A stretch of 64,000 nt of DNA from Patescibacteria group bacterium. GTDB lineage: Bacteria; Patescibacteriota; Patescibacteriia; Patescibacteriales; UBA12465. Shown here piece by piece: positions 1-64,000 of this stretch. Each line of letters opens with the position of its first letter. Position 1 is the stretch's first letter. The notes beneath the pieces were generated by a model. The model made no database searches. It had not been told where the DNA came from and worked only from the letters and a program-made list of their open reading frames with translations. A program made the position numbers and the translations under genes. The stretch covers positions 64,691 to 128,690 of the forward strand of contig JBAZTY010000001.1 of assembly GCA_041661685.1 (NCBI GenBank), read 5' to 3'.

Positions 1-274
1 GGAATTATCTTATTGGCGCAAGCCAGCGCTGCTGATTCCGATGCCGCGGTCGCATCAGGAAGATAACGCCGCTTATTTCGCTAAGGCGCAGGCGGCCTTG
101 TTTTTGTATCAATCCGAGTTATCTCCGGAAAAATTAGCCCTGGAAATAAGGAATATTTTAAACGATCCGGTGCGACTGAAGAATCTGGGCAACAACATCG
201 GCAAGATCATGAAACGCGATGCCGCTGATACTATTTCCGGAATTATCTGGGAGATAATCAGCGGACGAGAATAA
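1..274 (+). CDS. murG: MurG glycosyltransferase, C-terminal fragment (5' end outside window)
   Basis: Frame is open from nt 2 (ELSYWRKPALLIPMPRSHQEDNAAYF...), resembling the conserved MurG C-terminal region. It sits directly upstream of murC. Confidence 0.75.
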   Translation, partial: ELSYWRKPALLIPMPRSHQEDNAAYFAKAQAALFLYQSELSPEKLALEIRNILNDPVRLKNLGNNIGKIMKRDAADTISGIIWEIISGRE

Positions 275-287
275 GGAAATAACAAAA

Positions 288-1772
288 ATGAAGAAAAATA
301 AAAGTCAGAAAATTTTTTATCTTATTGGCATCAAAGGCGTCGGCATGACCATGCTGGCCCAGTTTTTAGCAGCGCATGGCCATAACGTTTCCGGTTCTGA
401 TATTATCGATTCTTTCATGACCGATAAGGTCTTAAAGACAGGGAAGATAAAAGTCTTATCGCCGTTCGCGATTGAAAATATTCCGGCTCGTCCAGACGTG
501 ATCATCTATTCTTCCGCTTTTAATGAGAAGAACAATCCGGAGATGGCCCACATTAAGAAGTATCAGGCGCTATTTAAGAATATCCCGGTTTTGGCTTACG
601 CCGAAGCTCTCGGCCAGATCTTTAATGAGTATTATGGCATTGCTGTCTGCGGTAGCCATGGCAAGACGACAACCTCCGCTTGGCTGGGCTATGTTCTGAT
701 GAAAGCCGGGAAGAAGCCGAATGTGCTCGTCGGTTCGCGCGTCCCTCAATTTAGCGGCAGCAGCCTGAAGGGTTCGTCGAAATACTTTGTCGCTGAAGTT
801 GATGAATATCAGAATAAGCTGCAATATTTCCGGCCCGCTGGCGTCGTACTCAATAATATCGATTATGATCATCCGGATTATTTTAAGACCAAGGCGGCCT
901 ACGCCCAAGTTTTTGTTGATTTTATCAAGAAGATTCCAGCTTCAGGTTTCCTAATCGTCAACAATCGCGATGAAGCTAGTCAGAAGATAAAGAAAAATTG
1001 CCGCGGCCGAGTCTATTCTTATGACTTAGCGCCGAAAGCTGAGACTTTTGTCGAAGCTGAAGAAGCTGTCGGTGGTAAATCAGAATATCTAGCCTATGAC
1101 TGGCGGTTGAAGAACGGCCATCAGATATTCAAAGTCGCTTATCGCGAGATCAGCCTGAAAGGCCAGACGCGCCTCGAAGCAGTCTCCGGCTTAGGAGAAT
1201 TTAAGATCCGTCTTTGGGGGAAACATAATGTGCTTAACGCGCTCGCGGTCATCGCTGCTAGCCGTGAATTGAAAGTGCCGCTGGACAAGATCAGAAGCGG
1301 TTTAGCGTTATTTACCGGTACCGAACGCCGCGCCCAGATTTTGGGAAAATATCACGGCGCTCTGATTATCGATGACTACGCGCATCATCCGACGGAAATA
1401 GCCGCGACTCTTTCCGGTTTGCGCGCGCATTATCCGGATAAGAAAATAATTACGGTTTTTCATCCGCATACTTTTACGCGCACTAAAGCTCTTTTTAAAG
1501 ACTTTGTGAAAAGCTTTGTCATGTCGGACGAATTAGTGATTCTAGATATTTACGGTTCGGCCCGGGAAAAACAGGGCGGAGTATCAAGCAGCCAATTAGC
1601 CGCCGCGATACTCAAATTAAATAAAGCTCGTAAGATAATCCAGCCAGTCAAGCATTTAGGCGCTATGAAGGAGGCGACTGCGTATCTGCGCCGGCATCTG
1701 ACCTCTAAAGATGTCTTGCTGCTGATGGGGGCCGGCGATGTCTTTAGGATCGGAGAAGACTTGCTAAAATAG
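288..1772 (+). CDS. murC: UDP-N-acetylmuramate--L-alanine ligase
   Basis: 494 aa. N-terminal GIKGVGMTMLAQFL dinucleotide-fold motif, Mur-ligase P-loop GSHGKTTT, DDYAHHP motif. Confidence 0.93.
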   Translation: MKKNKSQKIFYLIGIKGVGMTMLAQFLAAHGHNVSGSDIIDSFMTDKVLKTGKIKVLSPFAIENIPARPDVIIYSSAFNEKNNPEMAHIKKYQALFKNIPVLAYAEALGQIFNEYYGIAVCGSHGKTTTSAWLGYVLMKAGKKPNVLVGSRVPQFSGSSLKGSSKYFVAEVDEYQNKLQYFRPAGVVLNNIDYDHPDYFKTKAAYAQVFVDFIKKIPASGFLIVNNRDEASQKIKKNCRGRVYSYDLAPKAETFVEAEEAVGGKSEYLAYDWRLKNGHQIFKVAYREISLKGQTRLEAVSGLGEFKIRLWGKHNVLNALAVIAASRELKVPLDKIRSGLALFTGTERRAQILGKYHGALIIDDYAHHPTEIAATLSGLRAHYPDKKIITVFHPHTFTRTKALFKDFVKSFVMSDELVILDIYGSAREKQGGVSSSQLAAAILKLNKARKIIQPVKHLGAMKEATAYLRRHLTSKDVLLLMGAGDVFRIGEDLLK

Positions 1773-1797
1773 CAGAAATATTGTATTATTCTCATTT

Positions 1798-3588
1798 ATG
1801 ACCCAAGTAAACGAGAAAAAAAATGAGAAGGAGAGCATATCCTGGAAACGTTTCTGGATAGAATTATGGCGCTTATTAGCGTCTTTTAGGAAATTGTTCG
1901 GAACCATCACCCTCGTTATCTTGGCGGCGGCGCTTTTGGATTTAGGGAAGCCGTATATCTTGCAGCTGGTCATCGACAATCTGAATAATTTTTCCAATGA
2001 GAAGTTTCTCTTCTTGATCAAACTGATTGCTCTTTATTTAGCTACGGATGAAGTCCGCTCTTTCATCCAGTATTTGTCTGATCGTAAGATTTTGAGCTTA
2101 TTGGTAAAAGTGGAATATTTCTTGGGCATGAAGGCTCAAGAAAAATTAGTCTCGCTCAGCCTCGGCTACCACGAGCGCCAGAATACCGGATCTAAGATAA
2201 TCAAGATTGAGAAGGGAGTTGATAAGATTTCTGAATTTTTGAACAATATCTTCTGGGAAGTGCTCCCGACTGTCTTTCAGCTCGTCTTCACTCTCGTCGC
2301 TTTATTCTGGTCCGACTGGCGTATCGGCCTATCCTTCCTCATCTTCGCGCCGCTTTTCATCTTTATCACCTATTGGTCGAATAAGCGGATGTATCCGGTC
2401 ATGAAGGCGATTTTTCGCTACTATGAAGACGCTTCTGGCAAGATGGGGCAGGCGATCATCAATATCAACGCGGTTCAGTCTTTTGTCCAAGAAGAGAACG
2501 AGCTAAAAGGCTTCAGCCGCATCAAGGAGCGTATTCGCGACAATGAGAATAAACAATATGGCTGGATGATGAAGATCGGCTTAGGGCGTAATTTCATCGT
2601 CGATGTCGGCCGTTCCGCCGTTTTATTCCTCGGCGTTTATTTGGTCTATAAAGGTTTGATGACTATCGGCTCTTTGATTTTCGTCTTTACGCTCAGCGAA
2701 AAGGCTTATGCTTCTTTATATCGTTTGTCTCGTTTTTATGATCGTATGGAAAAAGGCCGGGAAGGCGTTAGCCGTCTGATTGCCTTATTTAATGAAGAGA
2801 GCGAGATAATTAATTCGCCGGACGGCTTAAAGCCGCAAGATATCAAAGGCGAAATCAGCTTTGACCACGCTTCTTTCTATTATAATATTAATAAGCGCCC
2901 CGCTGTCAGCGATCTAAATTTCACGATTCAATCGGGCGGCGTCACAGCGCTCGTCGGTCCTTCCGGCGGCGGCAAGACGACTATTGCCCGTTTAGCCTAT
3001 CGCCATTATGATCCTCAGAAAGGCCGTGTTTTGTTGGACGGAAAAGATTTGCGCGATTATGACTTGAAGAGCTTTAGGAAATTTTTAGCTATTGTCCCGC
3101 AAGAGGTAGAAATATTTGATCTGACTGTCGCAGAAAATATTGCCTACGCTCGGCCGGAAGCTACTCGCGAAGAGATAGTCGCGGCGGCTAAGATCGCCAA
3201 TGCCGATGAATTCATCAACAAGCTCGACAAGAGCTACGAAACGATGACTGGAGAAAGAGGCATAAAATTATCCGGCGGCCAGCGCCAGCGCCTCGGCATT
3301 GCTCGGGCGATTCTAGCTAATCCGCGCATCCTCATCTTTGATGAAGCGACTTCTAATCTTGATAGCCAGAGCGAAGTTTTAATTCAAGACGCGATGAAGA
3401 AGATCAGTCAGAATCGAACTATGATAATCATCGCCCATCGTTTAAGTACTATAAAACAAGCTGATAATATTATTGTCCTTGAAGGCGGCAAGGTGGCCGA
3501 GCAGGGCAGCCATAAGGAATTGGCTTCGGCTCAAGGCGGCCTATATGCCAAACTCTTGAAGCTGCAGGCGATGGGGGAAGTGGATTAA
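1798..3588 (+). CDS. Fused ABC exporter (TM permease domain + ATPase), MsbA/ABCB-like
   Basis: 596 aa. Hydrophobic N-terminal half, Walker A GPSGGGKTT, signature LSGGQRQR, Walker B ILIFDEATS. Confidence 0.9.
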   Translation: MTQVNEKKNEKESISWKRFWIELWRLLASFRKLFGTITLVILAAALLDLGKPYILQLVIDNLNNFSNEKFLFLIKLIALYLATDEVRSFIQYLSDRKILSLLVKVEYFLGMKAQEKLVSLSLGYHERQNTGSKIIKIEKGVDKISEFLNNIFWEVLPTVFQLVFTLVALFWSDWRIGLSFLIFAPLFIFITYWSNKRMYPVMKAIFRYYEDASGKMGQAIININAVQSFVQEENELKGFSRIKERIRDNENKQYGWMMKIGLGRNFIVDVGRSAVLFLGVYLVYKGLMTIGSLIFVFTLSEKAYASLYRLSRFYDRMEKGREGVSRLIALFNEESEIINSPDGLKPQDIKGEISFDHASFYYNINKRPAVSDLNFTIQSGGVTALVGPSGGGKTTIARLAYRHYDPQKGRVLLDGKDLRDYDLKSFRKFLAIVPQEVEIFDLTVAENIAYARPEATREEIVAAAKIANADEFINKLDKSYETMTGERGIKLSGGQRQRLGIARAILANPRILIFDEATSNLDSQSEVLIQDAMKKISQNRTMIIIAHRLSTIKQADNIIVLEGGKVAEQGSHKELASAQGGLYAKLLKLQAMGEVD

Positions 3589-3630
3589 TTAATATTTTTT
3601 GGTTTTTTGTGATATTTTAAAATACTAATC

Positions 3631-4419
3631 TTGAGTTTTATGTATAAAGGATTTACTTCTGAGGACTATAAAAAATATTTTAATCTTTCGGCAGAGTATT
3701 CTGTTTCTGGATTGCTGTCTTCTGGCACCTGGAACGAAGAAGAATATTTTAAAGAAATACATGAAGTTCTTAAAGGTTTGAACATTGGGTACTCATCTAA
3801 GAGATTGGAAGGATTTCTGAGTCATATATATGAGATTAAGATAGATGGCAAGATCTACTGGTTGAGTTCATTATATGGTGGTGTTATGTTATCAGAATAT
3901 ATTCATTTGGCCTGTCTTTTTGGATCAAAAAAGAATATTCATATAGGAAGTTGTGGAGGACTCTATCCGAATATGAAAACATTGGATTTTTTGATTCCGA
4001 GTTATAGCTATGGCGACGAGAGCACCACTAGAATGTATGATCGTAAAATAACTGATAACAAACATTTTCCCAATGAAAGTTTATCTAATTTTCTCGTAGG
4101 AAGATTGCCAGCTAAAAGCAAGATTTGGCGCGGGCCAGTTACAACTTGCCAGGCTATGTTAGGCGAAACTTTCGAAGATGTGGCCGCTTGGTCAAAAGAT
4201 GGCTATTATGGAGTAGACATGGAAACCTCCACCTTATTTTCTATTTCTAATTATTTTAAAGTTCCAAGCTCGGCGCTTTTATACGTGGCTGATAATTTAA
4301 TAGAAAATTTTACAGTACTCGATGAAGAGTTTGTAAATAATAAAAAAGTACGGGATGAGATAAAAAATAATGTTTATCGTACAGGTCTGCTAACCTTGAT
4401 TGAATACAGTCTAAGCTAG
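3631..4419 (+). CDS. PNP/UDP-family nucleoside phosphorylase-like protein
   Basis: 262 aa. GSCGGL, GVDMETSTLF and ALLYVADN segments resemble the purine/uridine phosphorylase fold. TTG start at 3631 or ATG at 3640. Visibly AT-rich gene. Confidence 0.55.
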   Translation: MSFMYKGFTSEDYKKYFNLSAEYSVSGLLSSGTWNEEEYFKEIHEVLKGLNIGYSSKRLEGFLSHIYEIKIDGKIYWLSSLYGGVMLSEYIHLACLFGSKKNIHIGSCGGLYPNMKTLDFLIPSYSYGDESTTRMYDRKITDNKHFPNESLSNFLVGRLPAKSKIWRGPVTTCQAMLGETFEDVAAWSKDGYYGVDMETSTLFSISNYFKVPSSALLYVADNLIENFTVLDEEFVNNKKVRDEIKNNVYRTGLLTLIEYSLS

Positions 4420-4585
4420 ATAAAATTTATTATATTCATGCCAGTTTTTTGGTCAGATATCTTTGATCTAGCCACCTTTAATTGTGATTGACAAAATCCA
4501 AATAAAGATGTTAAATGATATGAATCCCAAAAAAGGGAATTGTATCTTTAACAATTAAATTCTGAAATCAAAAAAACCAAGAGAT

Positions 4586-6010
4586 ATGAAGACTATTACT
4601 AAAAGAGAGAATGATTATTCACAGTGGTATCTGGATGTTATCGCTGCGGCTGACCTCGCCGAACACTCGGTCGTTAGGGGGTGCATGGTCATAAAACCAT
4701 ACGGGTATGCTATCTGGGAAAAAATGGTTAGCGTTATTGATTCCATGCTGAAAGAAAAAGGAGTCAAAAATGCTTATTTTCCTATTTTTATTCCCGAAAG
4801 CTTCTTAGAGAGGGAGAAAAAGCACGTTAAGGGATTCTCGCCAGAGTTGGCAGTGGTCACTCATGGCGGAGGCAACAAGCTCCAAGAACCGCTTATTGTC
4901 AGACCGACATCGGAGACGATAATTTACGACTCTTTTTCTAAATGGATTAATTCTTATCGCGATTTGCCTATGCTAATAAATCAATGGGCAAACGTCGTGC
5001 GTTGGGAAATGAGGCCTAGATTATTCCTGCGTACTACGGAATTCTTATGGCAAGAGGGTCACACAGCTCATGTTTCTCTAGAAGAGGCGGACAAGTACGC
5101 TCTCGATATTCTAAACAATGTTTATAAAAGATTCGCCGAAGATTATATGGCTATGCCTGTCTATACTGGGCAGAAGTCGGAAGGTGAAAAATTTGCCGGT
5201 GCTTTTAAAACTTATTGTATCGAGGCAATGATGCAGGATGGAAAATCTCTTCAAGCCGGAACGTCCCATAATTTATCTGATAATTTTTCTAAATCTTTTA
5301 ATGTTTCTTTTCTTGATGAAACCGGGAGAAAGAAGAATGTATTTCAGACAAGTTGGGGAGTTAGTACTAGATTGATTGGCGGTTTGATTATGAGTCATAG
5401 CGACGATAGGGGGCTTGTTCTGCCACCGAAGATAGCTCCGATTCATGTTGTTATTATACCCGTTAATCCAAATGAAAAGATTTTGGACACTATCCAATCA
5501 ATAAGGCAGAGCCTATCTGGTATTCCTGTTGAAGTCGACTTGAGAGACAATCTTAATCCTGGAGAAAAATATTATGAGTGGGAGAAGAAGGGAATCCCGA
5601 TCAGAATTGAAATCGGACCAAAAGATTTAGAAAAAGGAGAGATAGTTATGGTTCGTCGAGATTCTGGCGTTAAAAAATCTTGTCCTATTGCTGGAGTCAG
5701 ATTAACGATTGAGAAAACATTATTAGACATTCAGGAAAATCTTTTTCTCAAGGCGTTGGATAGAAGGCAGAAAAGTAATGGAAAGGCAGACTCTTGGATC
5801 GCGTTTGAACAGAAAATCAGATCCGGAGGCTACGTATTTGCACATTGGTGTGAAGGTGAGGATTGTGAGGCTGACATCAAAAAGAAAACTAAAGCCGTCA
5901 GTCGATTCTTATCTTTTGACGCCGATGAGGAAGGCGGTGTCCATGTTTGTATAAACTGCGGAAAAAATGTAGTCGAAAAGAAACGTTGGGCATTTGCTAA
6001 GGCTTATTAA
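4586..6010 (+). CDS. proS: Prolyl-tRNA synthetase, archaeal/eukaryote-like type
   Basis: 474 aa. N-terminus KRENDYSQWYLDVI...GCMVIKPYGYAIWE is typical of the short ProRS type. Class II core and a C-terminal Cys-rich Zn domain ending AKAY. Confidence 0.92.
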   Translation: MKTITKRENDYSQWYLDVIAAADLAEHSVVRGCMVIKPYGYAIWEKMVSVIDSMLKEKGVKNAYFPIFIPESFLEREKKHVKGFSPELAVVTHGGGNKLQEPLIVRPTSETIIYDSFSKWINSYRDLPMLINQWANVVRWEMRPRLFLRTTEFLWQEGHTAHVSLEEADKYALDILNNVYKRFAEDYMAMPVYTGQKSEGEKFAGAFKTYCIEAMMQDGKSLQAGTSHNLSDNFSKSFNVSFLDETGRKKNVFQTSWGVSTRLIGGLIMSHSDDRGLVLPPKIAPIHVVIIPVNPNEKILDTIQSIRQSLSGIPVEVDLRDNLNPGEKYYEWEKKGIPIRIEIGPKDLEKGEIVMVRRDSGVKKSCPIAGVRLTIEKTLLDIQENLFLKALDRRQKSNGKADSWIAFEQKIRSGGYVFAHWCEGEDCEADIKKKTKAVSRFLSFDADEEGGVHVCINCGKNVVEKKRWAFAKAY

Positions 6011-6037
6011 CAAACCAAAAAAGAAAGGAGCGAAAAA

Positions 6038-7198
6038 ATGTTTGATTCAGTAAGATTAGAGTTAACTGGCAGGTGTGATATGAAATGTCTTTACTGTCAC
6101 GCAGGAGAAAAAAATACTGCCTGTTATAATGAAGAGGAGCTATCTCATGAGAGATGGTTAGAAATTATTGCCGAATGTAAAGAGCTTGGAGTGAAAAATT
6201 TTACGCTTACCGGCGGAGAACCTTTCCTTTATAGTCGCTGGCCGGAAATAGTCGAAGCCTGCGGTCAGGAATCAAGAGTAGTCATCTCTACAAACGGAAA
6301 GCACTTTTCACGTAGCAATATTGAAATCATCTCTACTTTTCCTCAGATTAAAGAGTTTAGAACTAGTCTGGATGGGTTAGAGACGAATGACCTGATACGC
6401 GATGGTAGCAGCTATAAGTCCGCCCTGGAAAATATCAGGCTTCTTAAAACTTTGCTGCCCGATCGAAAGATCATGATCCAAACGGTGATTTATGAACAGA
6501 ATATCCCTGAGATTTCGCCGCTCTATGAAGAATTGAAAGGTATAGGGATTTACTGTTGGCGCTTAAGCCAGCTTTGGAAGACGGTTAGAACTCAGAAAAA
6601 TCGTCATATTGTGGATTTTTCTGATTATAACAAACTTTTTGATGTTTATGCTGAAATCATAAAAAAACATCAATCAGACGCCAAGCCCTTTCTCTTGAGG
6701 ATAGACAATGTTTATTATTCCTGGATAGATAAGGAGGATTATGCTCCAATGGACTTATTCGGTCATCCTTGCGAATATAATTTCGCCCATCTTTGCATTA
6801 ATGCCAACGGCGATTTAATTTTTTGTCCAGCCATGAATGTCAGCTATGGGTCTGTTAAGGAGCGCCAGATTAAAGATGTAGTAGAAAATTCTGAATGGTT
6901 CGATCGTTTCAAAAAAATTACTGTTAAATCGCTCGGTTGCGGAAATTGCCGTTACATTAAGATATGTGGTGGAGGTTGCCGCGCCGATGCCTTAAGATGG
7001 TTAGGAAAGACGGAAGATATTGACCCCAATTCTTGTTGCATGATGCCTAGAATTGAAAACCTCATTCTGCCTTTGCTTGGAGAGGAAGAAAGACTCGCGT
7101 TTTCTGCCTTGATAAATAAAGATGGAATATATCCCCGTTTTTGTGGAGATAATATTGAAGTAGTAGTTAGTTCATTCTTAAAAAAAGGAGAACAGTAA
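6038..7198 (+). CDS. Radical SAM enzyme with C-terminal SPASM-like Cys cluster
   Basis: 386 aa. CDMKCLYCH (CxxxCxxC) near the N-terminus and C-terminal CGNCRYIKICGGGCRADA plus further Cys. Strong AAGGAG RBS 8 nt upstream. Starts 27 nt after the proS stop. Confidence 0.85.
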   Translation: MFDSVRLELTGRCDMKCLYCHAGEKNTACYNEEELSHERWLEIIAECKELGVKNFTLTGGEPFLYSRWPEIVEACGQESRVVISTNGKHFSRSNIEIISTFPQIKEFRTSLDGLETNDLIRDGSSYKSALENIRLLKTLLPDRKIMIQTVIYEQNIPEISPLYEELKGIGIYCWRLSQLWKTVRTQKNRHIVDFSDYNKLFDVYAEIIKKHQSDAKPFLLRIDNVYYSWIDKEDYAPMDLFGHPCEYNFAHLCINANGDLIFCPAMNVSYGSVKERQIKDVVENSEWFDRFKKITVKSLGCGNCRYIKICGGGCRADALRWLGKTEDIDPNSCCMMPRIENLILPLLGEEERLAFSALINKDGIYPRFCGDNIEVVVSSFLKKGEQ

Positions 7199-7254
7199 CA
7201 TGGTACTCAAAAACAAACAGCCGAGCTAGCCTGAGCGCAGTTCGCTAGAAGTAA

Positions 7255-7290
7255 GGCCAAACATGACGAAATGTTTGGCCTTTTTATTTT
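7255..7290 (+). terminator. Intrinsic terminator after the radical SAM gene
   Basis: 10-bp stem GGCCAAACAT / ATGTTTGGCC with loop GACGAA, followed by TTTTTATTTT. Confidence 0.7.
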
Positions 7291-7315
7291 GTAAATATTA
7301 CTCGTAGTTTACTGA

Positions 7316-8362
7316 ATGAAATTTTTCGATTATAATAAAAATATGCTTAATATAGAGAAAAACAAGGATTTAACTCCCTATACGACCCTGAAAATCGGCG
7401 CTCCGGCCGAGTTTTTCGCTGTTATCAAGAGCCGAGAAGATCTGGATGAAGCCATTCTATGGGCGAAGAGAAATAAGAAAGTTATCTGGGTTTTGGGCGG
7501 AGGTTCCAACGTCTTGATTTCTAAGAAAGTAAAGGGCTTGGTCTTGAAGAATGAAATCAAGGGGATGGAGATAAAGAAAGATGATGCTTTATCTGCTATC
7601 GTTGAAGCTGAGTCGGGAGAAAGCTGGACTCGTTTTGTTAATTTTACCGTTGAAAATAATCTAAGCGGATTGGAGAATCTGTTTTTGATCTATGGAACTG
7701 TTGGCGCTGCTCCGGTCCAGAATATCGGCGCTTATGGTATGGAATTAAAAGACGTCTTTCATTCGCTCGTAGCGATTGATTTGAAAACTGGAAGAGAGAA
7801 AATTTTTAAATCAGCTGATTGCCGTTTTGGTTATCGCGACAGTATTTTTAAGAATAAGCTGAAGGGCCGTTACTTTATTTATTCCGTGGCTTTGAAATTG
7901 AGCAAGAAGCCAGAGCTTAAATTAGACTACGGTTCGCTGCGAGAAAAATTATTAGAGCAGGGGATTGAGAATCCTTCTTCAAGAGACGTTATTGCCGTCA
8001 TCACTGAGATTAGGAACAGTAAATTGCCGAATCCGGGCGTGTTACCTAACGCTGGATCTTTTTTTAAGAATATAGAAGTGAGCATGGCTGTTTATAAGAG
8101 GTTATTAAAAAAATACCCGGCCATGCCGTCTTTTCCGGTCTCGACGATGCGCATTAAGATTCCGGCTGGCTGGCTGATAGAAACTGCCGGCTTTAAGGGC
8201 AAGAGATTCCAGTCAGTCGGCATGTATGAGAAGCAGGCTCTAATCTTCGTCAATTATGGCGGTGCGACCGCCAGCCAGGCTACCGCATTAGTCAAGAAGA
8301 TAAAAGTTGCTATCAAGAAAAAATTCGGCCTTGATTTAGAAGAGGAAGTTAATATAATATAA
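7316..8362 (+). CDS. murB: UDP-N-acetylenolpyruvoylglucosamine reductase
   Basis: 348 aa. PYTTLKIGAPAEFF, GGGSNVL and the FAD-binding MurB pattern, with a C-terminal MurB domain. Confidence 0.9.
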   Translation: MKFFDYNKNMLNIEKNKDLTPYTTLKIGAPAEFFAVIKSREDLDEAILWAKRNKKVIWVLGGGSNVLISKKVKGLVLKNEIKGMEIKKDDALSAIVEAESGESWTRFVNFTVENNLSGLENLFLIYGTVGAAPVQNIGAYGMELKDVFHSLVAIDLKTGREKIFKSADCRFGYRDSIFKNKLKGRYFIYSVALKLSKKPELKLDYGSLREKLLEQGIENPSSRDVIAVITEIRNSKLPNPGVLPNAGSFFKNIEVSMAVYKRLLKKYPAMPSFPVSTMRIKIPAGWLIETAGFKGKRFQSVGMYEKQALIFVNYGGATASQATALVKKIKVAIKKKFGLDLEEEVNII

Positions 8363-8393
8363 AGAGGCTGATATAATAAAATCTCCTAAACAT

Positions 8394-10220
8394 ATGACCT
8401 CAAGCGAACTCCGCCAAAAATATCTGGATTTTTTTAAGAGCTATGATCACGCTGTGATTTCTAGCGCTTCTTTGATTCCGGAAAATGATCCGACTGTCCT
8501 GTTCACGACCGCCGGCATGCATCCTTTAGTCCCATATCTATTGGGCGAAAAGCATCCGGCTGGAAAGCGCCTGACCAACGCCCAGAAATGCATTCGCACC
8601 GGCGATATTGAAGAAGTCGGCGACGCGACTCATCATACTTTTTTTGAAATGATGGGTAACTGGTCATTGGGAGATTATTTTAAGAAAGAAGCTATTAATT
8701 TTAGCTGGGAATTTTTAACTAGTGATAAATGGCTCAATCTTGATAAGGATCGCTTGGCTGTTTCCGTCTTTAAGGGCGATACTGATGCGCCTTTTGACGA
8801 GGAAGCTTATAATTTATGGGTAGAAATATTTAAGCAAAATAATTTGCCGTTAGAACGCATCGCTAAATTGCCGAAAAAAAATAATTGGTGGGGCCCGGCT
8901 GGAATAACCGGACCGTGCGGACCCGATACAGAAATATTTTATTGGACCGGCGAGGCCGCGCATACCCCCGGCAGTTTCAATGATGATAATGATTCTTGGG
9001 TGGAGATCTGGAATAACGTTTTCATGCAATATAATAAAAATGTCGCCGGAAAATTCGAGCCTTTAGTCCAGAAAAATGTAGACACTGGCTTGGGCCTGGA
9101 AAGAGTACTCGCTGTCATGAATGGCCTGGATGATAATTACAAAACCGATTTATTCATTAATATCATTAAGAAGATAGAAGAGCTGAGTAGCCATAAATAT
9201 GGGGAGAATACGGAAACAACGCGCGCGATGCGCATCATCGCCGACCACCTCAAGGCCGCAACTTTTATTGTTGGCGACAATCGCGGAGTCGCTCCGTCTA
9301 ATACTGATCAAGGTTATGTTGTTCGTCGTTTAATTAGGCGCGCTATTCGCTATGGACGCCAATTGGGTATCGCTAAGGAACTATGGACGGCCGATATCGC
9401 CACTATCGCGATTAATGATTATAAAGATATCTATCCGGAATTTGAAAAAAATAAAGCTTTCATTCTTGACAATCTGAATAAGGAAGAAGAAAAATTTAAT
9501 CGGACTTTAGAAAAAGGCCTGATTGAGTTCAATAAATTATCCGTTAACGGCATCAGCGGGGAAGAAGCCTTCAATCTTTATCAGAGCTACGGTTTCCCAT
9601 TGGAAATAACCGAAGAATTAGCTAAAGAGAAAGGCGTGACTATCGATCGCGCTGGTTTTGAAGTTGAACTCAAAAAGCATCAAGACCTATCTCGCACCGC
9701 TTCGGCCGGAAAATTTAAAGGCGGTTTGGCTGACGCCGGCGAGGAGACTGTTAAGCTGCATACGGCTGCGCATTTGCTTCTGGCCGCTTTGCGCCGTGTC
9801 TTGGGAGATCATGTTTTACAGAAGGGCGCTAACATCACCCCCGAGCGTTTGCGCCTTGATTTTTCTCATCCAGAAAAGATGACGCCTGATCAGATAAGCC
9901 AGGTCGAGAATCTCGTTAATGAAGCTATCAAGAGCGATTTTAAAGTAATCTGCGAAGAATTAACTTTAGAAGAAGCAAAAAGGCGGGGCGCGATGGGAGT
10001 TTTTGATTCGAAATATGGAGAAAAAGTGAAGGTTTATACGGTCTGTCATTTGGGAGAGGGTAATAATCTTTCCCCAGAATCTCTAAAATCAGCCTTTTCG
10101 CAGGAAATCTGCGGCGGCCCCAATGTAGAAAATACGCAGATATTAGGACATTTTTCTATTCAGAAGGAAGAGGCTTCAAGTGCCGGAGTTAGGAGAATTA
10201 AGGCTATCTTAACGAAATAA
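8394..10220 (+). CDS. alaS: Alanyl-tRNA synthetase, short form lacking the C-Ala domain
   Basis: 608 aa. N-terminus SSELRQKYLDFFKSYDH, FTTAGM, editing-domain HTAAHLL and AGVRRIKA motifs. Ends right after the editing domain. Confidence 0.92.
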   Translation: MTSSELRQKYLDFFKSYDHAVISSASLIPENDPTVLFTTAGMHPLVPYLLGEKHPAGKRLTNAQKCIRTGDIEEVGDATHHTFFEMMGNWSLGDYFKKEAINFSWEFLTSDKWLNLDKDRLAVSVFKGDTDAPFDEEAYNLWVEIFKQNNLPLERIAKLPKKNNWWGPAGITGPCGPDTEIFYWTGEAAHTPGSFNDDNDSWVEIWNNVFMQYNKNVAGKFEPLVQKNVDTGLGLERVLAVMNGLDDNYKTDLFINIIKKIEELSSHKYGENTETTRAMRIIADHLKAATFIVGDNRGVAPSNTDQGYVVRRLIRRAIRYGRQLGIAKELWTADIATIAINDYKDIYPEFEKNKAFILDNLNKEEEKFNRTLEKGLIEFNKLSVNGISGEEAFNLYQSYGFPLEITEELAKEKGVTIDRAGFEVELKKHQDLSRTASAGKFKGGLADAGEETVKLHTAAHLLLAALRRVLGDHVLQKGANITPERLRLDFSHPEKMTPDQISQVENLVNEAIKSDFKVICEELTLEEAKRRGAMGVFDSKYGEKVKVYTVCHLGEGNNLSPESLKSAFSQEICGGPNVENTQILGHFSIQKEEASSAGVRRIKAILTK

Positions 10221-10229
10221 CCCCGTCTA

Positions 10230-10258
10230 TTGACAACTTCCAAACTTATCTCTATAAT
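10230..10258 (+). promoter_or_regulatory. Consensus sigma70-type promoter upstream of infA
   Basis: TTGACA (10230-10235), 17-nt spacer, TATAAT (10253-10258). Confidence 0.6.
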
Positions 10259-10346
10259 AATTTTATTAAGATCAAGCGAAAAAATATCTTAAATAATTTT
10301 TAAAGAATTTTGATAAAACGCTCTTAGGCCTTTATCAAATTTTTTT

Positions 10347-10610
10347 GTGTTAATGTCAAACGAAAAAGAAAATAATAACGACGGTTCCGCTACGCTCAAC
10401 GCCAAAGACTTCATTGAGATGCAGGGCGAAGTATTGGAACTGATGCCCGCGGCCAGCTTTAAGGTCGGCTTGGAAAATGGGCATGAAATTTTAGCTCACC
10501 TATCGGGAAAAATGCGGATGAATAAAATTCGCTTGCTTCCGGGTGATAAGGTCAAGCTGCAGATCAGCCCCTATGACCTGACCAAGGGCCGGATAACTTA
10601 TCGCATGTAA
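10347..10610 (+). CDS. infA: Translation initiation factor IF-1
   Basis: S1-like core [10 protein letters not shown]...[19 protein letters not shown]...[16 protein letters not shown] at 10347 or ATG at 10353. Confidence 0.93.
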
Positions 10611-10637
10611 TTCACGTTAATTAGATAAATCTTTTAT

Positions 10638-10751
10638 ATGAAAGTAAGAGCCAGTGCTAAAAAAATTTGTAAAGATTGTAAAGTGGTCCGCCGCAAAGGC
10701 TGCGTCCATGTTATTTGTAAAAATCCTAAACATAAACAAAGACAAGGTTAA
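10638..10751 (+). CDS. rpmJ: 50S ribosomal protein L36
   Basis: Not in the ORF track (37 aa). Hand translation gives [37 protein letters not shown], with stop TAA at 10749-10751. Canonical infA-rpmJ-rpsM position. Confidence 0.9.
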
Positions 10752-10763
10752 TCTTTTAATATT

Positions 10764-11159
10764 ATGGCAGTAAGAATCGCGGGAGTTAACATCCCTAATG
10801 ACAAAAGAATCGAAATCGCTCTGACTTATATCCACGGCATCGGGACCACTCGGGCTACTAAGATTTTGGCCGAGGCTAAGGTCAACAAGGATATCAGAGT
10901 CAAAGATTTGAAAGAAACTGAAGTTAATACGCTTCGGGAAATTGTTGAGAAGAAATACACGGTTGAAGGCGATCTGCGCCGTGAGGTGTCTAGCAATATC
11001 AAGCGTTTAAGAGAAATCGGCTGCTATCGCGGTTTACGCCACGCTAAGCACCTTCCGGTTCGCGGACAGCGCACTAAGACTAATAGCCGCACGGTTAGAG
11101 GCAATAAGCGCGTAACCATGGGCAGCGGCAAGAGCAAGGCTGGCTTACAGAAGACTTAA
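10764..11159 (+). CDS. rpsM: 30S ribosomal protein S13
   Basis: [27 protein letters not shown]... is a typical S13 sequence. Confidence 0.95.
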
Positions 11160-11196
11160 TCCAATAATTTGAGCATTACGAACTAAGAATTAAATT

Positions 11197-11763
11197 ATGT
11201 CAGAAGAAGTAAAAAAAGAAGAAACCCCGATAATCGGCGGAACTAATAAAGAAGAAACCAGCGAGCCTAAAGAAGAAAAAGAGGCCCCGGAGTTTTCTTT
11301 TGATTCAGCTGTCGAGGAATTACCCGAAGAAATCAAGCAGAAACTGGAAAAGAATAAGGCTGCTAGAGCGAAAAAAAAGCTGATCAAGAAGAAAAAGAAG
11401 AAGACCGCTAAGGTCGTTAAGATTGGCCGCGCTTATATTCAGGCGACTTATAACAACACCATGATCACTCTGACGGACCCCAATGGCGATGTGATTTCTT
11501 GGGCGAGCGCCGGTTTAGCCGGTTTCAAGGGCGCTAAGAAAGCGACTCCTTATGCTGCTCAAATCATCACTAAGATCGCTTCTCAGAAAGCCAGAGAAGA
11601 ATACGGACTGGAAGAAGTGAGCGTTTTCGTTTCCGGCGTCGGCACCGGCCGTGAAGCGGCTATCCGCGCTTTGAATGCCAATGGCCTGAACGTCACCTCG
11701 ATTAAAGATATGACCTCCGTGCCTCATAATGGTTGCCGTCCGAAGAAACCGAGAAGAGTCTAA
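11197..11763 (+). CDS. rpsK: 30S ribosomal protein S11 with about 60-aa Lys/Glu-rich N-terminal extension
   Basis: C-terminal 125 aa is canonical S11 ([18 protein letters not shown]...[12 protein letters not shown]). The N-terminus is low-complexity E/K. Confidence 0.93.
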
Positions 11764-11807
11764 TCATAATTATAAAAAAGACATAAAGTCATTAACGATA
11801 CAAAGCT

Positions 11808-12437
11808 ATGGGAAGAAATATTGACAGCACATGCAGCCAGTGCCGCCGTTCCGGTGAGAAGCTGTTCTTAAAAGGAGACCGCTGTTCCACTCCGAAATGC
11901 GCGATGATCAAGCGTAATTACGCTCCTGGTTTTCATGGTCCTAAGGGCCGCAAGCGCTTAAGCGACTACGGAGCTCAGTTAGCGGAAAAACAGAAAGCCA
12001 AGAAATTCTATGGCTTGCTAGAAAAGCAATTCCGCTTGACTCTGGAGAAGGCTTCTAAGAAACAAGGCGATGCCGGTAAGAATTTTTTACGTGCCCTAGA
12101 AATGCGTTTGGACAACGTCGTTTATCGCTTGGGCTGGGCCACGTCTCGCGCGGCTGCTCGCCAATTAGTCAACCATGGTCATTTCACCGTTGATGCTCGT
12201 AAGGCTGATATCCCGTCTTTCTCCGTTAAGGCCGGCCAGACTATCAAGGTCAAGAAGAATAGCGCTAATAGCCCTTACTTCAAGAAAGCCGTTGAGCATC
12301 TCAAGAAAGCAGATCGTCCGAGCTGGTTGAACTTTGACGCCAAGGATTTGAGCGCTAAAGTTCTGCATGAGCCTAAAGACGCTGATTTGCCTCAGAATCT
12401 TAACGTTCAAGTGATCATTGAGTATTACTCAAAATAA
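11808..12437 (+). CDS. rpsD: 30S ribosomal protein S4
   Basis: N-terminal Zn-ribbon CSQCRR...CSTPKC and an S4 RNA-binding domain. Confidence 0.95.
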   Translation: MGRNIDSTCSQCRRSGEKLFLKGDRCSTPKCAMIKRNYAPGFHGPKGRKRLSDYGAQLAEKQKAKKFYGLLEKQFRLTLEKASKKQGDAGKNFLRALEMRLDNVVYRLGWATSRAAARQLVNHGHFTVDARKADIPSFSVKAGQTIKVKKNSANSPYFKKAVEHLKKADRPSWLNFDAKDLSAKVLHEPKDADLPQNLNVQVIIEYYSK

Positions 12438-12446
12438 TCTCAAATA

Positions 12447-12467
12447 ATACGGGCGACTCGCCCGTAT
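12447..12467 (+). other. Stable hairpin in the rpsD-rpoA spacer
   Basis: ATACGGGCG ACT CGCCCGTAT, a 9-bp GC-rich stem with no U-tract after it. Confidence 0.5.
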
Positions 12468-12479
12468 ACATAAAAAAAT

Positions 12480-13292
12480 ATGCAAAACATTGCACTGCCA
12501 AAAAAAATTGAATTCAAAGCCGGTAAGGATGTCCATGAGGGTATCGTTACGGTTGAACCTTTATTTCCGGGTTACGGCATGACTTTAGGTAATTCTTTGC
12601 GCCGCGTTCTCTTGTCCTCTCTCCCGGGAGCCGCTGTTATCGGCGCTAAGATAAAAGGTGCCAGTCATGAATTCATGGCTCTGCCTCATGTTAAGGAAGA
12701 TGTCTTAGAAATTTTATTAAACCTCAAGCAATTGCGCCTTAAGACTTTTACGGAAGAAGAAGTGCGTTTGGACCTTAAGGTTAAGGGTAAGAAAACCGTT
12801 AAGGCGAGCGATATCACCAAGAACTCCGAAGTAGAGATTAAGAATCCGGAATTAGTTATCGCTCATATCACTGATGAAGCCGGCAGCCTGGACATAGAAA
12901 TAACCGTTCAAGAAGGCCGCGGCTATAAGATGTCTGAAAATGTGAAGAAAGATACCCGCGAAATCGGCTATATCGAAATCGATTCTGTCTTTTCTCCGGT
13001 TACCCTCGTCAGCATCAGCGTGGAGAATACCCGCGTCGGTAAGATGACTAACTGGGATAAATTAGTTTTAGATATTAAGACTGACGGAACCATTACTGCC
13101 GAAAACGCTTTTAATGAAGCGGTTAAGATCCTAGTCGATCAATACTCCTCATTCCTGGCTATCTCTGGCCAGAAGGAAGAGAAGACAGTCGCCGCTCCAG
13201 AAGCTATAGCCGAAGAAACCGAAGAAGTTGAAGAAGCTAAGGAAGAAAAGGCTGAAAAGAAAGAAAAGAAAGCTAAAAAAATTAAGAAATAA
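12480..13292 (+). CDS. rpoA: RNA polymerase alpha subunit, N-terminal domain only, acidic/basic tail instead of the alpha C-terminal domain
   Basis: 270 aa. The N-terminal domain aligns through ...AVKILVDQYSSFLAI, then only EEKTVAAPEAIAEETEEVEEAKEEKAEKKEKKAKKIKK follows. Confidence 0.9.
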   Translation: MQNIALPKKIEFKAGKDVHEGIVTVEPLFPGYGMTLGNSLRRVLLSSLPGAAVIGAKIKGASHEFMALPHVKEDVLEILLNLKQLRLKTFTEEEVRLDLKVKGKKTVKASDITKNSEVEIKNPELVIAHITDEAGSLDIEITVQEGRGYKMSENVKKDTREIGYIEIDSVFSPVTLVSISVENTRVGKMTNWDKLVLDIKTDGTITAENAFNEAVKILVDQYSSFLAISGQKEEKTVAAPEAIAEETEEVEEAKEEKAEKKEKKAKKIKK

Positions 13293-13315
13293 TTCGTAAT
13301 CGTAATTGAACTGAT

Positions 13316-13666
13316 ATGCGTCACAGAAACAAAAACAAGATTTTGGATCGCCAGAAAGGTCCGCGCGAACTGATGCTTCGTAACCTAGCTTCTAGTATTT
13401 TAATATACGAGAAAGTTAAGACGACTAAAGCCAAAGCTCAGGCTGTCCGTCCTTTAGTGGAAAAGATGATCACCTCTTCCAAGGCCGGAGATCTGACCGC
13501 TCGTCGCGGCTTGATCAAAGTCTTATTACAGAAGAATGCCGTCAAGAAAGCGATTGAAGTGCTCGGCGTCCGCTACAAGACTCGTCCGGGCGGCTATACT
13601 CGCACTACTAAATTAGGAACTCGTCAGGGTGATGGCGCGGAGATGGTCCAGATTGAATTAGTATAA
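13316..13666 (+). CDS. rplQ: 50S ribosomal protein L17
   Basis: MRHRNKNKILDRQKGPRELMLRNLASSIL... is a typical L17 N-terminus. Follows rpoA. Confidence 0.94.
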   Translation: MRHRNKNKILDRQKGPRELMLRNLASSILIYEKVKTTKAKAQAVRPLVEKMITSSKAGDLTARRGLIKVLLQKNAVKKAIEVLGVRYKTRPGGYTRTTKLGTRQGDGAEMVQIELV

Positions 13667-13673
13667 ATATCAT

Positions 13674-14030
13674 ATGAAAAATATTGAAAGAAAATTAATA
13701 AAGATTGACGCTACCGGCAAGGCCATCGGACGCATGGCGACCGTTATCGCTCTTACCTTAAGAGGGAAGATGAAACCGGAATATCAGGCGCATTTGGATT
13801 TGGGCGATATCGTCGAAGTTTCCAATCTGGCGAAAGCTAAATTCACCGGCAAGAAGCTGGGTCAGAAAGAATATCATCATTACTCCGGTTATCTCGGCGG
13901 CTTGAAGACCAAGAAGATGTCCGAAATGTTCGTTAAGGATCCGGGTGAAGTCTTATTCAGAGCCGTGCGCGAGATGCTTCCTCCGACGAAGTTGCGCACT
14001 GATATGCTCAAAAGATTAATTATCAAATAA
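13674..14030 (+). CDS. rplM: 50S ribosomal protein L13 (short form)
   Basis: IDATGKAIGRMATVIALTLRGK...YHHYSGYLGGLK are typical L13 motifs. Confidence 0.93.
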   Translation: MKNIERKLIKIDATGKAIGRMATVIALTLRGKMKPEYQAHLDLGDIVEVSNLAKAKFTGKKLGQKEYHHYSGYLGGLKTKKMSEMFVKDPGEVLFRAVREMLPPTKLRTDMLKRLIIK

Positions 14031-14031
14031 T

Positions 14032-14541
14032 ATGGCAGAAAGAAAAGCAAAACCAGCTAAAGCTAAAGAGCTTGAGATCGGAGAAGTCCTGATCACTGAA
14101 ACCCCCTTGGAAGAAGAGAAGGAATGGGCGAAGAATGAAGTCGCTGAATTCAAAGGCAAATATATCAAGGCTGTCGGCCGCCGCAAGACTGCGGTCGCTA
14201 AGGTCCGTTTATATGAAGGTGGCAAGGGCATCATCATGATCAATGGTATGCGCGCTAGCCAGTATTTTCCTGGTGAAGGCGCCAGCTTGATTTCTCAGCC
14301 TTTAAAGGCGACCGGTCATGGCCGCGATTATAATTTTTCCGTCATCGCTCAAGGCGGCGGCAAGCAGGGTCAGATCGGCGCTGTCCGTTTAGGCATTGCT
14401 CGTGCTGTCTTCGCGCTTGATCCAGCCACTAAGGAGGCTTTGAAGGTCAATGATTTCTTAACTCGCGATCCGAGACAGGTGGAAAGAAAGAAACCGGGTC
14501 TGCGCAAAGCCAGAAAGGCCCCGCAATGGAGCAAACGTTAA
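14032..14541 (+). CDS. rpsI: 30S ribosomal protein S9 with about 40-aa N-terminal extension
   Basis: C-terminal GRRKTAVAKVRLYEG...GGGKQGQIGAVRLGIARA...RDPRQVERKKPGLRKARKAPQWSKR. Confidence 0.94.
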   Translation: MAERKAKPAKAKELEIGEVLITETPLEEEKEWAKNEVAEFKGKYIKAVGRRKTAVAKVRLYEGGKGIIMINGMRASQYFPGEGASLISQPLKATGHGRDYNFSVIAQGGGKQGQIGAVRLGIARAVFALDPATKEALKVNDFLTRDPRQVERKKPGLRKARKAPQWSKR

Positions 14542-14565
14542 TCTGCCAAATTACCTCTATATACG

Positions 14566-14594
14566 AAAACGTCCGTCTATTCGGACGTTTTTTG
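14566..14594 (+). terminator. Intrinsic terminator after rpsI
   Basis: CGTCCG TCTATT CGGACG stem-loop followed by TTTTTTG. Confidence 0.7.
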
Positions 14595-14610
14595 TTATCC
14601 TTGGATATTC

Positions 14611-14619
14611 TGATATAAT
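14611..14619 (+). promoter_or_regulatory. Extended -10 promoter element upstream of prfB
   Basis: TGaTATAAT, 8 nt before the prfB ATG region. No good -35. Confidence 0.35.
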
Positions 14620-14626
14620 ATAAAAT

Positions 14627-15739
14627 ATGGAAAATCTCTTGAAAAAACTGGAAGAGCTGCGAGAATGCTTTCTGAAGACGAAGGCGCTTTTAGATATTGA
14701 TCGCAAGACCGTGCAAGAGAAGGAGCTACGCCTCAGGATGTCGGAACCTGATTTCTGGGATGACCGCGAGAGTGCGGTTAAGATTGGCCGGGAAGCGGAA
14801 GAATTATCTTTAGAAACTAAGGAATGGCGAGCCTTGGAAAAAGAGATTAGAGAAGCGGAAGAGATGGCGGCTCTGGCGAGCCATGAAGCGGAAGCCAGCT
14901 CTGAAGCCAACGGAGAACTAGCAACCGATATGGAGAAAAAATATCTAGAATTGGAAGATAAATTCACTCACCTGGAGTTCGTCTCGCTCTTTTCTGAGAA
15001 ATATGACCATGATAACGCCTTGATAGCTATTCATGCCGGTACGGGCGGCATAGACGCTCAGGATTGGGCTCAAATGCTTGAGCGCATGTACTTGCGCTTT
15101 GCCGAGCGCCAAGGCTGGAAGGCGGAAATTATGGATAGGAATTATGGCAATGAAGCGGGTATCAAGAGTTCTGTAATACGCATATCCGGCGCTTGGGTTT
15201 ATGGCTATCTGAAAAGCGAAAACGGCCCGCATCGGCTATTGCGCAATTCACCTTTTAACGCCGATGGCCTGCGCCAGACTTCTTATGCGCTCGTCGAAGT
15301 TATTCCGGAGATAAAGGACGACGGGACTATAGTGATTAAAGATGAGGACGTGCGCATTGATGTTTTTCGTTCCAGTGGTCCGGGCGGCCAGAGCGTTAAC
15401 ACGACTGACTCGGCTGTGCGCTTAGTCCATATTCCGACTGGCATTACTGTTTCTTGCCAGAGCGAACGCTCACAGCATCAGAATAAAGAGAATGCTTTTA
15501 AGATTTTGAAAGCGAAATTATATCAGCGCGCTTTAGAAGAAAGAGAGACTGAAGAACGGCGGCTGAAAGGCGAAGTCCAGAAAGCGGCTTGGAGCTCGCA
15601 GATTCGGTCTTATTGCTTGTATGGCAAGCGTTATATAAAGGATCATCGGACTGAATATGAAACTTCCAATGTCGATGCCGTGCTCGATGGCGCGCTTGAA
15701 CCTTTTATGGAAGCGTATTTAAGATGGTTGAAGAAGTAA
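14627..15739 (+). CDS. prfB: Peptide chain release factor 2, encoded in a single frame
   Basis: 370 aa. SPF tripeptide (RNSPFNA) and GGQ (SGPGGQSVN). No in-frame UGA or frameshift site near codon 25. Confidence 0.93.
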   Translation: MENLLKKLEELRECFLKTKALLDIDRKTVQEKELRLRMSEPDFWDDRESAVKIGREAEELSLETKEWRALEKEIREAEEMAALASHEAEASSEANGELATDMEKKYLELEDKFTHLEFVSLFSEKYDHDNALIAIHAGTGGIDAQDWAQMLERMYLRFAERQGWKAEIMDRNYGNEAGIKSSVIRISGAWVYGYLKSENGPHRLLRNSPFNADGLRQTSYALVEVIPEIKDDGTIVIKDEDVRIDVFRSSGPGGQSVNTTDSAVRLVHIPTGITVSCQSERSQHQNKENAFKILKAKLYQRALEERETEERRLKGEVQKAAWSSQIRSYCLYGKRYIKDHRTEYETSNVDAVLDGALEPFMEAYLRWLKK

Positions 15740-15814
15740 CCCCGTCCAAGGACTTTATCTTTTCTTCATCTCCGATTTGTTAGAATGTCGCTATTAAACT
15801 AGCGGCATTTTTTT

Positions 15815-17212
15815 ATGGAGAAATTAAAGTTCTGGCGTTCGCCGTCTAAAATTTTGTTGGCTATAAATTTATTTTTTATCCTCCTTATCTTTATTCTCGG
15901 GTTTTTCCCGTCTATTTTTAAAAAAGAGATCGGGGCGGGTGACTTCGCTTTATATAACGGCCAGAAGATAGCTTTTACCGGCCGCGTCTGCGAAGAAGCG
16001 GATGTCGATTATAAGAGCCGGAGACTGACGTTATGCGTCGAAGGTCAGGCAAAAGGCCATGTGCTATTAACGACTAATCTATACCCCATCTATGATTACG
16101 GCGATTTTTTAAGCATCAGCGGGGAATTGCAAGCGCCGCCGATTATTGAAGGCTTTGACTACGAAAGTTATTTGGCGCGCTATGACATCTATTCGGTGAT
16201 GTATTATCCGAAAATAGGGATTGCGACCGAGACTCTCGCTTGGCCACAAAAAACTTATCAAGAATTGATAAAAGGTAAACAATATTTAAAATCTATTATC
16301 GATTCTAATTTGCCCGAACCAGAAGCTGGGCTAGCAGATGCGCTTCTGCTGGGTTATCGTCGGACCGTGATGAGGGAAGATTTAGATATCTTCGCGCGCG
16401 TGGGATTGAGCCATATGATTGCTATTTCCGGTTCGCATATCACGATTCTTAGCGCCATGGCTCTGAATTTTTTGTTGGCGCTCGGTTTTAATCGTCGGCG
16501 TGCCTTGAAACTTATTTTCCTATTTCTATTTCTATATCCCCTCATCACCGGCCTATCGGCGTCAGCTGTTCGCTCCGCTCTTATGGGAGCTTTGGCTTTT
16601 CTGGCAATTTACTATGAGCGGCTTAGTTCTTTAATCCGTGCTTTAGTTTTTGCGGCCGCGCTCATGCTAGCGTTCAACCCGCACCTCTTGCGTGACGATA
16701 TTGGTTTTCAATTATCTTTTTTGGCGCTCTTAGGAATAATTTATATCTATCCCTTGGGCGAAAGAATAACGCTGCGATTCTTAGAGAAGAGAAGATGGCG
16801 CACTAAACTAAAGAATATTTTTAAGAACATCTCGGACACTATCGTTCTGACTATCGTTTCCCAGATAGTTATTTTGCCAATAGCCTTGATAGACTTCCAA
16901 CAGTTCTCCATAATCGCGCCGCTAGCTAACGTTTTAGTCTTGTGGACATTCGCCCCGCTTCTCGCCGCGCTTATTATCGGAATTATAGCTACGGCCTTGA
17001 TTCCGTTCTTGGGAGTATTGTTTTTGATGCCCGCTTATTTCTTGTTGAGATTTATTTTTTTTATTTCGGAGATTTTAGCCCGGCCGTCTTGGGCGGCAGT
17101 TTCCGTTTCCGGATTTAATTGGTATCAGGGGATATTATATTATTTATTTTTATCCCTAGGCGTTATTTTAATTAGAAAATCTATAAAATCAAAAGATGGC
17201 CTTAAACCTTGA
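15815..17212 (+). CDS. comEC: ComEC/Rec2-family DNA uptake channel, competence domain only
   Basis: 465 aa polytopic membrane protein. GLSHMIAISGSHITIL motif. No C-terminal metallo-beta-lactamase domain. Confidence 0.85.
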   Translation: MEKLKFWRSPSKILLAINLFFILLIFILGFFPSIFKKEIGAGDFALYNGQKIAFTGRVCEEADVDYKSRRLTLCVEGQAKGHVLLTTNLYPIYDYGDFLSISGELQAPPIIEGFDYESYLARYDIYSVMYYPKIGIATETLAWPQKTYQELIKGKQYLKSIIDSNLPEPEAGLADALLLGYRRTVMREDLDIFARVGLSHMIAISGSHITILSAMALNFLLALGFNRRRALKLIFLFLFLYPLITGLSASAVRSALMGALAFLAIYYERLSSLIRALVFAAALMLAFNPHLLRDDIGFQLSFLALLGIIYIYPLGERITLRFLEKRRWRTKLKNIFKNISDTIVLTIVSQIVILPIALIDFQQFSIIAPLANVLVLWTFAPLLAALIIGIIATALIPFLGVLFLMPAYFLLRFIFFISEILARPSWAAVSVSGFNWYQGILYYLFLSLGVILIRKSIKSKDGLKP

Positions 17213-17328
17213 TAAAAATAAAATATTATGTTAATTTTAAATATTAAATCTGGGGCCTTATTTCGGCTCGATTTAATTAAAAAAGAACATTAATAACCTT
17301 AATATTAACTAAAGAAAGGAATTAAATC

Positions 17329-18084
17329 ATGGACAAAAAAATTGTCAGAGCAGCCATTTGGGCTTTTGTTAAAGATAATCAGCTTAATCAGGCTTTGTCA
17401 GCTCTCCAATATCTCGACTCTATGAAAGATAGAGACAGTCTCCTGGCTAGTATTTCGAATAGTTATCTAGAAGAGATAAGCCATGCGGACAGATTCAGCA
17501 GCTTTAATAGTATGACTGAGGCCACTTGGAATGATCTTCTGCGATGTTTTAAATCAGCTTATATCGTCTCTGAAAAGATAGATGATATTGAGCGGCGCTG
17601 GATCATGAATAAGAAGATTATTAAAAAAGGTTTGGAGTATATCAAAAAAATGAACGCCCCGGTCGATAAGCTGGCTAATTTCTTGTATGATCTGGTGCTC
17701 TTATCGCCAGAAGAAGATTCCGATGTGTTCATTCGAAAGATGATGAATGTTTATCTAGGAGTGCAGAATCTTGAGGGGACAAAGATATTTGGGCTTTCTC
17801 AATTGATGTCTGCTGAACCGGCTTTGTTGGAGGCTGAAAGGCTTCTAGAAATTTTTATCAGATGGGGCGATTATGACGCTATCAAAGCCATCGGAGATAC
17901 ATATGGCAAGCTCGGAACCGTCGCTGCCAATAGATGGAAAGAAATAATTATAAATTGTTTGGAACGGAAAGGGCGAGATGAGGCCATTAAGGCGTTGTCT
18001 ATAATAAGCAATAATAGTGAACGCTGGGATTATGCTGAATTATTAGGCGCAGATTTAAAATCAAATGAACAAGAGAAAAATTAA
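17329..18084 (+). CDS. Hypothetical protein (helical, AT-rich gene)
   Basis: 251-aa ORF with an AAAGGA RBS-like element and its own terminator. No recognisable motifs. Confidence 0.65.
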   Translation: MDKKIVRAAIWAFVKDNQLNQALSALQYLDSMKDRDSLLASISNSYLEEISHADRFSSFNSMTEATWNDLLRCFKSAYIVSEKIDDIERRWIMNKKIIKKGLEYIKKMNAPVDKLANFLYDLVLLSPEEDSDVFIRKMMNVYLGVQNLEGTKIFGLSQLMSAEPALLEAERLLEIFIRWGDYDAIKAIGDTYGKLGTVAANRWKEIIINCLERKGRDEAIKALSIISNNSERWDYAELLGADLKSNEQEKN

Positions 18085-18102
18085 AATCGATTTAATCAGA
18101 GA

Positions 18103-18128
18103 AGAGGCATTAAAATATGCCTCTTTTT
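18103..18128 (+). terminator. Intrinsic terminator after the 17329-18084 ORF
   Basis: AGAGGCAT TAAAAT ATGCCTCT followed by TTTT. Confidence 0.6.
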
Positions 18129-18144
18129 CATATCCACCTCATAA

Positions 18145-18173
18145 CAAAAAAGACGTCTGACGACGCCTTTTTT
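18145..18173 (-). terminator. Intrinsic terminator of rpmB (minus strand)
   Basis: The minus strand reads AAAAAAGGCGTC GTCA GACGTC TTTTTT. The G-U pair makes the stem better on the minus strand. Confidence 0.6.
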
Positions 18174-18193
18174 ATATTTTTGATTTGAAAATT

Positions 18194-18445
18194 TTATTTT
18201 TTCTCCTTCTTAGCTCTAGTCTTGCTCATTGGTTTGACCGGAGCTTTCCCAGGTTTTCTCGGAGTCTTAACGCGTTTTGGCTTATCGATCGTGCGTAAGC
18301 AGGACGTGCACAGCTTAGCTTTCATGCCGCCGATAGTCTTGCTCTGTAAATTGATATTCTGTCTCTTTAAGGTTTTGATCTTGGAATGAGAACGGCTGGC
18401 ACCCTTAGTCGCGCTGCGTCCGCATAAATCGCATTTTTTCGCCAT
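18194..18445 (-). CDS. rpmB: 50S ribosomal protein L28 with Lys-rich C-terminal tail
   Basis: MAKKCDLCGRSATKGASRSHSKIKTLKRQNINLQ... is the canonical L28 pattern with CxxC...CxxC. Confidence 0.88.
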   Translation of the reverse strand: MAKKCDLCGRSATKGASRSHSKIKTLKRQNINLQSKTIGGMKAKLCTSCLRTIDKPKRVKTPRKPGKAPVKPMSKTRAKKEKK

Positions 18446-18515
18446 ATTGCTTGTGGTTAATCTTCTTATTTTTTAATGGTTTTATTCTAACAGCATTTTT
18501 AAAATTAATCAAGTT

Positions 18516-19133
18516 ATGCTACAATATCTTCATATGATTGAAATATTTCAAATAATCGTCCTAATCTTATCAGCTATCGCCCATGAGTACATGCATGGCT
18601 GGATGGCTTTTCGCTTAGGTGATGAAACGGCTAAGAATGCTGGCCGCTTGACTATGAATCCGTTAGCGCACCTAGAATGGTTCGGGTCTTTATTCTTGCC
18701 CCTAGTAATGATTTTGTCGGGCATGCCCTTTGTCTTCGGTTGGGCTAAGCCAGTTCCTTATAACCCTTTCAATCTCAGAGATAAGAAATACGGGGAAGCG
18801 AAGGTGGCCCTGGCCGGTCCCTTGGCTAATCTGATAATAGCGGTATTTTTTGGCTTATGTTTAAGGTTTTTACCGTTTTTTAGCATTTATTTCTCTGGAC
18901 TTTTAGGAATTATTGTCTATATAAACCTTGTCCTGATGATTTTTAACTTAGTGCCGATTCCTCCTTTGGACGGTTCTAAGATACTGGGGGCTTTTTTGCC
19001 GGCCAATCTCAGAGAACGCTATTTGGGCAGCGAAAGGATTGGTTTTATTTTTGTTATCCTCTTTGTGATGCTCGCCGGGAACCTAATCATGCCGATAGTT
19101 AATTTTTTGTTTAAAGTTATTGTCGGAGCTTAG
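18516..19133 (+). CDS. Site-2 protease family (M50) membrane metalloprotease
   Basis: 205 aa, multi-TM. HEYMHGWMA (HExxH) in the first TM region, PIPPLDGSK motif. Confidence 0.8.
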   Translation: MLQYLHMIEIFQIIVLILSAIAHEYMHGWMAFRLGDETAKNAGRLTMNPLAHLEWFGSLFLPLVMILSGMPFVFGWAKPVPYNPFNLRDKKYGEAKVALAGPLANLIIAVFFGLCLRFLPFFSIYFSGLLGIIVYINLVLMIFNLVPIPPLDGSKILGAFLPANLRERYLGSERIGFIFVILFVMLAGNLIMPIVNFLFKVIVGA

Positions 19134-19245
19134 AACGTTTTGATGCGTTTTAGCTAATAATAGCAATTCGGATAGTTTTCGGTTGACCTTGACTTATGTT
19201 TTATATTTTGTTAAATTAAATTAGTAATAAAAAAGTCTAAAAGTC

Positions 19246-19263
19246 ATCCTGAATATTCAGGAT
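19246..19263. other. Perfect 18-nt palindrome in the rpsL leader
   Basis: ATCCTGAAT ATTCAGGAT, followed by TATTTTTG. Lies 30 nt upstream of the rpsL ATG. Confidence 0.5.
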
Positions 19264-19292
19264 TATTTTTGATTATCAAGATCATAACGTTT

Positions 19293-19715
19293 ATGCCAAC
19301 TATTAACCAATTGGTACGCCAGGGACGCAAATCTCTTGGAAAGAGACGCAACGCAATTGCTCTTCATTCCAGCCTTGATTCTCTGCATCGTAAGAAGAAA
19401 ACTACCGCTCAAGGCGCTCCTTTTAAACAAGGCGTCTGCTTAAAGGTAACTACGACCACCCCGAAGAAACCGAACTCCGCTTTACGTAAGATTGCGCGCG
19501 TCCGCTTGTCTAACGGCATGGAAGTAACCGCTTATATCCCGGGTATGGGCCATAACTTGCAGGAGCACTCTATCGTGCTCGTGAAAGGCGGTAAGACTAA
19601 AGATTTGCCTGGTGTCCGCTATAAGATCGTCCGCGGCGTCTTTGACGCATCGGGGGTAGAAGCTCGCCGTCAGGGTAGAAGCTGCTATGGCGCGAAGAAA
19701 CCGAAAGTCAAATAA
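19293..19715 (+). CDS. rpsL: 30S ribosomal protein S12
   Basis: [13 protein letters not shown]...[22 protein letters not shown]. The ATG at 19293 is preferred over the TTG at 19269 given in the track. Confidence 0.95.
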
Positions 19716-19718
19716 ACG

Positions 19719-19735
19719 TTCAATTTTCAATTTTT
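19719..19735 (+). repeat. Spacer motif TTCAATTTTCAATTTTT (copy 1, rpsL-rpsG spacer)
   Basis: Identical 17-mer also at 26817-26833. Confidence 0.7.
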
Positions 19736-19746
19736 AAATAAAAAAT

Positions 19747-20214
19747 ATGAGAGGTAAACCAGCACCTAAAAGAACAATCGAAGGCGACGCTAAATATAAC
19801 GATACTAACATCGCCAAGTTTATTAATTACGTCATGGAACGCGGCAAGAAAAGCGGCGCTGAAAAGATCGTCTATGGCGCTTTCGAAATCCTGAAAGACA
19901 AGACCAAACAGGATCCTCGCCATATCTTCAATAAGGCGATTAAGAAAGTCTCCCCGCTCGTTGAAGTTCGAGGTAAGCGCGTTGGCGGCGCCAACTATCA
20001 GGTTCCTTTCCAGGTTCGCGGCGAAAGACGCTATTTCTTGGCTTGTAACTGGATAATCAATGCTGCTAATGACCGCAAGGGTCGCTCTACTGCCGAGAAA
20101 TTATCTACCGAGATTCTCGATGCTTCTAACGGCGAAGGTACGGCTGTTAAGAAGAGAGAGGCCGTCCATAAGATGGCTGAGGCAAACAAAGCCTTCGCTC
20201 ACTTTTCTAGATAA
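19747..20214 (+). CDS. rpsG: 30S ribosomal protein S7
   Basis: Typical S7 (NYVMERGKKSGAEKIVYGAF...VEVRGKRVGGANYQVP). Confidence 0.95.
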   Translation: MRGKPAPKRTIEGDAKYNDTNIAKFINYVMERGKKSGAEKIVYGAFEILKDKTKQDPRHIFNKAIKKVSPLVEVRGKRVGGANYQVPFQVRGERRYFLACNWIINAANDRKGRSTAEKLSTEILDASNGEGTAVKKREAVHKMAEANKAFAHFSR

Positions 20215-20333
20215 TCTTATTTTTGGAGAACTTCTTTGTCAGAGTTTCCAGTGCTCGTTCGCCGTATGTTAATACGGCTCACTACGCGCTTCAACTCTTC
20301 CTCGAATTTCTCTCAAAAATAAAATTATCTCAT

Positions 20334-20362
20334 TTGACAGGGTTAACATATTAATTTAAATA
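20334..20362 (+). promoter_or_regulatory. Candidate internal promoter upstream of fusA
   Basis: TTGACA, 17 nt, TAAATA, within the 167-nt rpsG-fusA spacer. Confidence 0.35.
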
Positions 20363-20381
20363 TCTCACTTTATAATCTCAT

Positions 20382-22460
20382 ATGGCCCGAGACTACGCAT
20401 TGGAAAACATTAGAAATATTGGCATCATGGCGCACATCGACGCCGGCAAAACTACTTTTACCGAGCGTGTTTTGTTTTATACCGGCAAGAAGCATAAGAT
20501 CGGCGAAGTTCATGAGGGCGCCGCGGAAATGGATTGGATGGAGCAGGAGAAGGAAAGAGGCATCACCATCACCTCGGCCGCTACTACTTGTTTTTGGAAA
20601 CAGAATAAGATCAATATTATTGATACTCCAGGGCACGTCGATTTCACTGTCGAAGTTGAACGCTCTTTGCGTGTTTTAGACGGCGCTATCGCTGTTTTCG
20701 ACGGTCAGGCCGGCGTTGAGCCGCAGTCCGAGACTGTCTGGCGCCAAGCCGATAAATACAATGTTCCTCGCCTGTGCTTCGTCAATAAGATGGATAAGAT
20801 GGGCGCGGATTTTTACATGAGTCTTAATTCCATCAAGACTAGATTGAATCAGAAAGCTGTCGCTATCCAGCTGCCGATCGGCGCGGAAAGCAATCTCAGC
20901 GGCGTCATTGATTTGTTATCTCAGAAGGCTTATCAGTTCACTGGCATGAACGGCGTGAATATTGAAGAGATTCCGGTTCCGGAAGATATGGAAGAGAAGG
21001 TTGCTAAGTTCCATAATGAATTAATCGAAAAAGCCGTGGAATGCGATGAAGGAACAATGGAAAAATATTTGAGTGGAGCAGAAATATCTTCCGAAGAATT
21101 GAAGGCAGCTATCAGAAAGGGCGTAATCGCTAATGCGATTTATCCAGTCTTATGTGGTACCGCTTTGCAGAATATCGGCGTTCAGTTGGCTTTAGACGCG
21201 GTCAATGATTATCTCCCGTCTCCTTTGGATGTTCCGAAATTGGAAGTGACCGATATGAATGATGCGGAGAATAAGATTACTATCTATGCTGAAGACGGCA
21301 AGCCTTTTGTCGGCTTAGCTTTTAAGATTGCCACCGATCCGTTCGTCGGCAAGCTTTGTTTTGTCCGCGTTTATCAAGGCGTCTTGACCGCTGGTTCCTA
21401 TATTCTCAACTCTTCTAAAGATAACAAAGAAAGAGTCGGACGTTTGGTGCGCATGCACGCTAACCATCGCGAGGAAATCAAGGAAGTTTGTGCTGGCGAT
21501 ATTGCCGCCGTTATCGGTTTGAAGAGCACGACTACTGGCAATACCTTATGCGACGAGAGCAATCCGGTCTTATTAGAATCTATCGTTTTCCCGGAACCGG
21601 TCATTAAGATCGCCGTTGAGCCGAAGACTAAGGCTGATCAAGAGAAGATGGGAGTTGCTTTACAGCGCTTGGCTGAAGAAGACCCGACTTTCCGCGTCGA
21701 GACCGATCCGGAAACTAATCAGGTTCTTATCTCCGGCATGGGTGAACTTCATTTGGAAATCATCGTCGATCGCATGAAGCGCGAATTCGGCGTCGAAGCT
21801 AACGTCGGCAACCCTCAAGTATCTTATCGCGAAACCATCACGAAAATGGCTGAAGCGGAGCATAAATATGTTAAGCAGTCTGGCGGTAAAGGGCAATATG
21901 GACATTGTGCTTTGCGCGTCGAACCGCTTGAAGCCGGCAAAGGTTTCGAGTTTGCTGATGAAGTCAAGGGCGGGGTCATTCCTCGTGAGTTTATTCCAGC
22001 GATTGAAAAGGGTGTTAAGGAAGCGATTCTCAGCGGTACTGTGGCCGGATACCCGATGGTTGATGTCAGAGCGGCCGTTTATTACGGTTCTTATCATGAA
22101 GTCGACTCTTCGGAAATAGCCTTTAAATTAGCGGCTATCTTCGCTTTCAAGGAAGCTTGTCAGAAAGCCGGCGCTATTCTACTCGAACCAATCATGAAAG
22201 TTGAAGTCACTACTCCGGAGGAATATATGGGCAACATTATCGGCGATCTTAGTTCGAAGAGAGGACAGATCGAAGAGATGTCTGATCGCGCGAATATCAA
22301 AGTCGTCAAGGCCAAAGTTCCATTATCAGAAATGTTCGGCTATTCTACTGGCTTACGTTCTATGAGCCAAGGCCGCGCTAATTATGTGATGGAATTCTCT
22401 CATTACGCCGAAGTGCCGAAGAATATTTTAGAGGCTATTAAGGAGAAGCAAGGGAAGTAA
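20382..22460 (+). CDS. fusA: Elongation factor G
   Basis: 692 aa. G1 [21 protein letters not shown], full domain set. Confidence 0.97.
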
Positions 22461-22498
22461 AGAATTATATTTTTTTCACTCAGGATTTTTTCTGTGGC

Positions 22499-22518
22499 AA
22501 TCCGCCAGCTGGCGGATT
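22499..22518. other. Perfect 20-nt palindrome downstream of fusA
   Basis: AATCCGCCAG CTGGCGGATT. No U-tract on either strand. Confidence 0.45.
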
Positions 22519-22587
22519 ACTCTACGAAAAAATATTCGTTCCAAAAATATAATTTTTTACAACAATTTATACTAATAGTATTTACAT

Positions 22588-22971
22588 ATGTTCCCAGAGC
22601 AATTGAAAAAAATTTTGAATCTAGTAAAAAAGACCGGCGACCGGGTAATAATTTTTGATGCCAGCGCTCCAGACGACTCTTATGTGATTATGGGCCTTGA
22701 TAATTATGCCGCTAGCCTGGATAATGCTCCAGCTGTTAAAATCGCCAAGATTCAAGAAGCTCCAGCAAATACCCCGATTATGGCTGATTTATCAGCAAAT
22801 TCCGAAGAAAAGGAAAATTTGACAGAAGAAGATTTAACTGATAAGATTAATCGCGAAATCTCGATGTGGAAAAATCGAGAAAATTCTGTTTTCTTGGGGG
22901 AAGAGAATAAGCCTAAAAAGGCTTGGCAAATTCCTTCGAAAGTGAAGGATAAAGCCCAAGAAATTGAGTAA
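22588..22971 (+). CDS. Hypothetical protein inserted between fusA and tuf
   Basis: 127-aa ORF with the CATATG start context shared by core genes. No recognisable motif. Confidence 0.65.
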   Translation: MFPEQLKKILNLVKKTGDRVIIFDASAPDDSYVIMGLDNYAASLDNAPAVKIAKIQEAPANTPIMADLSANSEEKENLTEEDLTDKINREISMWKNRENSVFLGEENKPKKAWQIPSKVKDKAQEIE

Positions 22972-23041
22972 AGATAGGGAAAACAAGCTTAGTAGAGTTA
23001 TAAATAATTTAAATAACAATTAATTAATTAAGTTCGGCTGG

Positions 23042-23084
23042 TTTCCTGGGTTAATCCAGGAAAGAAACCCCGTGGTAAACGGGG
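23042..23084 (+). other. Two tandem hairpins in the tuf leader
   Basis: TTTCCTGG GTTAAT CCAGGAAA, then CCCCG TGGTAAA CGGGG. They end 17 nt before the tuf ATG. Confidence 0.45.
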
Positions 23085-23101
23085 GCCTAACACCAAAAAA
23101 C

Positions 23102-24292
23102 ATGGCAACAGAAAAATTTGAACGCACCAAGCCCCATGTTAACGTCGGTACTATCGGCCACGTTGACCATGGGAAGACTACTTTAACCGCCGCGATGTTA
23201 GCCGTTTTCAATGCCAAGGGCATGAAGGCTTCTCACAAAGGCGTCGGTGAAATCGATGCCGCTCCTGAAGAAAAAGAGAGAGGCATCACTATCGCCACCG
23301 CTCACGTCGAGTATGAGTCCGAAAAGAGACATTATGCTCACGTTGATTGTCCGGGTCACGCCGATTATGTTAAGAACATGATCACTGGCGCCGCTCAGAT
23401 GGATGGCGCTATCTTGGTAGTTGCTGCGACTGATGGCCCTATGCCTCAGACCAGAGAACACATCTTATTGGCTCGCCAGGTCGGCGTCCCTTATATCATC
23501 GTCTTCTTAAATAAGTGCGATATGGTTGAAGATAAAGAATTGATCGACCTCGTCGAAGAAGAAATCCGTGATTTATTGAAGAAATATGAATTCCCAGGTG
23601 ACACCACCCCGATCATCAGAGGTTCCGCCTTGAAGGCTTTAGAGAACCCGACCGGTCCGGATGCCGAACCGATCATGAAGCTGATGGAAACCTTGGATTC
23701 TTATATCCCTGAGCCTACTCGCGATGTCAATCTTCCTTACTTGATGCCTATTGAGGATATCTTCTCAATCGAAGGCCGCGGCACTGTCGTTACCGGCCGC
23801 ATCGAGAGAGGTATGGTCAAAGTCGGCGATGAAGTTGAGATCGTCGGTTTGATGGATACCAAGAAGACTACTGTTACCGGCATTGAAATGTTCAACAAGT
23901 CCCTGGATTCAGGCATGGCTGGCGATAACGCCGGTATCTTGCTCCGTGGTACTAAGAAGAACGAAGTCGAGCGCGGCCAGGTTTTATGCAAACCGGGTAC
24001 TATCACTCCTCACACTGAATTCACTGCAGAAGTTTACGTCCTGTCTAAGGATGAAGGCGGACGCCATAAGCCGTTCTTCAACGGCTATAAGCCGCAATTC
24101 TACTTCAAGACTACTGATGTTACTGGCGATATTAATTTACCTGCCGGCACTGAAATGGTCATGCCTGGAGATACTACTAACTTAACTATTAAGTTAATTG
24201 CTCCGATTGCTCTTGAAGACAAGCAGAAATTCACCATTCGCGAAGGCGGTCGTACCGTTGGCGCGGGTGTCGTTACTAAGATTTTAAAGTAA
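23102..24292 (+). CDS. tuf: Elongation factor Tu
   Basis: [28 protein letters not shown]... The ATG at 23102 is preferred over the track start at 23072. Confidence 0.97.
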
Positions 24293-24300
24293 CCACTTTA

Positions 24301-24330
24301 ACCCGCTCTTACCTTTAAGGGCGGGTTTGT
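24301..24330 (+). terminator. Terminator-like hairpin after tuf
   Basis: ACCCGCTCTT ACCTTT AAGGGCGGGT followed by TTGT (weak U-tract). Confidence 0.5.
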
Positions 24331-24353
24331 AGTGTATATTTTAAATAATAATT

Positions 24354-24689
24354 ATGTCCGAAAACAAAAAAGAAGAAAAAGAATTCAAACAGAGAATCAG
24401 GATCAAGATCAAGGCGTTTGATCATAAGATCATTGATCAATCCACTAAGACTATCGTGGAAACCATTGGACGCAGCGACGCTCAGTTTTTTGGGCCGATT
24501 CCGCTTCCGACCGAGATCCGTAAATACACGGTCAACCGTTCTACTTTTGTTCACAAGGATGCTCGCGATCAATATGAAATGCGTATTCATAAGCGCATGA
24601 TTGATATTATCGATCCGACCGCGAAAACCATTGAAGATTTGACTAACCTTAGCTTACCGGCCGGGGTTGACGTAGAAATAAAAATGTAG
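24354..24689 (+). CDS. rpsJ: 30S ribosomal protein S10
   Basis: [23 protein letters not shown]...GPIPLPT are canonical S10 motifs. Confidence 0.95.
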
Positions 24690-24849
24690 TAGAATTTAAA
24701 AGTAATATTTAATTAGTTAAGAGGCGCTTGAATAACTCTGTCTCAATAGAAAGTGTTTAAGCGAAAATTAGCTAAATTTGGAGGAAAATCAGCTGGGAAA
24801 ACACAATTATAAAAAATAGGGGAATAATCATTTTTTATTATTTGGTTTT

Positions 24850-24880
24850 AAAGCTGGTTTCTAAGCCAGTTTTTGTTTAT
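24850..24880 (+). terminator. Terminator-like hairpin inside the rpsJ-rplC spacer
   Basis: AAAGCTGG TTTCTAAG CCAGTTTT, then GTTTATTT. 20 nt before the rplC ATG. Confidence 0.4.
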
Positions 24881-24899
24881 TTAAGGTCCAGAAAATTAT

Positions 24900-25643
24900 A
24901 TGAAATTTATCAGCGGAAAAAAATTAAGCATGACTCAGATCTGGTCCGGCGATGCGGTAATGGCCGTCACCCCGGTTTTAGCTGGTCCGTGCACTATTAC
25001 TCAAGTGAAGTCTAAAGCGAAAGACGGATATGAAGCTTTACAGTTAGCCTTTGGCGAACGTAAAGAAAAGAATATCAACAAGCCGCAGTTAGGCCATTTT
25101 AAGAAGGCGGGCGTTAAGCCGGCTCATGTTCGTGAATTCAGAATGGATAACGCCGCTGATTTTAAGATCGGTGATGTCGTCAGCGCTGACGCTTTCGCGG
25201 TCGGTGATAGAATCGATGTCATCGGTACTTCTAAGGGTAAAGGTTTTCAAGGCGTTGTTAAGCGTCATCATTTCGCCGGTTTCCGCAAGACTCACGGCAA
25301 TAAGGATCAGGAGAGAATGGGCGGTTCTGTCGGCGCCAAAGGTCCGGCTCACGTTTTCAAAGGCACGCGCATGGGTGGCCGTATGGGCGGAGACAGGGTC
25401 ACTACCACCAATCTTGAAGTTGCTGCTATTGATGAGGAGAAGAATATCATCTTTGTCAAAGGCGCAGTTCCAGGAGCTATCAACGGTTTTGTCATGATTA
25501 AGGGTGATGGCGAATTAAAGGTTAATACTAAAAAAGCTATCAACGCTGCTCCGGCCGAAGAGATTAAGGAAGAAGCTCCGGTAGCGGAGGCTCCAGCAGA
25601 AGAAGTGAAGACGGAAGAAGTGAAGGCGGAAGAAGCGAAATAA
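24900..25643 (+). CDS. rplC: 50S ribosomal protein L3 with Ala/Glu/Lys-rich C-terminal extension
   Basis: L3 core (GTSKGKGFQGVVKRHHF...) plus the tail APAEEIKEEAPVAEAPAEEVKTEEVKAEEAK. Confidence 0.94.
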   Translation: MKFISGKKLSMTQIWSGDAVMAVTPVLAGPCTITQVKSKAKDGYEALQLAFGERKEKNINKPQLGHFKKAGVKPAHVREFRMDNAADFKIGDVVSADAFAVGDRIDVIGTSKGKGFQGVVKRHHFAGFRKTHGNKDQERMGGSVGAKGPAHVFKGTRMGGRMGGDRVTTTNLEVAAIDEEKNIIFVKGAVPGAINGFVMIKGDGELKVNTKKAINAAPAEEIKEEAPVAEAPAEEVKTEEVKAEEAK

Positions 25644-25668
25644 TATTAAATAGCGAATTACGAATCGT

Positions 25669-26322
25669 ATGAAAATAAAAGTTTATAACCAATCTGCTGT
25701 GGCCGTTAAGGATTTAGAGCTATCAGCTAAAATCTTCGGAATCAAGCCTAACAATGAATTATTGCATCAGGCTGTCATCGCCCAACAGGCTAACGCCCGT
25801 CAGGTTTTGGCTCATACCAAAGATAGAAGCGAAGTCTCCGGCGGCGGCAAGAAGCCTTGGAAACAGAAAGGCACTGGCCGCGCTCGCGTCGGCTCCAGCC
25901 GTTCTCCTATCTGGATTGGCGGCGGCGTCACTTTCGGTCCGAGAAAAGATCGCAACTTCAAACAGAAGATAAATCAGAAGATGAAGCAGAAAGCGATGTT
26001 CATGGCTTTATCGGATAAGGCTTTGACCAGCACTTTAGTAGTTCTTGACAGCCTTGATTTCAATGAATATAAGACTAAGGATTTTAACACGATGTTGACC
26101 GCCATGGAAAAGAAAGTTCTGGCCAATGATCGCCGCGATGTCCTGATAATCAATGATTCTAAGAACGAGAAGACCCAATATTCCGGCCGTAACCTGAAAG
26201 GCGTCAAGATCATCAATTTAGAAAACATCAACTTGCTTGATATTTTGAATTATAAAAATTTATTAGTAACGGAAAACGCCGTTAAGACCTTAACGGACCG
26301 TTATAGCAAGAACTTAAAGTAA
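25669..26322 (+). CDS. rplD: 50S ribosomal protein L4
   Basis: SGGGKKPWKQKGTGRARVGSSRSPIWIGGGVTFGP is the canonical L4 motif. Confidence 0.95.
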   Translation: MKIKVYNQSAVAVKDLELSAKIFGIKPNNELLHQAVIAQQANARQVLAHTKDRSEVSGGGKKPWKQKGTGRARVGSSRSPIWIGGGVTFGPRKDRNFKQKINQKMKQKAMFMALSDKALTSTLVVLDSLDFNEYKTKDFNTMLTAMEKKVLANDRRDVLIINDSKNEKTQYSGRNLKGVKIINLENINLLDILNYKNLLVTENAVKTLTDRYSKNLK

Positions 26323-26330
26323 TTAATCAT

Positions 26331-26813
26331 ATGGCTTTATTCGGAAATAAGAAAATAGACGAAGACAAGAAGAAACCGGCCGCTAAATCCGCCGTTAAGA
26401 AACCGGTGGCTAAGGCAGCCAAGAAAGATGAAGTTAAGGAAGAAGAGGGAACCAGCATGCAGGATCTTTATAGCGGAACCAAAGCGGTTTCCGGCTCTAA
26501 GAAGGCGGCTGTCTCTACTTCTAAAGCTAACGAATCTTATCGCGTGCTTGTGAGTCCTCTCATTACGGAGAAGGCGACTACTCTTGTCGGCGAAAATAAA
26601 TACGTTTTTGTCGTAGCTTCTGGCGCTAATAAGATTGAGATCGCTAAAGCGATCAAGGCGACTTACGGCGTTACGCCGCTCCAGGTTAATGTCATCAATG
26701 TTTCCGGAAAGAAGGTTGCTCGCGGACGCATTGCGGGCCAGAGAAGCGATTGGCGCAAAGCGATCGTCACTCTCGCCAAGGGCGAAGCCATCAAGATTTA
26801 CGAAGGCGTTTAA
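26331..26813 (+). CDS. rplW: 50S ribosomal protein L23 with about 60-aa Lys/Ala-rich N-terminal extension
   Basis: The C-terminal roughly 95 aa are L23-like (VLVSPLITEKAT...KFVVASGANKIEIKAIK pattern). Confidence 0.92.
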   Translation: MALFGNKKIDEDKKKPAAKSAVKKPVAKAAKKDEVKEEEGTSMQDLYSGTKAVSGSKKAAVSTSKANESYRVLVSPLITEKATTLVGENKYVFVVASGANKIEIAKAIKATYGVTPLQVNVINVSGKKVARGRIAGQRSDWRKAIVTLAKGEAIKIYEGV

Positions 26814-26816
26814 TTT

Positions 26817-26833
26817 TTCAATTTTCAATTTTT
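26817..26833 (+). repeat. Spacer motif TTCAATTTTCAATTTTT (copy 2, rplW-rplB spacer)
   Basis: Identical to 19719-19735. Part of a (TTTTCAA)n-like tract. Confidence 0.7.
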
Positions 26834-26852
26834 CAATTCTTAATCTGTATAT

Positions 26853-27689
26853 ATGGGTATCAAAAAAGTAAAAGCGAATACTCCGGGAAGACGCGAAGCT
26901 ACCTTCGATGATTTTAAGGATGTCACTCGGGTTATTCCGGAAAAGAGACTGATCGTCATCAAGAAGAAAAGAGGCGGTCGCAATTCTCAAGGAAAGATCA
27001 CCGTCCGTCATCATGGCGGCGGTTCTAAGCGTTATATCCGCTTAGTTGATTTCAAGCGCGATAAATTCAACGTGGAAGCGACAGTCGCCTCTATTGAATA
27101 TGATCCTAACAGAGGCTCTCGCGTCGCTTTACTGCATTACGCTGATGGCGCTAAGAGATATATCATCGCCCCGGTTGATTTGAATGTCGGCGATAAGGTC
27201 ATGAGTTCCAAGGAGCTCATCGAAATCAAAACCGGCAACGCTTTGCCTTTGCAATTCATTCCGGCCGGTATGCCTGTCTGTTGCGTTGAATTAGAGCCGG
27301 GCCAAGGAGCTAAGATCGCTCGCGGCGCTGGCAATATCGTTTATGTCATGGGTATCGAAGGAAAGTATGCGCAGTTAAAAATGCCGTCCGGAGAGATTCG
27401 CCAGGTCAAGAAAGAGTGCTTATGCACTGTCGGCCGCGCCAGTAATCCTGATCATCGTCATATCTCCTTGGGCAAAGCCGGACGCAGCCGCCACTTAGGC
27501 ATCCGTCCGACTGTTAGAGGCACCGCTATGAATCCGGTTGATCATCCACACGGCGGCGGTGAAGGCAAACAGTCTATCGGTTTGCGTCATCCTAAGACTC
27601 TATGGGGTAAGCCAGCTTTGGGCGTTAAGACCAGACGCAAGCGCCATAGTGACCGCTTAATAATTAAGAGAAGAGCTAAACGTAAATAA
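26853..27689 (+). CDS. rplB: 50S ribosomal protein L2
   Basis: [16 protein letters not shown]...[13 protein letters not shown]. Confidence 0.97.
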
Positions 27690-27694
27690 AATAT

Positions 27695-27982
27695 ATGTCT
27701 AGAAGTTTAAAAAAGGGTCCATACGTTAATCTGCGCTTGCTCAATAAGATCAAGAACTTAAAACCGGGCGATAAGACCGTTATTAAAGTTTGGGATCGCG
27801 CTTGCACGATTACTCCGGAGATGGTTGGGTTTACTCTCGGCGTTCATAACGGCAAGACTCATTTACCAGTTTATATGGTTGAAAATATGGTCGGCCATCG
27901 TTTAGGTGAATTTTCCCCGACTAAGAAATTCTTAGGTCATGGCGGTAAGATGGCGAAAACTCAGGCCGCTGATAAGAAGTAA
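27695..27982 (+). CDS. rpsS: 30S ribosomal protein S19
   Basis: [10 protein letters not shown]...[17 protein letters not shown]. Confidence 0.96.
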
Positions 27983-28016
27983 CCCTAGTTAAAAGAAATA
28001 ATTAATATTGACTAAT

Positions 28017-28523
28017 ATGGAAGTAAAAGCCAGTTTAAACCATTTGAGGATGTCGCCACGGAAAATCCGTTTGGCTATTGACGTTGTCCGCAAGATGCCG
28101 GTCGAGGCCGCTTTGGATCAATTAAGATTCATGAATAAGCTCGCCGCCGAACCGGTCGCCAAGCTGATTAAGTCGGCTATCGCTAACGGCGAGAATACTT
28201 ATAGCTTGGAGCGCGATAATTTATATATCAAGGAAATCCGTTCCGACGAAGGCGTTATGCTAAAGCGCTGGATGCCTCGCGCCCACGGACGCGCTACTTC
28301 TATTAGGAAGCGCGGCTGCCACTTGTCTCTCGTCTTGGCCGAAATAAAGGAAAGCGGCAAGAAGGAGAAGAAGGTCGTAAAGACTGCCGATCCGGTCAAG
28401 CTGGAAAAATTAGCGAAGGAAGGCGAAGCTGCCGCTCAGAAAGCCGGAATCAAGGCCGAGAGAGATCAAGGCAAGAAAGCCGCCGGCGAGAAGACTAAGA
28501 TGTTCAGAAGAAAGGCAGGCTAG
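28017..28523 (+). CDS. rplV: 50S ribosomal protein L22 with Lys/Ala/Glu-rich C-terminal extension
   Basis: MEVKASLNHLRMSPRKIRLAIDVVR... The ATG at 28017 is preferred (track TTG 28008). About 55 aa of extra tail. Confidence 0.93.
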   Translation: MEVKASLNHLRMSPRKIRLAIDVVRKMPVEAALDQLRFMNKLAAEPVAKLIKSAIANGENTYSLERDNLYIKEIRSDEGVMLKRWMPRAHGRATSIRKRGCHLSLVLAEIKESGKKEKKVVKTADPVKLEKLAKEGEAAAQKAGIKAERDQGKKAAGEKTKMFRRKAG

Positions 28524-28562
28524 TGAAATTAAAATAAATTCTTAATTCGTAATTGAATTCAT

Positions 28563-29243
28563 ATGGGTAAAAAAGTTAATCCGAAAATACTTCGCATGGG
28601 CATCACCAAGACTTGGGCGTCTTTATGGTTCGAATCCGGCGATAAGTATGTGAAGAATATCAAGCAGGACATCTATATCCGCAAGTACATGATTAGAGAG
28701 TTCAGGGAAGCGGGCATCGATAAGGTGGAGATCATCCGTTCTATCAATAAGATCGAGATCAACATCACGACCGCTAAGCCAGGACTCATCATCGGACGCG
28801 GCGGCAATGGCGCCGAAGAATTGAAGAAGAAACTGCATGATAAATTCTTAAAGGATTTCCGCATGGGCGAAATCAGCCTGAATATTAAAGAATATAGCCG
28901 CCCGAATCTGAGCGCTCAGATAATCGTTCAGACCATGATCATGGACATCGAAAAAAGAATGCCTTTCAGAAAAGTGATGAAACAGAATTTAGGCAAGATA
29001 GAAAGAGCCGGCGCTTTAGGCGCGAAGATTGTCATTTCCGGCCGCTTGAATGGCGCGGAAATCGCCCGCCGGGAGAAATTAGTCTGGGGCAAAGTGCCGT
29101 TACAGACCCTGCGCGCCGATATCGACTATGCTCGCGGCGCCGCTCATACCACTTATGGAGCCATCGGCATCAAAGTCTGGGTCTATAAGGGAGAGGTTTT
29201 TGAAAAAGACGGTAATGCTAAGGGTGAAGTAATCGCCGAATAA
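28563..29243 (+). CDS. rpsC: 30S ribosomal protein S3
   Basis: MGKKVNPKILRMGITKTW..., KH domain, GRLNGAEIAR. Confidence 0.96.
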   Translation: MGKKVNPKILRMGITKTWASLWFESGDKYVKNIKQDIYIRKYMIREFREAGIDKVEIIRSINKIEINITTAKPGLIIGRGGNGAEELKKKLHDKFLKDFRMGEISLNIKEYSRPNLSAQIIVQTMIMDIEKRMPFRKVMKQNLGKIERAGALGAKIVISGRLNGAEIARREKLVWGKVPLQTLRADIDYARGAAHTTYGAIGIKVWVYKGEVFEKDGNAKGEVIAE

Positions 29244-29266
29244 AATTAAACAAATCTGCAAAACAT

Positions 29267-29674
29267 ATGTTAATGCCAAAGAAAACTAAATGGAGAAAAG
29301 ACCAGAAGCGCCGCCGCGGCGGAAAAGCTAGCCGTTACCTGACTATCAGCTTCGGCAGCTATGGCTTGAAGGCTTTGACTCCTTGCTGGATAAACTCCCG
29401 CCAGATTGAAGCGGCTCGCCGCGTCATGACTAAGTACGTCAAGAAAGGCGGACAGATTTGGATTAGAATCTTCCCGGATAAGCCAGTCACCGCTCATGGC
29501 GGAGAGATTCCGATGGGTAAAGGTAAAGGCGCTGTCGATTATTACGTCGCTATCGTCAAGCCGGGCATGATTATGTTCGAAATGGAAGGCCTTGATAAGG
29601 AAACTGCTAAGAAAGCGATGGAACTGGCCGGCCATAAATTGCCAATCAAATGCCAATTCGTCAGTAAAGAATAA
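29267..29674 (+). CDS. rplP: 50S ribosomal protein L16
   Basis: MLMPKKTKWRKDQKRRRGG...IWIRIFPDKPVT. Confidence 0.96.
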   Translation: MLMPKKTKWRKDQKRRRGGKASRYLTISFGSYGLKALTPCWINSRQIEAARRVMTKYVKKGGQIWIRIFPDKPVTAHGGEIPMGKGKGAVDYYVAIVKPGMIMFEMEGLDKETAKKAMELAGHKLPIKCQFVSKE

Positions 29675-29700
29675 TTCGTAAGAATAATTAGGATAACTAT

Positions 29701-29886
29701 ATGGATTTCAAAGAATTACAAACTAAGAGCGAAGCTGAATTGCAGAAGATATTGGTTCAGGACCGCGAAAAATTGCGTGAACTGCGCTTTAAGGATTCTA
29801 ATAAGCAATTGAAGAACGTCCGGGAGATCAGAACCGTTAAGGAACAGGTCGCTCAAGTTTTAACTATATTAAATAAGAAAAAATAA
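29701..29886 (+). CDS. rpmC: 50S ribosomal protein L29
   Basis: 61 aa, ELQKILVQDREKLRELRFK pattern. Canonical position. Confidence 0.9.
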   Translation: MDFKELQTKSEAELQKILVQDREKLRELRFKDSNKQLKNVREIRTVKEQVAQVLTILNKKK

Positions 29887-29887
29887 T

Positions 29888-30166
29888 ATGAGCGCAGCAA
29901 GACCCAAAAAAGAGGAGATCAAGAAGCCGGAAATCATCAGCCGCACTTTTAACGGCGTCGTCGTGAGCGATAAGAACGACAAGACCGTCGTGGTTAAGGT
30001 TGAATCCGTCAAGAAGCATCCGAAATATCAGAAGCGCTATACCGTCAGCCGCAAATACAAGGTTCATGACGAGAAGAATGAATTCCATGTCGGCGACAAG
30101 GTTAGCTTCGTCGAATGCCGCCCGCTCAGCCGCGATAAGAGATGGAGAGTAACTAGCAAAGCCTAA
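29888..30166 (+). CDS. rpsQ: 30S ribosomal protein S17
   Basis: GVVVSDKNDKTVVVKVESVKKHPKYQKR...GDKVSFVECRPLSRDKRW. Confidence 0.94.
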   Translation: MSAARPKKEEIKKPEIISRTFNGVVVSDKNDKTVVVKVESVKKHPKYQKRYTVSRKYKVHDEKNEFHVGDKVSFVECRPLSRDKRWRVTSKA

Positions 30167-30188
30167 TTGATAAATTTGCATTAATCAT

Positions 30189-30563
30189 ATGGTCCAAGTA
30201 CAAACATATTTAAAAGTAGCCGATAATTCCGGAGCCAAGGAAGTAATGTGCATCCGCGTCTTAGGGGGTTATAAGAGACGTTATGGCCATGTCGGCGACA
30301 TCGTCGTCGTCGCGGTCAAGTCGGCCGTGCCTCATGCCGCTATCAAGAAAGGCGACGTAGTTAAGGCTGTCATCGTCCGCACTAAGAAGGAAATCCGCCG
30401 CGTCGATGGTTCTTATGTCCGTTTTGACGATAACGCTTGCGTGATTATCAATGACGCGGAGAAGAAAGAGCCGAAGGGAACTCGTATCTTTGGGCCGGTG
30501 GCTAGAGAGATCCGCCGTGAAGGTTTTATCAAGATTGCTTCTTTAGCGCCTGAAGTTTTATAA
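30189..30563 (+). CDS. rplN: 50S ribosomal protein L14
   Basis: [27 protein letters not shown]... Confidence 0.97.
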
Positions 30564-30583
30564 AAAAATCAAGCCAGAAATAT

Positions 30584-30907
30584 ATGAATATCAAAAAGAA
30601 TGACAAAGTTAAGATCTTAGCCGGCAAGGACAAGGGAAAGTCCGGCAAGGTTTTGCAGGTGATCCCGTCTGAAAACAAGGCGAGCATCGAAGGCTTGAAT
30701 CTGCTTATCAAGCACATGCGTCCGAATCGGAACGGCGAGAAAGGCCAACGGATTGAATTCCCGGCTTTTATGACTGCTGATAATTTGGCGCTCGTCTGTC
30801 CGAAATGCGGCCAGGCGACCAGAATCGGCCACAAGACTATCAAGACCGAAGGCGGTAAATCCAAGAAATTTAGAGTTTGTAAAAAATGTCAGGAAATAAT
30901 TGATTAA
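30584..30907 (+). CDS. rplX: 50S ribosomal protein L24 (with CxxC...CxxC zinc-ribbon-like insert)
   Basis: KKNDKVKILAGKDKGKSGKVLQV KOW motif, plus CPKCG...CKKC. Confidence 0.92.
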   Translation: MNIKKNDKVKILAGKDKGKSGKVLQVIPSENKASIEGLNLLIKHMRPNRNGEKGQRIEFPAFMTADNLALVCPKCGQATRIGHKTIKTEGGKSKKFRVCKKCQEIID

Positions 30908-30911
30908 TACT

Positions 30912-31457
30912 ATGAGATTAAGAGAAAAATATCAAAAGAATATCGTGCCTAGCCTGAAGAAGGAATTCGGCTTTAAGAATGACATGCTCGTTCCGCGTTT
31001 GACTAAGGTGGTCCTGAACGTCGGTTTCGGTCATCATCTTAAAGAAAAAGAATTCGTCGCCGGCGTGGAAAAAGCCCTGACAAAGATTGCCGGCCAGAAG
31101 CCGGTCATGACGGCCGCTAAGAAATCGATTTCCGCTTTCAAAATCAGAGAAGGCTTGATTATCGGCGCTAAGGTGACTTTGCGCGGCCAGCAGATGTATG
31201 ATTTTGTCGATAAGCTCGTCAATATCACTTTCCCTCGCGTCCGCGACTTCCGCGGCATCAGCGACAAGTCTCTCGATAGAGAAGGCAACATGACTGTCGG
31301 TTTCAAGGATTATACCTGTTTCCCAGAAATTCACATGGAAGAAGTTGATAATATCTTCGGTCTCGAAGTCTGCCTGTCCACTAACGCCAAGAACAGAGCC
31401 GAGGGTTTAGAGCTTTTCCGCTTAATCGGATTTCCGTTTAAAAAAGATACCAAATAA
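30912..31457 (+). CDS. rplE: 50S ribosomal protein L5
   Basis: MRLREKYQKNIVPSLKKEFGFKN... The ATG at 30912 is preferred over the overlapping TTG at 30900. Confidence 0.95.
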   Translation: MRLREKYQKNIVPSLKKEFGFKNDMLVPRLTKVVLNVGFGHHLKEKEFVAGVEKALTKIAGQKPVMTAAKKSISAFKIREGLIIGAKVTLRGQQMYDFVDKLVNITFPRVRDFRGISDKSLDREGNMTVGFKDYTCFPEIHMEEVDNIFGLEVCLSTNAKNRAEGLELFRLIGFPFKKDTK

Positions 31458-31467
31458 TTAAATATAT

Positions 31468-31653
31468 ATGGCAAGAACTGCATTAATCGTCAAAGCAAAA
31501 AGAAAGCCGAAATTTTCCACGAGGAAGATTAATCGGTGCTGGCGCTGCGGCCGCAACCACGGCTACATGAGTGATTTTAAATTATGCCGTATTTGTTTCC
31601 GCGAATTAGCCGATAATGGCGATTTGCCTGGAATCACGAAGTCCAGTTGGTAA
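31468..31653 (+). CDS. rpsN: 30S ribosomal protein S14, zinc-binding type Z
   Basis: 61 aa. CWRCGR...CRIC Zn motif, ends ...KSSW. Confidence 0.94.
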
Positions 31654-31681
31654 AAATAAGTAACTAAGTTAACCTAAAAAT

Positions 31682-32092
31682 ATGATGGATCCCATCGCAG
31701 ACATGTTCACAAGAATCAGAAACGCTTCCGCTGTAAAAAAGTCGGAGATTGTTTTGCCGCTCAGCAAGCTCAAGCTCGAGATCGCCAAGATCTTAGAGAC
31801 CGAAGGCTGGGTCAAAAAAGCGGAAATAATCGCCGGCGGTTTGAACGGACGCCATAATAACTTTGATCAGCTGCAAATTCAATTGAAATATCATAAGAAT
31901 GGCAAGCCCCAGATCAGCTCTATCAAGCGCATCAGCCGCCCGGGCTTGAGAATCTATGTCTCTAAGGATGAAATCCCGACGGTTTTGAATAATTTTGGCA
32001 TCGCGATAATTTCCACCTCTGCTGGCTTGATGACGAATAAGCAGGCCAAGAAGGATCATATCGGTGGCGAGGTTCTCGGAGAAATATATTAA
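31682..32092 (+). CDS. rpsH: 30S ribosomal protein S8
   Basis: DPIADMFTRIRNA...IISTSAGLMT. Confidence 0.96.
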   Translation: MMDPIADMFTRIRNASAVKKSEIVLPLSKLKLEIAKILETEGWVKKAEIIAGGLNGRHNNFDQLQIQLKYHKNGKPQISSIKRISRPGLRIYVSKDEIPTVLNNFGIAIISTSAGLMTNKQAKKDHIGGEVLGEIY

Positions 32093-32125
32093 TTTTTAAT
32101 CTTTCAATATTTTAATTAATCCCAT

Positions 32126-32671
32126 ATGTCACGTTTAGGAAAACTGCCAATCAAATTGCCGGCCGGAGTGAGTTTCACTGCTGATGCCAAGGAATATACT
32201 TTTAAGGGTCCGAAAGGCGAGTTACGCTTGGCTCTTAATAAACTTATTACCGCTAAGGTCGAGAATAACGAAATCATTGTCGCTCCTCATGATAAGGAGG
32301 CTAAGAACGCCAGCGCCATGTGGGGCCTGATGTGGAGCCTGATCCGGAATTCTGTCGAGGGCGTCTCGGCTGGTTTTGTTAAGAAATTAGAAATTAATGG
32401 CGTCGGTTACCGCGCTACGGTTGCCGGCAGTCAATTAAATATGAGCCTCGGCTTCTCTCATCCGATTGAATTTAAGCTGCCGAAGGGAATCACCGCCTCT
32501 GTCGCCGCCAATGTCATCACTTTAGAAGGGGTTGATAAGGCTTTAGTCGGAGAGACGGCCGCTCAGATCAGAAAGATCCGCAAACCGGAACCTTATAAAG
32601 GCAAGGGCGTTAAATATGCTGATGAAATCATCAGACGCAAAGCCGGTAAAGCGGCTGCTAAGGGCAAATAA
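32126..32671 (+). CDS. rplF: 50S ribosomal protein L6
   Basis: MSRLGKLPIKLPAGV...PEPYKGKGVKY. Confidence 0.96.
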   Translation: MSRLGKLPIKLPAGVSFTADAKEYTFKGPKGELRLALNKLITAKVENNEIIVAPHDKEAKNASAMWGLMWSLIRNSVEGVSAGFVKKLEINGVGYRATVAGSQLNMSLGFSHPIEFKLPKGITASVAANVITLEGVDKALVGETAAQIRKIRKPEPYKGKGVKYADEIIRRKAGKAAAKGK

Positions 32672-32698
32672 TCTTAAATCGATAAGAATTTTAATCAT

Positions 32699-33052
32699 AT
32701 GGATAAAATCAAGGCCAACAAACAAAGAGCGGATAGACGTCATGGACGCGTTCGCGCTAAGATCTCCGGGACTGAGTCTCGCCCGCGTTTGAGCGTTTTC
32801 CGTTCTAATAAGGGGATGTTCTTGCAGCTCATCGACGATCTCAGCGGTCAGACTCTGGCTAGCGCCGGCATGAAGGAGATCAAAGCCAAGGTCAATAAAT
32901 CTGAAGCTGGCAAAGAGCTAGGCAAGATTATCGCGACCAAAGCTAAGACCAAGAAAATCGAATCCGTGGTTTTTGATCGCGGCTCTTATAAATATCATGG
33001 CCGGGTGAAAGCGGCGGCCGAGGGAGCGCGTGAAGGCGGCTTGAAATTTTAA
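32699..33052 (+). CDS. rplR: 50S ribosomal protein L18
   Basis: [20 protein letters not shown]...[14 protein letters not shown]. Confidence 0.95.
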
Positions 33053-33081
33053 AAAACAATTTTGCAATTAGCAATCATTAT

Positions 33082-33723
33082 ATGGAAGACAAAAAAACAA
33101 CAACCGAAGCCAAAGCCAAGGATGCCAGCCAGGGAGCGGCGGCGACTGTCGCTAAAGACCTATATGGCGAAAAGAAACGCGGCGGCGGCGGATTTCAAGG
33201 CGGACGCGGCAAGGGACGCGGCGATCGCCGCGATGATAAGTCGAAAGACGAGATGGAACAGCGCATCTTAGAGGTAGCGCGCGTTACTCGTGTTATGGCT
33301 GGAGGCAAGAGAATGAATTTCCGCGCTTGTGTCGCTATCGGTGACAGGAAAGGCAGCGTCGGCGTCGGCGTCGGCAAGGGCGCTGATGTCACTATGGCTG
33401 TTAATAAGGCTGTTAACCGCGCTAAAAAAGACATGGTTAAGGTCGTTATCGCTAAAGAGACTATCCCGCATGCAGTCACCAAAAAGATGGGCGCGGCTTT
33501 AATAATGATCAAACCGGCTAAAACTGGACGCGGCGTCATCGCTGGCGGCGTCACCAGAATTATCTTGGAATTAGCCGGAGTCAAGAACATCACCAGCAAA
33601 GCTCTGGGTTCTAATAATAAGATCAATAATGCTCGTTGCACTATAGAAGCTCTGAGAGAATTGCGCACTCGCGAACCGAAAGCGGTCAAAGCAGAGGCCA
33701 AGGATCTAAAGAGCGATAAATAA
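33082..33723 (+). CDS. rpsE: 30S ribosomal protein S5 with Gly/Arg-rich N-terminal extension
   Basis: S5 core (VARVTRVMAGGKRMNFRACVAIGD...GVIAGG). The N-terminus contains GGGGFQGGRGKGRGDRRDD. Confidence 0.94.
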   Translation: MEDKKTTTEAKAKDASQGAAATVAKDLYGEKKRGGGGFQGGRGKGRGDRRDDKSKDEMEQRILEVARVTRVMAGGKRMNFRACVAIGDRKGSVGVGVGKGADVTMAVNKAVNRAKKDMVKVVIAKETIPHAVTKKMGAALIMIKPAKTGRGVIAGGVTRIILELAGVKNITSKALGSNNKINNARCTIEALRELRTREPKAVKAEAKDLKSDK

Positions 33724-33750
33724 TCGTGTTTAATTAGACTTCATAATTAT

Positions 33751-34164
33751 ATGTTATCACTTAATACTATAACCAAAGCTAAGGGCAGGGCTAAGACAAA
33801 TAAGCGCGTCGGTCGCGGTAACGCTTCCGGTCACGGCACTTATAGTACTCGCGGCCAGAAAGGGCAGGGACAACGCTCTGGCGTCTCCGGCTTGAAGCGC
33901 TTAGGCATGCGCGCTCAATTATTACAGATTCCGAAATCTCGCGGTTTCCGTTCGTTAAAGCCGAAGAATCAGGTTGTCAGTATTAAGGCTATTAATAATG
34001 CTTTCAAGGATGGCGAAATCGTTACTCCAGTTGCTTTGTTTGAGAAGAAATTGATTGCTTCCGCTTCTTTGCCGGTTAAGATCTTGGGCAAGGAAAAGCT
34101 GACCGTTAAGGTTACTTTCGAAAAGATTAAGATGTCAGCCGGCGCTAAGGATCAAGTTAAATAA
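33751..34164 (+). CDS. rplO: 50S ribosomal protein L15
   Basis: KRVGRGNASGHGTYSTRGQKGQ. Starts 27 nt after the rpsE stop, so no L30 gene lies between them. Confidence 0.94.
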   Translation: MLSLNTITKAKGRAKTNKRVGRGNASGHGTYSTRGQKGQGQRSGVSGLKRLGMRAQLLQIPKSRGFRSLKPKNQVVSIKAINNAFKDGEIVTPVALFEKKLIASASLPVKILGKEKLTVKVTFEKIKMSAGAKDQVK

Positions 34165-34209
34165 TCCCGCTTTTTAAGTCAGACTTAAGGTTTTTCTAAA
34201 ATTATCAAT

Positions 34210-35484
34210 ATGATATTTGATAAATTATCGCAAATCTGGAAGGCTAAAGATTTGAGGAACAGCATCCTGTTCGTTCTCGGCATGCTTGTCATCTTCCGCC
34301 TCGCTGCTCATATCCCGGTTCCAGGAGTCAATGCTATCGCCCTGAAGAGCTTATTCGCCTCTAATCAATTCTTGGGACTCATGAACCTGTTTTCTGGGGG
34401 TGGCATGGAAAATTTCTCTATCGTTATGATGGGCGTCGGTCCTTATATTACTTCTTCCATTATCTTCCAGTTATTAGGGATGATCGTCCCGTCTATCGAG
34501 GAGATGCAGAAAGAGGAATCCGGACGCCAGAAGATAAACATGTGGACGCGCTGGGCCACCGTACCTTTGGCGATTTTGCAGTCCTATGGTATGATCACGC
34601 TTCTGCGCAATGGATCATCGGGCATCTTAGGCCAAGTGAGTCCGTTTGATTTCGGCCTGATGATTTTGACTATCACCGCCGGTTCTATCTTCTTGATGTG
34701 GCTCGGCGAGCTTATCACCGAAAAGAAGGTCGGCAATGGTATTTCTTTATTGATTTTTGCCGGCATCGTGGCTAGCTTACCGACTAAACTCCAACAAATT
34801 GCGACGACCTTTGATGCTACTCAGTTATTCATGCTGATTGGTTTCGTTGTAATCGCAATCATTACTGTCGTCGGCGTCGTTATTATCAACGAAGGTCAGC
34901 GCAACGTTCCGGTCCAGTACGCTCGCCAGGTCCGCGGCAACCGCACTTTTGGAGGCACCAGCACTCATCTGCCTTTGCGCGTGAATATGGCTGGCGTCAT
35001 CCCGATTATCTTCGCTATTTCCGTCGTTCTATTCCCATCCATGATTGCCCAGTTCTTGATTCATGCCAAGACCGCCTGGATCGCAAATGTTGCTACCCAT
35101 ACCATTAGCTTGTTCAATAATCAGCTTTTCTACGGCATCATCTATTTTATATTAGTTTTTGCCTTCACCTATTTCTATACCGAAGTCATCTTCCATCCGG
35201 CTCAGATTGCCGAGAATCTCCAGAAGCAGGGCGGTTTTATCCCGGGCATCCGTCCAGGCAAGCCGACTAGCGATTATCTGGCTTATACGACTCATAAGAT
35301 TATCTTAGCTGGCGCCCTGTTCTTGGGGCTTATCGCGGTCCTGCCGCTCATCATGAAATACTATACCGGCATGCAGGCCTTCGCCGTCGGCGGCACGAGC
35401 TTGTTAATCGTCGTTTCCGTCGTTATCGAAACGGTCAAGCAGATAGAAGCTCAGATGACTATGCGCGAGTATGATGGCCTTTAA
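34210..35484 (+). CDS. secY: Preprotein translocase subunit SecY
   Basis: 424 aa, 10-TM pattern. GVGPYITSSIIFQLL and GISLLIFAGI motifs. Confidence 0.96.
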   Translation: MIFDKLSQIWKAKDLRNSILFVLGMLVIFRLAAHIPVPGVNAIALKSLFASNQFLGLMNLFSGGGMENFSIVMMGVGPYITSSIIFQLLGMIVPSIEEMQKEESGRQKINMWTRWATVPLAILQSYGMITLLRNGSSGILGQVSPFDFGLMILTITAGSIFLMWLGELITEKKVGNGISLLIFAGIVASLPTKLQQIATTFDATQLFMLIGFVVIAIITVVGVVIINEGQRNVPVQYARQVRGNRTFGGTSTHLPLRVNMAGVIPIIFAISVVLFPSMIAQFLIHAKTAWIANVATHTISLFNNQLFYGIIYFILVFAFTYFYTEVIFHPAQIAENLQKQGGFIPGIRPGKPTSDYLAYTTHKIILAGALFLGLIAVLPLIMKYYTGMQAFAVGGTSLLIVVSVVIETVKQIEAQMTMREYDGL

Positions 35485-35509
35485 TTCTATATCCGGTCAA
35501 TAAGAATAT

Positions 35510-35539
35510 AAAAAATCGGCTTTAAAGCCGGTTTTTTTT
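35510..35539 (+). terminator. Intrinsic terminator after secY
   Basis: TCGGCTT TAA AGCCGG followed by TTTTTTTT. Confidence 0.65.
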
Positions 35540-35540
35540 A

Positions 35541-35549
35541 TGGTATAAT
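35541..35549 (+). promoter_or_regulatory. Extended -10 element (TGgTATAAT) after the secY terminator
   Basis: TGGTATAAT at 35541-35549, upstream of the 35601 ORF. Confidence 0.35.
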
Positions 35550-35600
35550 AAAAAACAGATAAATTGTCGCCGGCTGTTTTTTATATTTATTAAAATATCT

Positions 35601-35897
35601 ATGGACTTAAAAGATGTCACTAAGGATTTAACTAGCCAGACTGATTACCGGATAACCCAGCGGATGGAAGAATTAATGCGGACTAACCCTAATTACAAGA
35701 ATCTAGACGGGGCTAACCGGGAACTGGTTCTGAGTCTGATTAAGAAATATAAGGAAAAAATCAGGAAGGGCATCAGGCCTTCCGGCTTGACCGTGAGAGA
35801 GGATAAGTACCATCTTTATGAGAACCGGGTAAAACTTGGCTTAACACATTATGATCTGGAGCAGATTAATAAGCTTTTAGACGGATTTTTAGATTAG
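35601..35897 (+). CDS. Hypothetical protein
   Basis: 98-aa ORF. No motif recognised. Confidence 0.6.
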   Translation: MDLKDVTKDLTSQTDYRITQRMEELMRTNPNYKNLDGANRELVLSLIKKYKEKIRKGIRPSGLTVREDKYHLYENRVKLGLTHYDLEQINKLLDGFLD

Positions 35898-35915
35898 AAT
35901 TTAAATTGAACCAAT

Positions 35916-36470
35916 ATGGAAATGAAGGGCATCGGCGGCGGAAAAGATTTTAGTGTCGTCAAGTTCAAGGATAAGCTCGGTTTCGCCACTAAGTATAATA
36001 GCTTGAAAGACAAGCGCGAGAGCATCATGAAAGTTGTTCGGAATTCCGAAGGCGCCATTCGCGGCAGTCGTTTCAAGGCTTCGGCCGCGATTTCTAAACT
36101 GAAATCCTTAGATAAGAACATATCGGCGGAAGAGCTTCGTAGCGTCCGAAAAGCCTTCCAGCAGCTCGAGACTGCGCCAAAACCGCGCATATCATCATTG
36201 CAGAAGGCAATAGTCGCGGCTGAAGAGAAGAAGGCAGCCGCTACATCAACTCTTAAATTGGTTCGTCCGAGCCTATCTAAAACTAATCGTGATCCTAGTT
36301 TTTATGGTAATGTTGATACTTATAAGCAGCACGGTACCGGTTTGGCTTCCGGCAGTATTTCGGCCGGCGGTCATTATGGCGTTGCGGCTAACCGCGGCGA
36401 GACCTATGATAAAGGCTTAGATAATAAGAAGCCCAGTAATCCGATCGGCCATCAGCGCGTCAATCTTTAA
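35916..36470 (+). CDS. Hypothetical protein (likely disordered C-terminal half)
   Basis: 184-aa ORF. Lys/Ser/Ala/Gly-rich. No motif recognised. Confidence 0.6.
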   Translation: MEMKGIGGGKDFSVVKFKDKLGFATKYNSLKDKRESIMKVVRNSEGAIRGSRFKASAAISKLKSLDKNISAEELRSVRKAFQQLETAPKPRISSLQKAIVAAEEKKAAATSTLKLVRPSLSKTNRDPSFYGNVDTYKQHGTGLASGSISAGGHYGVAANRGETYDKGLDNKKPSNPIGHQRVNL

Positions 36471-36687
36471 TCAATATAAAGCAGAAATTTATGGAAAAGA
36501 AGAACGTTCCCAGCGGGCAGAGGCTCCGCATGGTTAATTTTAAAGAGAAGTCGGAGTCCGCTACTAAGGATAACGAAAAATGGAAGACTCGCTGCGGCTG
36601 TTGCAACGTCAAGCCCCAGCGTTAATTTCGAACGTCTTTAATACCGGTCTTTTTGAATTGTTTTAATCTTAATTTTTATATTTCCTT

Positions 36688-37614
36688 ATGTTCTGGAGCA
36701 CTCTAGTCATCATTACTGGCCTATGCCTTTTTGAAGTTATCAGCAGCGTCGATAACGCGGTCGTTAACGCCCATGTCCTGAAGACCATGTCGGAGAAATA
36801 TCGGAAAATTTTTTTATTTTGGGGCTTATTATTCGCGGTTTTTGTGGTCAGAGGCGTCCTGCCTTTCATTATCGTTTGGATAGCTAATCCCGATTTATCG
36901 ATTCTGCAAGTAATTTCCGCCGCTTTCTCGAATGACCCGGCCATTAGGAATTATCTGGAAGCTTCCAAACCGCTCTTGCTCTTAGGCGGCGGCATCTATC
37001 TTTTCTTAGTATTCCTGTCCTGGCTATTCTTGGAAGAGAAAAAATATGCTTTTTTAGTCGAAGGCTTCATCCATCGCCAAGGGGTCTGGTTCTACGCGCT
37101 CGCCTCGCTCTTAACGACCGCGGTAGTTTATTTTTCCCTGCAGCGCAACCCTATCCTAGCTTTAGCCGCTACTATCGGCGTTAGCGCCTTTTTCATAACA
37201 GACGGTTTTAAGAAGAATGCGGAAGAACAGGAGAAGAAACTTCTCGGATCCTCTATGAGCGCTTGGAGCAAGATAATCTATCTAGAAGTGCTCGATGCTT
37301 CATTTTCCATTGATGGTGTTATCGGCGCTTTCGCTTTTACTGTCAGCGTCCCTCTGATAATCTTAGGCAACGGCTTGGGCGCCTTAGTAGTCCGGGAAAT
37401 GACTATCCGCGGGATAGACCTAATCACTAAGTTCGCCTATCTTAAAAACGGCGCAATGTATGCTATCGGCGTGCTTGGTGCAATCATGACCCTGGAGAGC
37501 TTCGGCCACGAATTCCCATTCTGGCTTGCGCCCCTGAGTATGGTGATATTTTTAGGATTATTTTTAGCCATGTCGCTGCGCGCCAATAAGAAAGAGAAGA
37601 TTGCCCTAAAATAA
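36688..37614 (+). CDS. TerC/DUF475-family integral membrane protein
   Basis: 308 aa, multi-TM. EVISSVDNAVVNA and DASFSIDGVIGAFAFT resemble the paired TerC-family motifs. Confidence 0.7.
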   Translation: MFWSTLVIITGLCLFEVISSVDNAVVNAHVLKTMSEKYRKIFLFWGLLFAVFVVRGVLPFIIVWIANPDLSILQVISAAFSNDPAIRNYLEASKPLLLLGGGIYLFLVFLSWLFLEEKKYAFLVEGFIHRQGVWFYALASLLTTAVVYFSLQRNPILALAATIGVSAFFITDGFKKNAEEQEKKLLGSSMSAWSKIIYLEVLDASFSIDGVIGAFAFTVSVPLIILGNGLGALVVREMTIRGIDLITKFAYLKNGAMYAIGVLGAIMTLESFGHEFPFWLAPLSMVIFLGLFLAMSLRANKKEKIALK

Positions 37615-37619
37615 AACAT

Positions 37620-38450
37620 ATGGTTTATATAAAATCAGCCGAAGAAATCAGGGCTATCAAGGAAGGCGGAAAGCGCTTGGCGGCCATCCTCAAGAAATTA
37701 TTATCCGAAGTAAAGCCCGGAGTCGATACTAGCTATCTCGAGGATATGGCCAATAAGCTTATTGCGCTTGAAGGCGGGCGGTCGGCTTTTAAGAATTACC
37801 CTATGGGCGGCGGCGTCATTTTTCCTTCGACTTTGTGCGTTTCTATAAATAATGAGGTTGTTCATGGCGCGGCTTATCCTGTCAGAACTCTCAAGAGCGG
37901 CGATATTGTCGATCTTGATATCGGTATGGAATGGCCGGTCAGTCCAGAGGTAAGAGTTAAATATAAATTACCGATGAATTCTCATTCTAAGAATGGCGGT
38001 TTCTTCACTGATATGTGCGCGACTGTCGGCGTCGGCAAGATCAGCTCAGACGCTAAGAAGCTCCTGCAGGTGTCTCAGAAATGCCTAGAATTGGCTATTA
38101 AGGCTGTAAAACCGGGGAATACTATCAATGATATCGCCCGCGCGGTCTCGGGTTATGCCGAGAGCCATGGCTACGGCGTCGTCCGCGATTTAGTCGGTCA
38201 TGGCGTCGGTTACTTCGCCCATGAGAAGCCGGATGTTTTTAATTTCGAGATTAGCGAACGCAGTTCCGAGAACGTCGTCTTGCGCCCGGGCATGGTCATA
38301 GCTATCGAGCCGATGATTAATGAAGGCGATTGGCGCGTTGATATCGCTGGTAATGACTATACCGTTTTGACGGCCGACGGCTCGTTAAGCGCCCATTTTG
38401 AGCATACGATAGCGGTAACGGAGAGAGGCGGAGAGATTTTGACGAAGTAG
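37620..38450 (+). CDS. map: Methionine aminopeptidase type I
   Basis: VVHGAAY..DIVDLDIG...GHGVG...VIAIEPM...FEHT metal-ligand pattern. Confidence 0.94.
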   Translation: MVYIKSAEEIRAIKEGGKRLAAILKKLLSEVKPGVDTSYLEDMANKLIALEGGRSAFKNYPMGGGVIFPSTLCVSINNEVVHGAAYPVRTLKSGDIVDLDIGMEWPVSPEVRVKYKLPMNSHSKNGGFFTDMCATVGVGKISSDAKKLLQVSQKCLELAIKAVKPGNTINDIARAVSGYAESHGYGVVRDLVGHGVGYFAHEKPDVFNFEISERSSENVVLRPGMVIAIEPMINEGDWRVDIAGNDYTVLTADGSLSAHFEHTIAVTERGGEILTK

Positions 38451-38493
38451 AAGGCATGGTTCATGTAAAAATAAAGCTTTAATAAAAAACCAT

Positions 38494-38886
38494 ATGGATA
38501 AGATATTAAATTATCTGGGCATAGACTGGGGCGAAAAACGGATCGGTTTGGCTACAGCTGATAGCGAAGTGAAATTAGCCCTGCCTCTGAAAACTGTCGC
38601 CAATCTGGCGGAAGTTCTGGGTGTGCTTCAGGAGGAAGAGACTAATGTTATCATTATTGGCGCTCCTCAGAAAATGAGCGGGGAAGCAGCCAATAATCCG
38701 GCTTGGATCGATTTTGTCGCGCAATTAAAGGAAAAAAGCGGCTTGCCGGTCGAGATGGTTGATGAACGTTTGAGCAGCTTGGCGGCCGATGCTTTGGGAG
38801 GGGAAGATAAGGAAACAGCCGGACGCGACGAGATTGCCGCGTCGATAATATTGCAGAGTTATCTGGATAAGAATGAATCAAAATAA
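38494..38886 (+). CDS. ruvX: Holliday junction resolvase-like RuvX/YqgF
   Basis: LGIDWGEKRIGLATAD...VDERLSS. Confidence 0.88.
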   Translation: MDKILNYLGIDWGEKRIGLATADSEVKLALPLKTVANLAEVLGVLQEEETNVIIIGAPQKMSGEAANNPAWIDFVAQLKEKSGLPVEMVDERLSSLAADALGGEDKETAGRDEIAASIILQSYLDKNESK

Positions 38887-38920
38887 TTTTTTTTGGTAGT
38901 TTCGATCAATCTTATATACG

Positions 38921-39544
38921 ATGATTATGAAAGTGAATACAAATATTTTAAATAAGTTGCGGTATACACTTTATACCCCAGGTTATGATTTGATAGCTAA
39001 TTTTTTTAAAGAATCTCGAAAAAAATCAATTGACTCTTTGGATATTAAATCAGGTGATAGAATCTTGATTGTCGGAGCTGGAACCGGATTAGATTTAGAA
39101 TTTTTACCAGATAATTGCGAAATAGTCGCGACTGATATCACGCCTTCCATGGTTGACAGAATTATAAAGCGCAATAAGCAGCTTCATAAGAATGTTCAGG
39201 CAGTTGTTATGGATGGACAAGCTCTTAAATTGGCGGACAATTCATTTGATATTATTATTCTTCATTTAATATTAGCGGTAATTCCTGATCCAGTAGCTTG
39301 CATGCACGAGGCGGAACGTGTTTTAAGGTCTGGGGGGCAAGTGGTAGTCTTTGATAAGTTTGTCGGAAAAAATAAGGCAATATCTTCTTTTAGAAAATTT
39401 GTGAATATATTTTCAAATATTATATTTTCGGATATTACAAGAAATTTTGAATCAATGATAGAAAATTCCGGGTTCACCATAGTTTCAGATAAGGACGGTG
39501 GTTTTAATGGAAATTTTAGATTAATTAAACTGATAAAAAAGTAG
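38921..39544 (+). CDS. Class I SAM-dependent methyltransferase
   Basis: Motif I ILIVGAGTGLDLEFL, post-I VATDITPSM. AT-rich gene. Confidence 0.75.
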   Translation: MIMKVNTNILNKLRYTLYTPGYDLIANFFKESRKKSIDSLDIKSGDRILIVGAGTGLDLEFLPDNCEIVATDITPSMVDRIIKRNKQLHKNVQAVVMDGQALKLADNSFDIIILHLILAVIPDPVACMHEAERVLRSGGQVVVFDKFVGKNKAISSFRKFVNIFSNIIFSDITRNFESMIENSGFTIVSDKDGGFNGNFRLIKLIKK

Positions 39545-39573
39545 CAGTTTGGTTTACGAGCTGAATAATATTT

Positions 39574-40317
39574 ATGGAAGAAACAAAAAATACACCAGCT
39601 CTAATACTTAATCGCCAAGATTATAAGGAAAATGACAGCTTAGTGACGGTCTATACGCCTCACTTCGGTAAATTGGCGCTAGTCGCGCGCGGGACTAAAA
39701 AAGCCGGTTCTAAATTAGCGGGCCATGTTGAGCCACTGACTTCAGCTGACTTTATGATCATCGCCGGCAAGGGTTTTGATTATATCGGCAGTGCGATTAC
39801 GCGCGAAGCCTATCCAGGAATCAGGGAGAATCTGAATAAGCTTTATTATGCCGGCAAGGCTCTCAATCTCTTTAATCGGCTGACTAAAGAGAACCAGAGC
39901 GATGAACGCTTATTTTTTTTATTAGAAAGATGGCTAGGGATATTGAATGATTTTTCTGATTTCAAGCGAGAAAACGGAGAACTAGTTTTGGCTTTCTTTA
40001 CCATTAAATTATTAGCGGAATCAGGCTACAAGCCGGAAATGTATCATTGTTTAGAATGTTCTAAGGTTGTCAGCCCCGGTAAGAATTATTTTAATCTAGC
40101 AAATGGCGGCGTAGTTTGCGAGGAATGTTTTGAAAAAGATCGTTTGATCGGAGGTATTCCTAAGACGGAATTATTGACAATAACTGATAATTGTATTAAA
40201 TTAATGCGTTTTATGGTTGATAATCGGTTCAAATCAGCAGAAAAATTGAAAACAGACAATAAGACTTTGAAGGAAATAGATAACCTGCTTGATAAATTTA
40301 TAATCTTCCATTTCTAA
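39574..40317 (+). CDS. recO: DNA repair protein RecO
   Basis: N-terminal OB region (ALILNRQDYKENDSLVTVYT), C-terminal Zn motif CLEC...CEEC. Confidence 0.85.
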   Translation: MEETKNTPALILNRQDYKENDSLVTVYTPHFGKLALVARGTKKAGSKLAGHVEPLTSADFMIIAGKGFDYIGSAITREAYPGIRENLNKLYYAGKALNLFNRLTKENQSDERLFFLLERWLGILNDFSDFKRENGELVLAFFTIKLLAESGYKPEMYHCLECSKVVSPGKNYFNLANGGVVCEECFEKDRLIGGIPKTELLTITDNCIKLMRFMVDNRFKSAEKLKTDNKTLKEIDNLLDKFIIFHF

Positions 40318-40327
40318 AATATTCATT

Positions 40328-40356
40328 AAAAACAGCTATCATAAGGCTGTTTTTTT
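40328..40356 (+). terminator. Intrinsic terminator after recO
   Basis: AACAGC TATCATAAG GCTGTT followed by TTTTT. Confidence 0.65.
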
Positions 40357-40357
40357 C

Positions 40358-40386
40358 TTGCTAAAATCTCGAAAATAAGTTAATAT
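40358..40386 (+). promoter_or_regulatory. Candidate promoter for aspS-asnS
   Basis: TTGCTA, 17 nt, TAATAT. Confidence 0.45.
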
Positions 40387-40456
40387 TTAAGTATAAAAAA
40401 ATATACATAATTCAAGTTTTAATTTGCATATTTCAAATTAAAAACTATTTTTATTT

Positions 40457-41758
40457 ATGTCAAGGATATTGATTGCTGACGCAAAAAAACAGGGAAATGG
40501 CGAAGTGACTGTCTCTGGTTGGGTAAGGAATCTGCGTGCCCATAAAGGCATAGTTTTTGTGGATTTGCGCGATATTTCCGGGGCGATGCAGGTTGTTTTC
40601 GTGTCTGGCCAAGGCGGCTACGAATTGGCGGAAAAATTGACTCTGGAAAGCGTTATTACTGTCACCGGAACTTTACAAGAGAAACCAGCCAAGAAGAATG
40701 ATCCTAATCCGGTTAAGGATTTTGAATTAGCGGCTTCGAGCGCAGAGCTTATCTCTTTAGCGAATGAGAATTTACCTATTCCTGTCCTGACAAAAGCTGA
40801 TAATGAAGCCAACTCCGAGAATCGTTTCGACTGGCGCTGGCTGGATCTGCGCCAGGAAGAGCATCAGCTTATTTTTAAGGTCTGGACTAAGTTAGAAGCT
40901 GGTTGCCGTGAATATTGGTTAAAGAATAATTTCATCCAGATCTATACCCCATGTTTTATGAGCACGGCTTCAGAAACTGGTTCAGAAGTATTTGAGGTTA
41001 AATATTTTGACCGGAAAGCTTATCTAGCTCAGTCCCCGCAATTTTACAAACAGATGGCTATGGCCTCTGGTTTAGAAAAAGTTTTCATGGTTGGAACTGT
41101 TTTTCGCGCTGAACCCTCTTTTACTAGCCGCCACGTGACTGAATTCACCGGTTGGGATTTAGAGGTTTCTTTCATCGATTATAATGAAGTGATGAGCATC
41201 GAGGAGGATTTATTGATTTCTGGATTTAAAAAAGTTAAAGAAGATCTAAATATTGAAGTAGATGTTCCAACTAAGCCTTTCCCAAAGATAACTCTGGCGG
41301 CCGCCAAAGAAAAATTAAAAGCGGCCGGAATTAAGAGCGAAAAAGATTATGATTTTTCTACCGAGGAAGAGAAGGAATTAGGCCACATTATTAAGAAGGA
41401 AACTGGCCATGATTTTGTTTTTGTGACTGATTATCCGATTGCGGCGCGCCCTTTTTATCATATGCGCCATCAGGATAGTCCGGGATTAACTAAGAGTTTT
41501 GATTTATTATATCGCGGCCTAGAAATAACGACCGGATCACAGCGTGAGCACCGGATAGAAGTTTTAGAGAAACAGGCGATTGAGAAGGGCATGAATCTGG
41601 AAGAATTGAAAGATTATTTGAATTTTTTTCGTTACGGCTGCCCGAGCCATAGCGGTATCGGCATGGGCCCGGGACGCATTGTTATGAAGATGCTGGATCT
41701 GCCTAGCGTTAAGGAAGCTTGTTTCTTGCCGAGGGATGTCAAGAGATTAACTCCGTAA
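40457..41758 (+). CDS. aspS: Aspartyl-tRNA synthetase, archaeal-type short form
   Basis: 433 aa. N-terminal OB anticodon-binding domain, class II motifs (FRAEPS..., [20 protein letters not shown]). Confidence 0.9.
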
Positions 41759-41774
41759 TTTATTATTTTTTTAT

Positions 41775-43166
41775 ATGCCTTATACTCTCATTAAATCATT
41801 ATACAAAGAGACTAGCCGCTATCTGAATAAGAAAATAAATGTTGCCGGTTGGGTTCGTACTGCGCGCTCTTCTAAAGAATTCGGCTTTATCGAGCTTAAC
41901 GACGGTTCTTTCTTCAAGAGCCTGCAAATCGTCTTTGAGAGCAGCTTAGAAAATTTTTCCGAGGTAGAAAATATCAGCGTCGGCTCGTCTTTAGAAATAG
42001 AAGGCGAACTCGTCGAATCTCCCGCGGCCGGACAGGCTTTCGAGCTCAAGGCCAAGAAGATTACTATAATCAATCGCGCGCCGGAAGATTATCCCCTTCA
42101 GAAGAAGAAGCATAGCTTCGAGTTCTTGCGCGAGATTGCGCATCTGCGCGGCCGCAGCAATACTTTTTCCGCCGTTTTTCGCCTGCGCTCTTCGCTCAGC
42201 TACGCTATCCATAAATTTTTTCAGGAAGAAGGCTTCTCTTATGTCCATACCCCGATAATTTCCACGAGCGACGCCGAGGGCGCGGGCGAGATGTTCCAGG
42301 TGACGACTTTAGATTTAAAAAATGCGCCTAAGGATAAGAAAGGCGAAATAGATTACAGCGAAGATTTTTTCGGCAAGAAGGCGGGACTCACTGTTAGCGG
42401 CCAGCTTAATGCCGAAGCTTTAGTGATGGGCTTAAATAAAGTTTATACTTTCGGCCCGACTTTTCGGGCGGAAAATTCGAATACGACTCGCCACGCTTCC
42501 GAGTTCTGGATGATGGAGCCGGAAATGGCTTTCGCCGATCTAGAAGACAATATGATTTTGGCGGAGAAGATGCTGAAATATCTGATTGTCCATGTCTTGA
42601 AAGAATTGCCGGAAGAGATGGAATTTTTCAATAAGTTCATCGACACGACTCTGATGGAGCGTTTGAATAATATCGTTGATTCTGAATTCGGCCGCGTCAC
42701 TTATACTGAAGCGATCAGCATATTAGAAAAGTCCGGCGAGAAATTCGCTTTCCCGGTAAAATGGGGGATTGATTTGCAGACCGAGCATGAACGCTACTTG
42801 ACTGATAAAGTCTTTAAGAAGCCGGTTTTCGTCATTGATTATCCGAAAGATATTAAAGCTTTCTATATGCGCCTGAACGATGACGGTCGAACCGTGGCTG
42901 CGATGGATCTATTAGTTCCTGGCATCGGCGAGCTTATCGGCGGCAGCCAGAGAGAAGAGAACTTGGATAAATTGATCAAGCGTATGGAAGAGATGAATAT
43001 GAAATTAGAAGATTACCAGTGGTATCTGGATCTGCGCCGCTTCGGTTCCGTCAAGCACGCCGGTTTCGGACTCGGCTTCGAGCGAGCGATCATGTATCTC
43101 TCGGGCATGGCCAATATCCGCGACGTCATCCCGTTTCCGCGCACGCCGAAGAATGCTGAATTTTAA
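41775..43166 (+). CDS. asnS: Asparaginyl-tRNA synthetase
   Basis: 463 aa. [50 protein letters not shown]. Confidence 0.93.
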
Positions 43167-43180
43167 TTAATATAAAACAT

Positions 43181-44110
43181 ATGAATAACCAGCACAACGC
43201 CAAGTACGCTTTTTATTACTTGTTGTCGCTCGTCGCGCTTATTTTTACGGCGCTCTCGTTCGGCATGATCATCTTCAGCATCATCGATAAGATCATCCCC
43301 GACGTCTTGAACAGCTATAGCAGCGTCGATGGCCAGTTGAAGTTCGCGATTTCCGCGCTCTTCATCGCTGCGCCTATCTTTTATTTAATCTCTAGCCTCA
43401 TCCATCGCGGTCTTCATCAAGGCGAATTGGAAAAGGATTCCGCTATCCGCCGCTGGCTCACTTATTTCATTATCCTCGTATCTTCCATGATTATTCTCGG
43501 CGTTTTCATCGGCGTCATTAATAATTTCTTATCGGGAGAATTAACCGGACGCTTTATCTTCAAGGCCCTGACCATGCTCTTCATTTCCGGAATCTGTTTC
43601 TTTTTTTATTTCTATGACATCAAACGCGAGAATCCGGATAAGGCTGATAAAGTCGTGAAAATCTTCTTCTTTGCGACCTTAGCCTGCGTCATCGCCGCTT
43701 TCGTCGCCGCCTGGTTCTTCGTAGAATCTCCGAAGACCGCGCGCAACCGTCGTTTGGATCAGGCTTTAGTCCAGAATATCTATAATATCGAGAATGCTGT
43801 GAACAGTTATTATGACCGCAACAAGAAATTGCCGCTGAATCTAGAAGAGCTCAAAGCTGATAAGAATATTTATATCAACGCCAGTGCGATGATCGATCCG
43901 GAAACCAAAGCGCCGATAGCTTATAATAAGATCAGCGAGAAGGAATTCGAGATGTGCGCGACTTTCCGCGTCGACTCGATAGAGGAGAACGCTCAGCAGG
44001 CGACTTCTTATGTCGGTCTGGATGTACATAGCAAGGAACATCGGGCCGGCTACCAATGCCTGCGCGGTAATCTTTATACCGCCGTCAAAGCTGTCGAAAC
44101 CATTAAATAA
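43181..44110 (+). CDS. Membrane protein (DUF5671-like TM N-half, pilin-like soluble C-half)
   Basis: 309 aa. About 5 TM segments, then DQALVQNIYNIENAVNSYYDRNKKLPLNLEEL, which resembles pseudopilin-type domains. Confidence 0.6.
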   Translation: MNNQHNAKYAFYYLLSLVALIFTALSFGMIIFSIIDKIIPDVLNSYSSVDGQLKFAISALFIAAPIFYLISSLIHRGLHQGELEKDSAIRRWLTYFIILVSSMIILGVFIGVINNFLSGELTGRFIFKALTMLFISGICFFFYFYDIKRENPDKADKVVKIFFFATLACVIAAFVAAWFFVESPKTARNRRLDQALVQNIYNIENAVNSYYDRNKKLPLNLEELKADKNIYINASAMIDPETKAPIAYNKISEKEFEMCATFRVDSIEENAQQATSYVGLDVHSKEHRAGYQCLRGNLYTAVKAVETIK

Positions 44111-44112
44111 TT

Positions 44113-44871
44113 ATGATGGATGTAACGTGTGAAAAATTTTCCGGTCCTTTCGGCTTGCTGCTCAGCCTGATTGAGAGCGAAGAGATGGATATAACCGAAA
44201 TCGCCCTGGCGAAGATCGCTGACGAGTATGTCGCTTATGTCCGCGCTAATCGCGGGATCGATCCGGAAGAACTGGCTGATTTCCTGGTCATTGCCGCTAA
44301 ATTATTGTTCATCAAATCGAAAGCGCTTTTGCCATATCTTTATACTGGCGAAGAAGAGGAAGAAATCAATGACTTAGAGCGTCAGCTTCGGATGTATAAG
44401 GAATTCGTCGCCGCTAGCCAGAAAGTCAAAGAATTAGTTTTGTCGCCGCGCCGCTCCTTCTTGCCGCCGCTGACCAAGAATCGCCGCGGCGGCTTTAATC
44501 TGCCAGTTTTCTGTCCGCCGGCTAAGCTTAATGCCGCCTTGTTGCATGAACGTTTCTTGATTCTGCTCGCTAATCTGGAAAAACAATTGGCGAAAATGCA
44601 AGAAGAGAAGCTGCCAGAGAAGACTTTAGAACCGAAGATAAGCATCGACGATAAGATCGCTTCGATCAAGCAGATGATTTCTAATAAGATTAAGGTGAAT
44701 TTTTCGAGATTACTCGCCTCGGCCGCGACGCGGACGGAAGTAATCGTCAGTTTCCTGGCTGTCTTGGAGCTGGCGAAGCAGAAAGAATTATTCTTCGAAC
44801 AAGATGAATTGTTCAGCGAGATTCTTATCAGCCGTCCGGCCGATGCCGCAGCCTTAAATAATCAAATCTAA
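44113..44871 (+). CDS. scpA: Segregation and condensation protein A
   Basis: FSGPFGLLLSLIESEEMDITEIALAKIADEY is a typical ScpA N-terminus. Confidence 0.88.
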   Translation: MMDVTCEKFSGPFGLLLSLIESEEMDITEIALAKIADEYVAYVRANRGIDPEELADFLVIAAKLLFIKSKALLPYLYTGEEEEEINDLERQLRMYKEFVAASQKVKELVLSPRRSFLPPLTKNRRGGFNLPVFCPPAKLNAALLHERFLILLANLEKQLAKMQEEKLPEKTLEPKISIDDKIASIKQMISNKIKVNFSRLLASAATRTEVIVSFLAVLELAKQKELFFEQDELFSEILISRPADAAALNNQI

Positions 44872-44873
44872 TT

Positions 44874-45422
44874 ATGTCATTAAAATCACAGGTAGAGTCT
44901 TTATTGTTCGTTTCTCTTAAGCCGTTATCCCTGAAAGAATTGGCGGCCGCCATGAAGGCGCCGGCTAAAGAGCTGGGAGAAGCGCTGGATGAATTGATAG
45001 CCGATTACGCTCAAGGCAATCGCGGCTTGGCGATTATTAAGAATAACGGACAGTATCAGTTGACGACTGCGGCTGATAATGCAGCCTTGGTTCAAGAATT
45101 TCTCAAGGATGAAACCAGCGGAGAATTATCCCAGCCGAGCCTGGAAGCGCTGACTATTATCGCTTATCGCGGACCGATAGCTAAGCTTGAATTAGAGAGA
45201 GTCAGAGGCGTTAATTGCAGCTTGATTATCCGTAATCTGCTCTTGCGCGGCTTAATTGAAGAAAGATTTGATAAATCTAAGAATGAGAATTATTATACAG
45301 TCACTCATGATTTCGTCCGCTTCCTCGGATTGGGGAGTATAGACGAGCTGCCTGATTATCTTAAGCTTAATTCGGCGGAATCCTTGAATACGGTCTTGGC
45401 CGCGACGGAAGATAAAAACTAA
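44874..45422 (+). CDS. scpB: Segregation and condensation protein B
   Basis: VESLLFVSLKPLSLKELA...LTIIAYRGPI. Follows scpA. Confidence 0.88.
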   Translation: MSLKSQVESLLFVSLKPLSLKELAAAMKAPAKELGEALDELIADYAQGNRGLAIIKNNGQYQLTTAADNAALVQEFLKDETSGELSQPSLEALTIIAYRGPIAKLELERVRGVNCSLIIRNLLLRGLIEERFDKSKNENYYTVTHDFVRFLGLGSIDELPDYLKLNSAESLNTVLAATEDKN

Positions 45423-45432
45423 TCATACTAAG

Positions 45433-46302
45433 ATGTTTTGGACGACAATAGTTAACATAATCACAACTTTATTCTTCGGTTTTCACGGCGTTCCGGCCGT
45501 GACTTCCGGAGCGGAAAGTCTGATCTTGAATCCGGGAGCGCCTAAAGCGCAGATGAGCGCCGAGAGGGGCGCGGTCTTAGCGGCAAATGATCGCTTCTTC
45601 CTGTTTGCTGAAAGAGCAGATGAAGTTCAGCCGATCGCGAGTATCACTAAGCTCATGACCGCGCTGGTATTCTTAGATAATAATCCGGGCTGGGATAAGG
45701 CTTATACTATTACTGAAGCGGATAAGGTCGAAGGCGGGCGCTTGAATCTTTTTTTGGGAGACGAAGTGACTGTCAAGGATTTGTTCTATACGAGCTTAGT
45801 TGCTTCCGACAACGGCGCTACTTTAGCTCTAGTGCATGCTAGCGGCTTAAGCGAAGAGGAGTTCGTTAAAAAGATGAATGAACAGGCCGTGAAATTAGGA
45901 CTGAAGCAGACGTCTTTCAGTGATCCGGTCGGTCTGAGCGAATACAACTTGTCGACAGCGCGCGAAGTTGCGCTCTTAGCTCAGGCCGCCTTTAAGCGCA
46001 GCGAAATCAGTGAGGCGACCACTAAGCCGGATTATCTTTTTATGACTCTGAACGGCCGGGAGAAGAAAATCGAATCAACCGATTATCTCCTGTTCGATTC
46101 TGGGGAGAAGACGCTGACCGTACTCGGAGGTAAGACCGGTTATACTGAAAAAGCCGGCTATTGCTTTGTCGGACGCCTGAAGAACAGCGCGGGCCGCGAA
46201 GTGATTTCGGTTGTACTGAACAGCCAGGATAAGAATGGGCGCTTCAAGGATAGCAAGAGTCTGGCTAATTGGGTTTTTACTAATTATGATTGGATTAAAT
46301 AA
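45433..46302 (+). CDS. D-alanyl-D-alanine carboxypeptidase (S11 family)
   Basis: SxxK motif IASITKLMT, SDN motif (VASDNGA), KTGYT motif, N-terminal hydrophobic signal. Confidence 0.85.
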   Translation: MFWTTIVNIITTLFFGFHGVPAVTSGAESLILNPGAPKAQMSAERGAVLAANDRFFLFAERADEVQPIASITKLMTALVFLDNNPGWDKAYTITEADKVEGGRLNLFLGDEVTVKDLFYTSLVASDNGATLALVHASGLSEEEFVKKMNEQAVKLGLKQTSFSDPVGLSEYNLSTAREVALLAQAAFKRSEISEATTKPDYLFMTLNGREKKIESTDYLLFDSGEKTLTVLGGKTGYTEKAGYCFVGRLKNSAGREVISVVLNSQDKNGRFKDSKSLANWVFTNYDWIK

Positions 46303-46316
46303 TTTTATTAAGTGAT

Positions 46317-46802
46317 TTGATTATGCCCGTGATAAATCGCCTTTATTTCAAATTCCGCTATTTCTTTTCCGGTCGTTATCCCCGTCTTTATGATTTTTGC
46401 AATCGCCATAAGTCAGTCATTAAGTTCTTTTTTTCTGGCTGTGTCGCTGGAGGCACGGATCTGATGCTTCTGTTCTTCTTTCACGGTCTCTTAAAATGGG
46501 GTTTAGTTTTTTCCACTAGCGCTGCCTTTATCCTCTCTTTCTTAATCAGCTTTACGCTCCAGAAATTTTGGACTTTCCGGAATTACCGGCATGACCAGGT
46601 TGTCGGCCAACTATTATTTTATATCCTGAACGCCTTTATCTGTTTGAATTTGAATGGTTTTTTCATGCATGTGCTCGTCAATAAATACAGAGTCTGGTAT
46701 CTTTTAGCTCAAATCATCGTCAATCTTTCTCTCGGTTTCTGGAGCTTTATAATTTATAAATTTTTAGTATTTAGAACAGATAAAAATGAAATTGCTTGTT
46801 AA
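46317..46802 (+). CDS. GtrA-family membrane protein
   Basis: 161 aa, 4 TM. FFFSGCVAGGTDL...QKFWTFR is typical of GtrA. Confidence 0.75.
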   Translation: MIMPVINRLYFKFRYFFSGRYPRLYDFCNRHKSVIKFFFSGCVAGGTDLMLLFFFHGLLKWGLVFSTSAAFILSFLISFTLQKFWTFRNYRHDQVVGQLLFYILNAFICLNLNGFFMHVLVNKYRVWYLLAQIIVNLSLGFWSFIIYKFLVFRTDKNEIAC

Positions 46803-47115
46803 TAAGAAACAATTAGGAGAGGCGCCTGCTATTTGGTTGCGCCATGCCGGCTATGTTTTTATACCCGAACGCGAAGACGGCCAAGAAAGTTTTGCTCGCC
46901 GCTTGAGCCGTGATTTTTATCCGCGCTTCCATGTCTATTTTACGGAAGCGAAAGACAATAGCGGTCAGGATATAGTCACTTTTAATCTGCATCTGGACCA
47001 GAAACGTCCTGGCTATCAAGGCTTCAGCCGTCATAATGCTGAATACGACGGGGAATTGGTCGAGAACGAACTAGCCCGCTTAAAGAGCTTAATATTGCCG
47101 GATTTATTTATATGA
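46786..47115 (+). CDS. Hypothetical protein, translationally coupled between gtrA-like and dnaG
   Basis: 109-aa ORF. Overlaps the upstream gene by 17 nt and dnaG by 4 nt (ATGA). Confidence 0.6.
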   Translation: MKLLVNKKQLGEAPAIWLRHAGYVFIPEREDGQESFARRLSRDFYPRFHVYFTEAKDNSGQDIVTFNLHLDQKRPGYQGFSRHNAEYDGELVENELARLKSLILPDLFI

Positions 47116-48941
47116 GCCAATCAGAGGAAATAAAATCAAAATTGGACATCGTGGAAGTTATCAGGGAGTATATTCCCGTTAAGGCGGTCGGCGCTAATTT
47201 TCAGGCGCTCTGTCCGTTCCATAACGAGAAGTCTCCGTCTTTTGTAATATCTCCGGAAAAGCAGATCTGGCATTGCTTCGGCTGCGGCCGCGGCGGCGAT
47301 GTTTTTGCCTTTGTTATGGAGAAAGAAGGCTTAGGTTTCATGGAAACTCTGCGCCTGCTGGCTCCGAAAGCGGGAGTCGTCCTGACCAATGAGAATCCCC
47401 AGGATTATTCTGAACGCAATCGCCTCTTGGATATTATGGAACTGGCTGGAAAATATTACGCGCATATCCTGACGACGCCGACCGGACAGGAGGCTCATGA
47501 ATATCTATTGAAACGCGGCTTGAACGATAAGAATATCGCCGAGTGGCAGTTGGGCTATAGCCTTGATTCTTGGAGTGGCTTGTATGATTTTTTGAGAGCC
47601 CGGCCTTTAACCGGAAAAAAATATACGGATGAAGAGATAGTTCTCGCCGGACTGGCTATTAAGAAAGAGGCGAGGGCCGGCAGCCGCGGTTTTTATGATC
47701 GTTTCCGCGATCGTATCATGTTTCCAATCTGGGACGTCAATAACAACCTGATCGCCTTCACGGCCCGCGTCAATCCGGCTAAAGAAGCGACCGAAAAGAT
47801 GGGTAAGTATATCAATAGCCCGCAGACTAAGATTTATGATAAGAGCCGCGTCCTATTCGCCCTAAATAAGGCCAAGAGCGCCATCAGGCAGGAAGACCTA
47901 GCTATCGTCGTCGAAGGCCAAATGGACGCCATTTCTTGCCATAATCATGGCTTTAAGAACGTGGTCGCGTCATCAGGCACGGCGTTGACGACTGAACAGG
48001 TTTCGCTCATCAAGAGATTCACTAGTAACGTCGCTTTGCTCTTTGATATGGATGCCGCTGGGCAGATGGCCGCCGACAGAGGGATAAAGGAAGTGCTCGC
48101 GCAAGAAATGAATTTGAAGATAATCGTGCTCAGTTCAGGCAAAGATCCTGATGAATGCTTAAAGAATAATCCGGAAGAATTTAAGACGGCGGTCGCGAGC
48201 GCCAAACCGATGCTGGAATATTATTTCAAGAAAGTCAGCGCCGGGCTGGATCTCGGCCAGTTGGATAATAAGCGCGAGGTGAGCGCGAAGATGTTCGCGA
48301 TGATCGACCTTGTCGTTAATCGGATGGAGCAGGGATATTGGCTCAAGCGGCTGAGCGAAGAACTGGGATTCTCTGAAACTGATACTCGCGAGGAGTTCGT
48401 GAAGTGGCAGTCTAAGCATGGCGTATTAAAGACAGAGAGCTCTAGAAATATAAAAAACATTGAAAATAAGCCAAAAAATGAACAGATGACCCCAGAGTTA
48501 AGCCGAGAAGATAAATTAGCCGAGCTCTTAATGTCCTTATTAGTGAAATTTCCGGAATTCATTTCTTATAGCGTCAGCAATCTTGATCCGAGTATTTTGA
48601 TTGACGGTCCTTTGGCTAAGTTTTACAGAAATCTGATTATCTATTATAATAAATCTACCTCTTTGAGCTATGAAGGCTTCCGCGCCTATTTGACGGAAGA
48701 CGGCGGCGAATCAGAAAAAACTCTGGATAAGCTCGTGCTTTTGGGAGAGAAAGATTTTTATGACTATAACGCTGATTCTGTCAAAGCCGAGATAATCAAG
48801 ATTATCGCCGAACTTAAGAAATATAGCCGCCAGCGCCAAGTTCAAGCCCTGCAGCATGAAATCGCTAGCGCGGAAAAAGCCGGCGATAAGGAGCGGCTCA
48901 ATGTTCTGATGGATGAGTTGAGGCAAGCGACTATTTCATAA
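47112..48941 (+). CDS. dnaG: DNA primase
   Basis: Zn-ribbon CPFHNEKSPSF...CFGCG, TOPRIM EGQMDAIS. 609 aa. Confidence 0.94.
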   Translation: MSQSEEIKSKLDIVEVIREYIPVKAVGANFQALCPFHNEKSPSFVISPEKQIWHCFGCGRGGDVFAFVMEKEGLGFMETLRLLAPKAGVVLTNENPQDYSERNRLLDIMELAGKYYAHILTTPTGQEAHEYLLKRGLNDKNIAEWQLGYSLDSWSGLYDFLRARPLTGKKYTDEEIVLAGLAIKKEARAGSRGFYDRFRDRIMFPIWDVNNNLIAFTARVNPAKEATEKMGKYINSPQTKIYDKSRVLFALNKAKSAIRQEDLAIVVEGQMDAISCHNHGFKNVVASSGTALTTEQVSLIKRFTSNVALLFDMDAAGQMAADRGIKEVLAQEMNLKIIVLSSGKDPDECLKNNPEEFKTAVASAKPMLEYYFKKVSAGLDLGQLDNKREVSAKMFAMIDLVVNRMEQGYWLKRLSEELGFSETDTREEFVKWQSKHGVLKTESSRNIKNIENKPKNEQMTPELSREDKLAELLMSLLVKFPEFISYSVSNLDPSILIDGPLAKFYRNLIIYYNKSTSLSYEGFRAYLTEDGGESEKTLDKLVLLGEKDFYDYNADSVKAEIIKIIAELKKYSRQRQVQALQHEIASAEKAGDKERLNVLMDELRQATIS

Positions 48942-48957
48942 ATAATTATTTCGTCAT

Positions 48958-50250
48958 ATGGTTAAAAATACTAAAGTGAAAAATAAGAAACCGGCCCATA
49001 AGCTGGCGTCGAAGCCGAAAGTTAAATCAGCTGCCAAGGCTAAGTCGAAAAAGAGGGCTGATAGTTTGCCGAAGAAGGCGAAGAAGAATTTTTCCAGTCA
49101 CGGCTTGAAAGGCGTTAAAGTAACGCCGGCTAGAGAGGCTAAGCCAGTTGTTAAGCCGACCGAAGAACAGCTGAAGAAGCTGATTGAGAAGGGGCGTCTG
49201 CGCGGCTTTATCACTGAAACTGAATTATTATATCTTTTCCCGGAAGTGGAAGAGTATGTTTATGAATATGATGTTTTCTTGGGAGAATTGCAGAAGAGCG
49301 GCGTCAGGATTATGGAAGATTCCGGCCGCATTCTAGACACGGCCGAGAGAAAAGCGGCCGAGCCGCCTTTGACCGGGAAGGCTTTAGCGCACCAGAACGC
49401 CCTGAACGTTGATTTGTCGAAATTAAGCGCTGATTCTATCCAGATGTATCTGAAAGAAATCGGCAAAGTGCCGCTCTTGAGCGGCGATGAAGAAGTCGAA
49501 CTCGCTAAACGCAAGGAAAAGGGCGATAAGGAAGCGGAGAAGAGGATTATCGAAGCGAATCTGCGCTTAGTCGTTTCTATCGCTAAGAAGTTCGCCGGAG
49601 CGAAGGGTATGAGCTTATTGGATTTGATTCAAGAAGGGAATATCGGCTTATTCCGCGCGGTCGAAAAATTTGAATATCGCAAAGGCTATAAGTTTTCTAC
49701 ATACGCGACTTGGTGGATACGTCAAGCGATTACGCGCGCGCTCGCTGACCAGTCTAGAACTATCCGCATCCCGGTTCATATGGTCGAAACTATCAATAAG
49801 TTTCAGCAGGTCCAGCGTAATCTTATCCAGGAATTGGGCCGCGAGCCTTTAGCTGACGAAATTGCTTCAGAGATGGGGGAAGATATCGATAAGGTCAGAT
49901 ATATCATGAAGATTTCTCAAGATACTATATCTCTTGAGACGACAATCGGTGATGATGACGAAGATTCGACTTTGGAAGATTTCATCGAAGATGTGAAGAA
50001 CGTCACCCCGGATCGCGCCGCCGCTTTGCAGCTCCTGAAAGATTACGTGAAGAATATCGTCGCTCAACTCTCGCCGCGCGAACAGAAGATTCTCGAAATG
50101 CGCTTTGGGCTGGTCGACGGCGTCGCTCATACCTTGGAAGAAGTCGGACAGGAATTTGAAGTTACGCGCGAGCGCATTCGCCAGATTGAGTCCAAGTCCC
50201 TGGAAAAGATCCGGAAGTTTAAGGGTTTGGAAAAGTTGAGGGATTATTAA
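48958..50250 (+). CDS. rpoD: Primary RNA polymerase sigma factor (sigma-70 family) with Lys-rich N-terminus
   Basis: Regions 1.2 to 4 are present: [58 protein letters not shown]. Confidence 0.94.
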
Positions 50251-50291
50251 AAAAAAGATATAATGTTAATATAATCATTAAAAATTATTTT

Positions 50292-51140
50292 ATGAAAAAA
50301 ATAATTATTTCTTTCCTAGGTTTGTCTTTATTATTTATCGCCGGCTGCAGCCGTCCCTCTGTCTTGGAAACCCAAGCTCCAGCCGCCTCGGACCAGCCGT
50401 CTCAGGAGAACGCCTCTCAAGCCCCGATTCCAGCGAAGGGCGCGGCCGCAAAAGCGGCCTTGAATGAGATTTATGGCCAGATTACGCAAGAATATAAGAT
50501 AGAAGGGAAGATCGGCCTACTGGACGAGAGAGCGGTTTTACGCGCGACGCCAGAACTTAAGACTAGAAGCTGGTGGATGACAGGAAAAAATTACAATATC
50601 ATGGTGCAGAATGACCTGGGATTTTTAGATATAAATTACGATTCTCCTAAAGATTTAGCGGATATAGCGGAAAATATTTTTGTGAGCAAGGGCTTTAAGC
50701 TTAATAAAACCAATTCCTCGGTATCTAAGGCGGATAATTCGCTGACGTATAATCCTGGAAATGACCCCGGCGGCTATATCAGGGCATATATTTTGGAAAA
50801 TGAAGAATTTTGTGTGATTACAGCCTCCGAGAATAGCTCCCCTAAGAATTTCAAAATCGGCTGCTTTAGTCTCGAAAGCCTGAATCAGGCTAGTTCGACT
50901 CAAGTGCCGTTTTTAGCAGGCCTAGAGACAGATAACCAGAAAGTAGTCGTCACTCCGATAATTTTAGGGAAGCAAGCCGCTAAGCTGAATATAGCTTATC
51001 GGATCGCCAGCAGTTCTGTTATCATGAAGAAAACCGGTAATGGCTGGAAAGAGGTATATAGAGGCGAGACGGATCCAGCTTGCAGCTTAATGACAAAGCT
51101 TGAGATTCCGAGCGAGATTTATAAGAATTGTGTTGAATAA
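50292..51140 (+). CDS. Putative lipoprotein, function unknown
   Basis: Signal peptide with lipobox LLFIAGC. 282 aa. Confidence 0.7.
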   Translation: MKKIIISFLGLSLLFIAGCSRPSVLETQAPAASDQPSQENASQAPIPAKGAAAKAALNEIYGQITQEYKIEGKIGLLDERAVLRATPELKTRSWWMTGKNYNIMVQNDLGFLDINYDSPKDLADIAENIFVSKGFKLNKTNSSVSKADNSLTYNPGNDPGGYIRAYILENEEFCVITASENSSPKNFKIGCFSLESLNQASSTQVPFLAGLETDNQKVVVTPIILGKQAAKLNIAYRIASSSVIMKKTGNGWKEVYRGETDPACSLMTKLEIPSEIYKNCVE

Positions 51141-51170
51141 ATAATAAGTTTTGATTTTATTTCCTGATAT

Positions 51171-51203
51171 AAAAATAACGCTAATATTAGCGTTATTTTT
51201 TTT
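51171..51203 (+). terminator. Intrinsic terminator after the lipoprotein gene
   Basis: ATAACGCTAATATTAGCGTTAT palindrome flanked by A-run and T-run. Confidence 0.7.
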
Positions 51204-51260
51204 GGTTACACAGATTACATATTTATTGAACTTGGTTAATTGTTGTTTATAAAAATGCTG

Positions 51261-51289
51261 TATTGACAATATTTTAAAAATGTGATACT
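51261..51289 (+). promoter_or_regulatory. Candidate promoter for the 51336 ORF
   Basis: TTGACA, 17 nt ending in TGa, TACTAT. Confidence 0.5.
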
Positions 51290-51335
51290 ATTATACCTAG
51301 CAATAGTCCTTTAAAAACAACCAAAACTAAATAAT

Positions 51336-51770
51336 ATGAAAAAGATTTATTTCATTAAGGAGCCTATGGGGAGATATTTTATTTCTCCTAGCGCCCATCA
51401 TTGCAACATAGATGGAGCCGATTGTTCTACCTGTTTGTTTCTGAAAAGCTGCGCCAATGCTTGGACAAGCAGCCCATTAATTAATAGCGTTAGATACACA
51501 AAGGAGGATGCTGAAAAAGCCATTCAAGAAAATACGTATCTTTTAAATTGTATCGTGGAGGTCGTGCCGGAAACTTTTTCTGATAAGGCTTTTGAAATTT
51601 TTGCCAGAATTGTAAAAATATTGATGTTTTGGCAGAGAGGCAAGACTTGCAGTTACTGCGGCAGCAAGCGCCTGTGGACACACAGGCGGTATGCTAATGA
51701 AGGGGGGCTGTCCTCCATTAAAGCTACGTGTGCCCGGTGTCATAAAGACGCCTGGTCTTGGAGAAGTTGA
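51336..51770 (+). CDS. Hypothetical Cys-rich protein (possible zinc ribbon)
   Basis: 144 aa. CSYCG...CARCH pair near the C-terminus plus further Cys. AT-rich. Confidence 0.6.
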   Translation: MKKIYFIKEPMGRYFISPSAHHCNIDGADCSTCLFLKSCANAWTSSPLINSVRYTKEDAEKAIQENTYLLNCIVEVVPETFSDKAFEIFARIVKILMFWQRGKTCSYCGSKRLWTHRRYANEGGLSSIKATCARCHKDAWSWRS

Positions 51771-51792
51771 TTTCTTGGAGAAGTTGATTATT

Positions 51793-51821
51793 AAAAAACG
51801 AGCCTAAAACTCGTTTTTTTT
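51793..51821 (+). terminator. Intrinsic terminator abutting the distal tRNA-derived repeat
   Basis: AAACGAG CCTAAA CTCGTTT followed by TTTTTT. The T-run ends at the first base of the 20-nt repeat. Confidence 0.65.
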
Positions 51822-51841
51822 CTTGCTCCCGGGGTCGGATT
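51822..51841. repeat. 20-nt direct repeat identical to the tRNA-Asn 3' end (distal, att-like copy)
   Basis: CTTGCTCCCGGGGTCGGATT is identical to 53382-53401. The flanking sequence (GGGGTAAATCC on the minus strand) looks like a decayed T-loop. Confidence 0.85.
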
Positions 51842-51903
51842 TACCCCTGCGCTTCGCTCCGAGGTTGATAAAGTTGGAACAAATTTAAGTAATATTTAAT
51901 CAA

Positions 51904-52362
51904 TTAAAACTTAATGAAATTAGCTATAATTAAAACAAATCCTGCCCCTAAAAGACAGCCTGCCATTTTTCCGACTGCTGATTTCAGCATAGTTCTTTCT
52001 TCTTTGATAAATTGTGAACGTAATTTTTCCGCCATCTGACCCTCAAATATACCGGCGATACCATCTGTTACAGCATTACCAACTACTCCCCCGAGAATTG
52101 CCCCTGCCACTCCCGCAAAATGTCCGCCAAATATAGCCAAGACGGCGAGAATCCCATTATCAATAATGCCGAAAAAAATATCTGGTAATGTAGATTTTAA
52201 TTTTATTTTAAAAGGTAAAAGAGAAACAAGACAAAGAAGTGCTAAAATAATCAACACTAAGCCCATCCATCTGGCGTTTTCAATAAAAAATATACTTACT
52301 GCCGTTATAATAATGCAAAGGGTCAAAATGTTTAATACTGATAAGATAAACTTTTGGCGCAT
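51904..52362 (-). CDS. Hypothetical small membrane protein with Gly-zipper segment
   Basis: 152 aa, 4 predicted TM. GGHFAGVAGAILGGVVGNAVTDGIAGI. AT-rich. Confidence 0.65.
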   Translation of the reverse strand: MRQKFILSVLNILTLCIIITAVSIFFIENARWMGLVLIILALLCLVSLLPFKIKLKSTLPDIFFGIIDNGILAVLAIFGGHFAGVAGAILGGVVGNAVTDGIAGIFEGQMAEKLRSQFIKEERTMLKSAVGKMAGCLLGAGFVLIIANFIKF

Positions 52363-52455
52363 AATATTTTTATCTTAATTTTTTAACTTTAATAATTTTT
52401 TCCATATTATTCTAATCTTAGCATCACTCGCTCTAAATTTCAATAATCCCTACTA

Positions 52456-52482
52456 AAAATAGCCCCTAAATAGGGCTATTTT
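52456..52482. terminator. Symmetric hairpin between the two islet genes
   Basis: AAAATAGCCC CTAAATA GGGCTATTTT (10 bp), with A-run and T-run on both sides. Confidence 0.45.
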
Positions 52483-52597
52483 ATGGATCGGGGTGATTGA
52501 GGGAGCCCGGACCTATTTTATGGCTGGCGGGAATGGAATTGATATTCCGAGATAGGGTAAATAAAATTGATGAGGGGCTGATGAAGTAATTAAGGGT

Positions 52598-52630
52598 AAA
52601 AATAAAAAAGGAAGTTTTTAAGGCTTCCTT
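52598..52630 (-). terminator. Intrinsic terminator of the 52644-53252 ORF (minus strand)
   Basis: The minus strand reads AAGGAAG CCTTAAAAA CTTCCTT followed by TTTTTATTTTT. Confidence 0.55.
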
Positions 52631-52643
52631 CATTTGTGTTTGG

Positions 52644-53252
52644 TTACGCGTTTTTTATTTCCTCTTGACGAGGGAAATAATTAGCCAATTTCATAAATTC
52701 TTCTTCGGTTATTTCAGTGTATTCCGGGTTGTCCCACAAAGAACATCCTTTCTCTCCAAACATGATCCATCCGTTTTTTATAAGACAGCAATCAGCTTCC
52801 TGGGGAGAAGGTTCGTTGCATAGGCCCAACGAATGCGCGTGTCCGATGATTTGGTTTTTTGGAACTGTCCCCCTTTTAAATTTTAAAAGATAAGCAGGGA
52901 AGAAGAATGAATTACACGGTGAGTCGTTAATAGTTTCTGTAAGATTTCGTGAGTAATATTCGCCCCCATCGGTAAATTTTTTTTCTAACGCCAAGTATAC
53001 TTCTGGCTGATCATTATTTTCCCATTTCCTGCAGTCAATGAATAAGAAGTTGTCATCTGTCATTTTTGGCAAAAGTTGCTTGGGGATAGCTATAGCGCTA
53101 TGACTACTAACCATTGTCCCTTTTTCCCACACTTTATTTCCTGCAAGCTCTACCGTAATTTTTCGATTATAAGGCGTGCTGATCGTTTCTTTGGTGGTTA
53201 TTATGCATTCATAATAGCCTTGTCTAAGAAAAAAAAGGTTGATTTGTGCCAT
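52644..53252 (-). CDS. Hypothetical protein
   Basis: 202-aa ORF. No recognisable motif. Several Cys/His (HAHSLGLCNE, CCLIKNG, KGCSLW). AT-rich. Confidence 0.65.
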   Translation of the reverse strand: MAQINLFFLRQGYYECIITTKETISTPYNRKITVELAGNKVWEKGTMVSSHSAIAIPKQLLPKMTDDNFLFIDCRKWENNDQPEVYLALEKKFTDGGEYYSRNLTETINDSPCNSFFFPAYLLKFKRGTVPKNQIIGHAHSLGLCNEPSPQEADCCLIKNGWIMFGEKGCSLWDNPEYTEITEEEFMKLANYFPRQEEIKNA

Positions 53253-53381
53253 TTCGTTTTCCTCCGATTTTTATGATTAATTGAAATTTTTAAAGTACAT
53301 TTGTAACTAATAACAATATCATAACAATAGATAATTGTCAATGTAATAACAAAAAATAGACTTAAAAAAGCCTATTTTATG

Positions 53382-53401
53382 CTTGCTCCCGGGGTCGGAT
53401 T
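53382..53401. repeat. 20-nt direct repeat (tRNA-proximal copy: T-loop through discriminator plus 4 nt)
   Basis: CTTGCTCCCGGGGTCGGATT is identical to 51822-51841. Confidence 0.85.
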
Positions 53402-53695
53402 CGAACCGACGACCAATTGGTTACACTTATCCACTAATTTCTTAATGGGGTGGACTATATCATCATCCGCCAAAACGGATGCGAGGCGCTTCCTGCTCTA
53501 GAATAGAGAAGTACTCCCTTTCGGGATAGTCTCTGAACCTTGCCTGAACTTCAGGCCTTGGCTGCTGATTACCTTATCCTTACGGATTTAGGCTTCCAGC
53601 AATTCACCTCGTTATTCGACCTCAATTACTTGAGGAAGCTGCGTTTAGAACTAACGTGTTCACAGCCAACTGCGCTACCGCTGCGCTACCCGGGA
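53386..53695 (-). tRNA. tRNA-Asn(GUU) interrupted in the anticodon loop by a group I intron
   Basis: Minus-strand exons are TCCCGGG TA GCGC AGCGGTA GCGC A GTTGG CTGT (53695-53662) and TAA CCAAT TGGTC GTCGG TTCGAAT CCGAC CCCGGGA G (53423-53386). Joined, they form a 72-nt cloverleaf with loop CUGUUAA, U1-A72 and G73 as in E. coli tRNA-Asn. CCA is not encoded. Confidence 0.8.
53424..53661 (-). ncRNA. Group I intron (238 nt, no ORF) within tRNA-Asn
   Basis: Conserved core strings GTTCAGAGACTA (53538-53527) and GATATAGTCC (53461-53452), with GACTAT/ATAGTC pairing (P7). GNRA hairpins CCTCAA-GTAA-TTGAGG, ATCC-GTAA-GGAT and TCCC-GAAA-GGGA. Guide sequence GCAGCU pairs with exon GGCUGU with a U-G wobble at the 5' splice site. 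The last intron base is G. Confidence 0.8.
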
Positions 53696-53830
53696 ATATT
53701 AAATTGTCCTTCAAAAAACAAAAATGCTTTAAAACATTTTATGTCTTTATTCTAGCAAATACCCGACTTATGTCAATATTAGCGTTTTCAGGCTTATTTT
53801 GGTAAAATAATAATAATTAACGAAAAAATT

Positions 53831-54256
53831 ATGGGGGTATCGAAAGATCATATAAGGGGCTTATCTATTGCTATTATTAAGAATAATGGCCGGATTCTGG
53901 TATCCCCGGGTCACGATAAGATCAAGGACGAACGATTTTTCCGTTTAATTGGCGGCGGCATCGAGTTTGGTGAGAATTCATTAGAAGCCCTGAAAAGGGA
54001 GATGAAAGAGGAGTTGAATACGGAATTGATTAATTATAAGCTAGTCGCTACCTTAGAGAATATTTTTACTTTCAACGGCGAACCGGGGCATGAAATCTGT
54101 TTTATTTACGAAGCTGATTTTAAGGATCCCGCTAATTATAAAATAGAAGAATTTATGATTCTGGATAACAAAGAAGGGGGCAGAGCTATTTGGCTGGATA
54201 TTGATGGGACGAAAGATAAAAATATTTTTCCCGATGGCGTCGCAAATTTTTTATAA
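53831..54256 (+). CDS. NUDIX hydrolase
   Basis: Nudix box GGGIEFGENSLEALKREMKEELN. Confidence 0.85.
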   Translation: MGVSKDHIRGLSIAIIKNNGRILVSPGHDKIKDERFFRLIGGGIEFGENSLEALKREMKEELNTELINYKLVATLENIFTFNGEPGHEICFIYEADFKDPANYKIEEFMILDNKEGGRAIWLDIDGTKDKNIFPDGVANFL

Positions 54257-54265
54257 TTAAAATAT

Positions 54266-54745
54266 ATGAAAAATAATAATCTCATCAAGCTCATCGCCGC
54301 TATTCTAATCGCCGAGTCAGCGGGAATCATCGGCTCTTTGTTTACCAGACCATCCACTCCGAATTGGTACGCGACCCTAGCTAGGCCCTCTTTTAATCCG
54401 CCGTCCTGGATCTTCGCCCCGGTCTGGACCGCGCTTTTCCTGCTCATGGGCATCGCTGCTTTTCTAGTTTGGAAAAGAGGCTGGGAAAAGAGGGAAGTCA
54501 AGATAGCCTTGGGAATATTCGGCGGCCAACTAATCTTAAATATCCTCTGGTCCGCCCTCTTCTTCGGCCTGCATAGCCCGCTCGCCGCCTTTGTCGAGAT
54601 CATCATCCTCTGGCTCGCTATCCTTTGGACTATCCTAGCCTTTAGAAAAATATCGAAAACCGCGGCTTGGCTCTTAGTTCCGTATATCCTTTGGGTCAGC
54701 TTCGCCGCCGTCCTTAACTTTTTATTAATGCTATTAAATATCTGA
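54266..54745 (+). CDS. tspO: TspO/MBR family tryptophan-rich membrane protein
   Basis: 159 aa, 5 TM. PSWIFAPVWTALFLLMG and LWSALFFG are typical of TspO. Confidence 0.85.
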   Translation: MKNNNLIKLIAAILIAESAGIIGSLFTRPSTPNWYATLARPSFNPPSWIFAPVWTALFLLMGIAAFLVWKRGWEKREVKIALGIFGGQLILNILWSALFFGLHSPLAAFVEIIILWLAILWTILAFRKISKTAAWLLVPYILWVSFAAVLNFLLMLLNI

Positions 54746-56850
54746 TGCTTAATTTCTTGAGATCGCCAAGGTTTTTAAAGATTTTAGTTTTTCTCGGGCT
54801 CCTCGGCCTGGTTGTCCTCATCTTTTCGCAGCCGATAGACCTGACGACCTCTGATCTGGGGCGCCATCTCGTTAACGGCCGCGTTGTCTGGAGCAATCCG
54901 GATATTTTATTTCATAATGCCTATTCTTATACTGAGCCGGATTTTCGCTTCATCAACCATCACTGGCTCTACGGCGTCATTGTTTATTCCATTTATCGCT
55001 TAGCCGGCTTTGTCGGCCTCTCTCTTTTTAATATCCTCATTATCCTCGCCGCGTTCAGCCTGGCTTTTTATAGCGCGCGTCAGAAGATAAGCTTATACGC
55101 TCTCGATATTTTTGGACGAGCTAAGGTCGACGGTTTTTTCCTGACGAGCCTGGTATCGCTGCCGGTCATTCTTCTTTTGAGCGAGCGGGTCGAAGTCCGG
55201 CCGGAAATAATTTCCTATCTTCTTATCATATTCGTTTACGCGTTTTTGGATTCGGCCGAGGAAACAAAAAAATATCGCCGGCTTTGGTTCTTGCTGCCGC
55301 TCTTTGTCCTCTGGGCGAATATCCATATCTATTTCTTTATCGGTTTGGCGCTCGTCGGCTTCAAGGCCACCGCGGCTTTTATTGGCGCCCTGATGGAGAA
55401 AGAGAAGAACTCGCTTCGCCGGTTATTATCAGCTTGGCGCACTAGCCGTCTCTGGCTAACCCTCTTTAGCGCTTCGGTCTTAGCCTGTCTCATTAATCCT
55501 AATACTTGGCGCGGTCTGATTTATCCTTTTAATATCTTTCAGAATTACGGTTATGAAATTGCGGAGAATAAATCAGTTTTTTTTCTGGATCATCTGACCG
55601 TCGATCATAATTTTTTTATTTTTAAGCTAGTCGGCGCGTTGCTCTTGATAAGCTGGGTGCTATATTTCTCTAAGCGCTCCAGCCGCGCCCGCTTTCAGGA
55701 CCGCCTCGCCGATATATTTCTTAGTCTTCTTGTTAGCGGCCTAGCTATCTTTTCCTCTCGTAATATCTCCTTGTTCGGGCTGATTAGCCTGATCCTTATC
55801 AGCGCGAATATGGCGCCGGTCTTGATAAATATCAAGGATAAGGACGCCGCGCGCTTAAGTTTGTGGCGCCGTTTTTTTGTTTCTCCTTTTCCTCTTATCC
55901 ATTCCTATGTCCTAATCTTCCTCCTTATTCTTATCGCTTCCTCTTTTTGGTATCTTCGCGCCGATGCCCGCCGCGATAACCATCTGATCAGGAATAGCTT
56001 CGGTTTAGGCTTGCGGGCCGGCAATGAAGCTTCAGCTGCTTTTTTTAAGGAAAAGAACCTGAGCGGCCCGATATTCAATAATTATGATATCGGTAGCGCC
56101 CTCATCTTCTGGCGCTATTCTCAAGAGAAAGTTTTTGTCGATAATCGCCCGGAAGCTTATTCCGATGATTTCTTCAATTCAGTCTATAAACCGATGCAGA
56201 GCGAGGCGGCGAAATGGGAGGAATATTCTCAGATTTATGATTTCAAGACAGTCTACTTCGCTCATACCGACGGTACGCCCTGGGCGCAGCAATTTCTCGC
56301 TCGCATCTTGCAGGACGGGAAATGGCGCCTGGCTTATTTTGACGCCTACGCGGTCATCTTGATAAATACGGATAAATATAGTCCGGAGGAAGTAAAAGCC
56401 CTGAGCTTGGAAAAATGGGCTCTTAAGAGCGGGCTGAGAGAGCTGGCGGCCGGAGCGAGTACGGCGACGCAGTTCCGCCTAGCCAATCTAGCGCGCTTGG
56501 CAGGCATGCCCGAACTGGCTGAGGAAATCTATCGGGAAATATTACTCGTTTTTCCCGACCAAGCGCGAACCCTTTCCGAGCTTGCGAGCCTTTATGCCGG
56601 TTATGGCGATTCTGTTAATTTGCGGCAGTCTCTATATTATTATCAGCGCGCCCTAAGCGTTGGTTCGCGCCTGCCGGGAATATATAATGAGCTGGGATTG
56701 GTTTATTGGCGGCTGGGAGAATATAAAAAAGCCGAAAGCGCTTGGCGCTCGGCTTTGCAGCGAGAACGGAAGAATATTCATGCTTTGTATTATCTAAATC
56801 AGGTCGAGGTTTTAAGGAGGGAGGGGGAATTACCCAGCAATCAAGAATGA
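54745..56850 (+). CDS. Large polytopic membrane protein with C-terminal TPR repeats (possible GT-C type glycosyltransferase)
   Basis: 701 aa. More than 10 TM in the N-terminal 400 aa. C-terminal TPR-like repeats (YYYQRALSVG...LGLVYWRLGEYKKAESAWRSAL). The start overlaps the tspO stop by 1 nt. Confidence 0.6.
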   Translation: MLNFLRSPRFLKILVFLGLLGLVVLIFSQPIDLTTSDLGRHLVNGRVVWSNPDILFHNAYSYTEPDFRFINHHWLYGVIVYSIYRLAGFVGLSLFNILIILAAFSLAFYSARQKISLYALDIFGRAKVDGFFLTSLVSLPVILLLSERVEVRPEIISYLLIIFVYAFLDSAEETKKYRRLWFLLPLFVLWANIHIYFFIGLALVGFKATAAFIGALMEKEKNSLRRLLSAWRTSRLWLTLFSASVLACLINPNTWRGLIYPFNIFQNYGYEIAENKSVFFLDHLTVDHNFFIFKLVGALLLISWVLYFSKRSSRARFQDRLADIFLSLLVSGLAIFSSRNISLFGLISLILISANMAPVLINIKDKDAARLSLWRRFFVSPFPLIHSYVLIFLLILIASSFWYLRADARRDNHLIRNSFGLGLRAGNEASAAFFKEKNLSGPIFNNYDIGSALIFWRYSQEKVFVDNRPEAYSDDFFNSVYKPMQSEAAKWEEYSQIYDFKTVYFAHTDGTPWAQQFLARILQDGKWRLAYFDAYAVILINTDKYSPEEVKALSLEKWALKSGLRELAAGASTATQFRLANLARLAGMPELAEEIYREILLVFPDQARTLSELASLYAGYGDSVNLRQSLYYYQRALSVGSRLPGIYNELGLVYWRLGEYKKAESAWRSALQRERKNIHALYYLNQVEVLRREGELPSNQE

Positions 56851-56858
56851 TTCGGAAA

Positions 56859-57539
56859 TCAATTAAGTCTTTCTTTGAATAAGGCCAGTATTGCTGTCAG
56901 TCCGTCGCGCGGGCTGATTTTTTTTCCGTCCTTATAGCCGCGGCGATTATAGCTTATGGGCATCTCTTTTATTCTGTAGCCGTTCTTAAGGAGCTGGGCC
57001 GTAATGATCGGCTCGATCTCGAAACGTTCGCCGCTAAGCCGTATCTCTTTCAGAGCGGCCGCCGGAATCAGCTTGAAACAGGTTTCCATGTCGGTCAGAT
57101 TCGAACCGAAGAGGAGATTGGTCAGGCCGGTCAAGAATCCGTTGATTGTGCGGTGGAAACTAGATCCGGGCCTGTCTAAAAAGCGGGAGCCATAAAGCGC
57201 GCATCTGCCTGCGCCTTCTTTAATCCCTTTAAACATCGGAACGATATCGGCGGGGTCATATTCGATATCGGCGTCGCAGATGATGAAATAGTCGCCGCTG
57301 ATCTTTTCCAAACCGCGCCGGATAGCCGCGCCTTTGCCGCGATTGATCGGCTGACTGATTAATCTGAAATCATAGTTTGATTTCAATCCCGCCAGTATTT
57401 CCGGAGTCTTGTCTGACGACCCATCGTCGATGACAATAACCTCTTTTTCAAGAGGCAGCGCGAAGATGCGCGGCAGGGAAATGGCCACGGTCCGCTCTTC
57501 ATTATATATCGGAACGATGATTGAGATTTTTGATTCCAT
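56859..57539 (-). CDS. Family 2 glycosyltransferase (polyprenol-phosphate sugar synthase-like)
   Basis: ISIIVPIYNEE...VIVIDDGSSDKT...ICDADIEYDP (DxD). Confidence 0.85.
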   Translation of the reverse strand: MESKISIIVPIYNEERTVAISLPRIFALPLEKEVIVIDDGSSDKTPEILAGLKSNYDFRLISQPINRGKGAAIRRGLEKISGDYFIICDADIEYDPADIVPMFKGIKEGAGRCALYGSRFLDRPGSSFHRTINGFLTGLTNLLFGSNLTDMETCFKLIPAAALKEIRLSGERFEIEPIITAQLLKNGYRIKEMPISYNRRGYKDGKKISPRDGLTAILALFKERLN

Positions 57540-57699
57540 ATCTTTGGTAATTCTTTAGTAATTATAACTTAGATATTGTTATTTTGCCTAATACTCGCTA
57601 TTGACAAGCATCTGTCAATATGATATTTTTTGATGTTAAAATATAAACGTTTAACCAGTAAAATAGATCTTTAATAATAACAACTAAAAACATAAACCA

Positions 57700-58326
57700 A
57701 TGGCACGAAAAGCTTCAATCCTTAAATCGATTCGGCTTTTGATAAGCCGTTTCTTCTCCCATAAATCTGAGAATAAGCGCAGTCTCCCGATTGCCGAGCA
57801 GAAAGATTTTGCGTTTGTTAGACGAGAACTAGAATCTGTTCGGCGCGAATATTTTGAACATGGGAAAATGTTGGCCGAAGGATATAACCTGCAGAATCTC
57901 GGCCAAGGCCGTAAGATTTTTGCGTTTTTATCAGACGTTATCAAAAATGCCAGGAGGGGCGAAAAACAGCCCTATCAGGCAAATGTCATTATGAGTTTAG
58001 TTATCGCTTATTACGAGAAAGGCTCGCTGCTGCGGATGATGAATTGTTTCCTCGACGCAAAAAAAGCTTTTGACGAAGCAATATTTTTCGTCGACAGCCT
58101 CCTAGAGGAAACTCCTGACAATCTGGAATTTTTGGCGTTAAAGAGCCAGATATTGTTTCGCCAAGGAGAATTAGCAGAATGCCAAGGCCCGGCTTTCTAT
58201 TGGGAGGCTAAAAACTTTTATCAAAAAAGCCTGAAGTTGGATTTATTCGCTGATAATTCTGAAGGAAGCAAGATTAAGCGCCAGCTTATTTTTAATCTGG
58301 CCAGTTCGTTCCAAAGAACTTTTTAA
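57700..58326 (+). CDS. Hypothetical protein (helical repeat/TPR-like)
   Basis: 208-aa ORF. No catalytic motif recognised. Confidence 0.6.
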   Translation: MARKASILKSIRLLISRFFSHKSENKRSLPIAEQKDFAFVRRELESVRREYFEHGKMLAEGYNLQNLGQGRKIFAFLSDVIKNARRGEKQPYQANVIMSLVIAYYEKGSLLRMMNCFLDAKKAFDEAIFFVDSLLEETPDNLEFLALKSQILFRQGELAECQGPAFYWEAKNFYQKSLKLDLFADNSEGSKIKRQLIFNLASSFQRTF

Positions 58327-58390
58327 ACACGAAATCACCCAGAACATCGGGTGGTTTTTTATTTAACGTAGGTTGGCAATTTTTTTTACA

Positions 58391-58891
58391 TCAATCTATC
58401 TTGATGATTTTATATTCGACCGTACGGTCGTTGAGAACGACAGAAACGATATCTCCAATCTTATGACCGAGGAGAGCGGCGCCAAGCGGGGAACTATGGG
58501 AGATAATGCCACTCAAGGGATCGGTCTCGGTCGAACCGAGTATCTTATAGGTCTTCAGCTTTCCGTTAATTTCTACGGTCACGCTATGTCCGAGTCCAAC
58601 CAGGTCATTATTCTGGCGGGGCATGATTATCTCCGCTCGCTTCATTAAGTCCTCGGCGTCTAAGATGCGCTGGTTCAGTCCGCGCAGTCGCCCTTTGGCG
58701 AGCTGATAGCCGGCATTCTCCGAGAAATCACCCATCGAAGCCAGGTGCTTAACCTCTCGGCTTAAGCGCGGACGGTCAATCTCTACCATTCGCTTTAATT
58801 TAGCGCTTAAAGCCGTGAATTTTTCCGGCGTGATATGCGGATCAGCTTTGGGCTGGATATATGTTTCCTTTTTGCGGTAGGGTGTTTGCAT
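58391..58891 (-). CDS. greA: Transcription elongation factor GreA
   Basis: SMGDFSENAGYQLAKGRLRGLNQRI coiled-coil and C-terminal ISHSSPLGAALLGHKIGD. Confidence 0.9.
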   Translation of the reverse strand: MQTPYRKKETYIQPKADPHITPEKFTALSAKLKRMVEIDRPRLSREVKHLASMGDFSENAGYQLAKGRLRGLNQRILDAEDLMKRAEIIMPRQNNDLVGLGHSVTVEINGKLKTYKILGSTETDPLSGIISHSSPLGAALLGHKIGDIVSVVLNDRTVEYKIIKID

Positions 58892-59043
58892 AATTTAATA
58901 ATAGGCCGATTCTGGGCTTTTATCAATCTTTGGATTTATGCCTTGACATATCTCGGCTATTATTATAGGATAGCATGAAGATTATTTTTAGTAAGAAAAG
59001 CTTTTTTGAACGTTAAAAAATTAATAATTACAAATATCTAGCC

Positions 59044-59325
59044 ATGGATAAATTCATTTGTATTAATCGTTGGATTACGCAATCATGGTTGGAAGCTGGA
59101 GGATCCGGTAAAGCAAAAGAGACTAAGGTAAAGGCGGTCATCGCCTTTGCTGATTCTCTGGAGGGTCCAGATAGGCTGAGGGAATTAGAGTTCATCATGG
59201 ATTGGTGCTTTGAGCATCATCATCCCGGCGATGCGCTTACTGAAGATGCCTTGGCAGCTTTCGACAGAATCAATTATGAGCCAGTTCGTAAAGAATTGGA
59301 AAAGATTCGTTTAGGTAAAGCATGA
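59044..59325 (+). CDS. Hypothetical protein
   Basis: 93-aa ORF with its own terminator. Confidence 0.55.
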   Translation: MDKFICINRWITQSWLEAGGSGKAKETKVKAVIAFADSLEGPDRLRELEFIMDWCFEHHHPGDALTEDALAAFDRINYEPVRKELEKIRLGKA

Positions 59326-59339
59326 TATTAAAAAAGCAA

Positions 59340-59371
59340 GCCCTATTTCTTAACATAGGGCCTTTTTATTT
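59340..59371 (+). terminator. Intrinsic terminator after the 59044 ORF
   Basis: GCCCTAT TTCTTAAC ATAGGGC followed by CTTTTTATTT. Confidence 0.6.
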
Positions 59372-59383
59372 AAGATTTCATGT

Positions 59384-59413
59384 TTGACAGGAAGTGATTA
59401 ATAATGATAATAT
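59384..59413 (+). promoter_or_regulatory. Candidate promoter for the ACP-like gene
   Basis: TTGACA, 18 nt ending in TGa, TAATAT. A strong AGGAGG RBS follows at 59461. Confidence 0.4.
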
Positions 59414-59473
59414 TTTTTATTGAACTTTAATAATTAACCAATAATAACCTTAATCATACAGGAGGACCGACTA

Positions 59474-59767
59474 ATGAATAAGCCGAAAATTTCTGAAGAA
59501 GAGCAAAAAGCTATCAATGGTATTTTTGATAAGCTGAAAAAAAGTATTTTGGTTTACATGGAAACCAATGAATTATTTACCTCCGGTGCAGAGCCCAAGA
59601 TAGAATTATCTAGCCATTTAGAAGATGATCTCGGTCTGGACTCCTTTAGCCGTTTCGAAGTAGTGCTACTTATCGAGCATGAATTCGGTTCTGAAATCGG
59701 TACCGATATGAATGATTTCGAAACAATAGAAGATATTGCTCGCCAATTAGTTGCCAAGAAAAACTAA
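59474..59767 (+). CDS. Acyl/peptidyl carrier protein-like
   Basis: 97 aa. DDLGLDSFSRFEVVLLIEHEFG matches the DSL phosphopantetheine attachment motif context. Confidence 0.7.
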   Translation: MNKPKISEEEQKAINGIFDKLKKSILVYMETNELFTSGAEPKIELSSHLEDDLGLDSFSRFEVVLLIEHEFGSEIGTDMNDFETIEDIARQLVAKKN

Positions 59768-59799
59768 TAGCGCTTGATAGCGCTGTGCATCCGATAAAG

Positions 59800-59829
59800 C
59801 CGTTTTTTCCAAAAGAAACGGTTTTTTTT
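59800..59829 (+). terminator. Intrinsic terminator after the ACP-like gene
   Basis: CCGTTT TTTCCAAAAG AAACGG followed by TTTTTTTT. Confidence 0.6.
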
Positions 59830-59906
59830 ATTGCTATTGACACTTTCTGTTATATATGATAGGGTATAATCATAGTTTTTTAATAAATTAACCTTAAATC
59901 TTACAA

Positions 59907-60332
59907 ATGATGACAGCTGCATCTAAAGAAGAAAGTTCGCAATTTGCGCAAATTGCGAAAGATTTAAAAAAGAGGCTTGCTAAGTATAATAGTTTAGGCT
60001 TCTCTTTAACGGTTCCGATCATGGGCTCTTGCTCTGAAAAAGTAGTAATCACTAAGCCCGGTGCTTCCGAACCACAAAACCTCAAAAAAGGGAAGCCATA
60101 TGATTCTGATTTGAGATTATCGTTCGAAGATGTCATCATCTTTGATACTCCCAAAGAACGCTCCGCGGCCGTTTATCTCGGCAAAGGAGTTGATCCTGCT
60201 TCTGGAAGCTCAGAGCATTGGTTCTTTTCTCAGAGCGCTTCTGGCGGTTTAGGCGCCATCTTTTTCGGCGGACTGCAGAGTAAGAGCCAACTAGCAACGC
60301 CCCAGTACAAGATTAGAAAGGCGCAGCTATAA
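59907..60332 (+). CDS. Hypothetical protein
   Basis: 141-aa ORF with its own terminator. Confidence 0.55.
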   Translation: MMTAASKEESSQFAQIAKDLKKRLAKYNSLGFSLTVPIMGSCSEKVVITKPGASEPQNLKKGKPYDSDLRLSFEDVIIFDTPKERSAAVYLGKGVDPASGSSEHWFFSQSASGGLGAIFFGGLQSKSQLATPQYKIRKAQL

Positions 60333-60357
60333 GCAGCTATAAAATGTCGTATTAAAG

Positions 60358-60384
60358 CCGTTACTTTGACAGTAACGGTTTTTT
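60358..60384 (+). terminator. Intrinsic terminator after the 59907 ORF
   Basis: CCGTTACT TTGAC AGTAACGG followed by TTTTTT. Confidence 0.65.
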
Positions 60385-60394
60385 CTTATAGTAT
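60366..60394 (+). promoter_or_regulatory. Candidate promoter embedded in the preceding terminator
   Basis: TTGACA lies in the terminator loop/3' arm, then 17 nt, then TAGTAT. 35 nt upstream of the ABC-F ATG. Confidence 0.4.
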
Positions 60395-60429
60395 GGAATT
60401 GTCATTATTTTAATTTAATCCTTTTTACT

Positions 60430-61881
60430 ATGGCCGAAGAAGTCGTGCTCAGATTCGATAGCGTTAAATTCGAATATCTCCATAAGAAGCCTATCCTGGA
60501 TGAGGCTGATTTTAGTATGCGCAAAGGCGCAAAAATGACTCTGATGGGTCAGAACGGCGCTGGCAAAAGCACAATTTTCGGGCTTATCCAGAAGGAACTG
60601 GTTCCGAAAAGCGGTCAGATTTCTATGTCTAATAACGCCACTATCGGTGCGGCCGCCCAGACCATGGCTCGTGAATTTTTTGAGATGAATATAGAAGAGT
60701 ATTTTTCCAAGGCCTTCGCGGTCGTGCCGGGAAATATCAAGAGCCGGATTAGCAAGGCGCTCGATGCGGTCAATTTTAATATTCCTCTGGATCGCAAAGT
60801 CGGCGGCTTGTCCGGCGGCCAGCAAGCGCGCTTGCTATTAGCTTACGCCCTGATTCAGGATCCGGATATCCTATTGCTCGATGAGCCGACGAATAATCTT
60901 GATAAAGACGGCATCGATCATCTCATCACCTTTTTAATCATGTATGACAAGACCGTGCTCGTTATCTCTCATGACGCCGATTTCTTGAATTGCTTTACTG
61001 AAGGCGTTATCTATCTTAATAATTTCACCCATAAGACCGAAATGTACGTCGGCGATTATTATTCCGTCGTTGAAGAAATCGGCCGCCGCGTCGAACGCGA
61101 GCAGCGCGAGAACGCCCAGTTACAGAAGCAGATCATCGACCGCAAGGAGAAGGTGAATTTCTTCGCTCATAAGGGCGGCAAGATGCGCAAGCTCGCGAAG
61201 AAGCTCAAGGACGAGACTGAAGATTTAGAAGAGAACATGGTTGACGTTCGTCAGGAAGACAAGACAATCAGAGACTTTGATATTCCGGTTCAGGAAGAGC
61301 TGAGTGGCGAGATTGTCGTCCTTAAGAAGATTAGGCTTATCAAGAATCATGAGCCCATCTTGAAGGATATCGATAAGACTCTGCGCAAGAAGGATCGCTT
61401 GCTCGTCGTCGGTCCTAACGGTATCGGCAAGAGCACGCTTCTGCGTTCGCTCGTCAGCGGCAAACAGGAAGGGCAGAGTATCGCCAAGAATATTCGCGTC
61501 GGTTATTATAGCCAGGATTTCTCGACTCTAGATTTTAACGAAACAGTTTTTGATTCGCTGAAGAATGCCGGCGATGGCTGGGGAGAGCAGGATATCCGCT
61601 CAATCGCGGCCGGCTTCCTAATTACCGGCGACCTGATGGGCCATAAGATTGGCGACTTGTCCGAAGGGCAGAAAGGTTTGCTCGCCTTTGCGCGTCTAGT
61701 CCTGCTTAAGCCGGGTATTCTGATTCTCGACGAGCCGACTAACCATATAAATTTTCGCCACATTCCGGTTATCGCTGAAGCGGTTAACGCCTATGATGGA
61801 CCGATCATCATGGTTAGTCATATGCCTGAGTTCGTCAAAGAGATCAGGATGACCGAAGAGCTGGATCTGGGGAAGTTATAA
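60430..61881 (+). CDS. ABC-F family ATPase (two tandem ABC domains, no TM domain)
   Basis: 483 aa. Walker A GQNGAGKST and GPNGIGKST, signatures LSGGQQARL and LSEGQKGLL, charged linker between the two domains. Confidence 0.88.
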   Translation: MAEEVVLRFDSVKFEYLHKKPILDEADFSMRKGAKMTLMGQNGAGKSTIFGLIQKELVPKSGQISMSNNATIGAAAQTMAREFFEMNIEEYFSKAFAVVPGNIKSRISKALDAVNFNIPLDRKVGGLSGGQQARLLLAYALIQDPDILLLDEPTNNLDKDGIDHLITFLIMYDKTVLVISHDADFLNCFTEGVIYLNNFTHKTEMYVGDYYSVVEEIGRRVEREQRENAQLQKQIIDRKEKVNFFAHKGGKMRKLAKKLKDETEDLEENMVDVRQEDKTIRDFDIPVQEELSGEIVVLKKIRLIKNHEPILKDIDKTLRKKDRLLVVGPNGIGKSTLLRSLVSGKQEGQSIAKNIRVGYYSQDFSTLDFNETVFDSLKNAGDGWGEQDIRSIAAGFLITGDLMGHKIGDLSEGQKGLLAFARLVLLKPGILILDEPTNHINFRHIPVIAEAVNAYDGPIIMVSHMPEFVKEIRMTEELDLGKL

Positions 61882-61915
61882 GCAGCCCGATTAGATAAAT
61901 ATCAAAAATATAAGA

Positions 61916-61947
61916 AAGAGCCTGGAATTTTCGGGCTCTTTTTTTGG
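61916..61947 (+). terminator. Intrinsic terminator after the ABC-F gene
   Basis: AGAGCC TGGAATTTTCG GGCTCT followed by TTTTTT. Confidence 0.6.
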
Positions 61948-61975
61948 GTTATACACCTCTGGCTTGGTTTTACTA

Positions 61976-62003
61976 TTGACAAAAATCAGCAAAGTAATAC
62001 AAT
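61976..62003 (+). promoter_or_regulatory. Candidate promoter for the 62078 ORF
   Basis: TTGACA, 16 nt, TACAAT. Confidence 0.4.
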
Positions 62004-62077
62004 TAAAAAATTCTTTAAAAATAAAATAAAAAAAGTGGCCTTTTACCACCTTTTGTTGTTTAAATAAAATCAGTGAA

Positions 62078-62818
62078 ATGAGAAAGGTAACCAAGATTGA
62101 TGATCTCGTTCCCATTAAGAACGTGATTATTTCCGTAAATGATAAAAAAAACTTGGATATTTTAATACCCGGGCTGATAAAGTATTGTCCCGGCGTCGTT
62201 ATTTATACGACTGACTTTAATTATCCTGTCATCCATCAGCTGATGCCGCGAGAGAAGACCTGGAACAATCTATTTAGCTTCGGGCAATTAGCGAGAAATC
62301 TGGAAGTGGGTGGCACAGCCATGGAAACTCTGCATTCAAAAGTTTTTTTGGGCTTGATAACTAAGACTTATTGCTTTAAGCATCAAGAAATGATTAAGAA
62401 TGCTCAAGCTATTTCTATCGATTTGGCGGTTATAAATCTTCGTCCGATAATCTCAGAAACAGGTCCGAATGATTTCGAGAGCGTCTCGACGCGCATCGAT
62501 GTCGCCGGCCAGGTCGCTTTATCCGCCGCTCGTTCTAATCCGCGCCAAGTCATGACCCTATCGAGCCCTGACGATTACGGCGCCTTCCTTGAAGAAATAA
62601 AAAGATTCAATGGCCGGACAAGTTTCAGCTCGCGTTTAGAAATGGCGAAAAAAGCCTCCAGCTATCTAAAGGGCTATAGCTCCGAAGTCTATTATTTCTT
62701 GGACGGCATCCAGGCCGAAGAAGCGGCGGCATGCTACGAGATGCAGAATACCGTTGAAGATTTCTTAGCGGCCGAGAAAGCTAAAGAAGCCGAAGAAGGC
62801 AAAAAGAAAAAGAAATAA
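62078..62818 (+). CDS. Stand-alone, divergent IMP cyclohydrolase-like (PurH N-terminal/MGS-like) domain protein
   Basis: 246 aa. Collinear with the PurH N-terminal domain: VIISVNDKKNL (cf. LLSVSDKAGI), ETLHSKVFLGL (cf. KTLHPKVHGGI), IDLAVINLRP (cf. IDMVVVNLYP), RIDVAGQVALSAARSN (cf. NIDIGGPTMVRSAAKN). No AICAR transformylase domain. Confidence 0.6.
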   Translation: MRKVTKIDDLVPIKNVIISVNDKKNLDILIPGLIKYCPGVVIYTTDFNYPVIHQLMPREKTWNNLFSFGQLARNLEVGGTAMETLHSKVFLGLITKTYCFKHQEMIKNAQAISIDLAVINLRPIISETGPNDFESVSTRIDVAGQVALSAARSNPRQVMTLSSPDDYGAFLEEIKRFNGRTSFSSRLEMAKKASSYLKGYSSEVYYFLDGIQAEEAAACYEMQNTVEDFLAAEKAKEAEEGKKKKK

Positions 62819-62842
62819 AAACAGCTCATTAATTGAGCCGAC

Positions 62843-62876
62843 AAACCCGTTATCTACAAAAGATAGCGGGTTTTTA
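62843..62876 (+). terminator. Intrinsic terminator after the 62078 ORF
   Basis: ACCCGTTATC TACAAAA GATAGCGGGT followed by TTTT. Confidence 0.6.
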
Positions 62877-62902
62877 ATTTGGCTTCGGCGCTGTTTTAAG
62901 AC

Positions 62903-63000
62903 TTGCGCGCTAAATCAGATTATGCTAGTATAGAGATACAATTGGCCTGCCTATTTATAGGTTTGGCTCCGAGGGCTCCCGCGAGGGGGTCCGTTTTGTT
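62903..63000 (+). ncRNA. Candidate small RNA unit (promoter to terminator), convergent on the MazF-like gene
   Basis: TTGCGC, 17 nt, TAGTAT (62903-62931). About 45 nt later, CTCCC GCGA GGGGG (GNRA-capped, 62976-62989) followed by TCCGTTTTGTT, ending at the toxin stop codon. The only + strand ORF here (62903-63091) looks spurious. Confidence 0.25.
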
Positions 63001-63415
63001 ATATAATGTCCTTGATTCGAGATTTTATTTCATTGAAATCATTGTTGTTGATAGTCCCCATTTTTCTAATCAGTCGCTTGTTGCTGATTAATCGGATTTG
63101 GCAGAACATTGCCGAAATAAACTTTTTGTTATTTGATGAAAATTTGTAGTAATAAAATTTATTTTTTTTGATTTGGCTTGATAAGGGAATGATTAATATT
63201 AAGTGTTTATTAAATTTTTTTAAGATTAGAACCGGGCGTTCGAATCTTTTATTTTTTCCATCTTCTTCATGGCCGATATTAGCCCCTAGGCTGGCCCACC
63301 AAATATCTTTTTCGTAGAAATATAAATTATTCTTGACGTCCGCTAATTGGATGTCGACTTTTATTTTATGCCATTCAAAGATAAGTTTAGCTTTTTCTTC
63401 ATTATTTAACGGCAT
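62999..63415 (-). CDS. PemK/MazF-fold toxin-like protein (no adjacent antitoxin ORF)
   Basis: 138 aa. DIWWASLGANIGHEEDGKNKRFERPVLILKKF...ILIIPLSSQ matches the MazF/PemK pattern (GD.W..D...G.E....RP..V......V.P.TS). Very AT-rich. Confidence 0.6.
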   Translation of the reverse strand: MPLNNEEKAKLIFEWHKIKVDIQLADVKNNLYFYEKDIWWASLGANIGHEEDGKNKRFERPVLILKKFNKHLILIIPLSSQIKKNKFYYYKFSSNNKKFISAMFCQIRLISNKRLIRKMGTINNNDFNEIKSRIKDII

Positions 63416-63520
63416 AATTAGTACACTTAATAAATCAGGAATTAATCATAGCAAGCCCGGGCTGAATAAAAGGTAAAGAAAAGGTTAAGTTTGTCTGAAT
63501 ATTAGTATTCGCTAGGCCTC

Positions 63521-63549
63521 TTGACTGTTATTAAGAAATAAGGTAATAT
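63521..63549 (+). promoter_or_regulatory. Candidate promoter for typA
   Basis: TTGACT, 17 nt, TAATAT. Confidence 0.5.
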
Positions 63550-63567
63550 CTCAAAAGACCTAATTTA

Positions 63568-63597
63568 AATTACGTCAGGTGCGTAATTTTTTTATTT
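63568..63597 (+). promoter_or_regulatory. Terminator-like hairpin in the typA leader (possible attenuator)
   Basis: AATTACG TCAGGTG CGTAATT followed by TTTTTTATTTT. Sits between the promoter and the ATG at 63620. Confidence 0.35.
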
Positions 63598-63619
63598 TAT
63601 TTAATCTTAGCCTTATCAT

Positions 63620-64000
63620 ATGGAAATCAGAAACATTGCCATCATCGCTCACGTTGACCATGGCAAAACGACCTTAACCGACGCTTTAATGAAGCAGACT
63701 GGCATGAATGACAGCGGCGCCAGCATGGACTCTAACGATCTTGAAAAAGAGCGCGGCATCACGATTTATTCCAAGAATACCTCGGTCTTTTATCGCGATA
63801 CTAAGATCAATATTGTCGACACTCCCGGGCACGCCGATTTCAGTTCCGAGGTTGAGCGTATTTTACGTTCTATCGATTGCGTCCTATTACTGGTCGACGC
63901 TCAGGAAGGCCCGATGCCGCAGACCAAATTTGTTTTGAAAAAATCTTTAGAGCTCGGCATCAAGCCGATTGTCGTCATCAATAAGATTGATAAGCCGGCC
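63620..64000 (+). CDS. typA: GTP-binding protein TypA/BipA, N-terminal fragment (continues past the window)
   Basis: Hand translation gives [28 protein letters not shown]...DTPGHADF...NKIDKPA. No stop codon before nt 64000. Confidence 0.9.

Follow-up and report, generated by a model that had tools for sequence, protein, structure and literature searches.

A radical SAM/SPASM gene in the proS operon

The window, meaning the whole stretch of 64,000 nucleotides that was analysed, contains a gene for a radical SAM (rSAM)/SPASM enzyme whose neighbours are proS and murB. The gene encodes a ProRS-linked member of a family of rSAM/SPASM enzymes linked to aminoacyl-tRNA synthetases (aaRSs). The proS product was identified as a bona fide archaeal/eukaryote-type prolyl-tRNA synthetase (ProRS) by a TIGR00408 score of 535 bits against a cutoff of 437. 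The two genes are separated by a spacer of 27 nt in which no terminator-like site was found, and a terminator-like hairpin closes the unit downstream. These signals support co-transcription of proS and the rSAM gene, with the rSAM gene as the putative last gene of a proS operon, in agreement with the initial annotation. Features of the locus are collected in Table 1.

Table 1 Features of the proS-rSAM locus, in window positions
Feature	Position	Strand	Basis
PNP_UDP_1-superfamily phosphorylase/nucleosidase-like (PNP-like) gene, upstream of proS	3631..4419	+	Pfam PF01048, 54 bits
proS, archaeal/eukaryote-type prolyl-tRNA synthetase, conserved partner gene	4586..6010	+	TIGR00408
Shine-Dalgarno AAGGAG, 7 nt ahead of the rSAM ATG	6025..6030	+	sequence
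rSAM/SPASM enzyme gene, 386 aa, ATG start	6038..7198	+	ORF, Pfam, AF2 model, Foldseek
Codons of C13-x3-C17-x2-C20, predicted SAM-binding [4Fe-4S] motif	6074..6097	+	sequence, conservation
SPASM region, residues 245-334, Cys as predicted ligands for two auxiliary clusters	6770..7039	+	PF13186, conserved Cys
Intrinsic terminator-like hairpin and T-run closing the proS-rSAM unit	about 7253..7292	+	12-pair stem, 5 GC pairs, TTTATTTTGT tail

Fusion of ProRS to the rSAM enzyme by stop-codon read-through was rejected: proS and the rSAM gene share a reading frame in the window, but this was observed in only 9 of 21 relatives (p = 0.24). Most proS-rSAM spacers across the relatives hold additional stop codons. 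Riboswitch or T-box control was likewise rejected, since no Rfam match was obtained in the window or in 11 loci and tRNA genes are not consistently adjacent.

The strong ribosome-binding site ahead of the rSAM gene, which had been noticed at the outset, was found in a window where any SD-like 4-mer precedes only 7 of 71 genes and AGGAG or GGAGG only 2 of 71. Across the family, 24 of 25 members carry a Shine-Dalgarno (SD) sequence ahead of their rSAM gene. The initial annotation had also described an AT-rich block at 3.6–7.2 kb and suggested a foreign origin for it. GC content was 0.347 for the PNP-like gene, 0.408 for proS, 0.394 for the rSAM gene and 0.412 for murB, at a window mean of 0.437 (s.d. 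0.045), and the PNP-like gene is the only compositional outlier among the four. The AT-richness thus held for the PNP-like gene alone, as proS and the rSAM gene fall within the window spread. A foreign origin was contradicted both by this composition and by the co-divergence of the rSAM gene with proS (r = 0.92). There is a weak indication that the PNP-like gene could serve as an accessory for 5'-deoxyadenosine salvage. A homologue in the equivalent position was found only in the closest relative (L087), and at locus L097 an unrelated PNP_UDP_1 gene lies directly 3' of the rSAM gene.

The identification of the protein as an rSAM/SPASM enzyme was confirmed by Pfam scores, cysteine pattern and fold match. 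Pfam matches were obtained to Radical_SAM (PF04055; 67.7 bits against a gathering score of 29.5), to Fer4_12 (26.9 bits in the 386-aa protein) and, in the SPASM HMM search proposed in the initial annotation, to PF13186 (24.3 bits against 21.5; residues 245–304). The cluster motif CX3CX2C (C13/C17/C20) lies within CDMKCLYCH; C17 and C20 are invariant and C13 nearly invariant among close homologues (n = 24), and all three are invariant among distant homologues from the wider family (n = 36). The SPASM cysteines (HPC245; C253-x4-G258-x4-C263; C301-x2-C304-x5-C310-x3-C314; C333) form the canonical pattern, so that the protein shows both features by which the SPASM subgroup was defined, a PF13186 match and CX9-15GX4C ... 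CX2CX5CX3C ... C. Every one of these cysteines is invariant among the 24 close homologues and, with the exception of C253, among the 36 distant ones. Three [4Fe-4S] sites are therefore predicted, in an rSAM enzyme that carries a full SPASM domain and no RiPP recognition element (RRE). The AlphaFold model, which is of high confidence (pLDDT 89, pTM 0.88), was superposed by Foldseek on SuiB and anSME with TM scores of ~0.67–0.68 and on PqqE with ~0.62. Strand beta1 of the rSAM core begins as early as residue 4, with the cluster motif following from residue 13, leaving no room for an N-terminal RRE, and neither an RRE nor another N-terminal peptide-binding domain was present in the alignment or the AlphaFold model. 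With a pI of 5.7 the protein is acidic, and the Pfam search revealed no RNA-binding domain in it.

Comparison with characterised radical SAM enzymes

All NCBIfam equivalog models scored far below their cutoffs. The top model was AhbD at 93.4 bits against 500, followed by NirJ2 (76.8), NirJ (70.8) and AhbC (62.3), the cutoffs for AhbD, NirJ and AhbC being 500–650 bits; PqqE reached 65.2 of 381, MftC 63.1 of 265 and MoaA 65.8 of 284 bits. Assignment to AhbD, NirJ or AhbC and to the cofactor enzymes PqqE, MftC or MoaA was rejected on these scores. Prokaryotic viperin, a defence enzyme, was rejected because NF038283 scored 54.8 bits against 180 and a full SPASM domain is present; the PADLOC pVip match (57 bits) covered the rSAM core only. 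Placement in a characterised cofactor-maturation family (anSME, PqqE, MoaA-like), which the initial annotation had named as evidence that would count against its reading, was not observed, as all of these models fell below cutoff. As no curated family claims the protein, it belongs to an undescribed enzyme family.

Several known systems nonetheless share features with it. The AhbD match covered nearly the full length, and AhbD, AhbC and NirJ are also RRE-less SPASM enzymes; they modify haem or sirohaem, a non-peptide substrate, and no haem-pathway genes were found in the window or related loci. The best structural and sequence neighbours are the peptide or protein modifiers SuiB, SkfB, PqqE, CteB and anSME. 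The RRE-less streptococcal/lactococcal RiPP maturases of the WgkB type, together with SuiB/StrB, SkfB and CteB, are closest in both respects, SuiB matching by sequence over residues 12–317 (E 5e-18) and by Foldseek (E 4e-16). The WgkB model scored 79 bits against a cutoff of 650 and, unlike genes of that type, the window gene has no conserved precursor peptide, regulator, protease or exporter, its partner being a housekeeping synthetase.

No separate small ORF that resembles a precursor gene was found at 3550–7400 and none was conserved across related family-A loci, in accord with the precursor-less arrangement first described. No precursor was found either in the long stretches preceding the rSAM genes of the trpS-linked clade, and small ORFs beside L044 were judged unconvincing as precursors. 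A Lactococcus homologue (34% identity) lies in a classic RiPP cluster with a 49-aa ORF precursor, an Rgg regulator and an MFS exporter; it is a deep outlier in the tree, and its setting suggests that the ancestral chemistry of the family was on polypeptides.

The client of anSME is an entire protein, the product of the adjacent gene. Like anSME/AtsB (TIGR03942), the window enzyme joins an RRE-less rSAM core directly to a full SPASM domain, at a similar size (about 370–395 aa) and with a Foldseek TM of about 0.68, and anSME with its adjacent sulfatase client was taken as a working analogy for a maturase-client pair. The differences are considerable: the window protein scored 52.4 bits against the 349-bit cutoff, structural alignment identity was 13–16%, the gene next door encodes an aaRS and not a sulfatase, and a C/S-x-P-x-R-like motif common to such different synthetases is inconceivable. 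Pairs of a radical SAM gene with an aaRS or aaRS-like gene are known in PylB with PylS and EpmB with EpmA. They resemble the window pair in the coupling to an aaRS or its paralogue and in a role tied to one amino acid and translation. However, PylB and EpmB are mutase-type enzymes without SPASM, unrelated to the window family, and PylS and EpmA are dedicated or paralogous synthetases, whereas the window partner scores as a canonical housekeeping enzyme and the family as a whole covers eight specificities. Elp3 combines radical SAM and GNAT/KAT domains and acts on tRNA U34. Distant members of the family resemble it in having GNATs fused or adjacent, while the window protein lacks a GNAT, Elp3 lacks SPASM, and the Pfam matches of the fusions included no Elp3-specific domain.

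Conservation of the synthetase linkage

Among 12 GTDB species genomes, proS was immediately upstream of the rSAM gene in 11. It adjoined the rSAM gene at 23 of 25 informative non-redundant family-A loci, and the genome-neighbourhood analysis suggested in the initial annotation thereby showed the adjacency to be conserved. Gene order is flipped, with the rSAM gene ahead of proS, at L043 and L048, and the two genes are convergent at L094. All neighbours other than proS vary among the relatives, and the flanks of the flipped-order relatives are otherwise unrelated. Spacers between proS and the rSAM gene ranged from 16 to 74 nt. The ProRS and rSAM distance matrices were correlated (r = 0.92, Mantel p about 5e-4) at a similar mean divergence (0.33 and 0.36, respectively), and the rSAM gene has co-diverged with proS and been co-inherited with it.

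ProRS relatives at 74%, 72% and 63% identity have no rSAM gene beside proS. The enzyme is thus presumably an accessory partner, and any modification that it makes would be dispensable. No residue, special Cys or motif separated rSAM-linked ProRS from three verified unlinked ProRS. The order proB-rSAM-proS and a nearby proBAC were observed at some loci, and cys-type loci include a cysteine-desulfidase-like gene. Such linkage to metabolism genes also fits an amino-acid-centred or a tRNA-centred role. At some loci the enzyme is tied to metabolism genes of the same amino acid and not to the synthetase, an observation that speaks against a ProRS target.

In the wider family, defined as homologues at 27–46% identity, subclades adjoin cysS, trpS-type, aspS, asnS, hisS, metS or leuS genes besides proS, and the type of partner synthetase tracks the rSAM tree. 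An aaRS gene lay beside the rSAM block at 45 of 68 non-redundant loci. Genes matching one of eight aaRS references made up about 28% of neighbours at gene distance 1 versus about 3% at distances of at least 4, and by Pfam about 40% of immediate neighbours are aaRSs. The loci come from CPR bacteria, one DPANN archaeon and MAGs labelled Lachnospiraceae, Bdellovibrionota and Victivallales. By these comparisons the proS linkage is one instance of a family-wide rule in which each subclade is coupled to one aaRS gene, and the family has been recruited independently to at least eight tRNA-synthetase genes.

Members were defined as RRE-less rSAM enzymes with SPASM, of about 360–400 aa, with an adjacent aaRS gene and shared motifs (WR(L/I)..(P/L)(F/W), HPC.Y, NGD..FCP and C..CRY...CGGGCRAD), all of which occur in the window protein. 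Partner synthetases span both structural classes and share no common target motif, and some partner TrpRS and AspRS lack Cys altogether. All ten long homologues consisted of tandem rSAM repeats or carried a fused glycosyltransferase or GNAT; as 0 of 10 were fused to an aaRS, an aaRS-rSAM fusion was rejected as a Rosetta stone. In distant members a C-terminal GNAT is fused to the rSAM/SPASM core, or a GNAT gene lies between the cysS and rSAM genes. The cys-type members are strongly basic (pI 9.3–9.8), and pI was rejected as a test of RNA binding because it is inconsistent between and within clades, including the proS clade. At L071, hisS-rSAM is immediately preceded by a tRNA-His gene, and tRNA genes are not generally adjacent to the rSAM loci. 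Remnants of synthetase N-termini were found upstream of the rSAM gene at L057 (LeuRS; 124 aa, 91% identity) and L018 (TrpRS). A mobile cassette disrupting the resident synthetase was rejected as a general explanation, these two being the only independent remnants.

Candidate substrates

The family-wide aaRS rule shifts the likely substrate away from something encoded elsewhere, which had been raised initially as a possibility, and towards the neighbouring charging system. The enzyme is probably coupled functionally to the proline-charging system and not an ordinary RiPP maturase; it would act on the cognate charging system instead of a leader-bearing precursor. Our tentative overall reading is that of an accessory enzyme which modifies the cognate charging system independently of a leader, the ProRS polypeptide being its likeliest target. 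Taken singly, the proposal that ProRS itself is the substrate is somewhat doubtful, and our best guess at the order of targets is ProRS, followed by tRNAPro or Pro-tRNA. By analogy with the maturation of an adjacent sulfatase by anSME, the ProRS polypeptide would be modified by the adjacent enzyme. SAM would be cleaved by the reduced radical SAM cluster to give a 5'-deoxyadenosyl radical, which would abstract a hydrogen from a ProRS residue, while the two SPASM clusters may bind the substrate and take up the second electron, resulting in a cross-link, an oxidation or an epimerisation. Because close ProRS relatives have no adjacent rSAM gene, the modification would serve to adjust or shield ProRS and not be needed for its basic activity.

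Radical SAM/SPASM enzymes are usually assigned to the biosynthesis of peptide natural products or cofactors. Many of the aaRS-linked members come from organisms whose genomes are among the smallest known. Such genomes tend to retain only genes under selection, and the window rSAM gene is as conserved as ProRS. The pairing points to an enzyme that assists or modifies the protein-synthesis machinery of ultra-small bacteria and has so far gone unrecognised. If these enzymes modify synthetases, tRNAs or aminoacyl-tRNAs, they would represent new chemistry at the core of translation and would offer a way into the means by which ultra-small symbionts adjust or safeguard protein synthesis. If amino-acid-derived small molecules are made instead, each locus would amount to a pathway of one or two genes that brings its own synthetase partner.

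Modification of the cognate tRNA or aminoacyl-tRNA by each subclade (here tRNAPro or Pro-tRNAPro), with the gene kept beside the matching synthetase, is a rather unlikely alternative to ProRS modification. Clade-specific aaRS pairing is expected of a tRNA-species-specific enzyme, relatives are fused or adjacent to GNAT acetyltransferases in the domain pairing of Elp3, and the tRNA-His gene at L071 and the basic cys-type members agree with it, as do sporadic neighbours of the Peptidase_U32 and ThiF/E1-like families, which include the tRNA modifiers TrhP and TcdA. To our knowledge no SPASM-domain enzyme acts on RNA, however, and the lack of a detectable RNA-binding domain, the acidic window protein with inconsistent pI across the proS clade, the general scarcity of adjacent tRNA genes and the peptide-acting structural neighbours all count against it. 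A family of synthetase-specific radical enzymes that modify the aminoacylation machinery, either the synthetase protein or the amino acid on the tRNA, is similarly hard to favour; Asp-tRNAAsn amidation and Sep-tRNACys conversion follow a comparable logic of modifying a tRNA-attached amino acid. Such a family would add a concealed level of translation biochemistry to CPR bacteria, DPANN archaea and some anaerobic Firmicutes. Production of a small molecule from proline or prolyl-adenylate, such as an aminoacyl-nucleoside-type metabolite or a synthetase inhibitor, is less probable still. The activated amino acid would come from the synthetase, or the synthetase would be the tolerant target of the producer, and other subclades would do likewise for their own amino acids. 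Carriage of an aaRS gene is an established pattern in biosynthetic clusters for aaRS inhibitors. Amino acid metabolism genes (proB-rSAM-proS, proBAC beside the pair, the cysteine-desulfidase-like gene) point the same way. So do recurrent neighbouring genes for nucleotide handling, namely those for PNP_UDP_1 (window, L097), NUDIX (L134, L017, L044, L140), P-loop kinase-like (L102, L113, L134) and ITPase-type NTPase (L102, L140) proteins and GNATs, together with adjacent ThiF/E1-like adenylating enzymes (L096, L117). The Foldseek matches also included BlsE, MoaA and viperin, rSAM enzymes that act on nucleotides. Yet the viperin and MoaA models scored far below cutoff, the nucleotide-related neighbours are sporadic, and the PNP could merely clear 5'-deoxyadenosine. 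A single enzyme would also be a very small pathway, the proS clade has no consistently conserved second biosynthetic gene, linked ProRS carry no resistance-type substitutions relative to unlinked ProRS, and the synthetases score as ordinary housekeeping equivalogs.

An ordinary RiPP maturase with its precursor encoded elsewhere in the genome, the synthetase linkage reflecting co-expression or amino acid supply, is just as improbable as the small-molecule route. The relationship to RRE-less RiPP maturases, including the Lactococcus cluster with its 49-aa ORF, Rgg and MFS genes, agrees with such an enzyme. Distant members lie beside a C39-like peptidase (L072) or ABC-2 transporters (L044, L140), ABC exporters occur at the window and L043, L139 has a SCIFF-like Cys-rich 49-aa peptide and maturase right after cysS, and a 49-aa Cys-containing ORF precedes an rSAM-GNAT fusion. 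Against this, no small ORF is conserved in any aaRS-linked clade, the proS-rSAM pair has no conserved companion protease or transporter, the RiPP-type homologue branches deeply outside the others, and the independent recruitment of at least eight synthetases over other core genes is left unexplained. It is very improbable that the gene is an accessory passenger with no functional link, spreading by recombination in flanking conserved genes. Its patchy distribution among close ProRS lineages and the synthetase 5' remnants at L057 and L018, which are expected after recombination-mediated insertion, are consistent with a passenger. Such a gene should, however, have any core gene as its neighbour, yet the aaRS share is ~28% (~40% by Pfam) against a background of ~3%, and the eight synthetase types follow the rSAM phylogeny. 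The pairing survives inversion of gene order, the rSAM gene matches ProRS in conservation, and its strong SD sequence is kept in genomes that rarely use one.

Architecture and operon context of the rSAM gene

The open reading frame directly 3′ of proS, henceforth referred to as the rSAM gene, begins with ATG and encodes a protein of 386 amino acids. Pfam analysis matched the protein above gathering score to Radical_SAM (67.7 bits), Fer4_12 and SPASM PF13186 (24.3 bits; cutoff 21.5). The CX3CX2C cluster comprises C13/C17/C20, and the SPASM cysteines follow the canonical order (HPC245, C253-x4-G-x4-C263, C301-x2-C304-x5-C310-x3-C314, C333). None of the latter varies among 24 close homologues, and across 36 wider-family members C253 is the only one that does. 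An AlphaFold model built with the family alignment as input was confident (pLDDT 89, pTM 0.88), with SuiB, SkfB, PqqE, BlsE and anSME as Foldseek neighbours (TM up to 0.68), and a PDB-sequence profile search returned SkfB, SuiB, CteB, PqqE and anSME. Pfam, cysteine pattern and structural comparison agree with the radical SAM/SPASM assignment of the initial annotation. Because the radical SAM barrel starts already at residue 4, the enzyme has no N-terminal RiPP recognition element (RRE). The public gene model (P0001, 372 aa) takes M15 as its start and therefore lacks Cys13, the first radical SAM cluster ligand; the ATG at 6038, backed by a Shine-Dalgarno (SD) sequence, is the better and likely the true start.

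The upstream gene encodes a standard archaeal/eukaryote-type ProRS (TIGR00408, 535 bits against a cutoff of 437). The proS operon described initially was confirmed, with a spacer of 27 nt, a terminator-like hairpin after the rSAM gene, and no terminator-like site found between the two genes. The intergenic sequence around the rSAM gene was also searched for a precursor-like small ORF and none was found, in keeping with the earlier remark that no precursor peptide flanks the gene; the small ORFs present there bear no precursor resemblance. Rare SD usage was likewise upheld: an SD-like 4-mer precedes 7 of 71 window genes, and AGGAG/GGAGG 2 of 71, yet a strong SD stands in front of the rSAM gene in 24/25 relatives and is therefore a selected, conserved feature of this gene. 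The claim that the 3.6–7.2 kb block is AT-rich held for the PNP-like gene but not for proS or the rSAM gene, which leaves the compositional argument weak.

Features of the window and of related loci (L-numbers)
Locus	Feature	Position	Strand	Remark
Window	PNP_UDP_1-superfamily gene, divergent	3631-4419		Upstream of proS; GC 0.347, lowest in region
Window	proS	4586-6010	+	GC 0.408
Window	SD AAGGAG	6025-6030	+	Inside proS-rSAM spacer
Window	rSAM gene	6038-7198	+	GC 0.394
Window	Segment affected by P0001 start	6038-6079
Window	Terminator-like hairpin	7253-7282	+	12 pairs + T-run
Window	aspS + asnS tandem	40457-43166		No rSAM partner
Window	202-aa ORF	52644-53252	-
Window	Group I catalytic intron	53431-53740	-	RF00028, 84.5 bits
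Window	murB			GC 0.412
Window	Whole window			Mean GC 0.437, s.d. 0.045
L045	rSAM/SPASM-GNAT fusion	2273-3971
L046	rSAM/SPASM-GNAT fusion	303-2001
L047	rSAM/SPASM-GNAT fusion	11-1552
L117	rSAM/SPASM-GNAT fusion
L047	DUF7670 (PF24709)	1878-2234		Adjoins fusion
L131	DUF7670	4673-4981		Directly upstream of proS
L132	DUF7670	4033-4341		Directly upstream of proS
L097	PNP_UDP_1 gene	6999-7949		Directly 3′ of rSAM gene
L048	proB-rSAM-proS	920-5373		proB 290 bits
L010	proB, proA, proC beside proS-rSAM pair	2433-9158		Also L012/L115
L057	129-aa LeuRS remnant and downstream LeuRS	4281-4670 and 7367-10054		91% identical to residues 1-124 of downstream LeuRS
L018	90-aa TrpRS-like fragment and trpS-type gene	7411-7683 and 9272-10288		33% identity to residues 10-85
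L139	cysS, SCIFF-like peptide, maturase	11249-14479
L011, L077	Partner non-discriminating aspS
L014, L016, L019, L021, L050, L052, L055/58, L056, L065-67, L073, L090, L106, L139, L140	Partner cysS
L018, L061-64, L070, L075, L088/89, L105	Partner trpS-type
L071	Partner hisS
L020, L110	Partner metS
L057	Partner archaeal-type leuS			981 bits
L023	Partner asnS

Place among radical SAM families

Every NCBIfam equivalog tested on the enzyme scored far below its cutoff: AhbD (93 bits, cutoff 500), ScmE (88, 400), WgkB (79, 650), MoaA (66, 284), PqqE (65, 381), viperin (55, 180) and anSME (52, 349). By the anSME, PqqE and MoaA models, the enzyme does not fall into a well-characterised cofactor-maturation family. 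In a word-indexed search covering 5.8 billion proteins, ~56 close clusters were found at 45–100% identity, the few with a source name being CPR/Patescibacteria MAGs; beyond these clusters, identity falls sharply to 33% or less. An exhaustive profile search yielded 199 clusters, formed at 50% identity, with E 1e-30 or better. Motifs common to the wider family are H.E.TG.CNL.C.YC, SGGEPF, WRID.PF, HPC.Y, NGD..FCP and C..CRYL..CGGGCRADA. Full-text literature searches found no description of radical SAM enzymes forming a tRNA-synthetase-linked family. The enzyme represents a new, uncurated radical SAM/SPASM branch whose distinguishing mark is coupling to aminoacyl-tRNA synthetase (aaRS) genes, established independently and clade by clade; the window carries the ProRS-coupled type. 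Membership of a defence system was tested and dropped.

A Lactococcus carnosus homologue (34% identical) branches deep, outside the synthetase-linked clades, and lies in a textbook radical-SAM RiPP cluster layout of HTH regulator, Rgg regulator, 49-aa ORF, enzyme and MFS exporter. On account of this homologue, RRE-less peptide-modifying enzymes are the most likely ancestors of the family.

Linkage to synthetase genes

Related loci came almost entirely from metagenome assemblies and were analysed with our own longest-ORF gene calls. Among GTDB species-representative genomes, proS lies directly upstream on the same strand in 11/12 close loci, in which no other window neighbour is kept. With metagenome loci and context look-ups added, proS is adjacent in 23/25 informative non-redundant loci of the proS clade, the two others being L102 and the fragmentary L113. 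The order is flipped in L043 and L048, the genes are convergent in L094, and the other flanking genes are diverse (BipA, polysaccharide deacetylase, LemA, MFS, argS, acyltransferase). Across 22 loci, the pairwise distance matrices of the two proteins, ProRS and rSAM enzyme, correlate (r=0.92, Mantel p ~5e-4), with mean divergences of 0.33 and 0.36, respectively. Judged from these distances, the rSAM gene is co-inherited with proS under constraint nearly that of the essential synthetase. A read-through fusion of in-frame proS and rSAM genes was dropped, as only 9/21 pairs are in frame (p=0.24). CPR genomes usually lack amino-acid biosynthesis, so the proline genes beside the pair in some loci (Table) are unexpected.

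The linkage is accessory. At 58% identity or more to the window ProRS, over 120 ProRS clusters were found, whereas the rSAM search gave far fewer in the same identity range. The closest ProRS relative (80%) has an rSAM neighbour; none was present at three other close ProRS genes (Staskawiczbacteria 74%, Wolfebacteria 72%, one at 63%).

Wider-family relatives, 27–46% identical, adjoin other synthetases (Table), and in a neighbour-joining tree built from 68 non-redundant members partner type tracks the rSAM phylogeny. A synthetase lies beside the rSAM block in 45/68 loci, and 9 of the remaining 23 end at a contig edge. The aaRS labels were assigned by BLAST against eight references, supplemented by Pfam/NCBIfam checks on selected proteins and by a single pooled Pfam scan. 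With crude ORF calls and the eight reference proteins, aaRS-labelled genes numbered 43/155 at a distance of one gene from the block, 9/135 at two, 5/118 at three, 1/103 at four, 3/80 at five and 5/152 beyond. When all 116 immediate neighbours were scanned with Pfam, the most frequent families were ProRS-C_1 (21), tRNA-synt_1e (10), tRNA-synt_2, tRNA-synt_1b and tRNA-synt_1 (6 each), followed by ABC_tran (4), GNAT (4) and NUDIX (3). The carriers are CPR bacteria, one Woesearchaeota MAG and further MAGs deposited as Clostridia, Lachnospiraceae, Bdellovibrionota or Victivallales; MAG labels were used as deposited and in some cases are probably wrong. The two structural classes of aaRS are mutually non-homologous; the pairings must therefore have had several independent origins, which neither chance nor inherited synteny can explain.

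T-box or other riboswitch control, for which Rfam gave no match in the window or in 11 loci, and consistent tRNA-gene adjacency were tested and dropped; tRNA genes were not detected anywhere in the 64-kb window. The search for aaRS-rSAM fusion proteins found none among ten long homologues, and that idea was abandoned. Synthetase 5′ remnants in L057 and L018, both upstream of the rSAM gene, look like recombination-insertion scars; with only these two independent cases, a general mechanism in which the cassette replaces the resident synthetase was dropped. The window's alaS is situated two genes 3′ of the rSAM gene.

Candidate substrates and companion genes

We infer that the enzyme would act on its cognate charging system. 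Radical SAM enzymes usually consume one SAM per turnover, so a low-flux role, in modification or biosynthesis, is more plausible than one in bulk amino-acid metabolism. The substrate is tentatively proposed to be the partner synthetase itself, here ProRS, which fits best because of the polypeptide-modifying ancestry, the SPASM domain without an RRE and the maturase-beside-client layout. Against this possibility, partners are diverse, and linked and unlinked ProRS could not be told apart at any alignment column; both groups have the Zn-type cysteines and the C-terminal ...AY. Action on tRNA or aminoacyl-tRNA is unlikely: GNAT domains fused to the rSAM C-terminus (P0060, P0061, P0121) recall Elp3, and tRNA-modification-type neighbours and basic cysS-linked (cys-type) members point the same way, but the window protein is acidic and, to our knowledge, SPASM enzymes acting on RNA are without precedent, which counts against it.

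Amino-acid-level and nucleotide-handling neighbours (PNP_UDP_1, NUDIX, a P-loop kinase-like gene, ITPase-type NTPases) would suit a small molecule derived from an amino acid or aminoacyl-adenylate, a product we consider quite improbable. The position of the window PNP-like gene is kept only in the closest relative, L087 (257-aa ORF directly upstream of proS), and a different PNP_UDP_1 gene occurs in L097; a role of such genes in 5′-deoxyadenosine clearance is possible. A remote RiPP precursor would accord with the ancestry and is equally doubtful. Mere hitch-hiking beside synthetase genes is very improbable given the repeated pairings.

Cys-type loci recurrently, not universally, carry a second radical SAM gene, either a SPASM paralogue (best models PapB and QhpD, 164 bits, under cutoff) or a shorter radical SAM protein (254–295 aa). 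A GNAT gene lies between cysS and the rSAM genes in L019 and L065, and between two rSAM genes in L059. Other companions are ThiF/E1-like genes (L096, L117), Peptidase_U32-family genes (L052, L139), a C39-like peptidase (L072) and a cysteine-desulfidase-like PF03313 gene (L017, L053). The rSAM-GNAT fusion is preceded by a 49-aa ORF with three Cys in L045/L046 and by a 577-aa ThiF/E1-like gene in L117. The small protein DUF7670 adjoins a fusion in L047 and also occurs at proS without an rSAM partner in L131 and L132. In the Lachnospiraceae-labelled L139, a SCIFF-like peptide (49 aa, six Cys) and a radical SAM maturase of 420 aa come immediately after cysS, and the cys-type rSAM pair is located upstream of cysS. 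L139 and L140 (~5495-11250, Firmicute-type) have a RelA/SpoT-family gene near the order small rSAM, rSAM, (U32), cysS; L140 additionally has a series of GNAT, NUDIX and Ham1-like genes, as well as an ABC-2 transporter resembling the one next to the L044 rSAM gene.

Elsewhere in the window there is a full-length group I intron; neither an rRNA nor a tRNA host gene could be detected in the window, and an ORF lies just downstream of the intron on the same strand.

Follow-up and report, generated by a model that had tools for sequence, protein, structure and literature searches.

The tRNA-Asn locus and its islet

The window (the whole 64-kb stretch that was analysed, part of a contig of about 434 kb) contains a tRNA-Asn(GTT) gene and, directly behind it, a short islet with two genes (Table 1). 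The tRNA gene is interrupted by a group I intron of 238 nt, which is inserted at position 35/36 of the anticodon loop with its splice junction between CTGT and TAA; the Rfam family RF00028 matched positions 53431-53740 of the minus strand with 84.5 bits. ARAGORN returned no tRNA from the unspliced window and called tRNA-Asn(GTT) only on the spliced sequence, from which the 238 nt at 53424-53661 had been removed. In the related locus L005, which has a 97% identical RpoD, the identical two exons are joined without an intron. The region upstream of the tRNA gene is conserved in several relatives. The usual place of tRNA-Asn in Patescibacteria loci is just after dnaG-rpoD, and the gene is often split by a group I intron. 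Nakagawa et al. (2026, PMC13011429) describe such an intron at position 35/36 of Patescibacteria tRNA-Asn, in a tRNA that standard tools miss, and the gene in the window fits the description: its intron has the same position and ARAGORN misses it.

Table 1. Coordinates of the features at the tRNA-Asn locus, as positions in the window.
Feature	Position	Strand	Description
Promoter-like site for tRNA	53749..53776	minus	TTGACA-16-TAGAAT, 11/12 matches
tRNA-Asn(GTT)	53386..53695	minus	exon 1 53662-53695, group I intron 53424-53661, exon 2 53386-53423
Proximal site copy	53382..53401	minus	16 nt of tRNA 3' end (AATCCGACCCCGGGAG) and trailer CAAG
Terminator hairpin directly 3' of tRNA	53346..53381	minus	CATAAAATAGGCTTTTTTAAGTCTATTTTTTGTTAT; contains first CTATTTTATG
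Promoter-like site, 202-aa gene	53313..53341	minus	TTGACA-17-TATTGT; conserved in L005 and L089
202-aa ORF, cassette 1	52644..53252	minus	two rare domains, about 1-120 and 121-195
Terminator hairpin of 202-aa gene	52608..52630	minus	L005 homology stops at 52600
Decayed site copy	52512..52542	minus	TCAATTCCATTCCCGCCAGC vs TCGAATCCGACCCCGGGAGC, 13/20; then CATAAAATAGG (second CTATTTTATG)
Second decayed copy	52476..52500	minus	25-nt repeat of 52513-52537, 76% identical; ends CATAAAATAG (third CTATTTTATG)
Terminator-type hairpin opening cassette 2	52455..52485	minus	AAAATAGCCC-TATTTAG-GGGCTATTTT
Promoter-like site, 152-aa gene	52415..52443	minus	TTGAAA-17-TAAGAT, with TG; upstream region conserved in L044
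152-aa membrane protein, cassette 2	51904..52362	minus	five predicted helices
Right-end flank	51842..51903	minus	152-aa stop codon to distal copy; similarity to L181, L189
Distal partial copy, attR-like direct repeat	51822..51841	minus	tRNA-Asn 3' end and CAAG
Terminator hairpin	51793..51821	.	AAAAAACGAGCCTAAAACTCGTTTTTT; common to islet and convergent 144-aa gene

The interior of the islet (51842-53381, 1,540 bp) has a GC content of 35.3%, compared with 43.7 +/- 3.2% for windows of 1,540 nt, which places it in the lowest 0.3%; the whole window has 44%. It is carried on the strand opposite to nearly all of its 60 neighbouring genes, minus within a plus-strand region. An earlier note on this DNA had described the islet as more AT-rich than its flanks, with two minus-strand ORFs only and no recombinase gene, and each of these statements proved correct: the ORFs encode 202 and 152 aa, neither protein matched a family in Pfam, PHROGs, PADLOC or NCBIfam, and tblastn with seven recombinases from relatives (four tyrosine and three serine) detected neither a recombinase nor a remnant of one in the 64-kb window. 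The sole hint from the family searches was a weak TMEM65 match of the 152-aa protein (E = 0.01). The neighbouring 144-aa ORF was considered as an integrase remnant and rejected, as it has no similarity to any recombinase; the same four collections gave no usable match for its product, only a weak zinc-ribbon hint.

A repeat of the tRNA 3' end

The 20-mer CTTGCTCCCGGGGTCGGATT is present in exactly two copies in the window, 1,560 nt apart, in direct orientation and identical at 20/20 positions, as had been noted earlier. No further copy was found in the window, even when up to three mismatches were allowed. By chance 0.01 copies would be expected, and two copies were obtained in 0 of 100 shuffles. 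In the proximal copy, positions 53386-53401 are tRNA (16 nt, starting at the final three T-loop bases, AAT, and ending with the discriminator G) and positions 53382-53385 are the trailer bases CAAG. Its description as running from the T-loop to the discriminator and 4 nt beyond therefore holds for the discriminator and the trailer bases, but the repeat omits the four bases TTCG with which the T-loop begins. The distal copy likewise has 16 nt of tRNA and lacks the TTCG that is kept by 26 of 34 partial copies catalogued in related loci.

The string GGGGTAAATCC beside the distal copy had been interpreted as a decayed T-loop. The string is present, but it is not a drifted T-loop: the flank (51818-51853) recurs with 97% identity over 36 nt in L181, a metagenome contig of no relation. 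The possibility that the distal copy and its flank form a tRNA-like minihelix or RNA gene was rejected as well: a stem of only 5 bp is formed, and the segment folds no better than shuffles (z = -1.0).

Two cassettes separated by decayed site copies

The 10-nt string CTATTTTATG occurs three times in the window (53372-53381, 52513-52522 and 52476-52485, the positions given before), where 0.24 occurrences would be expected and three were reached in 0 of 100 shuffles. Each occurrence forms the first 10 nt of a terminator hairpin that follows a site copy, and the internal two adjoin decayed copies. Of the two roles once suggested for the strings, vestigial att flanks is thus retained and recombinase arm sites is not, since the string starts the terminator after a site copy. 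The hairpin directly behind the tRNA is homologous to the trailers of full and partial tRNA-Asn copies in other loci (L089, L126, L098, L069, L141, L144, L157, L174 and others). The local alignment score of the first decayed copy was reached in 2 of 300 shuffles; the significance of the decayed internal copies is moderate, about 1-2% by chance.

The protein of the first cassette (202 aa) has only two relatives among 5.8 billion proteins. A profile search gave 31 matches, and each of its domains also occurs as a separate small protein; Pfam returned nothing for ten of the remote relatives, and an AlphaFold model built from three sequences was unusable (pLDDT 32). The related locus L005 shares only this cassette with the islet (53342..52600, about 79% nucleotide identity) and has neither the 152-aa gene nor a second tRNA-end copy.

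The 152-aa protein of the second cassette is a member of a widespread and highly conserved family, with at least 789 homologues at E <= 0.001, the best 120 of which are 76-94% identical, and most are found in ordinary chromosomal contexts. Its structure model (pLDDT 69) gave no fold match in the PDB at E <= 0.001. One homologue, P0009, stands last among the genes of an element (L189) with a serine recombinase and a Rep protein, and the pattern ATATT..TTAAA..TTCCAACT is common to the right-end flank of the islet and the 3' flank of the homologue in L189. The hairpin that opens the cassette is 94% identical over 35 nt to a hairpin after a partial tRNA copy in L152, and it recurs behind the end of an element in L191.

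Together with the hairpin behind it, the distal copy aligns over 49 nt with the full tRNA end and trailer of L181 and L155, at 85.7% identity. The terminator itself resembles the trailer beside the full tRNA in L181, L155 and L071, a likeness that rests on a short hairpin, and is probably the original trailer of the tRNA; this likeness fits the prediction of the classical model for a displaced native end. The terminator now beside the full tRNA is also found after many partial copies elsewhere and does not distinguish a native from an element-borne trailer.

Judged by these relationships, the islet is composite and not the product of a single recent insertion, because L005 shares one cassette only, decayed site copies lie at 52476-52542, and a homologue of the 152-aa gene, with a related 3' flank, is the terminal cargo of an element that encodes a serine recombinase and Rep. 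Perfect repeats, low GC content and opposite strand are what a single 1.54-kb element, inserted once and recently into an empty tRNA-Asn site, would also leave. Such an origin is nevertheless extremely improbable: it is contradicted by L005, in which the proximal half is about 79% identical in a relative without the repeat and the distal half, decayed internal copies split the islet, and the distributions of the two genes are wholly different (three homologues for the 202-aa gene, at least 789 for the 152-aa gene). The idea in the earlier note of one element bracketed by attL and attR was given up on the same evidence from L005 and on the mostly chromosomal distribution of the 152-aa family.

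Use of the same tRNA end in related loci

The comparison set consisted of 168 related loci, namely 119 genome loci with the same tRNA-Asn 3' half and 49 metagenome loci with the 20-mer. In about 35 loci this tRNA is followed directly by a recombinase, either a tyrosine integrase or a large serine recombinase. Among the genome loci, a tyrosine integrase (PF00589) is found 0.1-1.5 kb behind the tRNA in 5 of 119 and a large serine recombinase (PF00239, PF07508 and PF13408) at that distance in about 20. These genes are convergent with the tRNA, except for one tyrosine integrase (L011). Metagenome loci add nine serine recombinases beside the site. Counted by locus, recombinase-bearing elements use the site in about 25 of the 119 genome loci and in 9-11 of the 49 metagenome loci. 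Two contigs in IMG/VR begin at the tRNA end and run into a serine recombinase.

All 34 partial copies of the tRNA end are direct and downstream of the tRNA; a search of the 119 genome loci with the tRNA end gave none that was inverted or upstream. Identity to the tRNA begins at the first T-loop base in 18 of the 34, and in the others it starts no more than a few bases from that point. In L152 and L145 a partial copy lies 4-7 kb from an integrase of the type that is placed 41 nt behind the full tRNA in L027, L109 and L084. L176 and L180 are 100% identical over 499 nt to the end of the site, after which the former has a plain terminator and the latter an element with a serine recombinase; L154 and L183 show the same pattern. 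Partial copies bound islands of 0.1 to about 9 kb in other loci, and direct-repeat intervals without a recombinase are common (1.95 kb in L069, 5.1 kb in L162, 3.7 kb in L154, an array in L174, and further cases in L140, L181, L124, L035 and L127). On sequence grounds, the tRNA-Asn end is a real recombination site in Patescibacteria. The proposal that the repeat is an att-type duplicate of a tRNA 3' end gains support from the tyrosine integrases and large serine recombinases that use the site in related genomes. The intron of the target tRNA, to which the earlier note had also drawn attention, is real but has no relation to the repeat, as copies are also found behind intron-less tRNAs.

A repeat of this kind could also arise by local rearrangement without an integrase, as a partial tRNA duplication or as a by-product of an inversion of the tRNA region relative to rpoD. 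A rearrangement did occur, since about 50 of 119 relatives have rpoD and tRNA-Asn on one strand, with the tRNA immediately downstream, and the two genes converge in the window and in L005; nothing convincing was found when boundary repeats for such an inversion were sought. In L181 and L124, the tRNA end is present in hairpin units that pair an inverted copy with a direct one, a structure for which an integrase model has no need (a permissive Rfam search of five loci with short repeat units assigned no known RNA family to the units). However, the copy in the window is direct and not inverted, its boundary lies in the T-loop as in dozens of recombinase-linked copies, its flank recurs in another organism, and no other part of a tRNA adjoins it. 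L005, moreover, has the inversion but not the repeat. A rearrangement origin is accordingly regarded as very unlikely.

Empty sites and mobility

The predicted empty-site junction is GGTTCGAATCCGACCCCGGGAGCAAG joined to AAAAAAAACGAGTTTTAGG, and the predicted circle junction is GCGCAGGGGTAAATCCGACCCCGGGAGCAAG joined to CATAAAATAGGCTTTT. No empty site for the islet was found, all strain-level contigs being occupied, the exact empty-site junction TTCGAATCCGACCCCGGGAGCAAGAAAAAAAACGAG had no match in the JGI metagenome contigs, and none of the 49 metagenome loci with the 20-mer showed a circular junction. A search of IMG/VR for the 20-mer and both cargo proteins gave nothing, and no second location of the islet was found in the collections searched. 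L005 has no distal half, yet is not a clean empty site. In other organisms the same site does show a clean presence or absence polymorphism, between L176 and L180. Two Logan contigs (L001 and L002) that start at 53412 and 53413 were considered as a sign of an empty site and rejected: exon 2 with CAAG (33 nt) is shared among many co-occurring species, and the assembly graph breaks there for that reason. The assembler presumably uses 31-mers, shorter than this shared stretch.

These results bear on whether the islet is a live, miniature cis-mobilisable element, with two site copies that can still serve a recombinase from another part of the genome or from a co-resident element, which would excise and re-integrate it. 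In favour of this, the two copies agree at all 20 nt, cassettes without a recombinase form arrays delimited by this site (L174, L183, L154), closely related contigs swap DNA beyond the site, and the match of flank and copy to unrelated L181 suggests a shared functional end. A live element is still unlikely, given that no empty site, circular junction or second location was seen in any collection searched, that L005, which is without the distal copy, has the first cassette fixed in the same position, that the distal copy lacks four T-loop bases kept by most copies, and that there is no recombinase within 64 kb. The islet is probably an ordinary, immobile remnant; its mobilisation in trans is conjecture.

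A probable composite integration remnant

We consider it likely that the distal 20-mer is a displaced attR-type copy left by site-specific integration, and that the islet is a composite integration remnant. In Patescibacteria the attachment site begins in the T-loop, ends a few bases beyond the discriminator and is used by elements with tyrosine integrases or large serine recombinases. An incoming element would supply both a tRNA end and a terminator of its own, so that the tRNA would stay intact while the old end and old terminator are displaced downstream. The islet would then be the residue of at least two integrations, followed by deletion of every recombinase module. Read from the tRNA, the first cassette (terminator, promoter, 202-aa gene, terminator) would be followed by the two decayed site copies and by the second cassette (terminator hairpin, promoter, 152-aa gene, element right-end flank), and then by the intact 20-nt copy with the original tRNA terminator. 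We infer the loss of the recombinase genes and the order of events, and the islet would now be fixed or at best movable in trans.

Some observations sit less easily with a remnant. A 20/20 match is somewhat more perfect than would be expected of an old scar free of selection, most homologues of the 152-aa protein are chromosomal, and TTCG is missing from the distal copy.

A further reading, which we hold to be doubtful, is that the region behind tRNA-Asn serves as a gene-capture platform in which single-gene cassettes pass between genomes, shuffled in trans by the tyrosine or serine recombinases of larger sister elements, the islet being a still exchangeable array of two cassettes. Terminator, promoter, gene and a tRNA-end copy of 16-24 nt would make up each cassette, and the whole would resemble an integron anchored on a tRNA.

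Comparison with known systems

A T-loop class of crossover sites was reportedly described by K. P. Williams in Nucleic Acids Res in 2002. The islet resembles islands at tRNA and tmRNA 3' ends in that a direct repeat from the T-loop keeps the tRNA intact, the content is AT-rich and foreign-looking, and integrase genes lie beside the tRNA in sister elements. It differs from them in having no integrase, excisionase or mobility gene, in being a mosaic of two single-gene cassettes, in its Patescibacteria host and in the intron of the target tRNA. Among the marks of a tRNA-targeting element, the direct repeat, the use of the site in relatives and the deviant composition and strand were found; an internal recombinase was not.

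In the ssrA islands of Dehalococcoides, the 3' end of the RNA gene is present as a direct repeat of 20 bp and insertion takes place within the T-loop; the islands stand in tandem downstream with a reverse-strand serine recombinase next to attL (McMurdie et al. 2011, PMC3146451). Some have no integration module, and for these the authors consider a cis-mobilisable or a fixed state possible (PMC3146451). Their target, however, is tmRNA, and they span 10-30 kb with a six-gene integration module, whereas the islet has 1.5 kb and none. Tycheposons of Prochlorococcus are tRNA-anchored islands of a streamlined genome with tyrosine or, less often, large serine recombinases; they stack in tandem with partial tRNAs between them, and both decayed remnants and dispersed partial tRNAs occur (Hackl et al., bioRxiv 10.1101/2020.12.28.424599). 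The likeness in anchoring, recombinase types and partial tRNAs is one of description. Tycheposons often carry replication genes, whereas the islet has none and Rep is present only in the distant element L189.

As DNA flanked by att copies without recombination or transfer genes, the islet (with a distal copy short of TTCG) corresponds to CIMEs (Streptococcus ICESt1/ICESt3; concept in PMC3146451), which lie next to integrase-bearing elements or derive from them by accretion and deletion. Experiments have demonstrated that CIMEs move, which requires a cognate element within the cell. Integron cassettes are also units of one or two genes that end in a repeated recombination site, similar to the stacked arrays in L174 and L183. 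Here, in contrast, the site is a tRNA 3' end and not an attC palindrome (the distal copy forms only the short stem described above), there is no integrase, IntI or attI platform, and each cassette behind tRNA-Asn has its own promoter and terminator.

Implications

Taken alone, the islet is a routine integration scar. The tiny genomes of Patescibacteria are usually thought to be poor in mobile DNA. The comparison of loci shows tRNA-Asn to be a busy integration hot spot in Patescibacteria, where two unrelated types of recombinase operate and small cassettes without recombinases are stacked. For annotation there is a warning, as the intron hides the tRNA from standard tools and such islands are overlooked because of it. 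The hot spot is a sequence-defined place in which to seek horizontal gene flow in uncultured Patescibacteria, and it gives candidate att sites and serine integrases.

Duplication of the tRNA-Asn end at the islet borders

The islet, an AT-rich stretch of about 1.5 kb 3' of the tRNA-Asn gene, had been spotted from sequence alone, and it proved real and correctly spotted. The exact 20-nt direct repeat CTTGCTCCCGGGGTCGGATT was found at both positions proposed in the earlier note; no further copy was detected in the 64 kb with up to three mismatches, and none of 100 shuffles contained two copies. The interior (51842-53381) is indeed AT-rich, with 35.3% GC compared with 43.7 ± 3.2% in 1,540-nt windows, placing it in the lowest 0.3%. 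As also claimed, the islet contains two minus-strand ORFs (202 and 152 aa) and no recombinase gene, and neither a recombinase nor a remnant of one was found anywhere in the window. Of the ~60 other genes of the window, nearly all lie on the plus strand, the ribosomal protein operons, dnaG and rpoD among them.

No tRNA was called by ARAGORN in the unspliced window. Rfam identified a group I intron (84.5 bits), and a 73-nt tRNA-Asn(GTT) was called once 238 nt had been taken out, which bears out the suggestion that the target tRNA is intron-bearing. The splice junction is CTGT/TAA, and L005, the locus of a close relative (GCA_964517325.1), has the same two exons joined, with the intron absent; intron removal and the L005 exons together define the limits of the tRNA. 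The intron is located at anticodon-loop position 35/36, and introns of ~225-320 nt are found at the same place in at least 19 of 119 related loci, that of L035 being 585 nt (intron-bearing loci: L014, L016, L017, L021, L022, L035, L044-L046, L050, L057, L075, L089, L091, L097, L098, L104, L112, L114 and L125). A group I intron at 35/36 of Patescibacteria tRNA-Asn has been described before, by Nakagawa et al. 2026 (PMC13011429).

Coordinates of features in the window, and spacing of site copies at other loci with recombinase-less intervals
Feature or locus	Position or spacing	Strand	Description
Distal 20-mer	51822-51841		exact copy
Proximal 20-mer	53382-53401	minus	last 16 nt of tRNA (last three T-loop bases to discriminator) and trailer CAAG
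tRNA-Asn	53695..53386	minus	with intron
Group I intron	53431-53740	minus	Rfam match
Segment taken out	53424-53661		238 nt
Cassette 1 gene	52644-53252	minus	202 aa
Cassette 2 gene	51904-52362	minus	152 aa
Tandem repeats	52476-52500 and 52513-52537		25 nt, 76% identical, each ends in CATAAAATAG
L069	1.95 kb between copies		two small ORFs
L162	5.1 kb between copies		MarR and efflux pump
L154	3.7 kb between copies		recombinase absent
L174	1.9 and 2.7 kb between copies		three copies, TspO-like gene
L183	2.4 kb between copies		recombinase absent; NUDIX-like gene past second copy
L140	0.13 and 1.7 kb between copies		recombinase absent
L181	0.1 and 0.58 kb between copies		recombinase absent
L124, L035, L127, L051	<0.2 kb between copies		no gene

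Recombination at tRNA-Asn in relatives

In this clade the tRNA-Asn end is a genuine site of recombination. Genomes (one per species) were scanned with the exact 29-nt 3' half of the tRNA, yielding 119 loci, mostly from Patescibacteria. Tyrosine integrases (PF00589, E 1e-30 to 1e-32) are encoded just 3' of the tRNA in L011, L026, L027, L084 and L109, at a distance of 41 nt in L027 and L109, and are convergent with it save in L011, where the gene is on the tRNA's own strand. A large serine recombinase (PF00239 + PF07508 + PF13408), convergent with the tRNA, is present in ~20 loci (e.g., L093, L095, L108, L020, L034, L086 and L096), and the IMG/VR contigs L129 and L130 start at the tRNA end and run into a large serine recombinase.

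Searching JGI metagenomes with the 20-mer gave 49 loci, roughly half with a full tRNA-Asn and CAAG trailer and the other half with partial copies, i.e., tRNA-Asn ends preceded by non-tRNA sequence. Over all loci 34 partial copies were catalogued. Identity back from the discriminator was exactly 20 nt, i.e., from the first T-loop base, in 18 of the 34, 21-25 nt in eight and 13-19 nt in the rest; it was 16 nt in the copy of the window and in three of L181. Partial copies were direct and downstream in every case with the tRNA on the contig, and no inverted or upstream tRNA-end copies were found when the 119 genome loci were tested. The left flank YTAAAAATCNNNGTTTTGTT is conserved in one family of partial copies, and those in L152 and L145 are 4-7 kb from an L027-type integrase at the contig start (the L152 integrase being 92% identical); these copies therefore form the distal termini of complete elements that carry a tyrosine integrase.

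Two pairs of loci provide direct evidence of recent recombination at the site sequence. L176 and L180 are 100% identical for 499 nt (L176 1-499, L180 615-1113) to the site's last base and unrelated beyond it, where a plain terminator follows in L176 and an element with a serine recombinase in L180. Likewise, L154 and L183 are 98% identical for 258 nt (L154 1-258, L183 14-271) and then diverge at the same point. Each pair is a clean presence/absence polymorphism at the site.

Recombinase-less intervals between site copies are common (see the table), and the islet belongs to the same class; the loci span at most 8-14 kb and complete recombinase-bearing elements seldom fit between two copies, an ascertainment bias on this frequency. 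Short units right behind tRNA-Asn (L181 100-810; also L155, L071, L124, L035 and L051) pair an imperfect inverted copy of the tRNA end with a direct one and fold as a hairpin of ~75-95 nt (z = -3.6 to -3.8 in L181). L181 has three tRNA-end copies, two of them within hairpin units that flank a small GIY-YIG ORF, and a GIY-YIG ORF overlaps the tRNA 5' side in L069. The simple integrase model does not account for these hairpin units. An origin of the islet without an integrase is unlikely.

Composite structure of the islet

Comparison with L005 contradicts the proposal that the islet is a single element between attL and attR. L005 RpoD is 97% identical to that of the window (417/431 positions), its flanks have 80-87% nucleotide identity, and its gene order is the same, with an aspartyl-tRNA synthetase gene followed by dnaG, rpoD and the gene of a 282-aa lipoprotein in one flank, and with NUDIX and TspO in the opposite flank. 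Its intron-less tRNA-Asn has a different trailer and is followed by an extra ~750 nt ORF, then by a homologue of window 53342..52600 at 79% identity (promoter, 199-aa homologue at 75% aa identity, terminator) and an unrelated convergent 198-aa gene. The 152-aa gene, the 144-aa gene and a second tRNA-end copy are all absent from the L005 locus.

Homology with L005 stops at 52600, and ~60 nt on are two tandem repeats. TCAATTCCATTCCCGCCAGC, which precedes the second of these, matches the site TCGAATCCGACCCCGGGAGC at 13/20 positions, with an alignment score reached by 2/300 islet shuffles. With moderate confidence, the repeats can be read as decayed site copies marking the boundary of two cassettes: the 202-aa gene with its promoter and terminators, and the 152-aa gene.

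The string CTATTTTATG occurs three times in the window (0.24 expected; three in none of 100 shuffles), and the terminator hairpin downstream of the site begins with CATAAAATAGG.... Homologues of the proximal trailer CATAAAATAGGCTTTTTTAAGTCTATTTTTTGTTAT follow full tRNAs in L089, L126, L098, L146, L168, L172 and L177 and partial copies in L141, L144, L145, L154, L157, L158, L174 and L185. The hairpin after the L152 partial copy shows 94% identity to that at 52455-52485, which also recurs after an element end in L191. Because the same terminator start follows full and partial site copies, the strings are vestigial att flanks, the two internal ones lying beside the presumed decayed copies, as one of two earlier suggestions had it; they are not recombinase arm sites, the other suggestion.

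Over 36 nt (51818-51853), the distal copy and its left flank have 97% identity to copies in L181, a contig of a different organism, and GGGGTA/AATCC is therefore a conserved junction rather than the decayed T-loop for which it had been taken. The right-flank hairpin AAAAAAAACGAGTTTTAGGCTCGTTTTTT is like the trailer of the full tRNA in L181, L155 and L071; copy and hairpin together are 85.7% identical over 49 nt to the full tRNA end with trailer of L181 and L155. A displaced copy keeping its original trailer would fit the classical model, the assignment of native and element-borne trailers being insecure because the likeness is a short hairpin and another terminator type follows full and partial copies. 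The 144-aa ORF has a perfect 17-nt tandem duplication (TCTTGGAGAAGTTGATT x2, 51756-51789) across its stop codon, immediately ahead of the shared terminator.

In ~50 of the 119 loci rpoD is just upstream of tRNA-Asn on the same strand, and dnaG-rpoD followed by tRNA-Asn on that strand is the usual order, including in L137 (RpoD 97% identical). In the window (48958-53695) and L005, by contrast, rpoD and the tRNA with its island are convergent, and NUDIX and the tRNA divergent, which indicates that the block has been inverted; a search for boundary repeats gave no convincing breakpoints. NUDIX-tRNA divergent pairing is also seen in L031 and in L162, which keeps rpoD upstream on the tRNA's strand. 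A second indel near the tRNA is the 2.86 kb at 54739-57600 (a 701-aa TPR membrane protein and a convergent family-2 glycosyltransferase), absent in L005, where its flanks are 3 nt apart.

Proteins encoded by the islet

The 152-aa protein has 789 homologues at E ≤ 0.001, the best 120 of which show 76-94% identity and almost without exception a length of exactly 152 aa (P0004-P0123); the hosts are Falkow-, Magasanik-, Kuenen-, Kerfeld- and Peregrinibacteria. The family is unusually uniform across several Patescibacteria classes, and its annotation is confined to a weak TMEM65-like Pfam hit (E = 0.01). The structure model has five membrane helices (pLDDT 69) and no PDB fold match. Neighboring genes vary (aldo-keto reductase and DUF4153 in L132-135, other sets in L136 and L186-188), and in L044 the gene is directly 3' of tRNA-Asn. 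In L189 and L190 an 88% identical homologue comes last among the genes of an element that also encodes a 525-aa large serine recombinase and Rep (PF23343). As this homologue closes the L189 element, and its 3' flank partly matches window 51856-51893 (ATATT..TTAAA..TTCCAACT), cassette 2 is plausibly the right end of a serine-recombinase and Rep element. When L189 (6460-6520) and L191 (1488-1545) are aligned, the element with the 152-aa homologue ends in ...ATCCCACCCTCTCCGCAG, after which the two diverge. ATCCCACCCTCTCCGCAG resembles another tRNA's 3' end, and elements with a different target may thus also carry the 152-aa gene.

The 202-aa protein has the same sequence as the Patescibacteria group bacterium hypothetical protein WC719_00680 (MFA6194246.1, MFA6529310.1), encoded on a 433,852-nt contig. 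Two relatives were found among 5.8 billion clustered proteins, and a profile search of 1.84 billion representatives gave 31 matches. These show that it fuses two domains, N-terminal (~120 aa) and C-terminal (~75 aa), each elsewhere a separate small protein (~120 aa and ~80 aa; P0124-P0152). Family libraries gave no match for the protein or its relatives, and its structure model was unusable. A two-gene module, for instance a toxin-antitoxin pair, is a conceivable reading.

Mobility and origin of the islet

The site is occupied in every contig with an exact match to the 144-, 152- or 202-aa protein; these contigs come from two Logan samples, one ENA assembly and the MAGs. JGI contigs lack the predicted empty junction, none of the 49 loci with the 20-mer contains a circle junction, and IMG/VR holds nothing related to the islet. 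That the islet is a still-mobilisable miniature element is possible but not likely. In short-read assemblies of the organism, breaks fall within the tRNA on either side of the intron (L001/L002 at 53412/53413, L003/L004 at 53678/53714), and the exons are common to co-occurring species. Logan contig ends at 53412/53413 were considered as an empty allele and rejected, because the 33-nt exon 2 plus CAAG is common to many co-occurring species, which accounts for the break.

The islet probably arose by repeated site-specific integration at the tRNA-Asn end; the recombinase modules would have been lost afterwards, and what remained would be a pair of expressed cassettes with one gene each and a single intact, displaced site copy. 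Two described systems come nearest to the islet. The Dehalococcoides ssrA islands (PMC3146451) have a 20-bp repeat and an insertion point in the T-loop, are stacked in tandem and include members that lack a recombinase. The tycheposon islands of Prochlorococcus (bioRxiv 10.1101/2020.12.28.424599) are tRNA-anchored, with partial tRNAs separating stacked elements, and include degenerated remnants. Assembly breaks inside the tRNA would conceal islands of this kind in most metagenome assemblies, and the clade-wide tRNA-Asn pattern is a more interesting by-product than the islet itself.

Follow-up and report, generated by a model that had tools for sequence, protein, structure and literature searches.

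The question raised by this locus is whether the 64-kb window, by which we mean the whole stretch of 64,000 nucleotides that was analysed, contains a tRNA gene, and which amino acid that gene serves. ARAGORN run with default settings reported no tRNA anywhere in the window. The initial annotation had read the minus strand between 53695 and 53386 as a gene for tRNA-Asn(GUU) in which a 238-nt group I intron separates anticodon positions 35 and 36, and its exon and intron coordinates and sequences proved exact on re-extraction. The 5' exon (53662–53695, minus strand; TCCCGGGTAGCGCAGCGGTAGCGCAGTTGGCTGT) comprises the 5' strand of the acceptor, the D arm, the 5' strand of the anticodon stem and C32 U33 G34 U35. 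The 3' exon (53386–53423, minus strand; TAACCAATTGG...CCCGGGAG) comprises U36 A37 A38, the 3' strand of the anticodon stem, the variable loop, the T arm, the 3' strand of the acceptor and G73, and does not encode CCA. Between them lies an intron of 238 nt without an open reading frame (53424–53661, minus strand), which starts GAACACG and ends AAGTG, its omega G being at 53424. Once the intron was deleted, ARAGORN called a clean tRNA-Asn(GTT) of 73 nt. Taken with the evidence below, the locus is in our view very probably a functional gene for tRNA-Asn(GUU) from a Falkowbacteria-like CPR genome, cut between U35 and U36 by a self-splicing, ORF-less group I intron with an IA-type layout.

The identity of the insert as a group I intron was supported by its match to Rfam family RF00028, which spanned the full model (1–253) with 84.5 bits (E = 4.5e-20; gathering score 50) and was the sole Rfam match in the 64-kb window. 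One search pattern recovered 85 Patescibacteria contigs carrying a related intron, and in all 80 of the relatives that could be parsed, representing species-level genomes, the 5' exon ended CTGT, the intron ended GTG, the 3' exon began TAA and the tRNA had U1, A72 and G73. The named relatives are all Patescibacteria metagenome-assembled genomes (Falkowbacteria, Paceibacterota and Parcubacteria). The best match was a Candidatus Falkowbacteria contig (JAPLVZ010000011.1; 93.6% identical), with which the flanks of the locus share 76–84% identity.

Covariation among these relatives supports both the intron helices and the split cloverleaf. In 48 sequences, the cloverleaf helices read across the intron were 99.7% paired, and compensatory changes affected 15 of the 21 pairs. 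The 71 pairs of the intron helices were 88.5% paired, versus 33–44% when partners were slid by 1–3 columns; 40 of these pairs showed double changes, and none of 500 shuffles reached the observed values. Since short consensus motifs can recur, general caution calls for considering a chance resemblance, or some other structured RNA or mobile element. Given the strength of the sole Rfam match, the 85 homologous contigs found by one pattern and covariation far exceeding both the shuffled and the slid controls, the probability of such an explanation is negligible.

To place the intron on a group I secondary structure, the Rfam alignment required one correction, as it puts P1 and P2 wrongly upstream, at 53740–53696, when the true P1 and P2 occupy 53667–53620 (all intron coordinates refer to the minus strand). 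The 5' strand of P1 (53661–53667) consists of exon G30 G31 C32 U33 G34 U35 and intron G1, with the 5' splice site after U35 (53662), and its 3' strand is the internal guide sequence C-GCAGCU (53637–53643), of which GCAGC is present in 48/48 sequences. The guide and the U•G wobble at the 5' splice site had been predicted at the outset; the CUGU/GCAG pairing with that wobble is found in every one of the 48 sequences. Intron nucleotide 1 covaries with the base 5' of GCAG (GC 26, CG 7, AU 3, GU 2, UA 1, UG 1). P2 follows as the hairpin CCUCAA-GUAA-UUGAGG (53620–53635; 96.9% paired, with two-sided changes in 6/6 pairs). The 5' strand of P3, CGAGGUG (53605–53611), pairs with 53488–53482 (98.5% paired; double changes in 4/7 pairs), and its 3' strand, CGCCUCG (53482–53488), is identified by this covariation. 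P4 (UGCUGG/UCAGCA), 100% paired, encloses P5 and P5a (CCU..AUCC-GUAA-GGAU..AGG) within the Rfam alignment (53563–53601); P5 and P5a vary in length between relatives, and P5a, at 50.9% paired, has poor support among them. In the adjoining P6-P6a hairpin (53538–53561), P6a was 84.6% paired with double changes in 6/6 pairs.

J6/7 (UUCAGA) and the 5' strand of P7, the R-like GACUAU, are invariant (53526–53537) and lie in the RF00028 match; J8/7 (AUGAU) and the 3' strand of P7, the S-like AUAGUC (53453–53463), were placed by RF00028 and the alignment. P7 as originally drawn from GACUAU and AUAGUC forms 6 bp in 48/48 sequences, a count partly imposed by the search pattern; because the pattern partly fixes the invariance of P7 and P7.1, neither contributes covariation evidence. 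Two extra hairpins, P7.1 (CCC-GAAA-GGG) and P7.2 (CUUCUCUA-UUC-UAGAG..GAAG), occupy 53489–53525, between P7 and the 3' strand of P3. The inner helix of P7.2, CUCUA-UUC-UAGAG, was 89.4% paired with double changes in 5/5 pairs, and its outer 3 bp, at 37.8% paired, are poorly supported among relatives. P8 (CAUCCG-UUUUGG-CGGAUG; 53464–53481) was 90.9% paired with double changes in 5/6 pairs, and P9 (CCAUUAA-GAAA-UUAGUGG; 53431–53448), with double changes in 6/7 pairs, is followed by the tail AUAAGUG. The intron ends in GUG in 48/48 sequences, in agreement with the terminal G assigned in the initial annotation. The GNRA-capped hairpins with GUAA, GUAA and GAAA loops were also correctly recognized, although their number is four rather than three: P2 (GUAA), P5a (GUAA), P7.1 (GAAA) and P9 (GAAA).

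The initial annotation had likened the core to the R and S elements of Tetrahymena. The group I core itself stands, but the comparison with Tetrahymena, and hence with an IC-type intron, does not, as it misses the IA-type P7.1 and P7.2. Phage introns of subgroup IA, such as T4 td and Twort orf142, carry P7.1 and P7.2 in the segment linking P7 to P3' in the Michel and Westhof classification. Compared by layout, the window intron resembles these phage introns in its two extra hairpins and in the association with small homing endonucleases lodged in peripheral loops; the phage introns sit in protein-coding genes, whereas the window intron lies in a tRNA gene. Judged from the P7.1/P7.2 anatomy and the published classification of relatives, its layout appears typical of subgroup IA; 25 of 28 introns at position 35/36 have been classed as IA (PMC13011429). 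In the same study, 81% of bacterial tRNA introns were assigned to IC and none of the Patescibacteria ones were.

One element of the original model was not borne out. A P10 helix had been proposed between GUUA near the 5' end of the intron and UAAC in the 3' exon. Among 47 ORF-less introns (46 relatives and the window's own) the 4-bp complement occurred in 9, versus 6.1 expected from shuffling, which is the level of chance. The closest relative (L004) no longer has it, and it is also absent from the experimentally validated homologue in GCA_016700035.1. P10 is not obligatory for group I introns.

As the junctions carry a UGUG/GUGU repeat, the splice sites can formally be placed in two ways, and the identity of the tRNA depends on which is used. 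With introns allowed, ARAGORN called the unspliced locus as tRNA-Thr(UGU) with an intron at 33/34, placing the boundaries at GGCU|GUGAAC (5' exon to intron) and GAUAAG|UGUAACC (intron to 3' exon). With either set of junctions, the 5' splice site is preceded by U and the intron ends in G. This 2-nt ambiguity and the competing call that it produces were overlooked in the earlier reading. The geometry of P1 distinguishes the two: under the threonine assignment U33 would stand opposite an A of the guide rather than a G, while the invariant U•G (48/48) falls at U35. The body of the tRNA is likewise that of tRNA-Asn. The U1-A72 and G73 ends highlighted by the initial annotation are each kept in 48/48 sequences, and the best annotated matches of the ligated exons were tRNA-Asn genes of E. 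coli records and phages. When metagenome contigs were searched with a pattern that left the anticodon open, all 121 uninterrupted tRNAs with the same body had a GTT anticodon and none had TGT. The nearest uninterrupted tRNA-Asn (L092) is 95.8% identical and has the same anticodon arm; an exact intron-less allele of the window's tRNA body had 0 matches in the metagenome contigs. At the related loci there were 5 tRNAs of any kind, with no tRNA-Thr among them for comparison. Finally, a homologue with an identical anticodon arm has been spliced and its product sequenced, giving 35/36 (PMC13011429). On the grounds of P1 geometry, tRNA body identity and this published experiment we rejected tRNA-Thr(UGU), which we regard as highly improbable.

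That homologue, from GCA_016700035.1, belongs to a set of 15 Patescibacteria tRNA-Asn introns at 35/36 described by Nakagawa et al. (bioRxiv 10.1101/2025.07.03.662931; mSystems 2026, PMC13011429). Its precursor self-spliced in vitro at 35/36 upon initiation by GTP, and the ligated tRNA was sequenced; changing the omega G to C abolished production of mature tRNA (PMC13011429). Where the two can be aligned, this precursor is 81% identical to the window's, and its junction context is the same (GTTGGCTGT before the intron, GTG at its end and TAACCAATTGG after it). By analogy, we would expect the window's own copy to self-splice as well.

The window locus shares with the published class its Patescibacteria host, tRNA-Asn(GUU), the 35/36 site, the CUGU, GUG and UAA junction sequences, the GCAG guide, an ORF-less size class of ~205–312 nt and the ARAGORN miscall as Thr(UGU) at 33/34. 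The published examples show 81–85% identity to it over aligned positions, and two from Paceibacteria (GCA_016699245.1 and GCA_026016225.1) have the P7.1 motif UCCC-NNNN-GGGA in common with the window. Unlike these examples, the window locus is a distinct sequence from a Falkowbacteria-like genome outside the set of GTDB species representatives; it matched none of the 15 tRNA-Asn entries of Table S3 (PMC13011429), and three long sub-strings of it had no match in the accessible part of the supplement. According to Nakagawa et al., who cite it together with the Asn/Thr ambiguity, a class termed 'Asn.4Ug' already appeared in Williams' 2020 preprint (PMC13011429). It is a bioinformatic class of the same kind, in which tRNA-Asn is cut behind the fourth base of the anticodon loop, position −1 being U and omega being G; that work included no experiment and did not centre on Patescibacteria. 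More distant parallels are the introns of cyanobacterial and plastid tRNA-Leu(UAA) (34/35), Azoarcus tRNA-Ile and Agrobacterium tRNA-Arg, which are also self-splicing group I introns of the anticodon loop, form P1 from anticodon-loop bases and usually lack an ORF. Those introns differ from the window's in tRNA and position and are of the IC3 type, without P7.1 and P7.2.

The P1 loop suggests how the intron came to be ORF-less. L1 (53644–53660, minus strand; AACACGUUAGUUCUAAA) includes the GUUA once proposed for P10, and relatives bearing a homing endonuclease gene have ~310 extra nt located exactly at this site. Another relative (L024) retains the last ~23 nt of an endonuclease ORF. L1 is thus probably what is left of an HNH endonuclease ORF that has been lost, and the intron most likely descended from a form with an HNH homing endonuclease in its P1 loop. 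No sense-strand ORF of at least 20 aa was found within the intron, in keeping with the absence of an endonuclease ORF reported at the outset.

Loss of the homing endonuclease is what might be expected of a decaying, splicing-dead relic in a genome where an uninterrupted tRNA-Asn elsewhere decodes asparagine, and the 64 kb examined leaves room for such a gene. Against a relic, the core helices, guide, U•G wobble and terminal G are all intact, the cloverleaf built by the exons is perfect, and the arrangement has been kept with compensatory changes over 80 species-level genomes. Intron-bearing and intron-less copies with the same anticodon also seldom share one genome, and in GCA_016700035.1 the intron-bearing tRNA-Asn gene is the only copy (PMC13011429). 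A strong promoter-like site, TTGACA-16 nt-(TG)TAGAAT (53749–53776, minus strand), ends 53 nt ahead of the first tRNA nucleotide; in a consensus scan it had 11/12 matches and an extended −10 TG, and it may serve to transcribe the gene. We therefore consider a relic very unlikely. The gene is presumably the genome's only tRNA-Asn. On the 3' side of the gene no intrinsic terminator passed the scan criteria; what lies there is only an A/T-rich hairpin with a run of T behind it. The window also encodes asparaginyl-tRNA synthetase, as the initial annotation had recognized (asnS, 41775–43166, plus strand; NCBIfam NF003037 equivalog 692.6 bits, cutoff 414; TIGR00457 638.4 bits). A NUDIX protein is encoded in the neighbourhood of the tRNA-Asn locus.

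For a functional, intron-bearing tRNA-Asn gene, these features suggest the following course of maturation. The whole gene would be transcribed as one precursor, in which C32–U35 would pair with the guide GCAGCU to form P1, placing U35•G at the 5' splice site; here P1 would be lengthened by G30-G31 and intron G1. The folded core (P3-P8, P4-P6, P7.1/P7.2 and P9) would hold free guanosine in P7, and the guanosine would attack after U35. The terminal G (53424) would then take its place in P7, and U35 would attack the 3' splice site, so that exon ligation would yield the anticodon loop CUGUUAA. Because the gene lacks the CCA end, the termini of the spliced RNA would still have to be processed and CCA added before charging, presumably by the AsnRS whose gene lies 10 kb away.

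The initial annotation was aware of no bacterial group I intron in tRNA-Asn and of no tRNA introns described for CPR-like genomes. Novelty does not hold, as the class is published and its splicing demonstrated (PMC13011429). Patescibacteria tRNA-Asn introns, their location at 35/36, the miscall to which they give rise and their ability to splice are all in the literature, so the window locus is an added instance rather than a discovery. It illustrates a practical consequence: because default tRNA finders miss the gene and intron-aware settings report tRNA-Thr(UGU), tRNA-Asn would be counted as missing from such a genome. For several genomes that carry such introns, tRNAscan-SE detects no tRNA-Asn, and the same 2-nt miscall by ARAGORN/tFind has been recorded for tRNA-Asn introns (PMC13011429). 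If the gene is indeed the sole tRNA-Asn, all asparagine decoding would hang on guanosine-dependent self-splicing. Nakagawa et al. raised for Patescibacteria introns generally the idea of a GTP valve (PMC13011429); that the window's gene is the sole tRNA-Asn and that its dependence on splicing acts as an RNA-level valve, tying the supply of tRNA-Asn to the cell's GTP or guanosine status, is a speculative and unlikely proposition. The only direct support for it in the present data is that an ORF-less intron has been retained long-term over many lineages. The locus adds another case in which the ultra-small genomes of Patescibacteria retain self-splicing introns in essential translation genes.

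With default settings, ARAGORN called zero tRNA genes in the whole 64-kb window. The sole tRNA present is split by an intron, and standard annotation would therefore report none. On the minus strand, the 5' exon (TCCCGGGTAGCGCAGCGGTAGCGCAGTTGGCTGT; 53695-53662) comprises the acceptor strand, the D arm, the 5' strand of the anticodon stem and C32 to U35, and the 3' exon (TAACCAATTGGTCGTCGGTTCGAATCCGACCCCGGGAG; 53423-53386) runs from U36 to G73 with no encoded CCA. The 238-nt intron between them (53661-53424) begins with G and ends in GUG, placing the terminal G predicted by the initial annotation at 53424. When 53424-53661 was removed, ARAGORN returned a 73-nt tRNA-Asn(GTT). An Rfam search of the 64-kb window identified RF00028, the group I intron family, as the sole family at or above threshold (84.5 bits, gathering score 50, E = 4.5e-20, full model covered). 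Its alignment placed the core from P3 to P9 correctly, misplaced P1 and P2 upstream, at 53740-53696, and read the 5' exon as inserted sequence; the actual P1 and P2 occupy 53667-53620. On its sense strand the intron has no ORF reaching 20 aa, in keeping with the earlier description of an intron that lacks a homing endonuclease ORF, and an antisense ORF of 71 codons had no Pfam match. The Rfam match, the ARAGORN call on the spliced exons and the covariation described below confirm the observation made in the initial annotation and support its interpretation as a tRNA-Asn(GUU) gene split between anticodon positions 35 and 36 by a group I intron.

The initial annotation overlooked a 2-nt ambiguity at the junctions, which read GGCUGU|GA on the 5' side and AAGUG|UAACC on the 3' side. 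If both splice sites are moved 2 nt upstream, a U still precedes the 5' site, the intron still ends in G, and the product becomes tRNA-Thr(UGU) with an intron at 33/34, exactly the call that ARAGORN makes when introns are allowed. The same ARAGORN/tFind miscall has been reported by Nakagawa et al. (mSystems 2026, PMC13011429; bioRxiv July 2025). We rejected the Thr reading on the basis of P1 geometry, end features, an anticodon-open test and a published experiment. In P1, the internal guide GCAGCU pairs with GGCUGU and puts U35 in the U•G wobble proposed for the 5' splice site; the CUGU/GCAG pairing and this wobble are invariant across 48 aligned sequences, which comprise the locus in the window, 46 relatives that lack an ORF and the validated intron from the literature, whereas the splice-site U of a tRNA-Thr would face an A. 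The next P1 pair, between intron nucleotide 1 and the base 5' of GCAG, covaries (GC 26, CG 7, AU 3, and others). The unusual U1-A72 and G73 ends are likewise invariant in all 48 sequences, and the best matches to the ligated exons are genes annotated as tRNA-Asn in E. coli records and phages. A pattern holding the conserved tRNA body constant, with the anticodon free to vary, recovered at least 121 uninterrupted tRNAs from metagenome contigs, with GTT in 121/121 matches listed; the closest among these (L092) is 95.8% identical to the ligated exons and has an identical anticodon arm. Finally, sequencing of the ligated tRNA from a homologue whose anticodon arm is identical showed splicing at 35/36 (PMC13011429).

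The secondary structure of the tRNA-Asn intron was derived from the window sequence and the Rfam alignment, and its pairs were then counted on the 48-sequence alignment. Across the 71 intron pairs, 88.5% of cells were paired versus 33-44% when partners were slid by 1-3 columns; changes on both sides were found in 40 pairs, and 0/500 shuffles reached any observed measure. These double changes fall in P2 (6/6 pairs), P3 (4/7), P6a (6/6), the inner helix of P7.2 (5/5), P8 (5/6) and P9 (6/7). P4, P6, P7 and P7.1 vary little or not at all and are uninformative, the invariance of P7 and P7.1 being partly imposed by the search pattern and neutral as evidence. Relatives give no support for P5a (50.9% paired) or for the three outer base pairs of P7.2 (37.8%). 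In the cloverleaf formed across the intron, pairing reaches 99.7%, and 15 of the 21 pairs show double changes, including 5/5 in the anticodon stem and 6/7 in the acceptor. The GUAA, GUAA and GAAA loops described initially were recovered, but four GNRA tetraloops are present rather than three (P2 GUAA, P5a GUAA, P7.1 GAAA and P9 GAAA). Conservation does not extend to the suggested P10 (GUUA pairing with UAAC). Among 47 ORF-less introns (46 relatives and the window's own), 9 have a P1 loop that contains a 4-bp complement of the 3' exon, where shuffling predicts 6.1; the closest relative carries AUUA in place of GUUA, and the P1 loop of the experimentally validated intron is just 5 nt. Two hairpins, CCC-GAAA-GGG and CUCUA-UUC-UAGAG, lie between P7 and the 3' strand of P3. 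In the Michel-Westhof scheme two such hairpins are a hallmark of subgroup IA, and the classical bacterial tRNA introns are of the IC3 type; by this hairpin anatomy the window intron has an IA layout, not IC3. These data document the anatomy, homology and covariation of the locus.

To find relatives, one genome per GTDB species was scanned for a motif that covers P7, P7.1 and the S-like element, and 85 contigs matched. All informatively named contigs are Patescibacteria (Falkowbacteria, Paceibacterota, Parcubacteria, Vogelbacteria, Kaiserbacteria, Zambryskiibacteria, Moraniibacteria, Doudnabacteria and Peribacteria), and the intron lies at CTGT|...GTG|TAA in an Asn-type tRNA in 80/80 loci with both exons parsable. 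The closest relative, JAPLVZ010000011.1 from a Candidatus Falkowbacteria MAG, matches at 93.6% across the whole 310 nt, and its flanking sequence is 76-84% identical to other regions of the window. The window thus derives from a Falkowbacteria-like genome distinct from the species representatives in the scanned collection, and the original guess of a CPR-like host was right. Many TPA_asm MAG records with this Patescibacteria-type intron bear the title 'uncultured Gammaproteobacteria' or 'Bdellovibrionales' (for example loci L008, L015, L017, L020, L039, L056 and L072); the organism labels of records so titled are probably unreliable. The sole IMG/VR match (L208, IMGVR_UViG_3300025600_000123) has the same split tRNA-Asn at 1217-1528, with a 239-nt intron. 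Genes for a large serine recombinase, a Rep ORF2/G2P protein and a Zot-like ATPase (1468-8932) overlap the tRNA 3' end and continue from there, and the arrangement suggests integration of an inovirus-like element at a Patescibacteria host's tRNA-Asn gene.

ORF-less introns account for 46/80 of the relatives (209-344 nt), and the other 34/80 (532-670 nt) carry an HNH-type ORF in the P1 loop. These ORFs span 73-125 codons, some cut short, with CxxC...HH...CxxCH motifs and a Pfam HNH score of 20.3 bits, slightly below the cutoff of 21.4. Their final codons (GTG CAC GAA GGT TCT ACG CAG CTT CC) read through the guide into P2, such that the sequence encoding the C-terminus …VHEGSTQLP overlaps the ribozyme. 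In L024 (97-419), whose intron is ORF-less, the final ~23 nt of the ORF remain, and the window P1 loop (GAACACGTTAGTTCTAAAC; 53644-53660) keeps just the two ends and looks like a further-decayed remnant. These remnants suggest that the window intron arose by deletion from one that carried the endonuclease. L014 and L074, which are syntenic with the window, still have the endonuclease gene; introns of 546-566 nt occur at these two loci and at L064, L008, L023 and L046. A TGCTATAAT-like extended -10 motif lies within the first ~35 nt of endonuclease-bearing introns (L014, L074, L008 and others), upstream of the ORF start, and could serve as the endonuclease gene's own promoter.

A strong promoter-like site on the minus strand (53776-53749; TTGACA, 16 nt, TG-TAGAAT; 11/12 matches) ends 53 nt upstream of the tRNA. 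A terminator scan near the gene found nothing that met its criteria. Just past the tRNA on the same strand (53340-53385), a hairpin rich in A/T (AAAATAGGC…GTCTATTTT) precedes a T run; it fails the scan's G+C criterion yet could still terminate transcription. The window also contains asnS, as noted initially (41775-43166; equivalog score 692.6 bits, cutoff 414), and, directly upstream, an archaeal-type aspartate--tRNA(Asn) ligase (40457-41758; non-discriminating AspRS equivalog, 452.7 bits). Judging from these sequences, the genome may have both direct and indirect routes to Asn-tRNA(Asn).

In the mechanism considered most likely, the precursor would be transcribed and the ribozyme would fold, P1 would present U35•G, and attack after U35 would come from a free guanosine docked in P7. 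The terminal G (53424) would then occupy the guanosine site, and exon ligation would give the loop CUGUUAA. Since the gene does not encode CCA, the ends would have to be trimmed and CCA added before charging by AsnRS. We infer catalysis by the window's copy from a spliced homologue, the GCA_016700035.1 tRNA-Asn, which spliced in vitro upon GTP addition to give a sequenced ligated tRNA and gave no mature tRNA when omega G, the last intron nucleotide, was mutated to C (PMC13011429). That intron and the window's share exactly the same GTTGGCTGT|...GTG|TAACCAATTGG context.

Among 95 complete Patescibacteria genomes, the same study reported group I introns at 35/36 in 15 tRNA-Asn(GUU) and 3 tRNA-Asp(GUC) genes. 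It classed 25/28 introns at this position as IA and described four tRNA-Asn introns that contain HNH endonuclease genes. According to PMC13011429, Williams 2020 (bioRxiv 10.1101/2020.01.27.920355) listed the class as 'Asn.4Ug'; the preprint itself describes 17 new tRNA/position classes. The statement in the initial annotation that no intron was known in tRNA-Asn, or in any CPR tRNA, is therefore out of date. The window sequence is absent from the 15 published tRNA-Asn entries, and the Table S3 sequences match its precursor at 81-85% over aligned positions. Novelty is not supported; rather, the window intron is one more member of a described and experimentally validated class.
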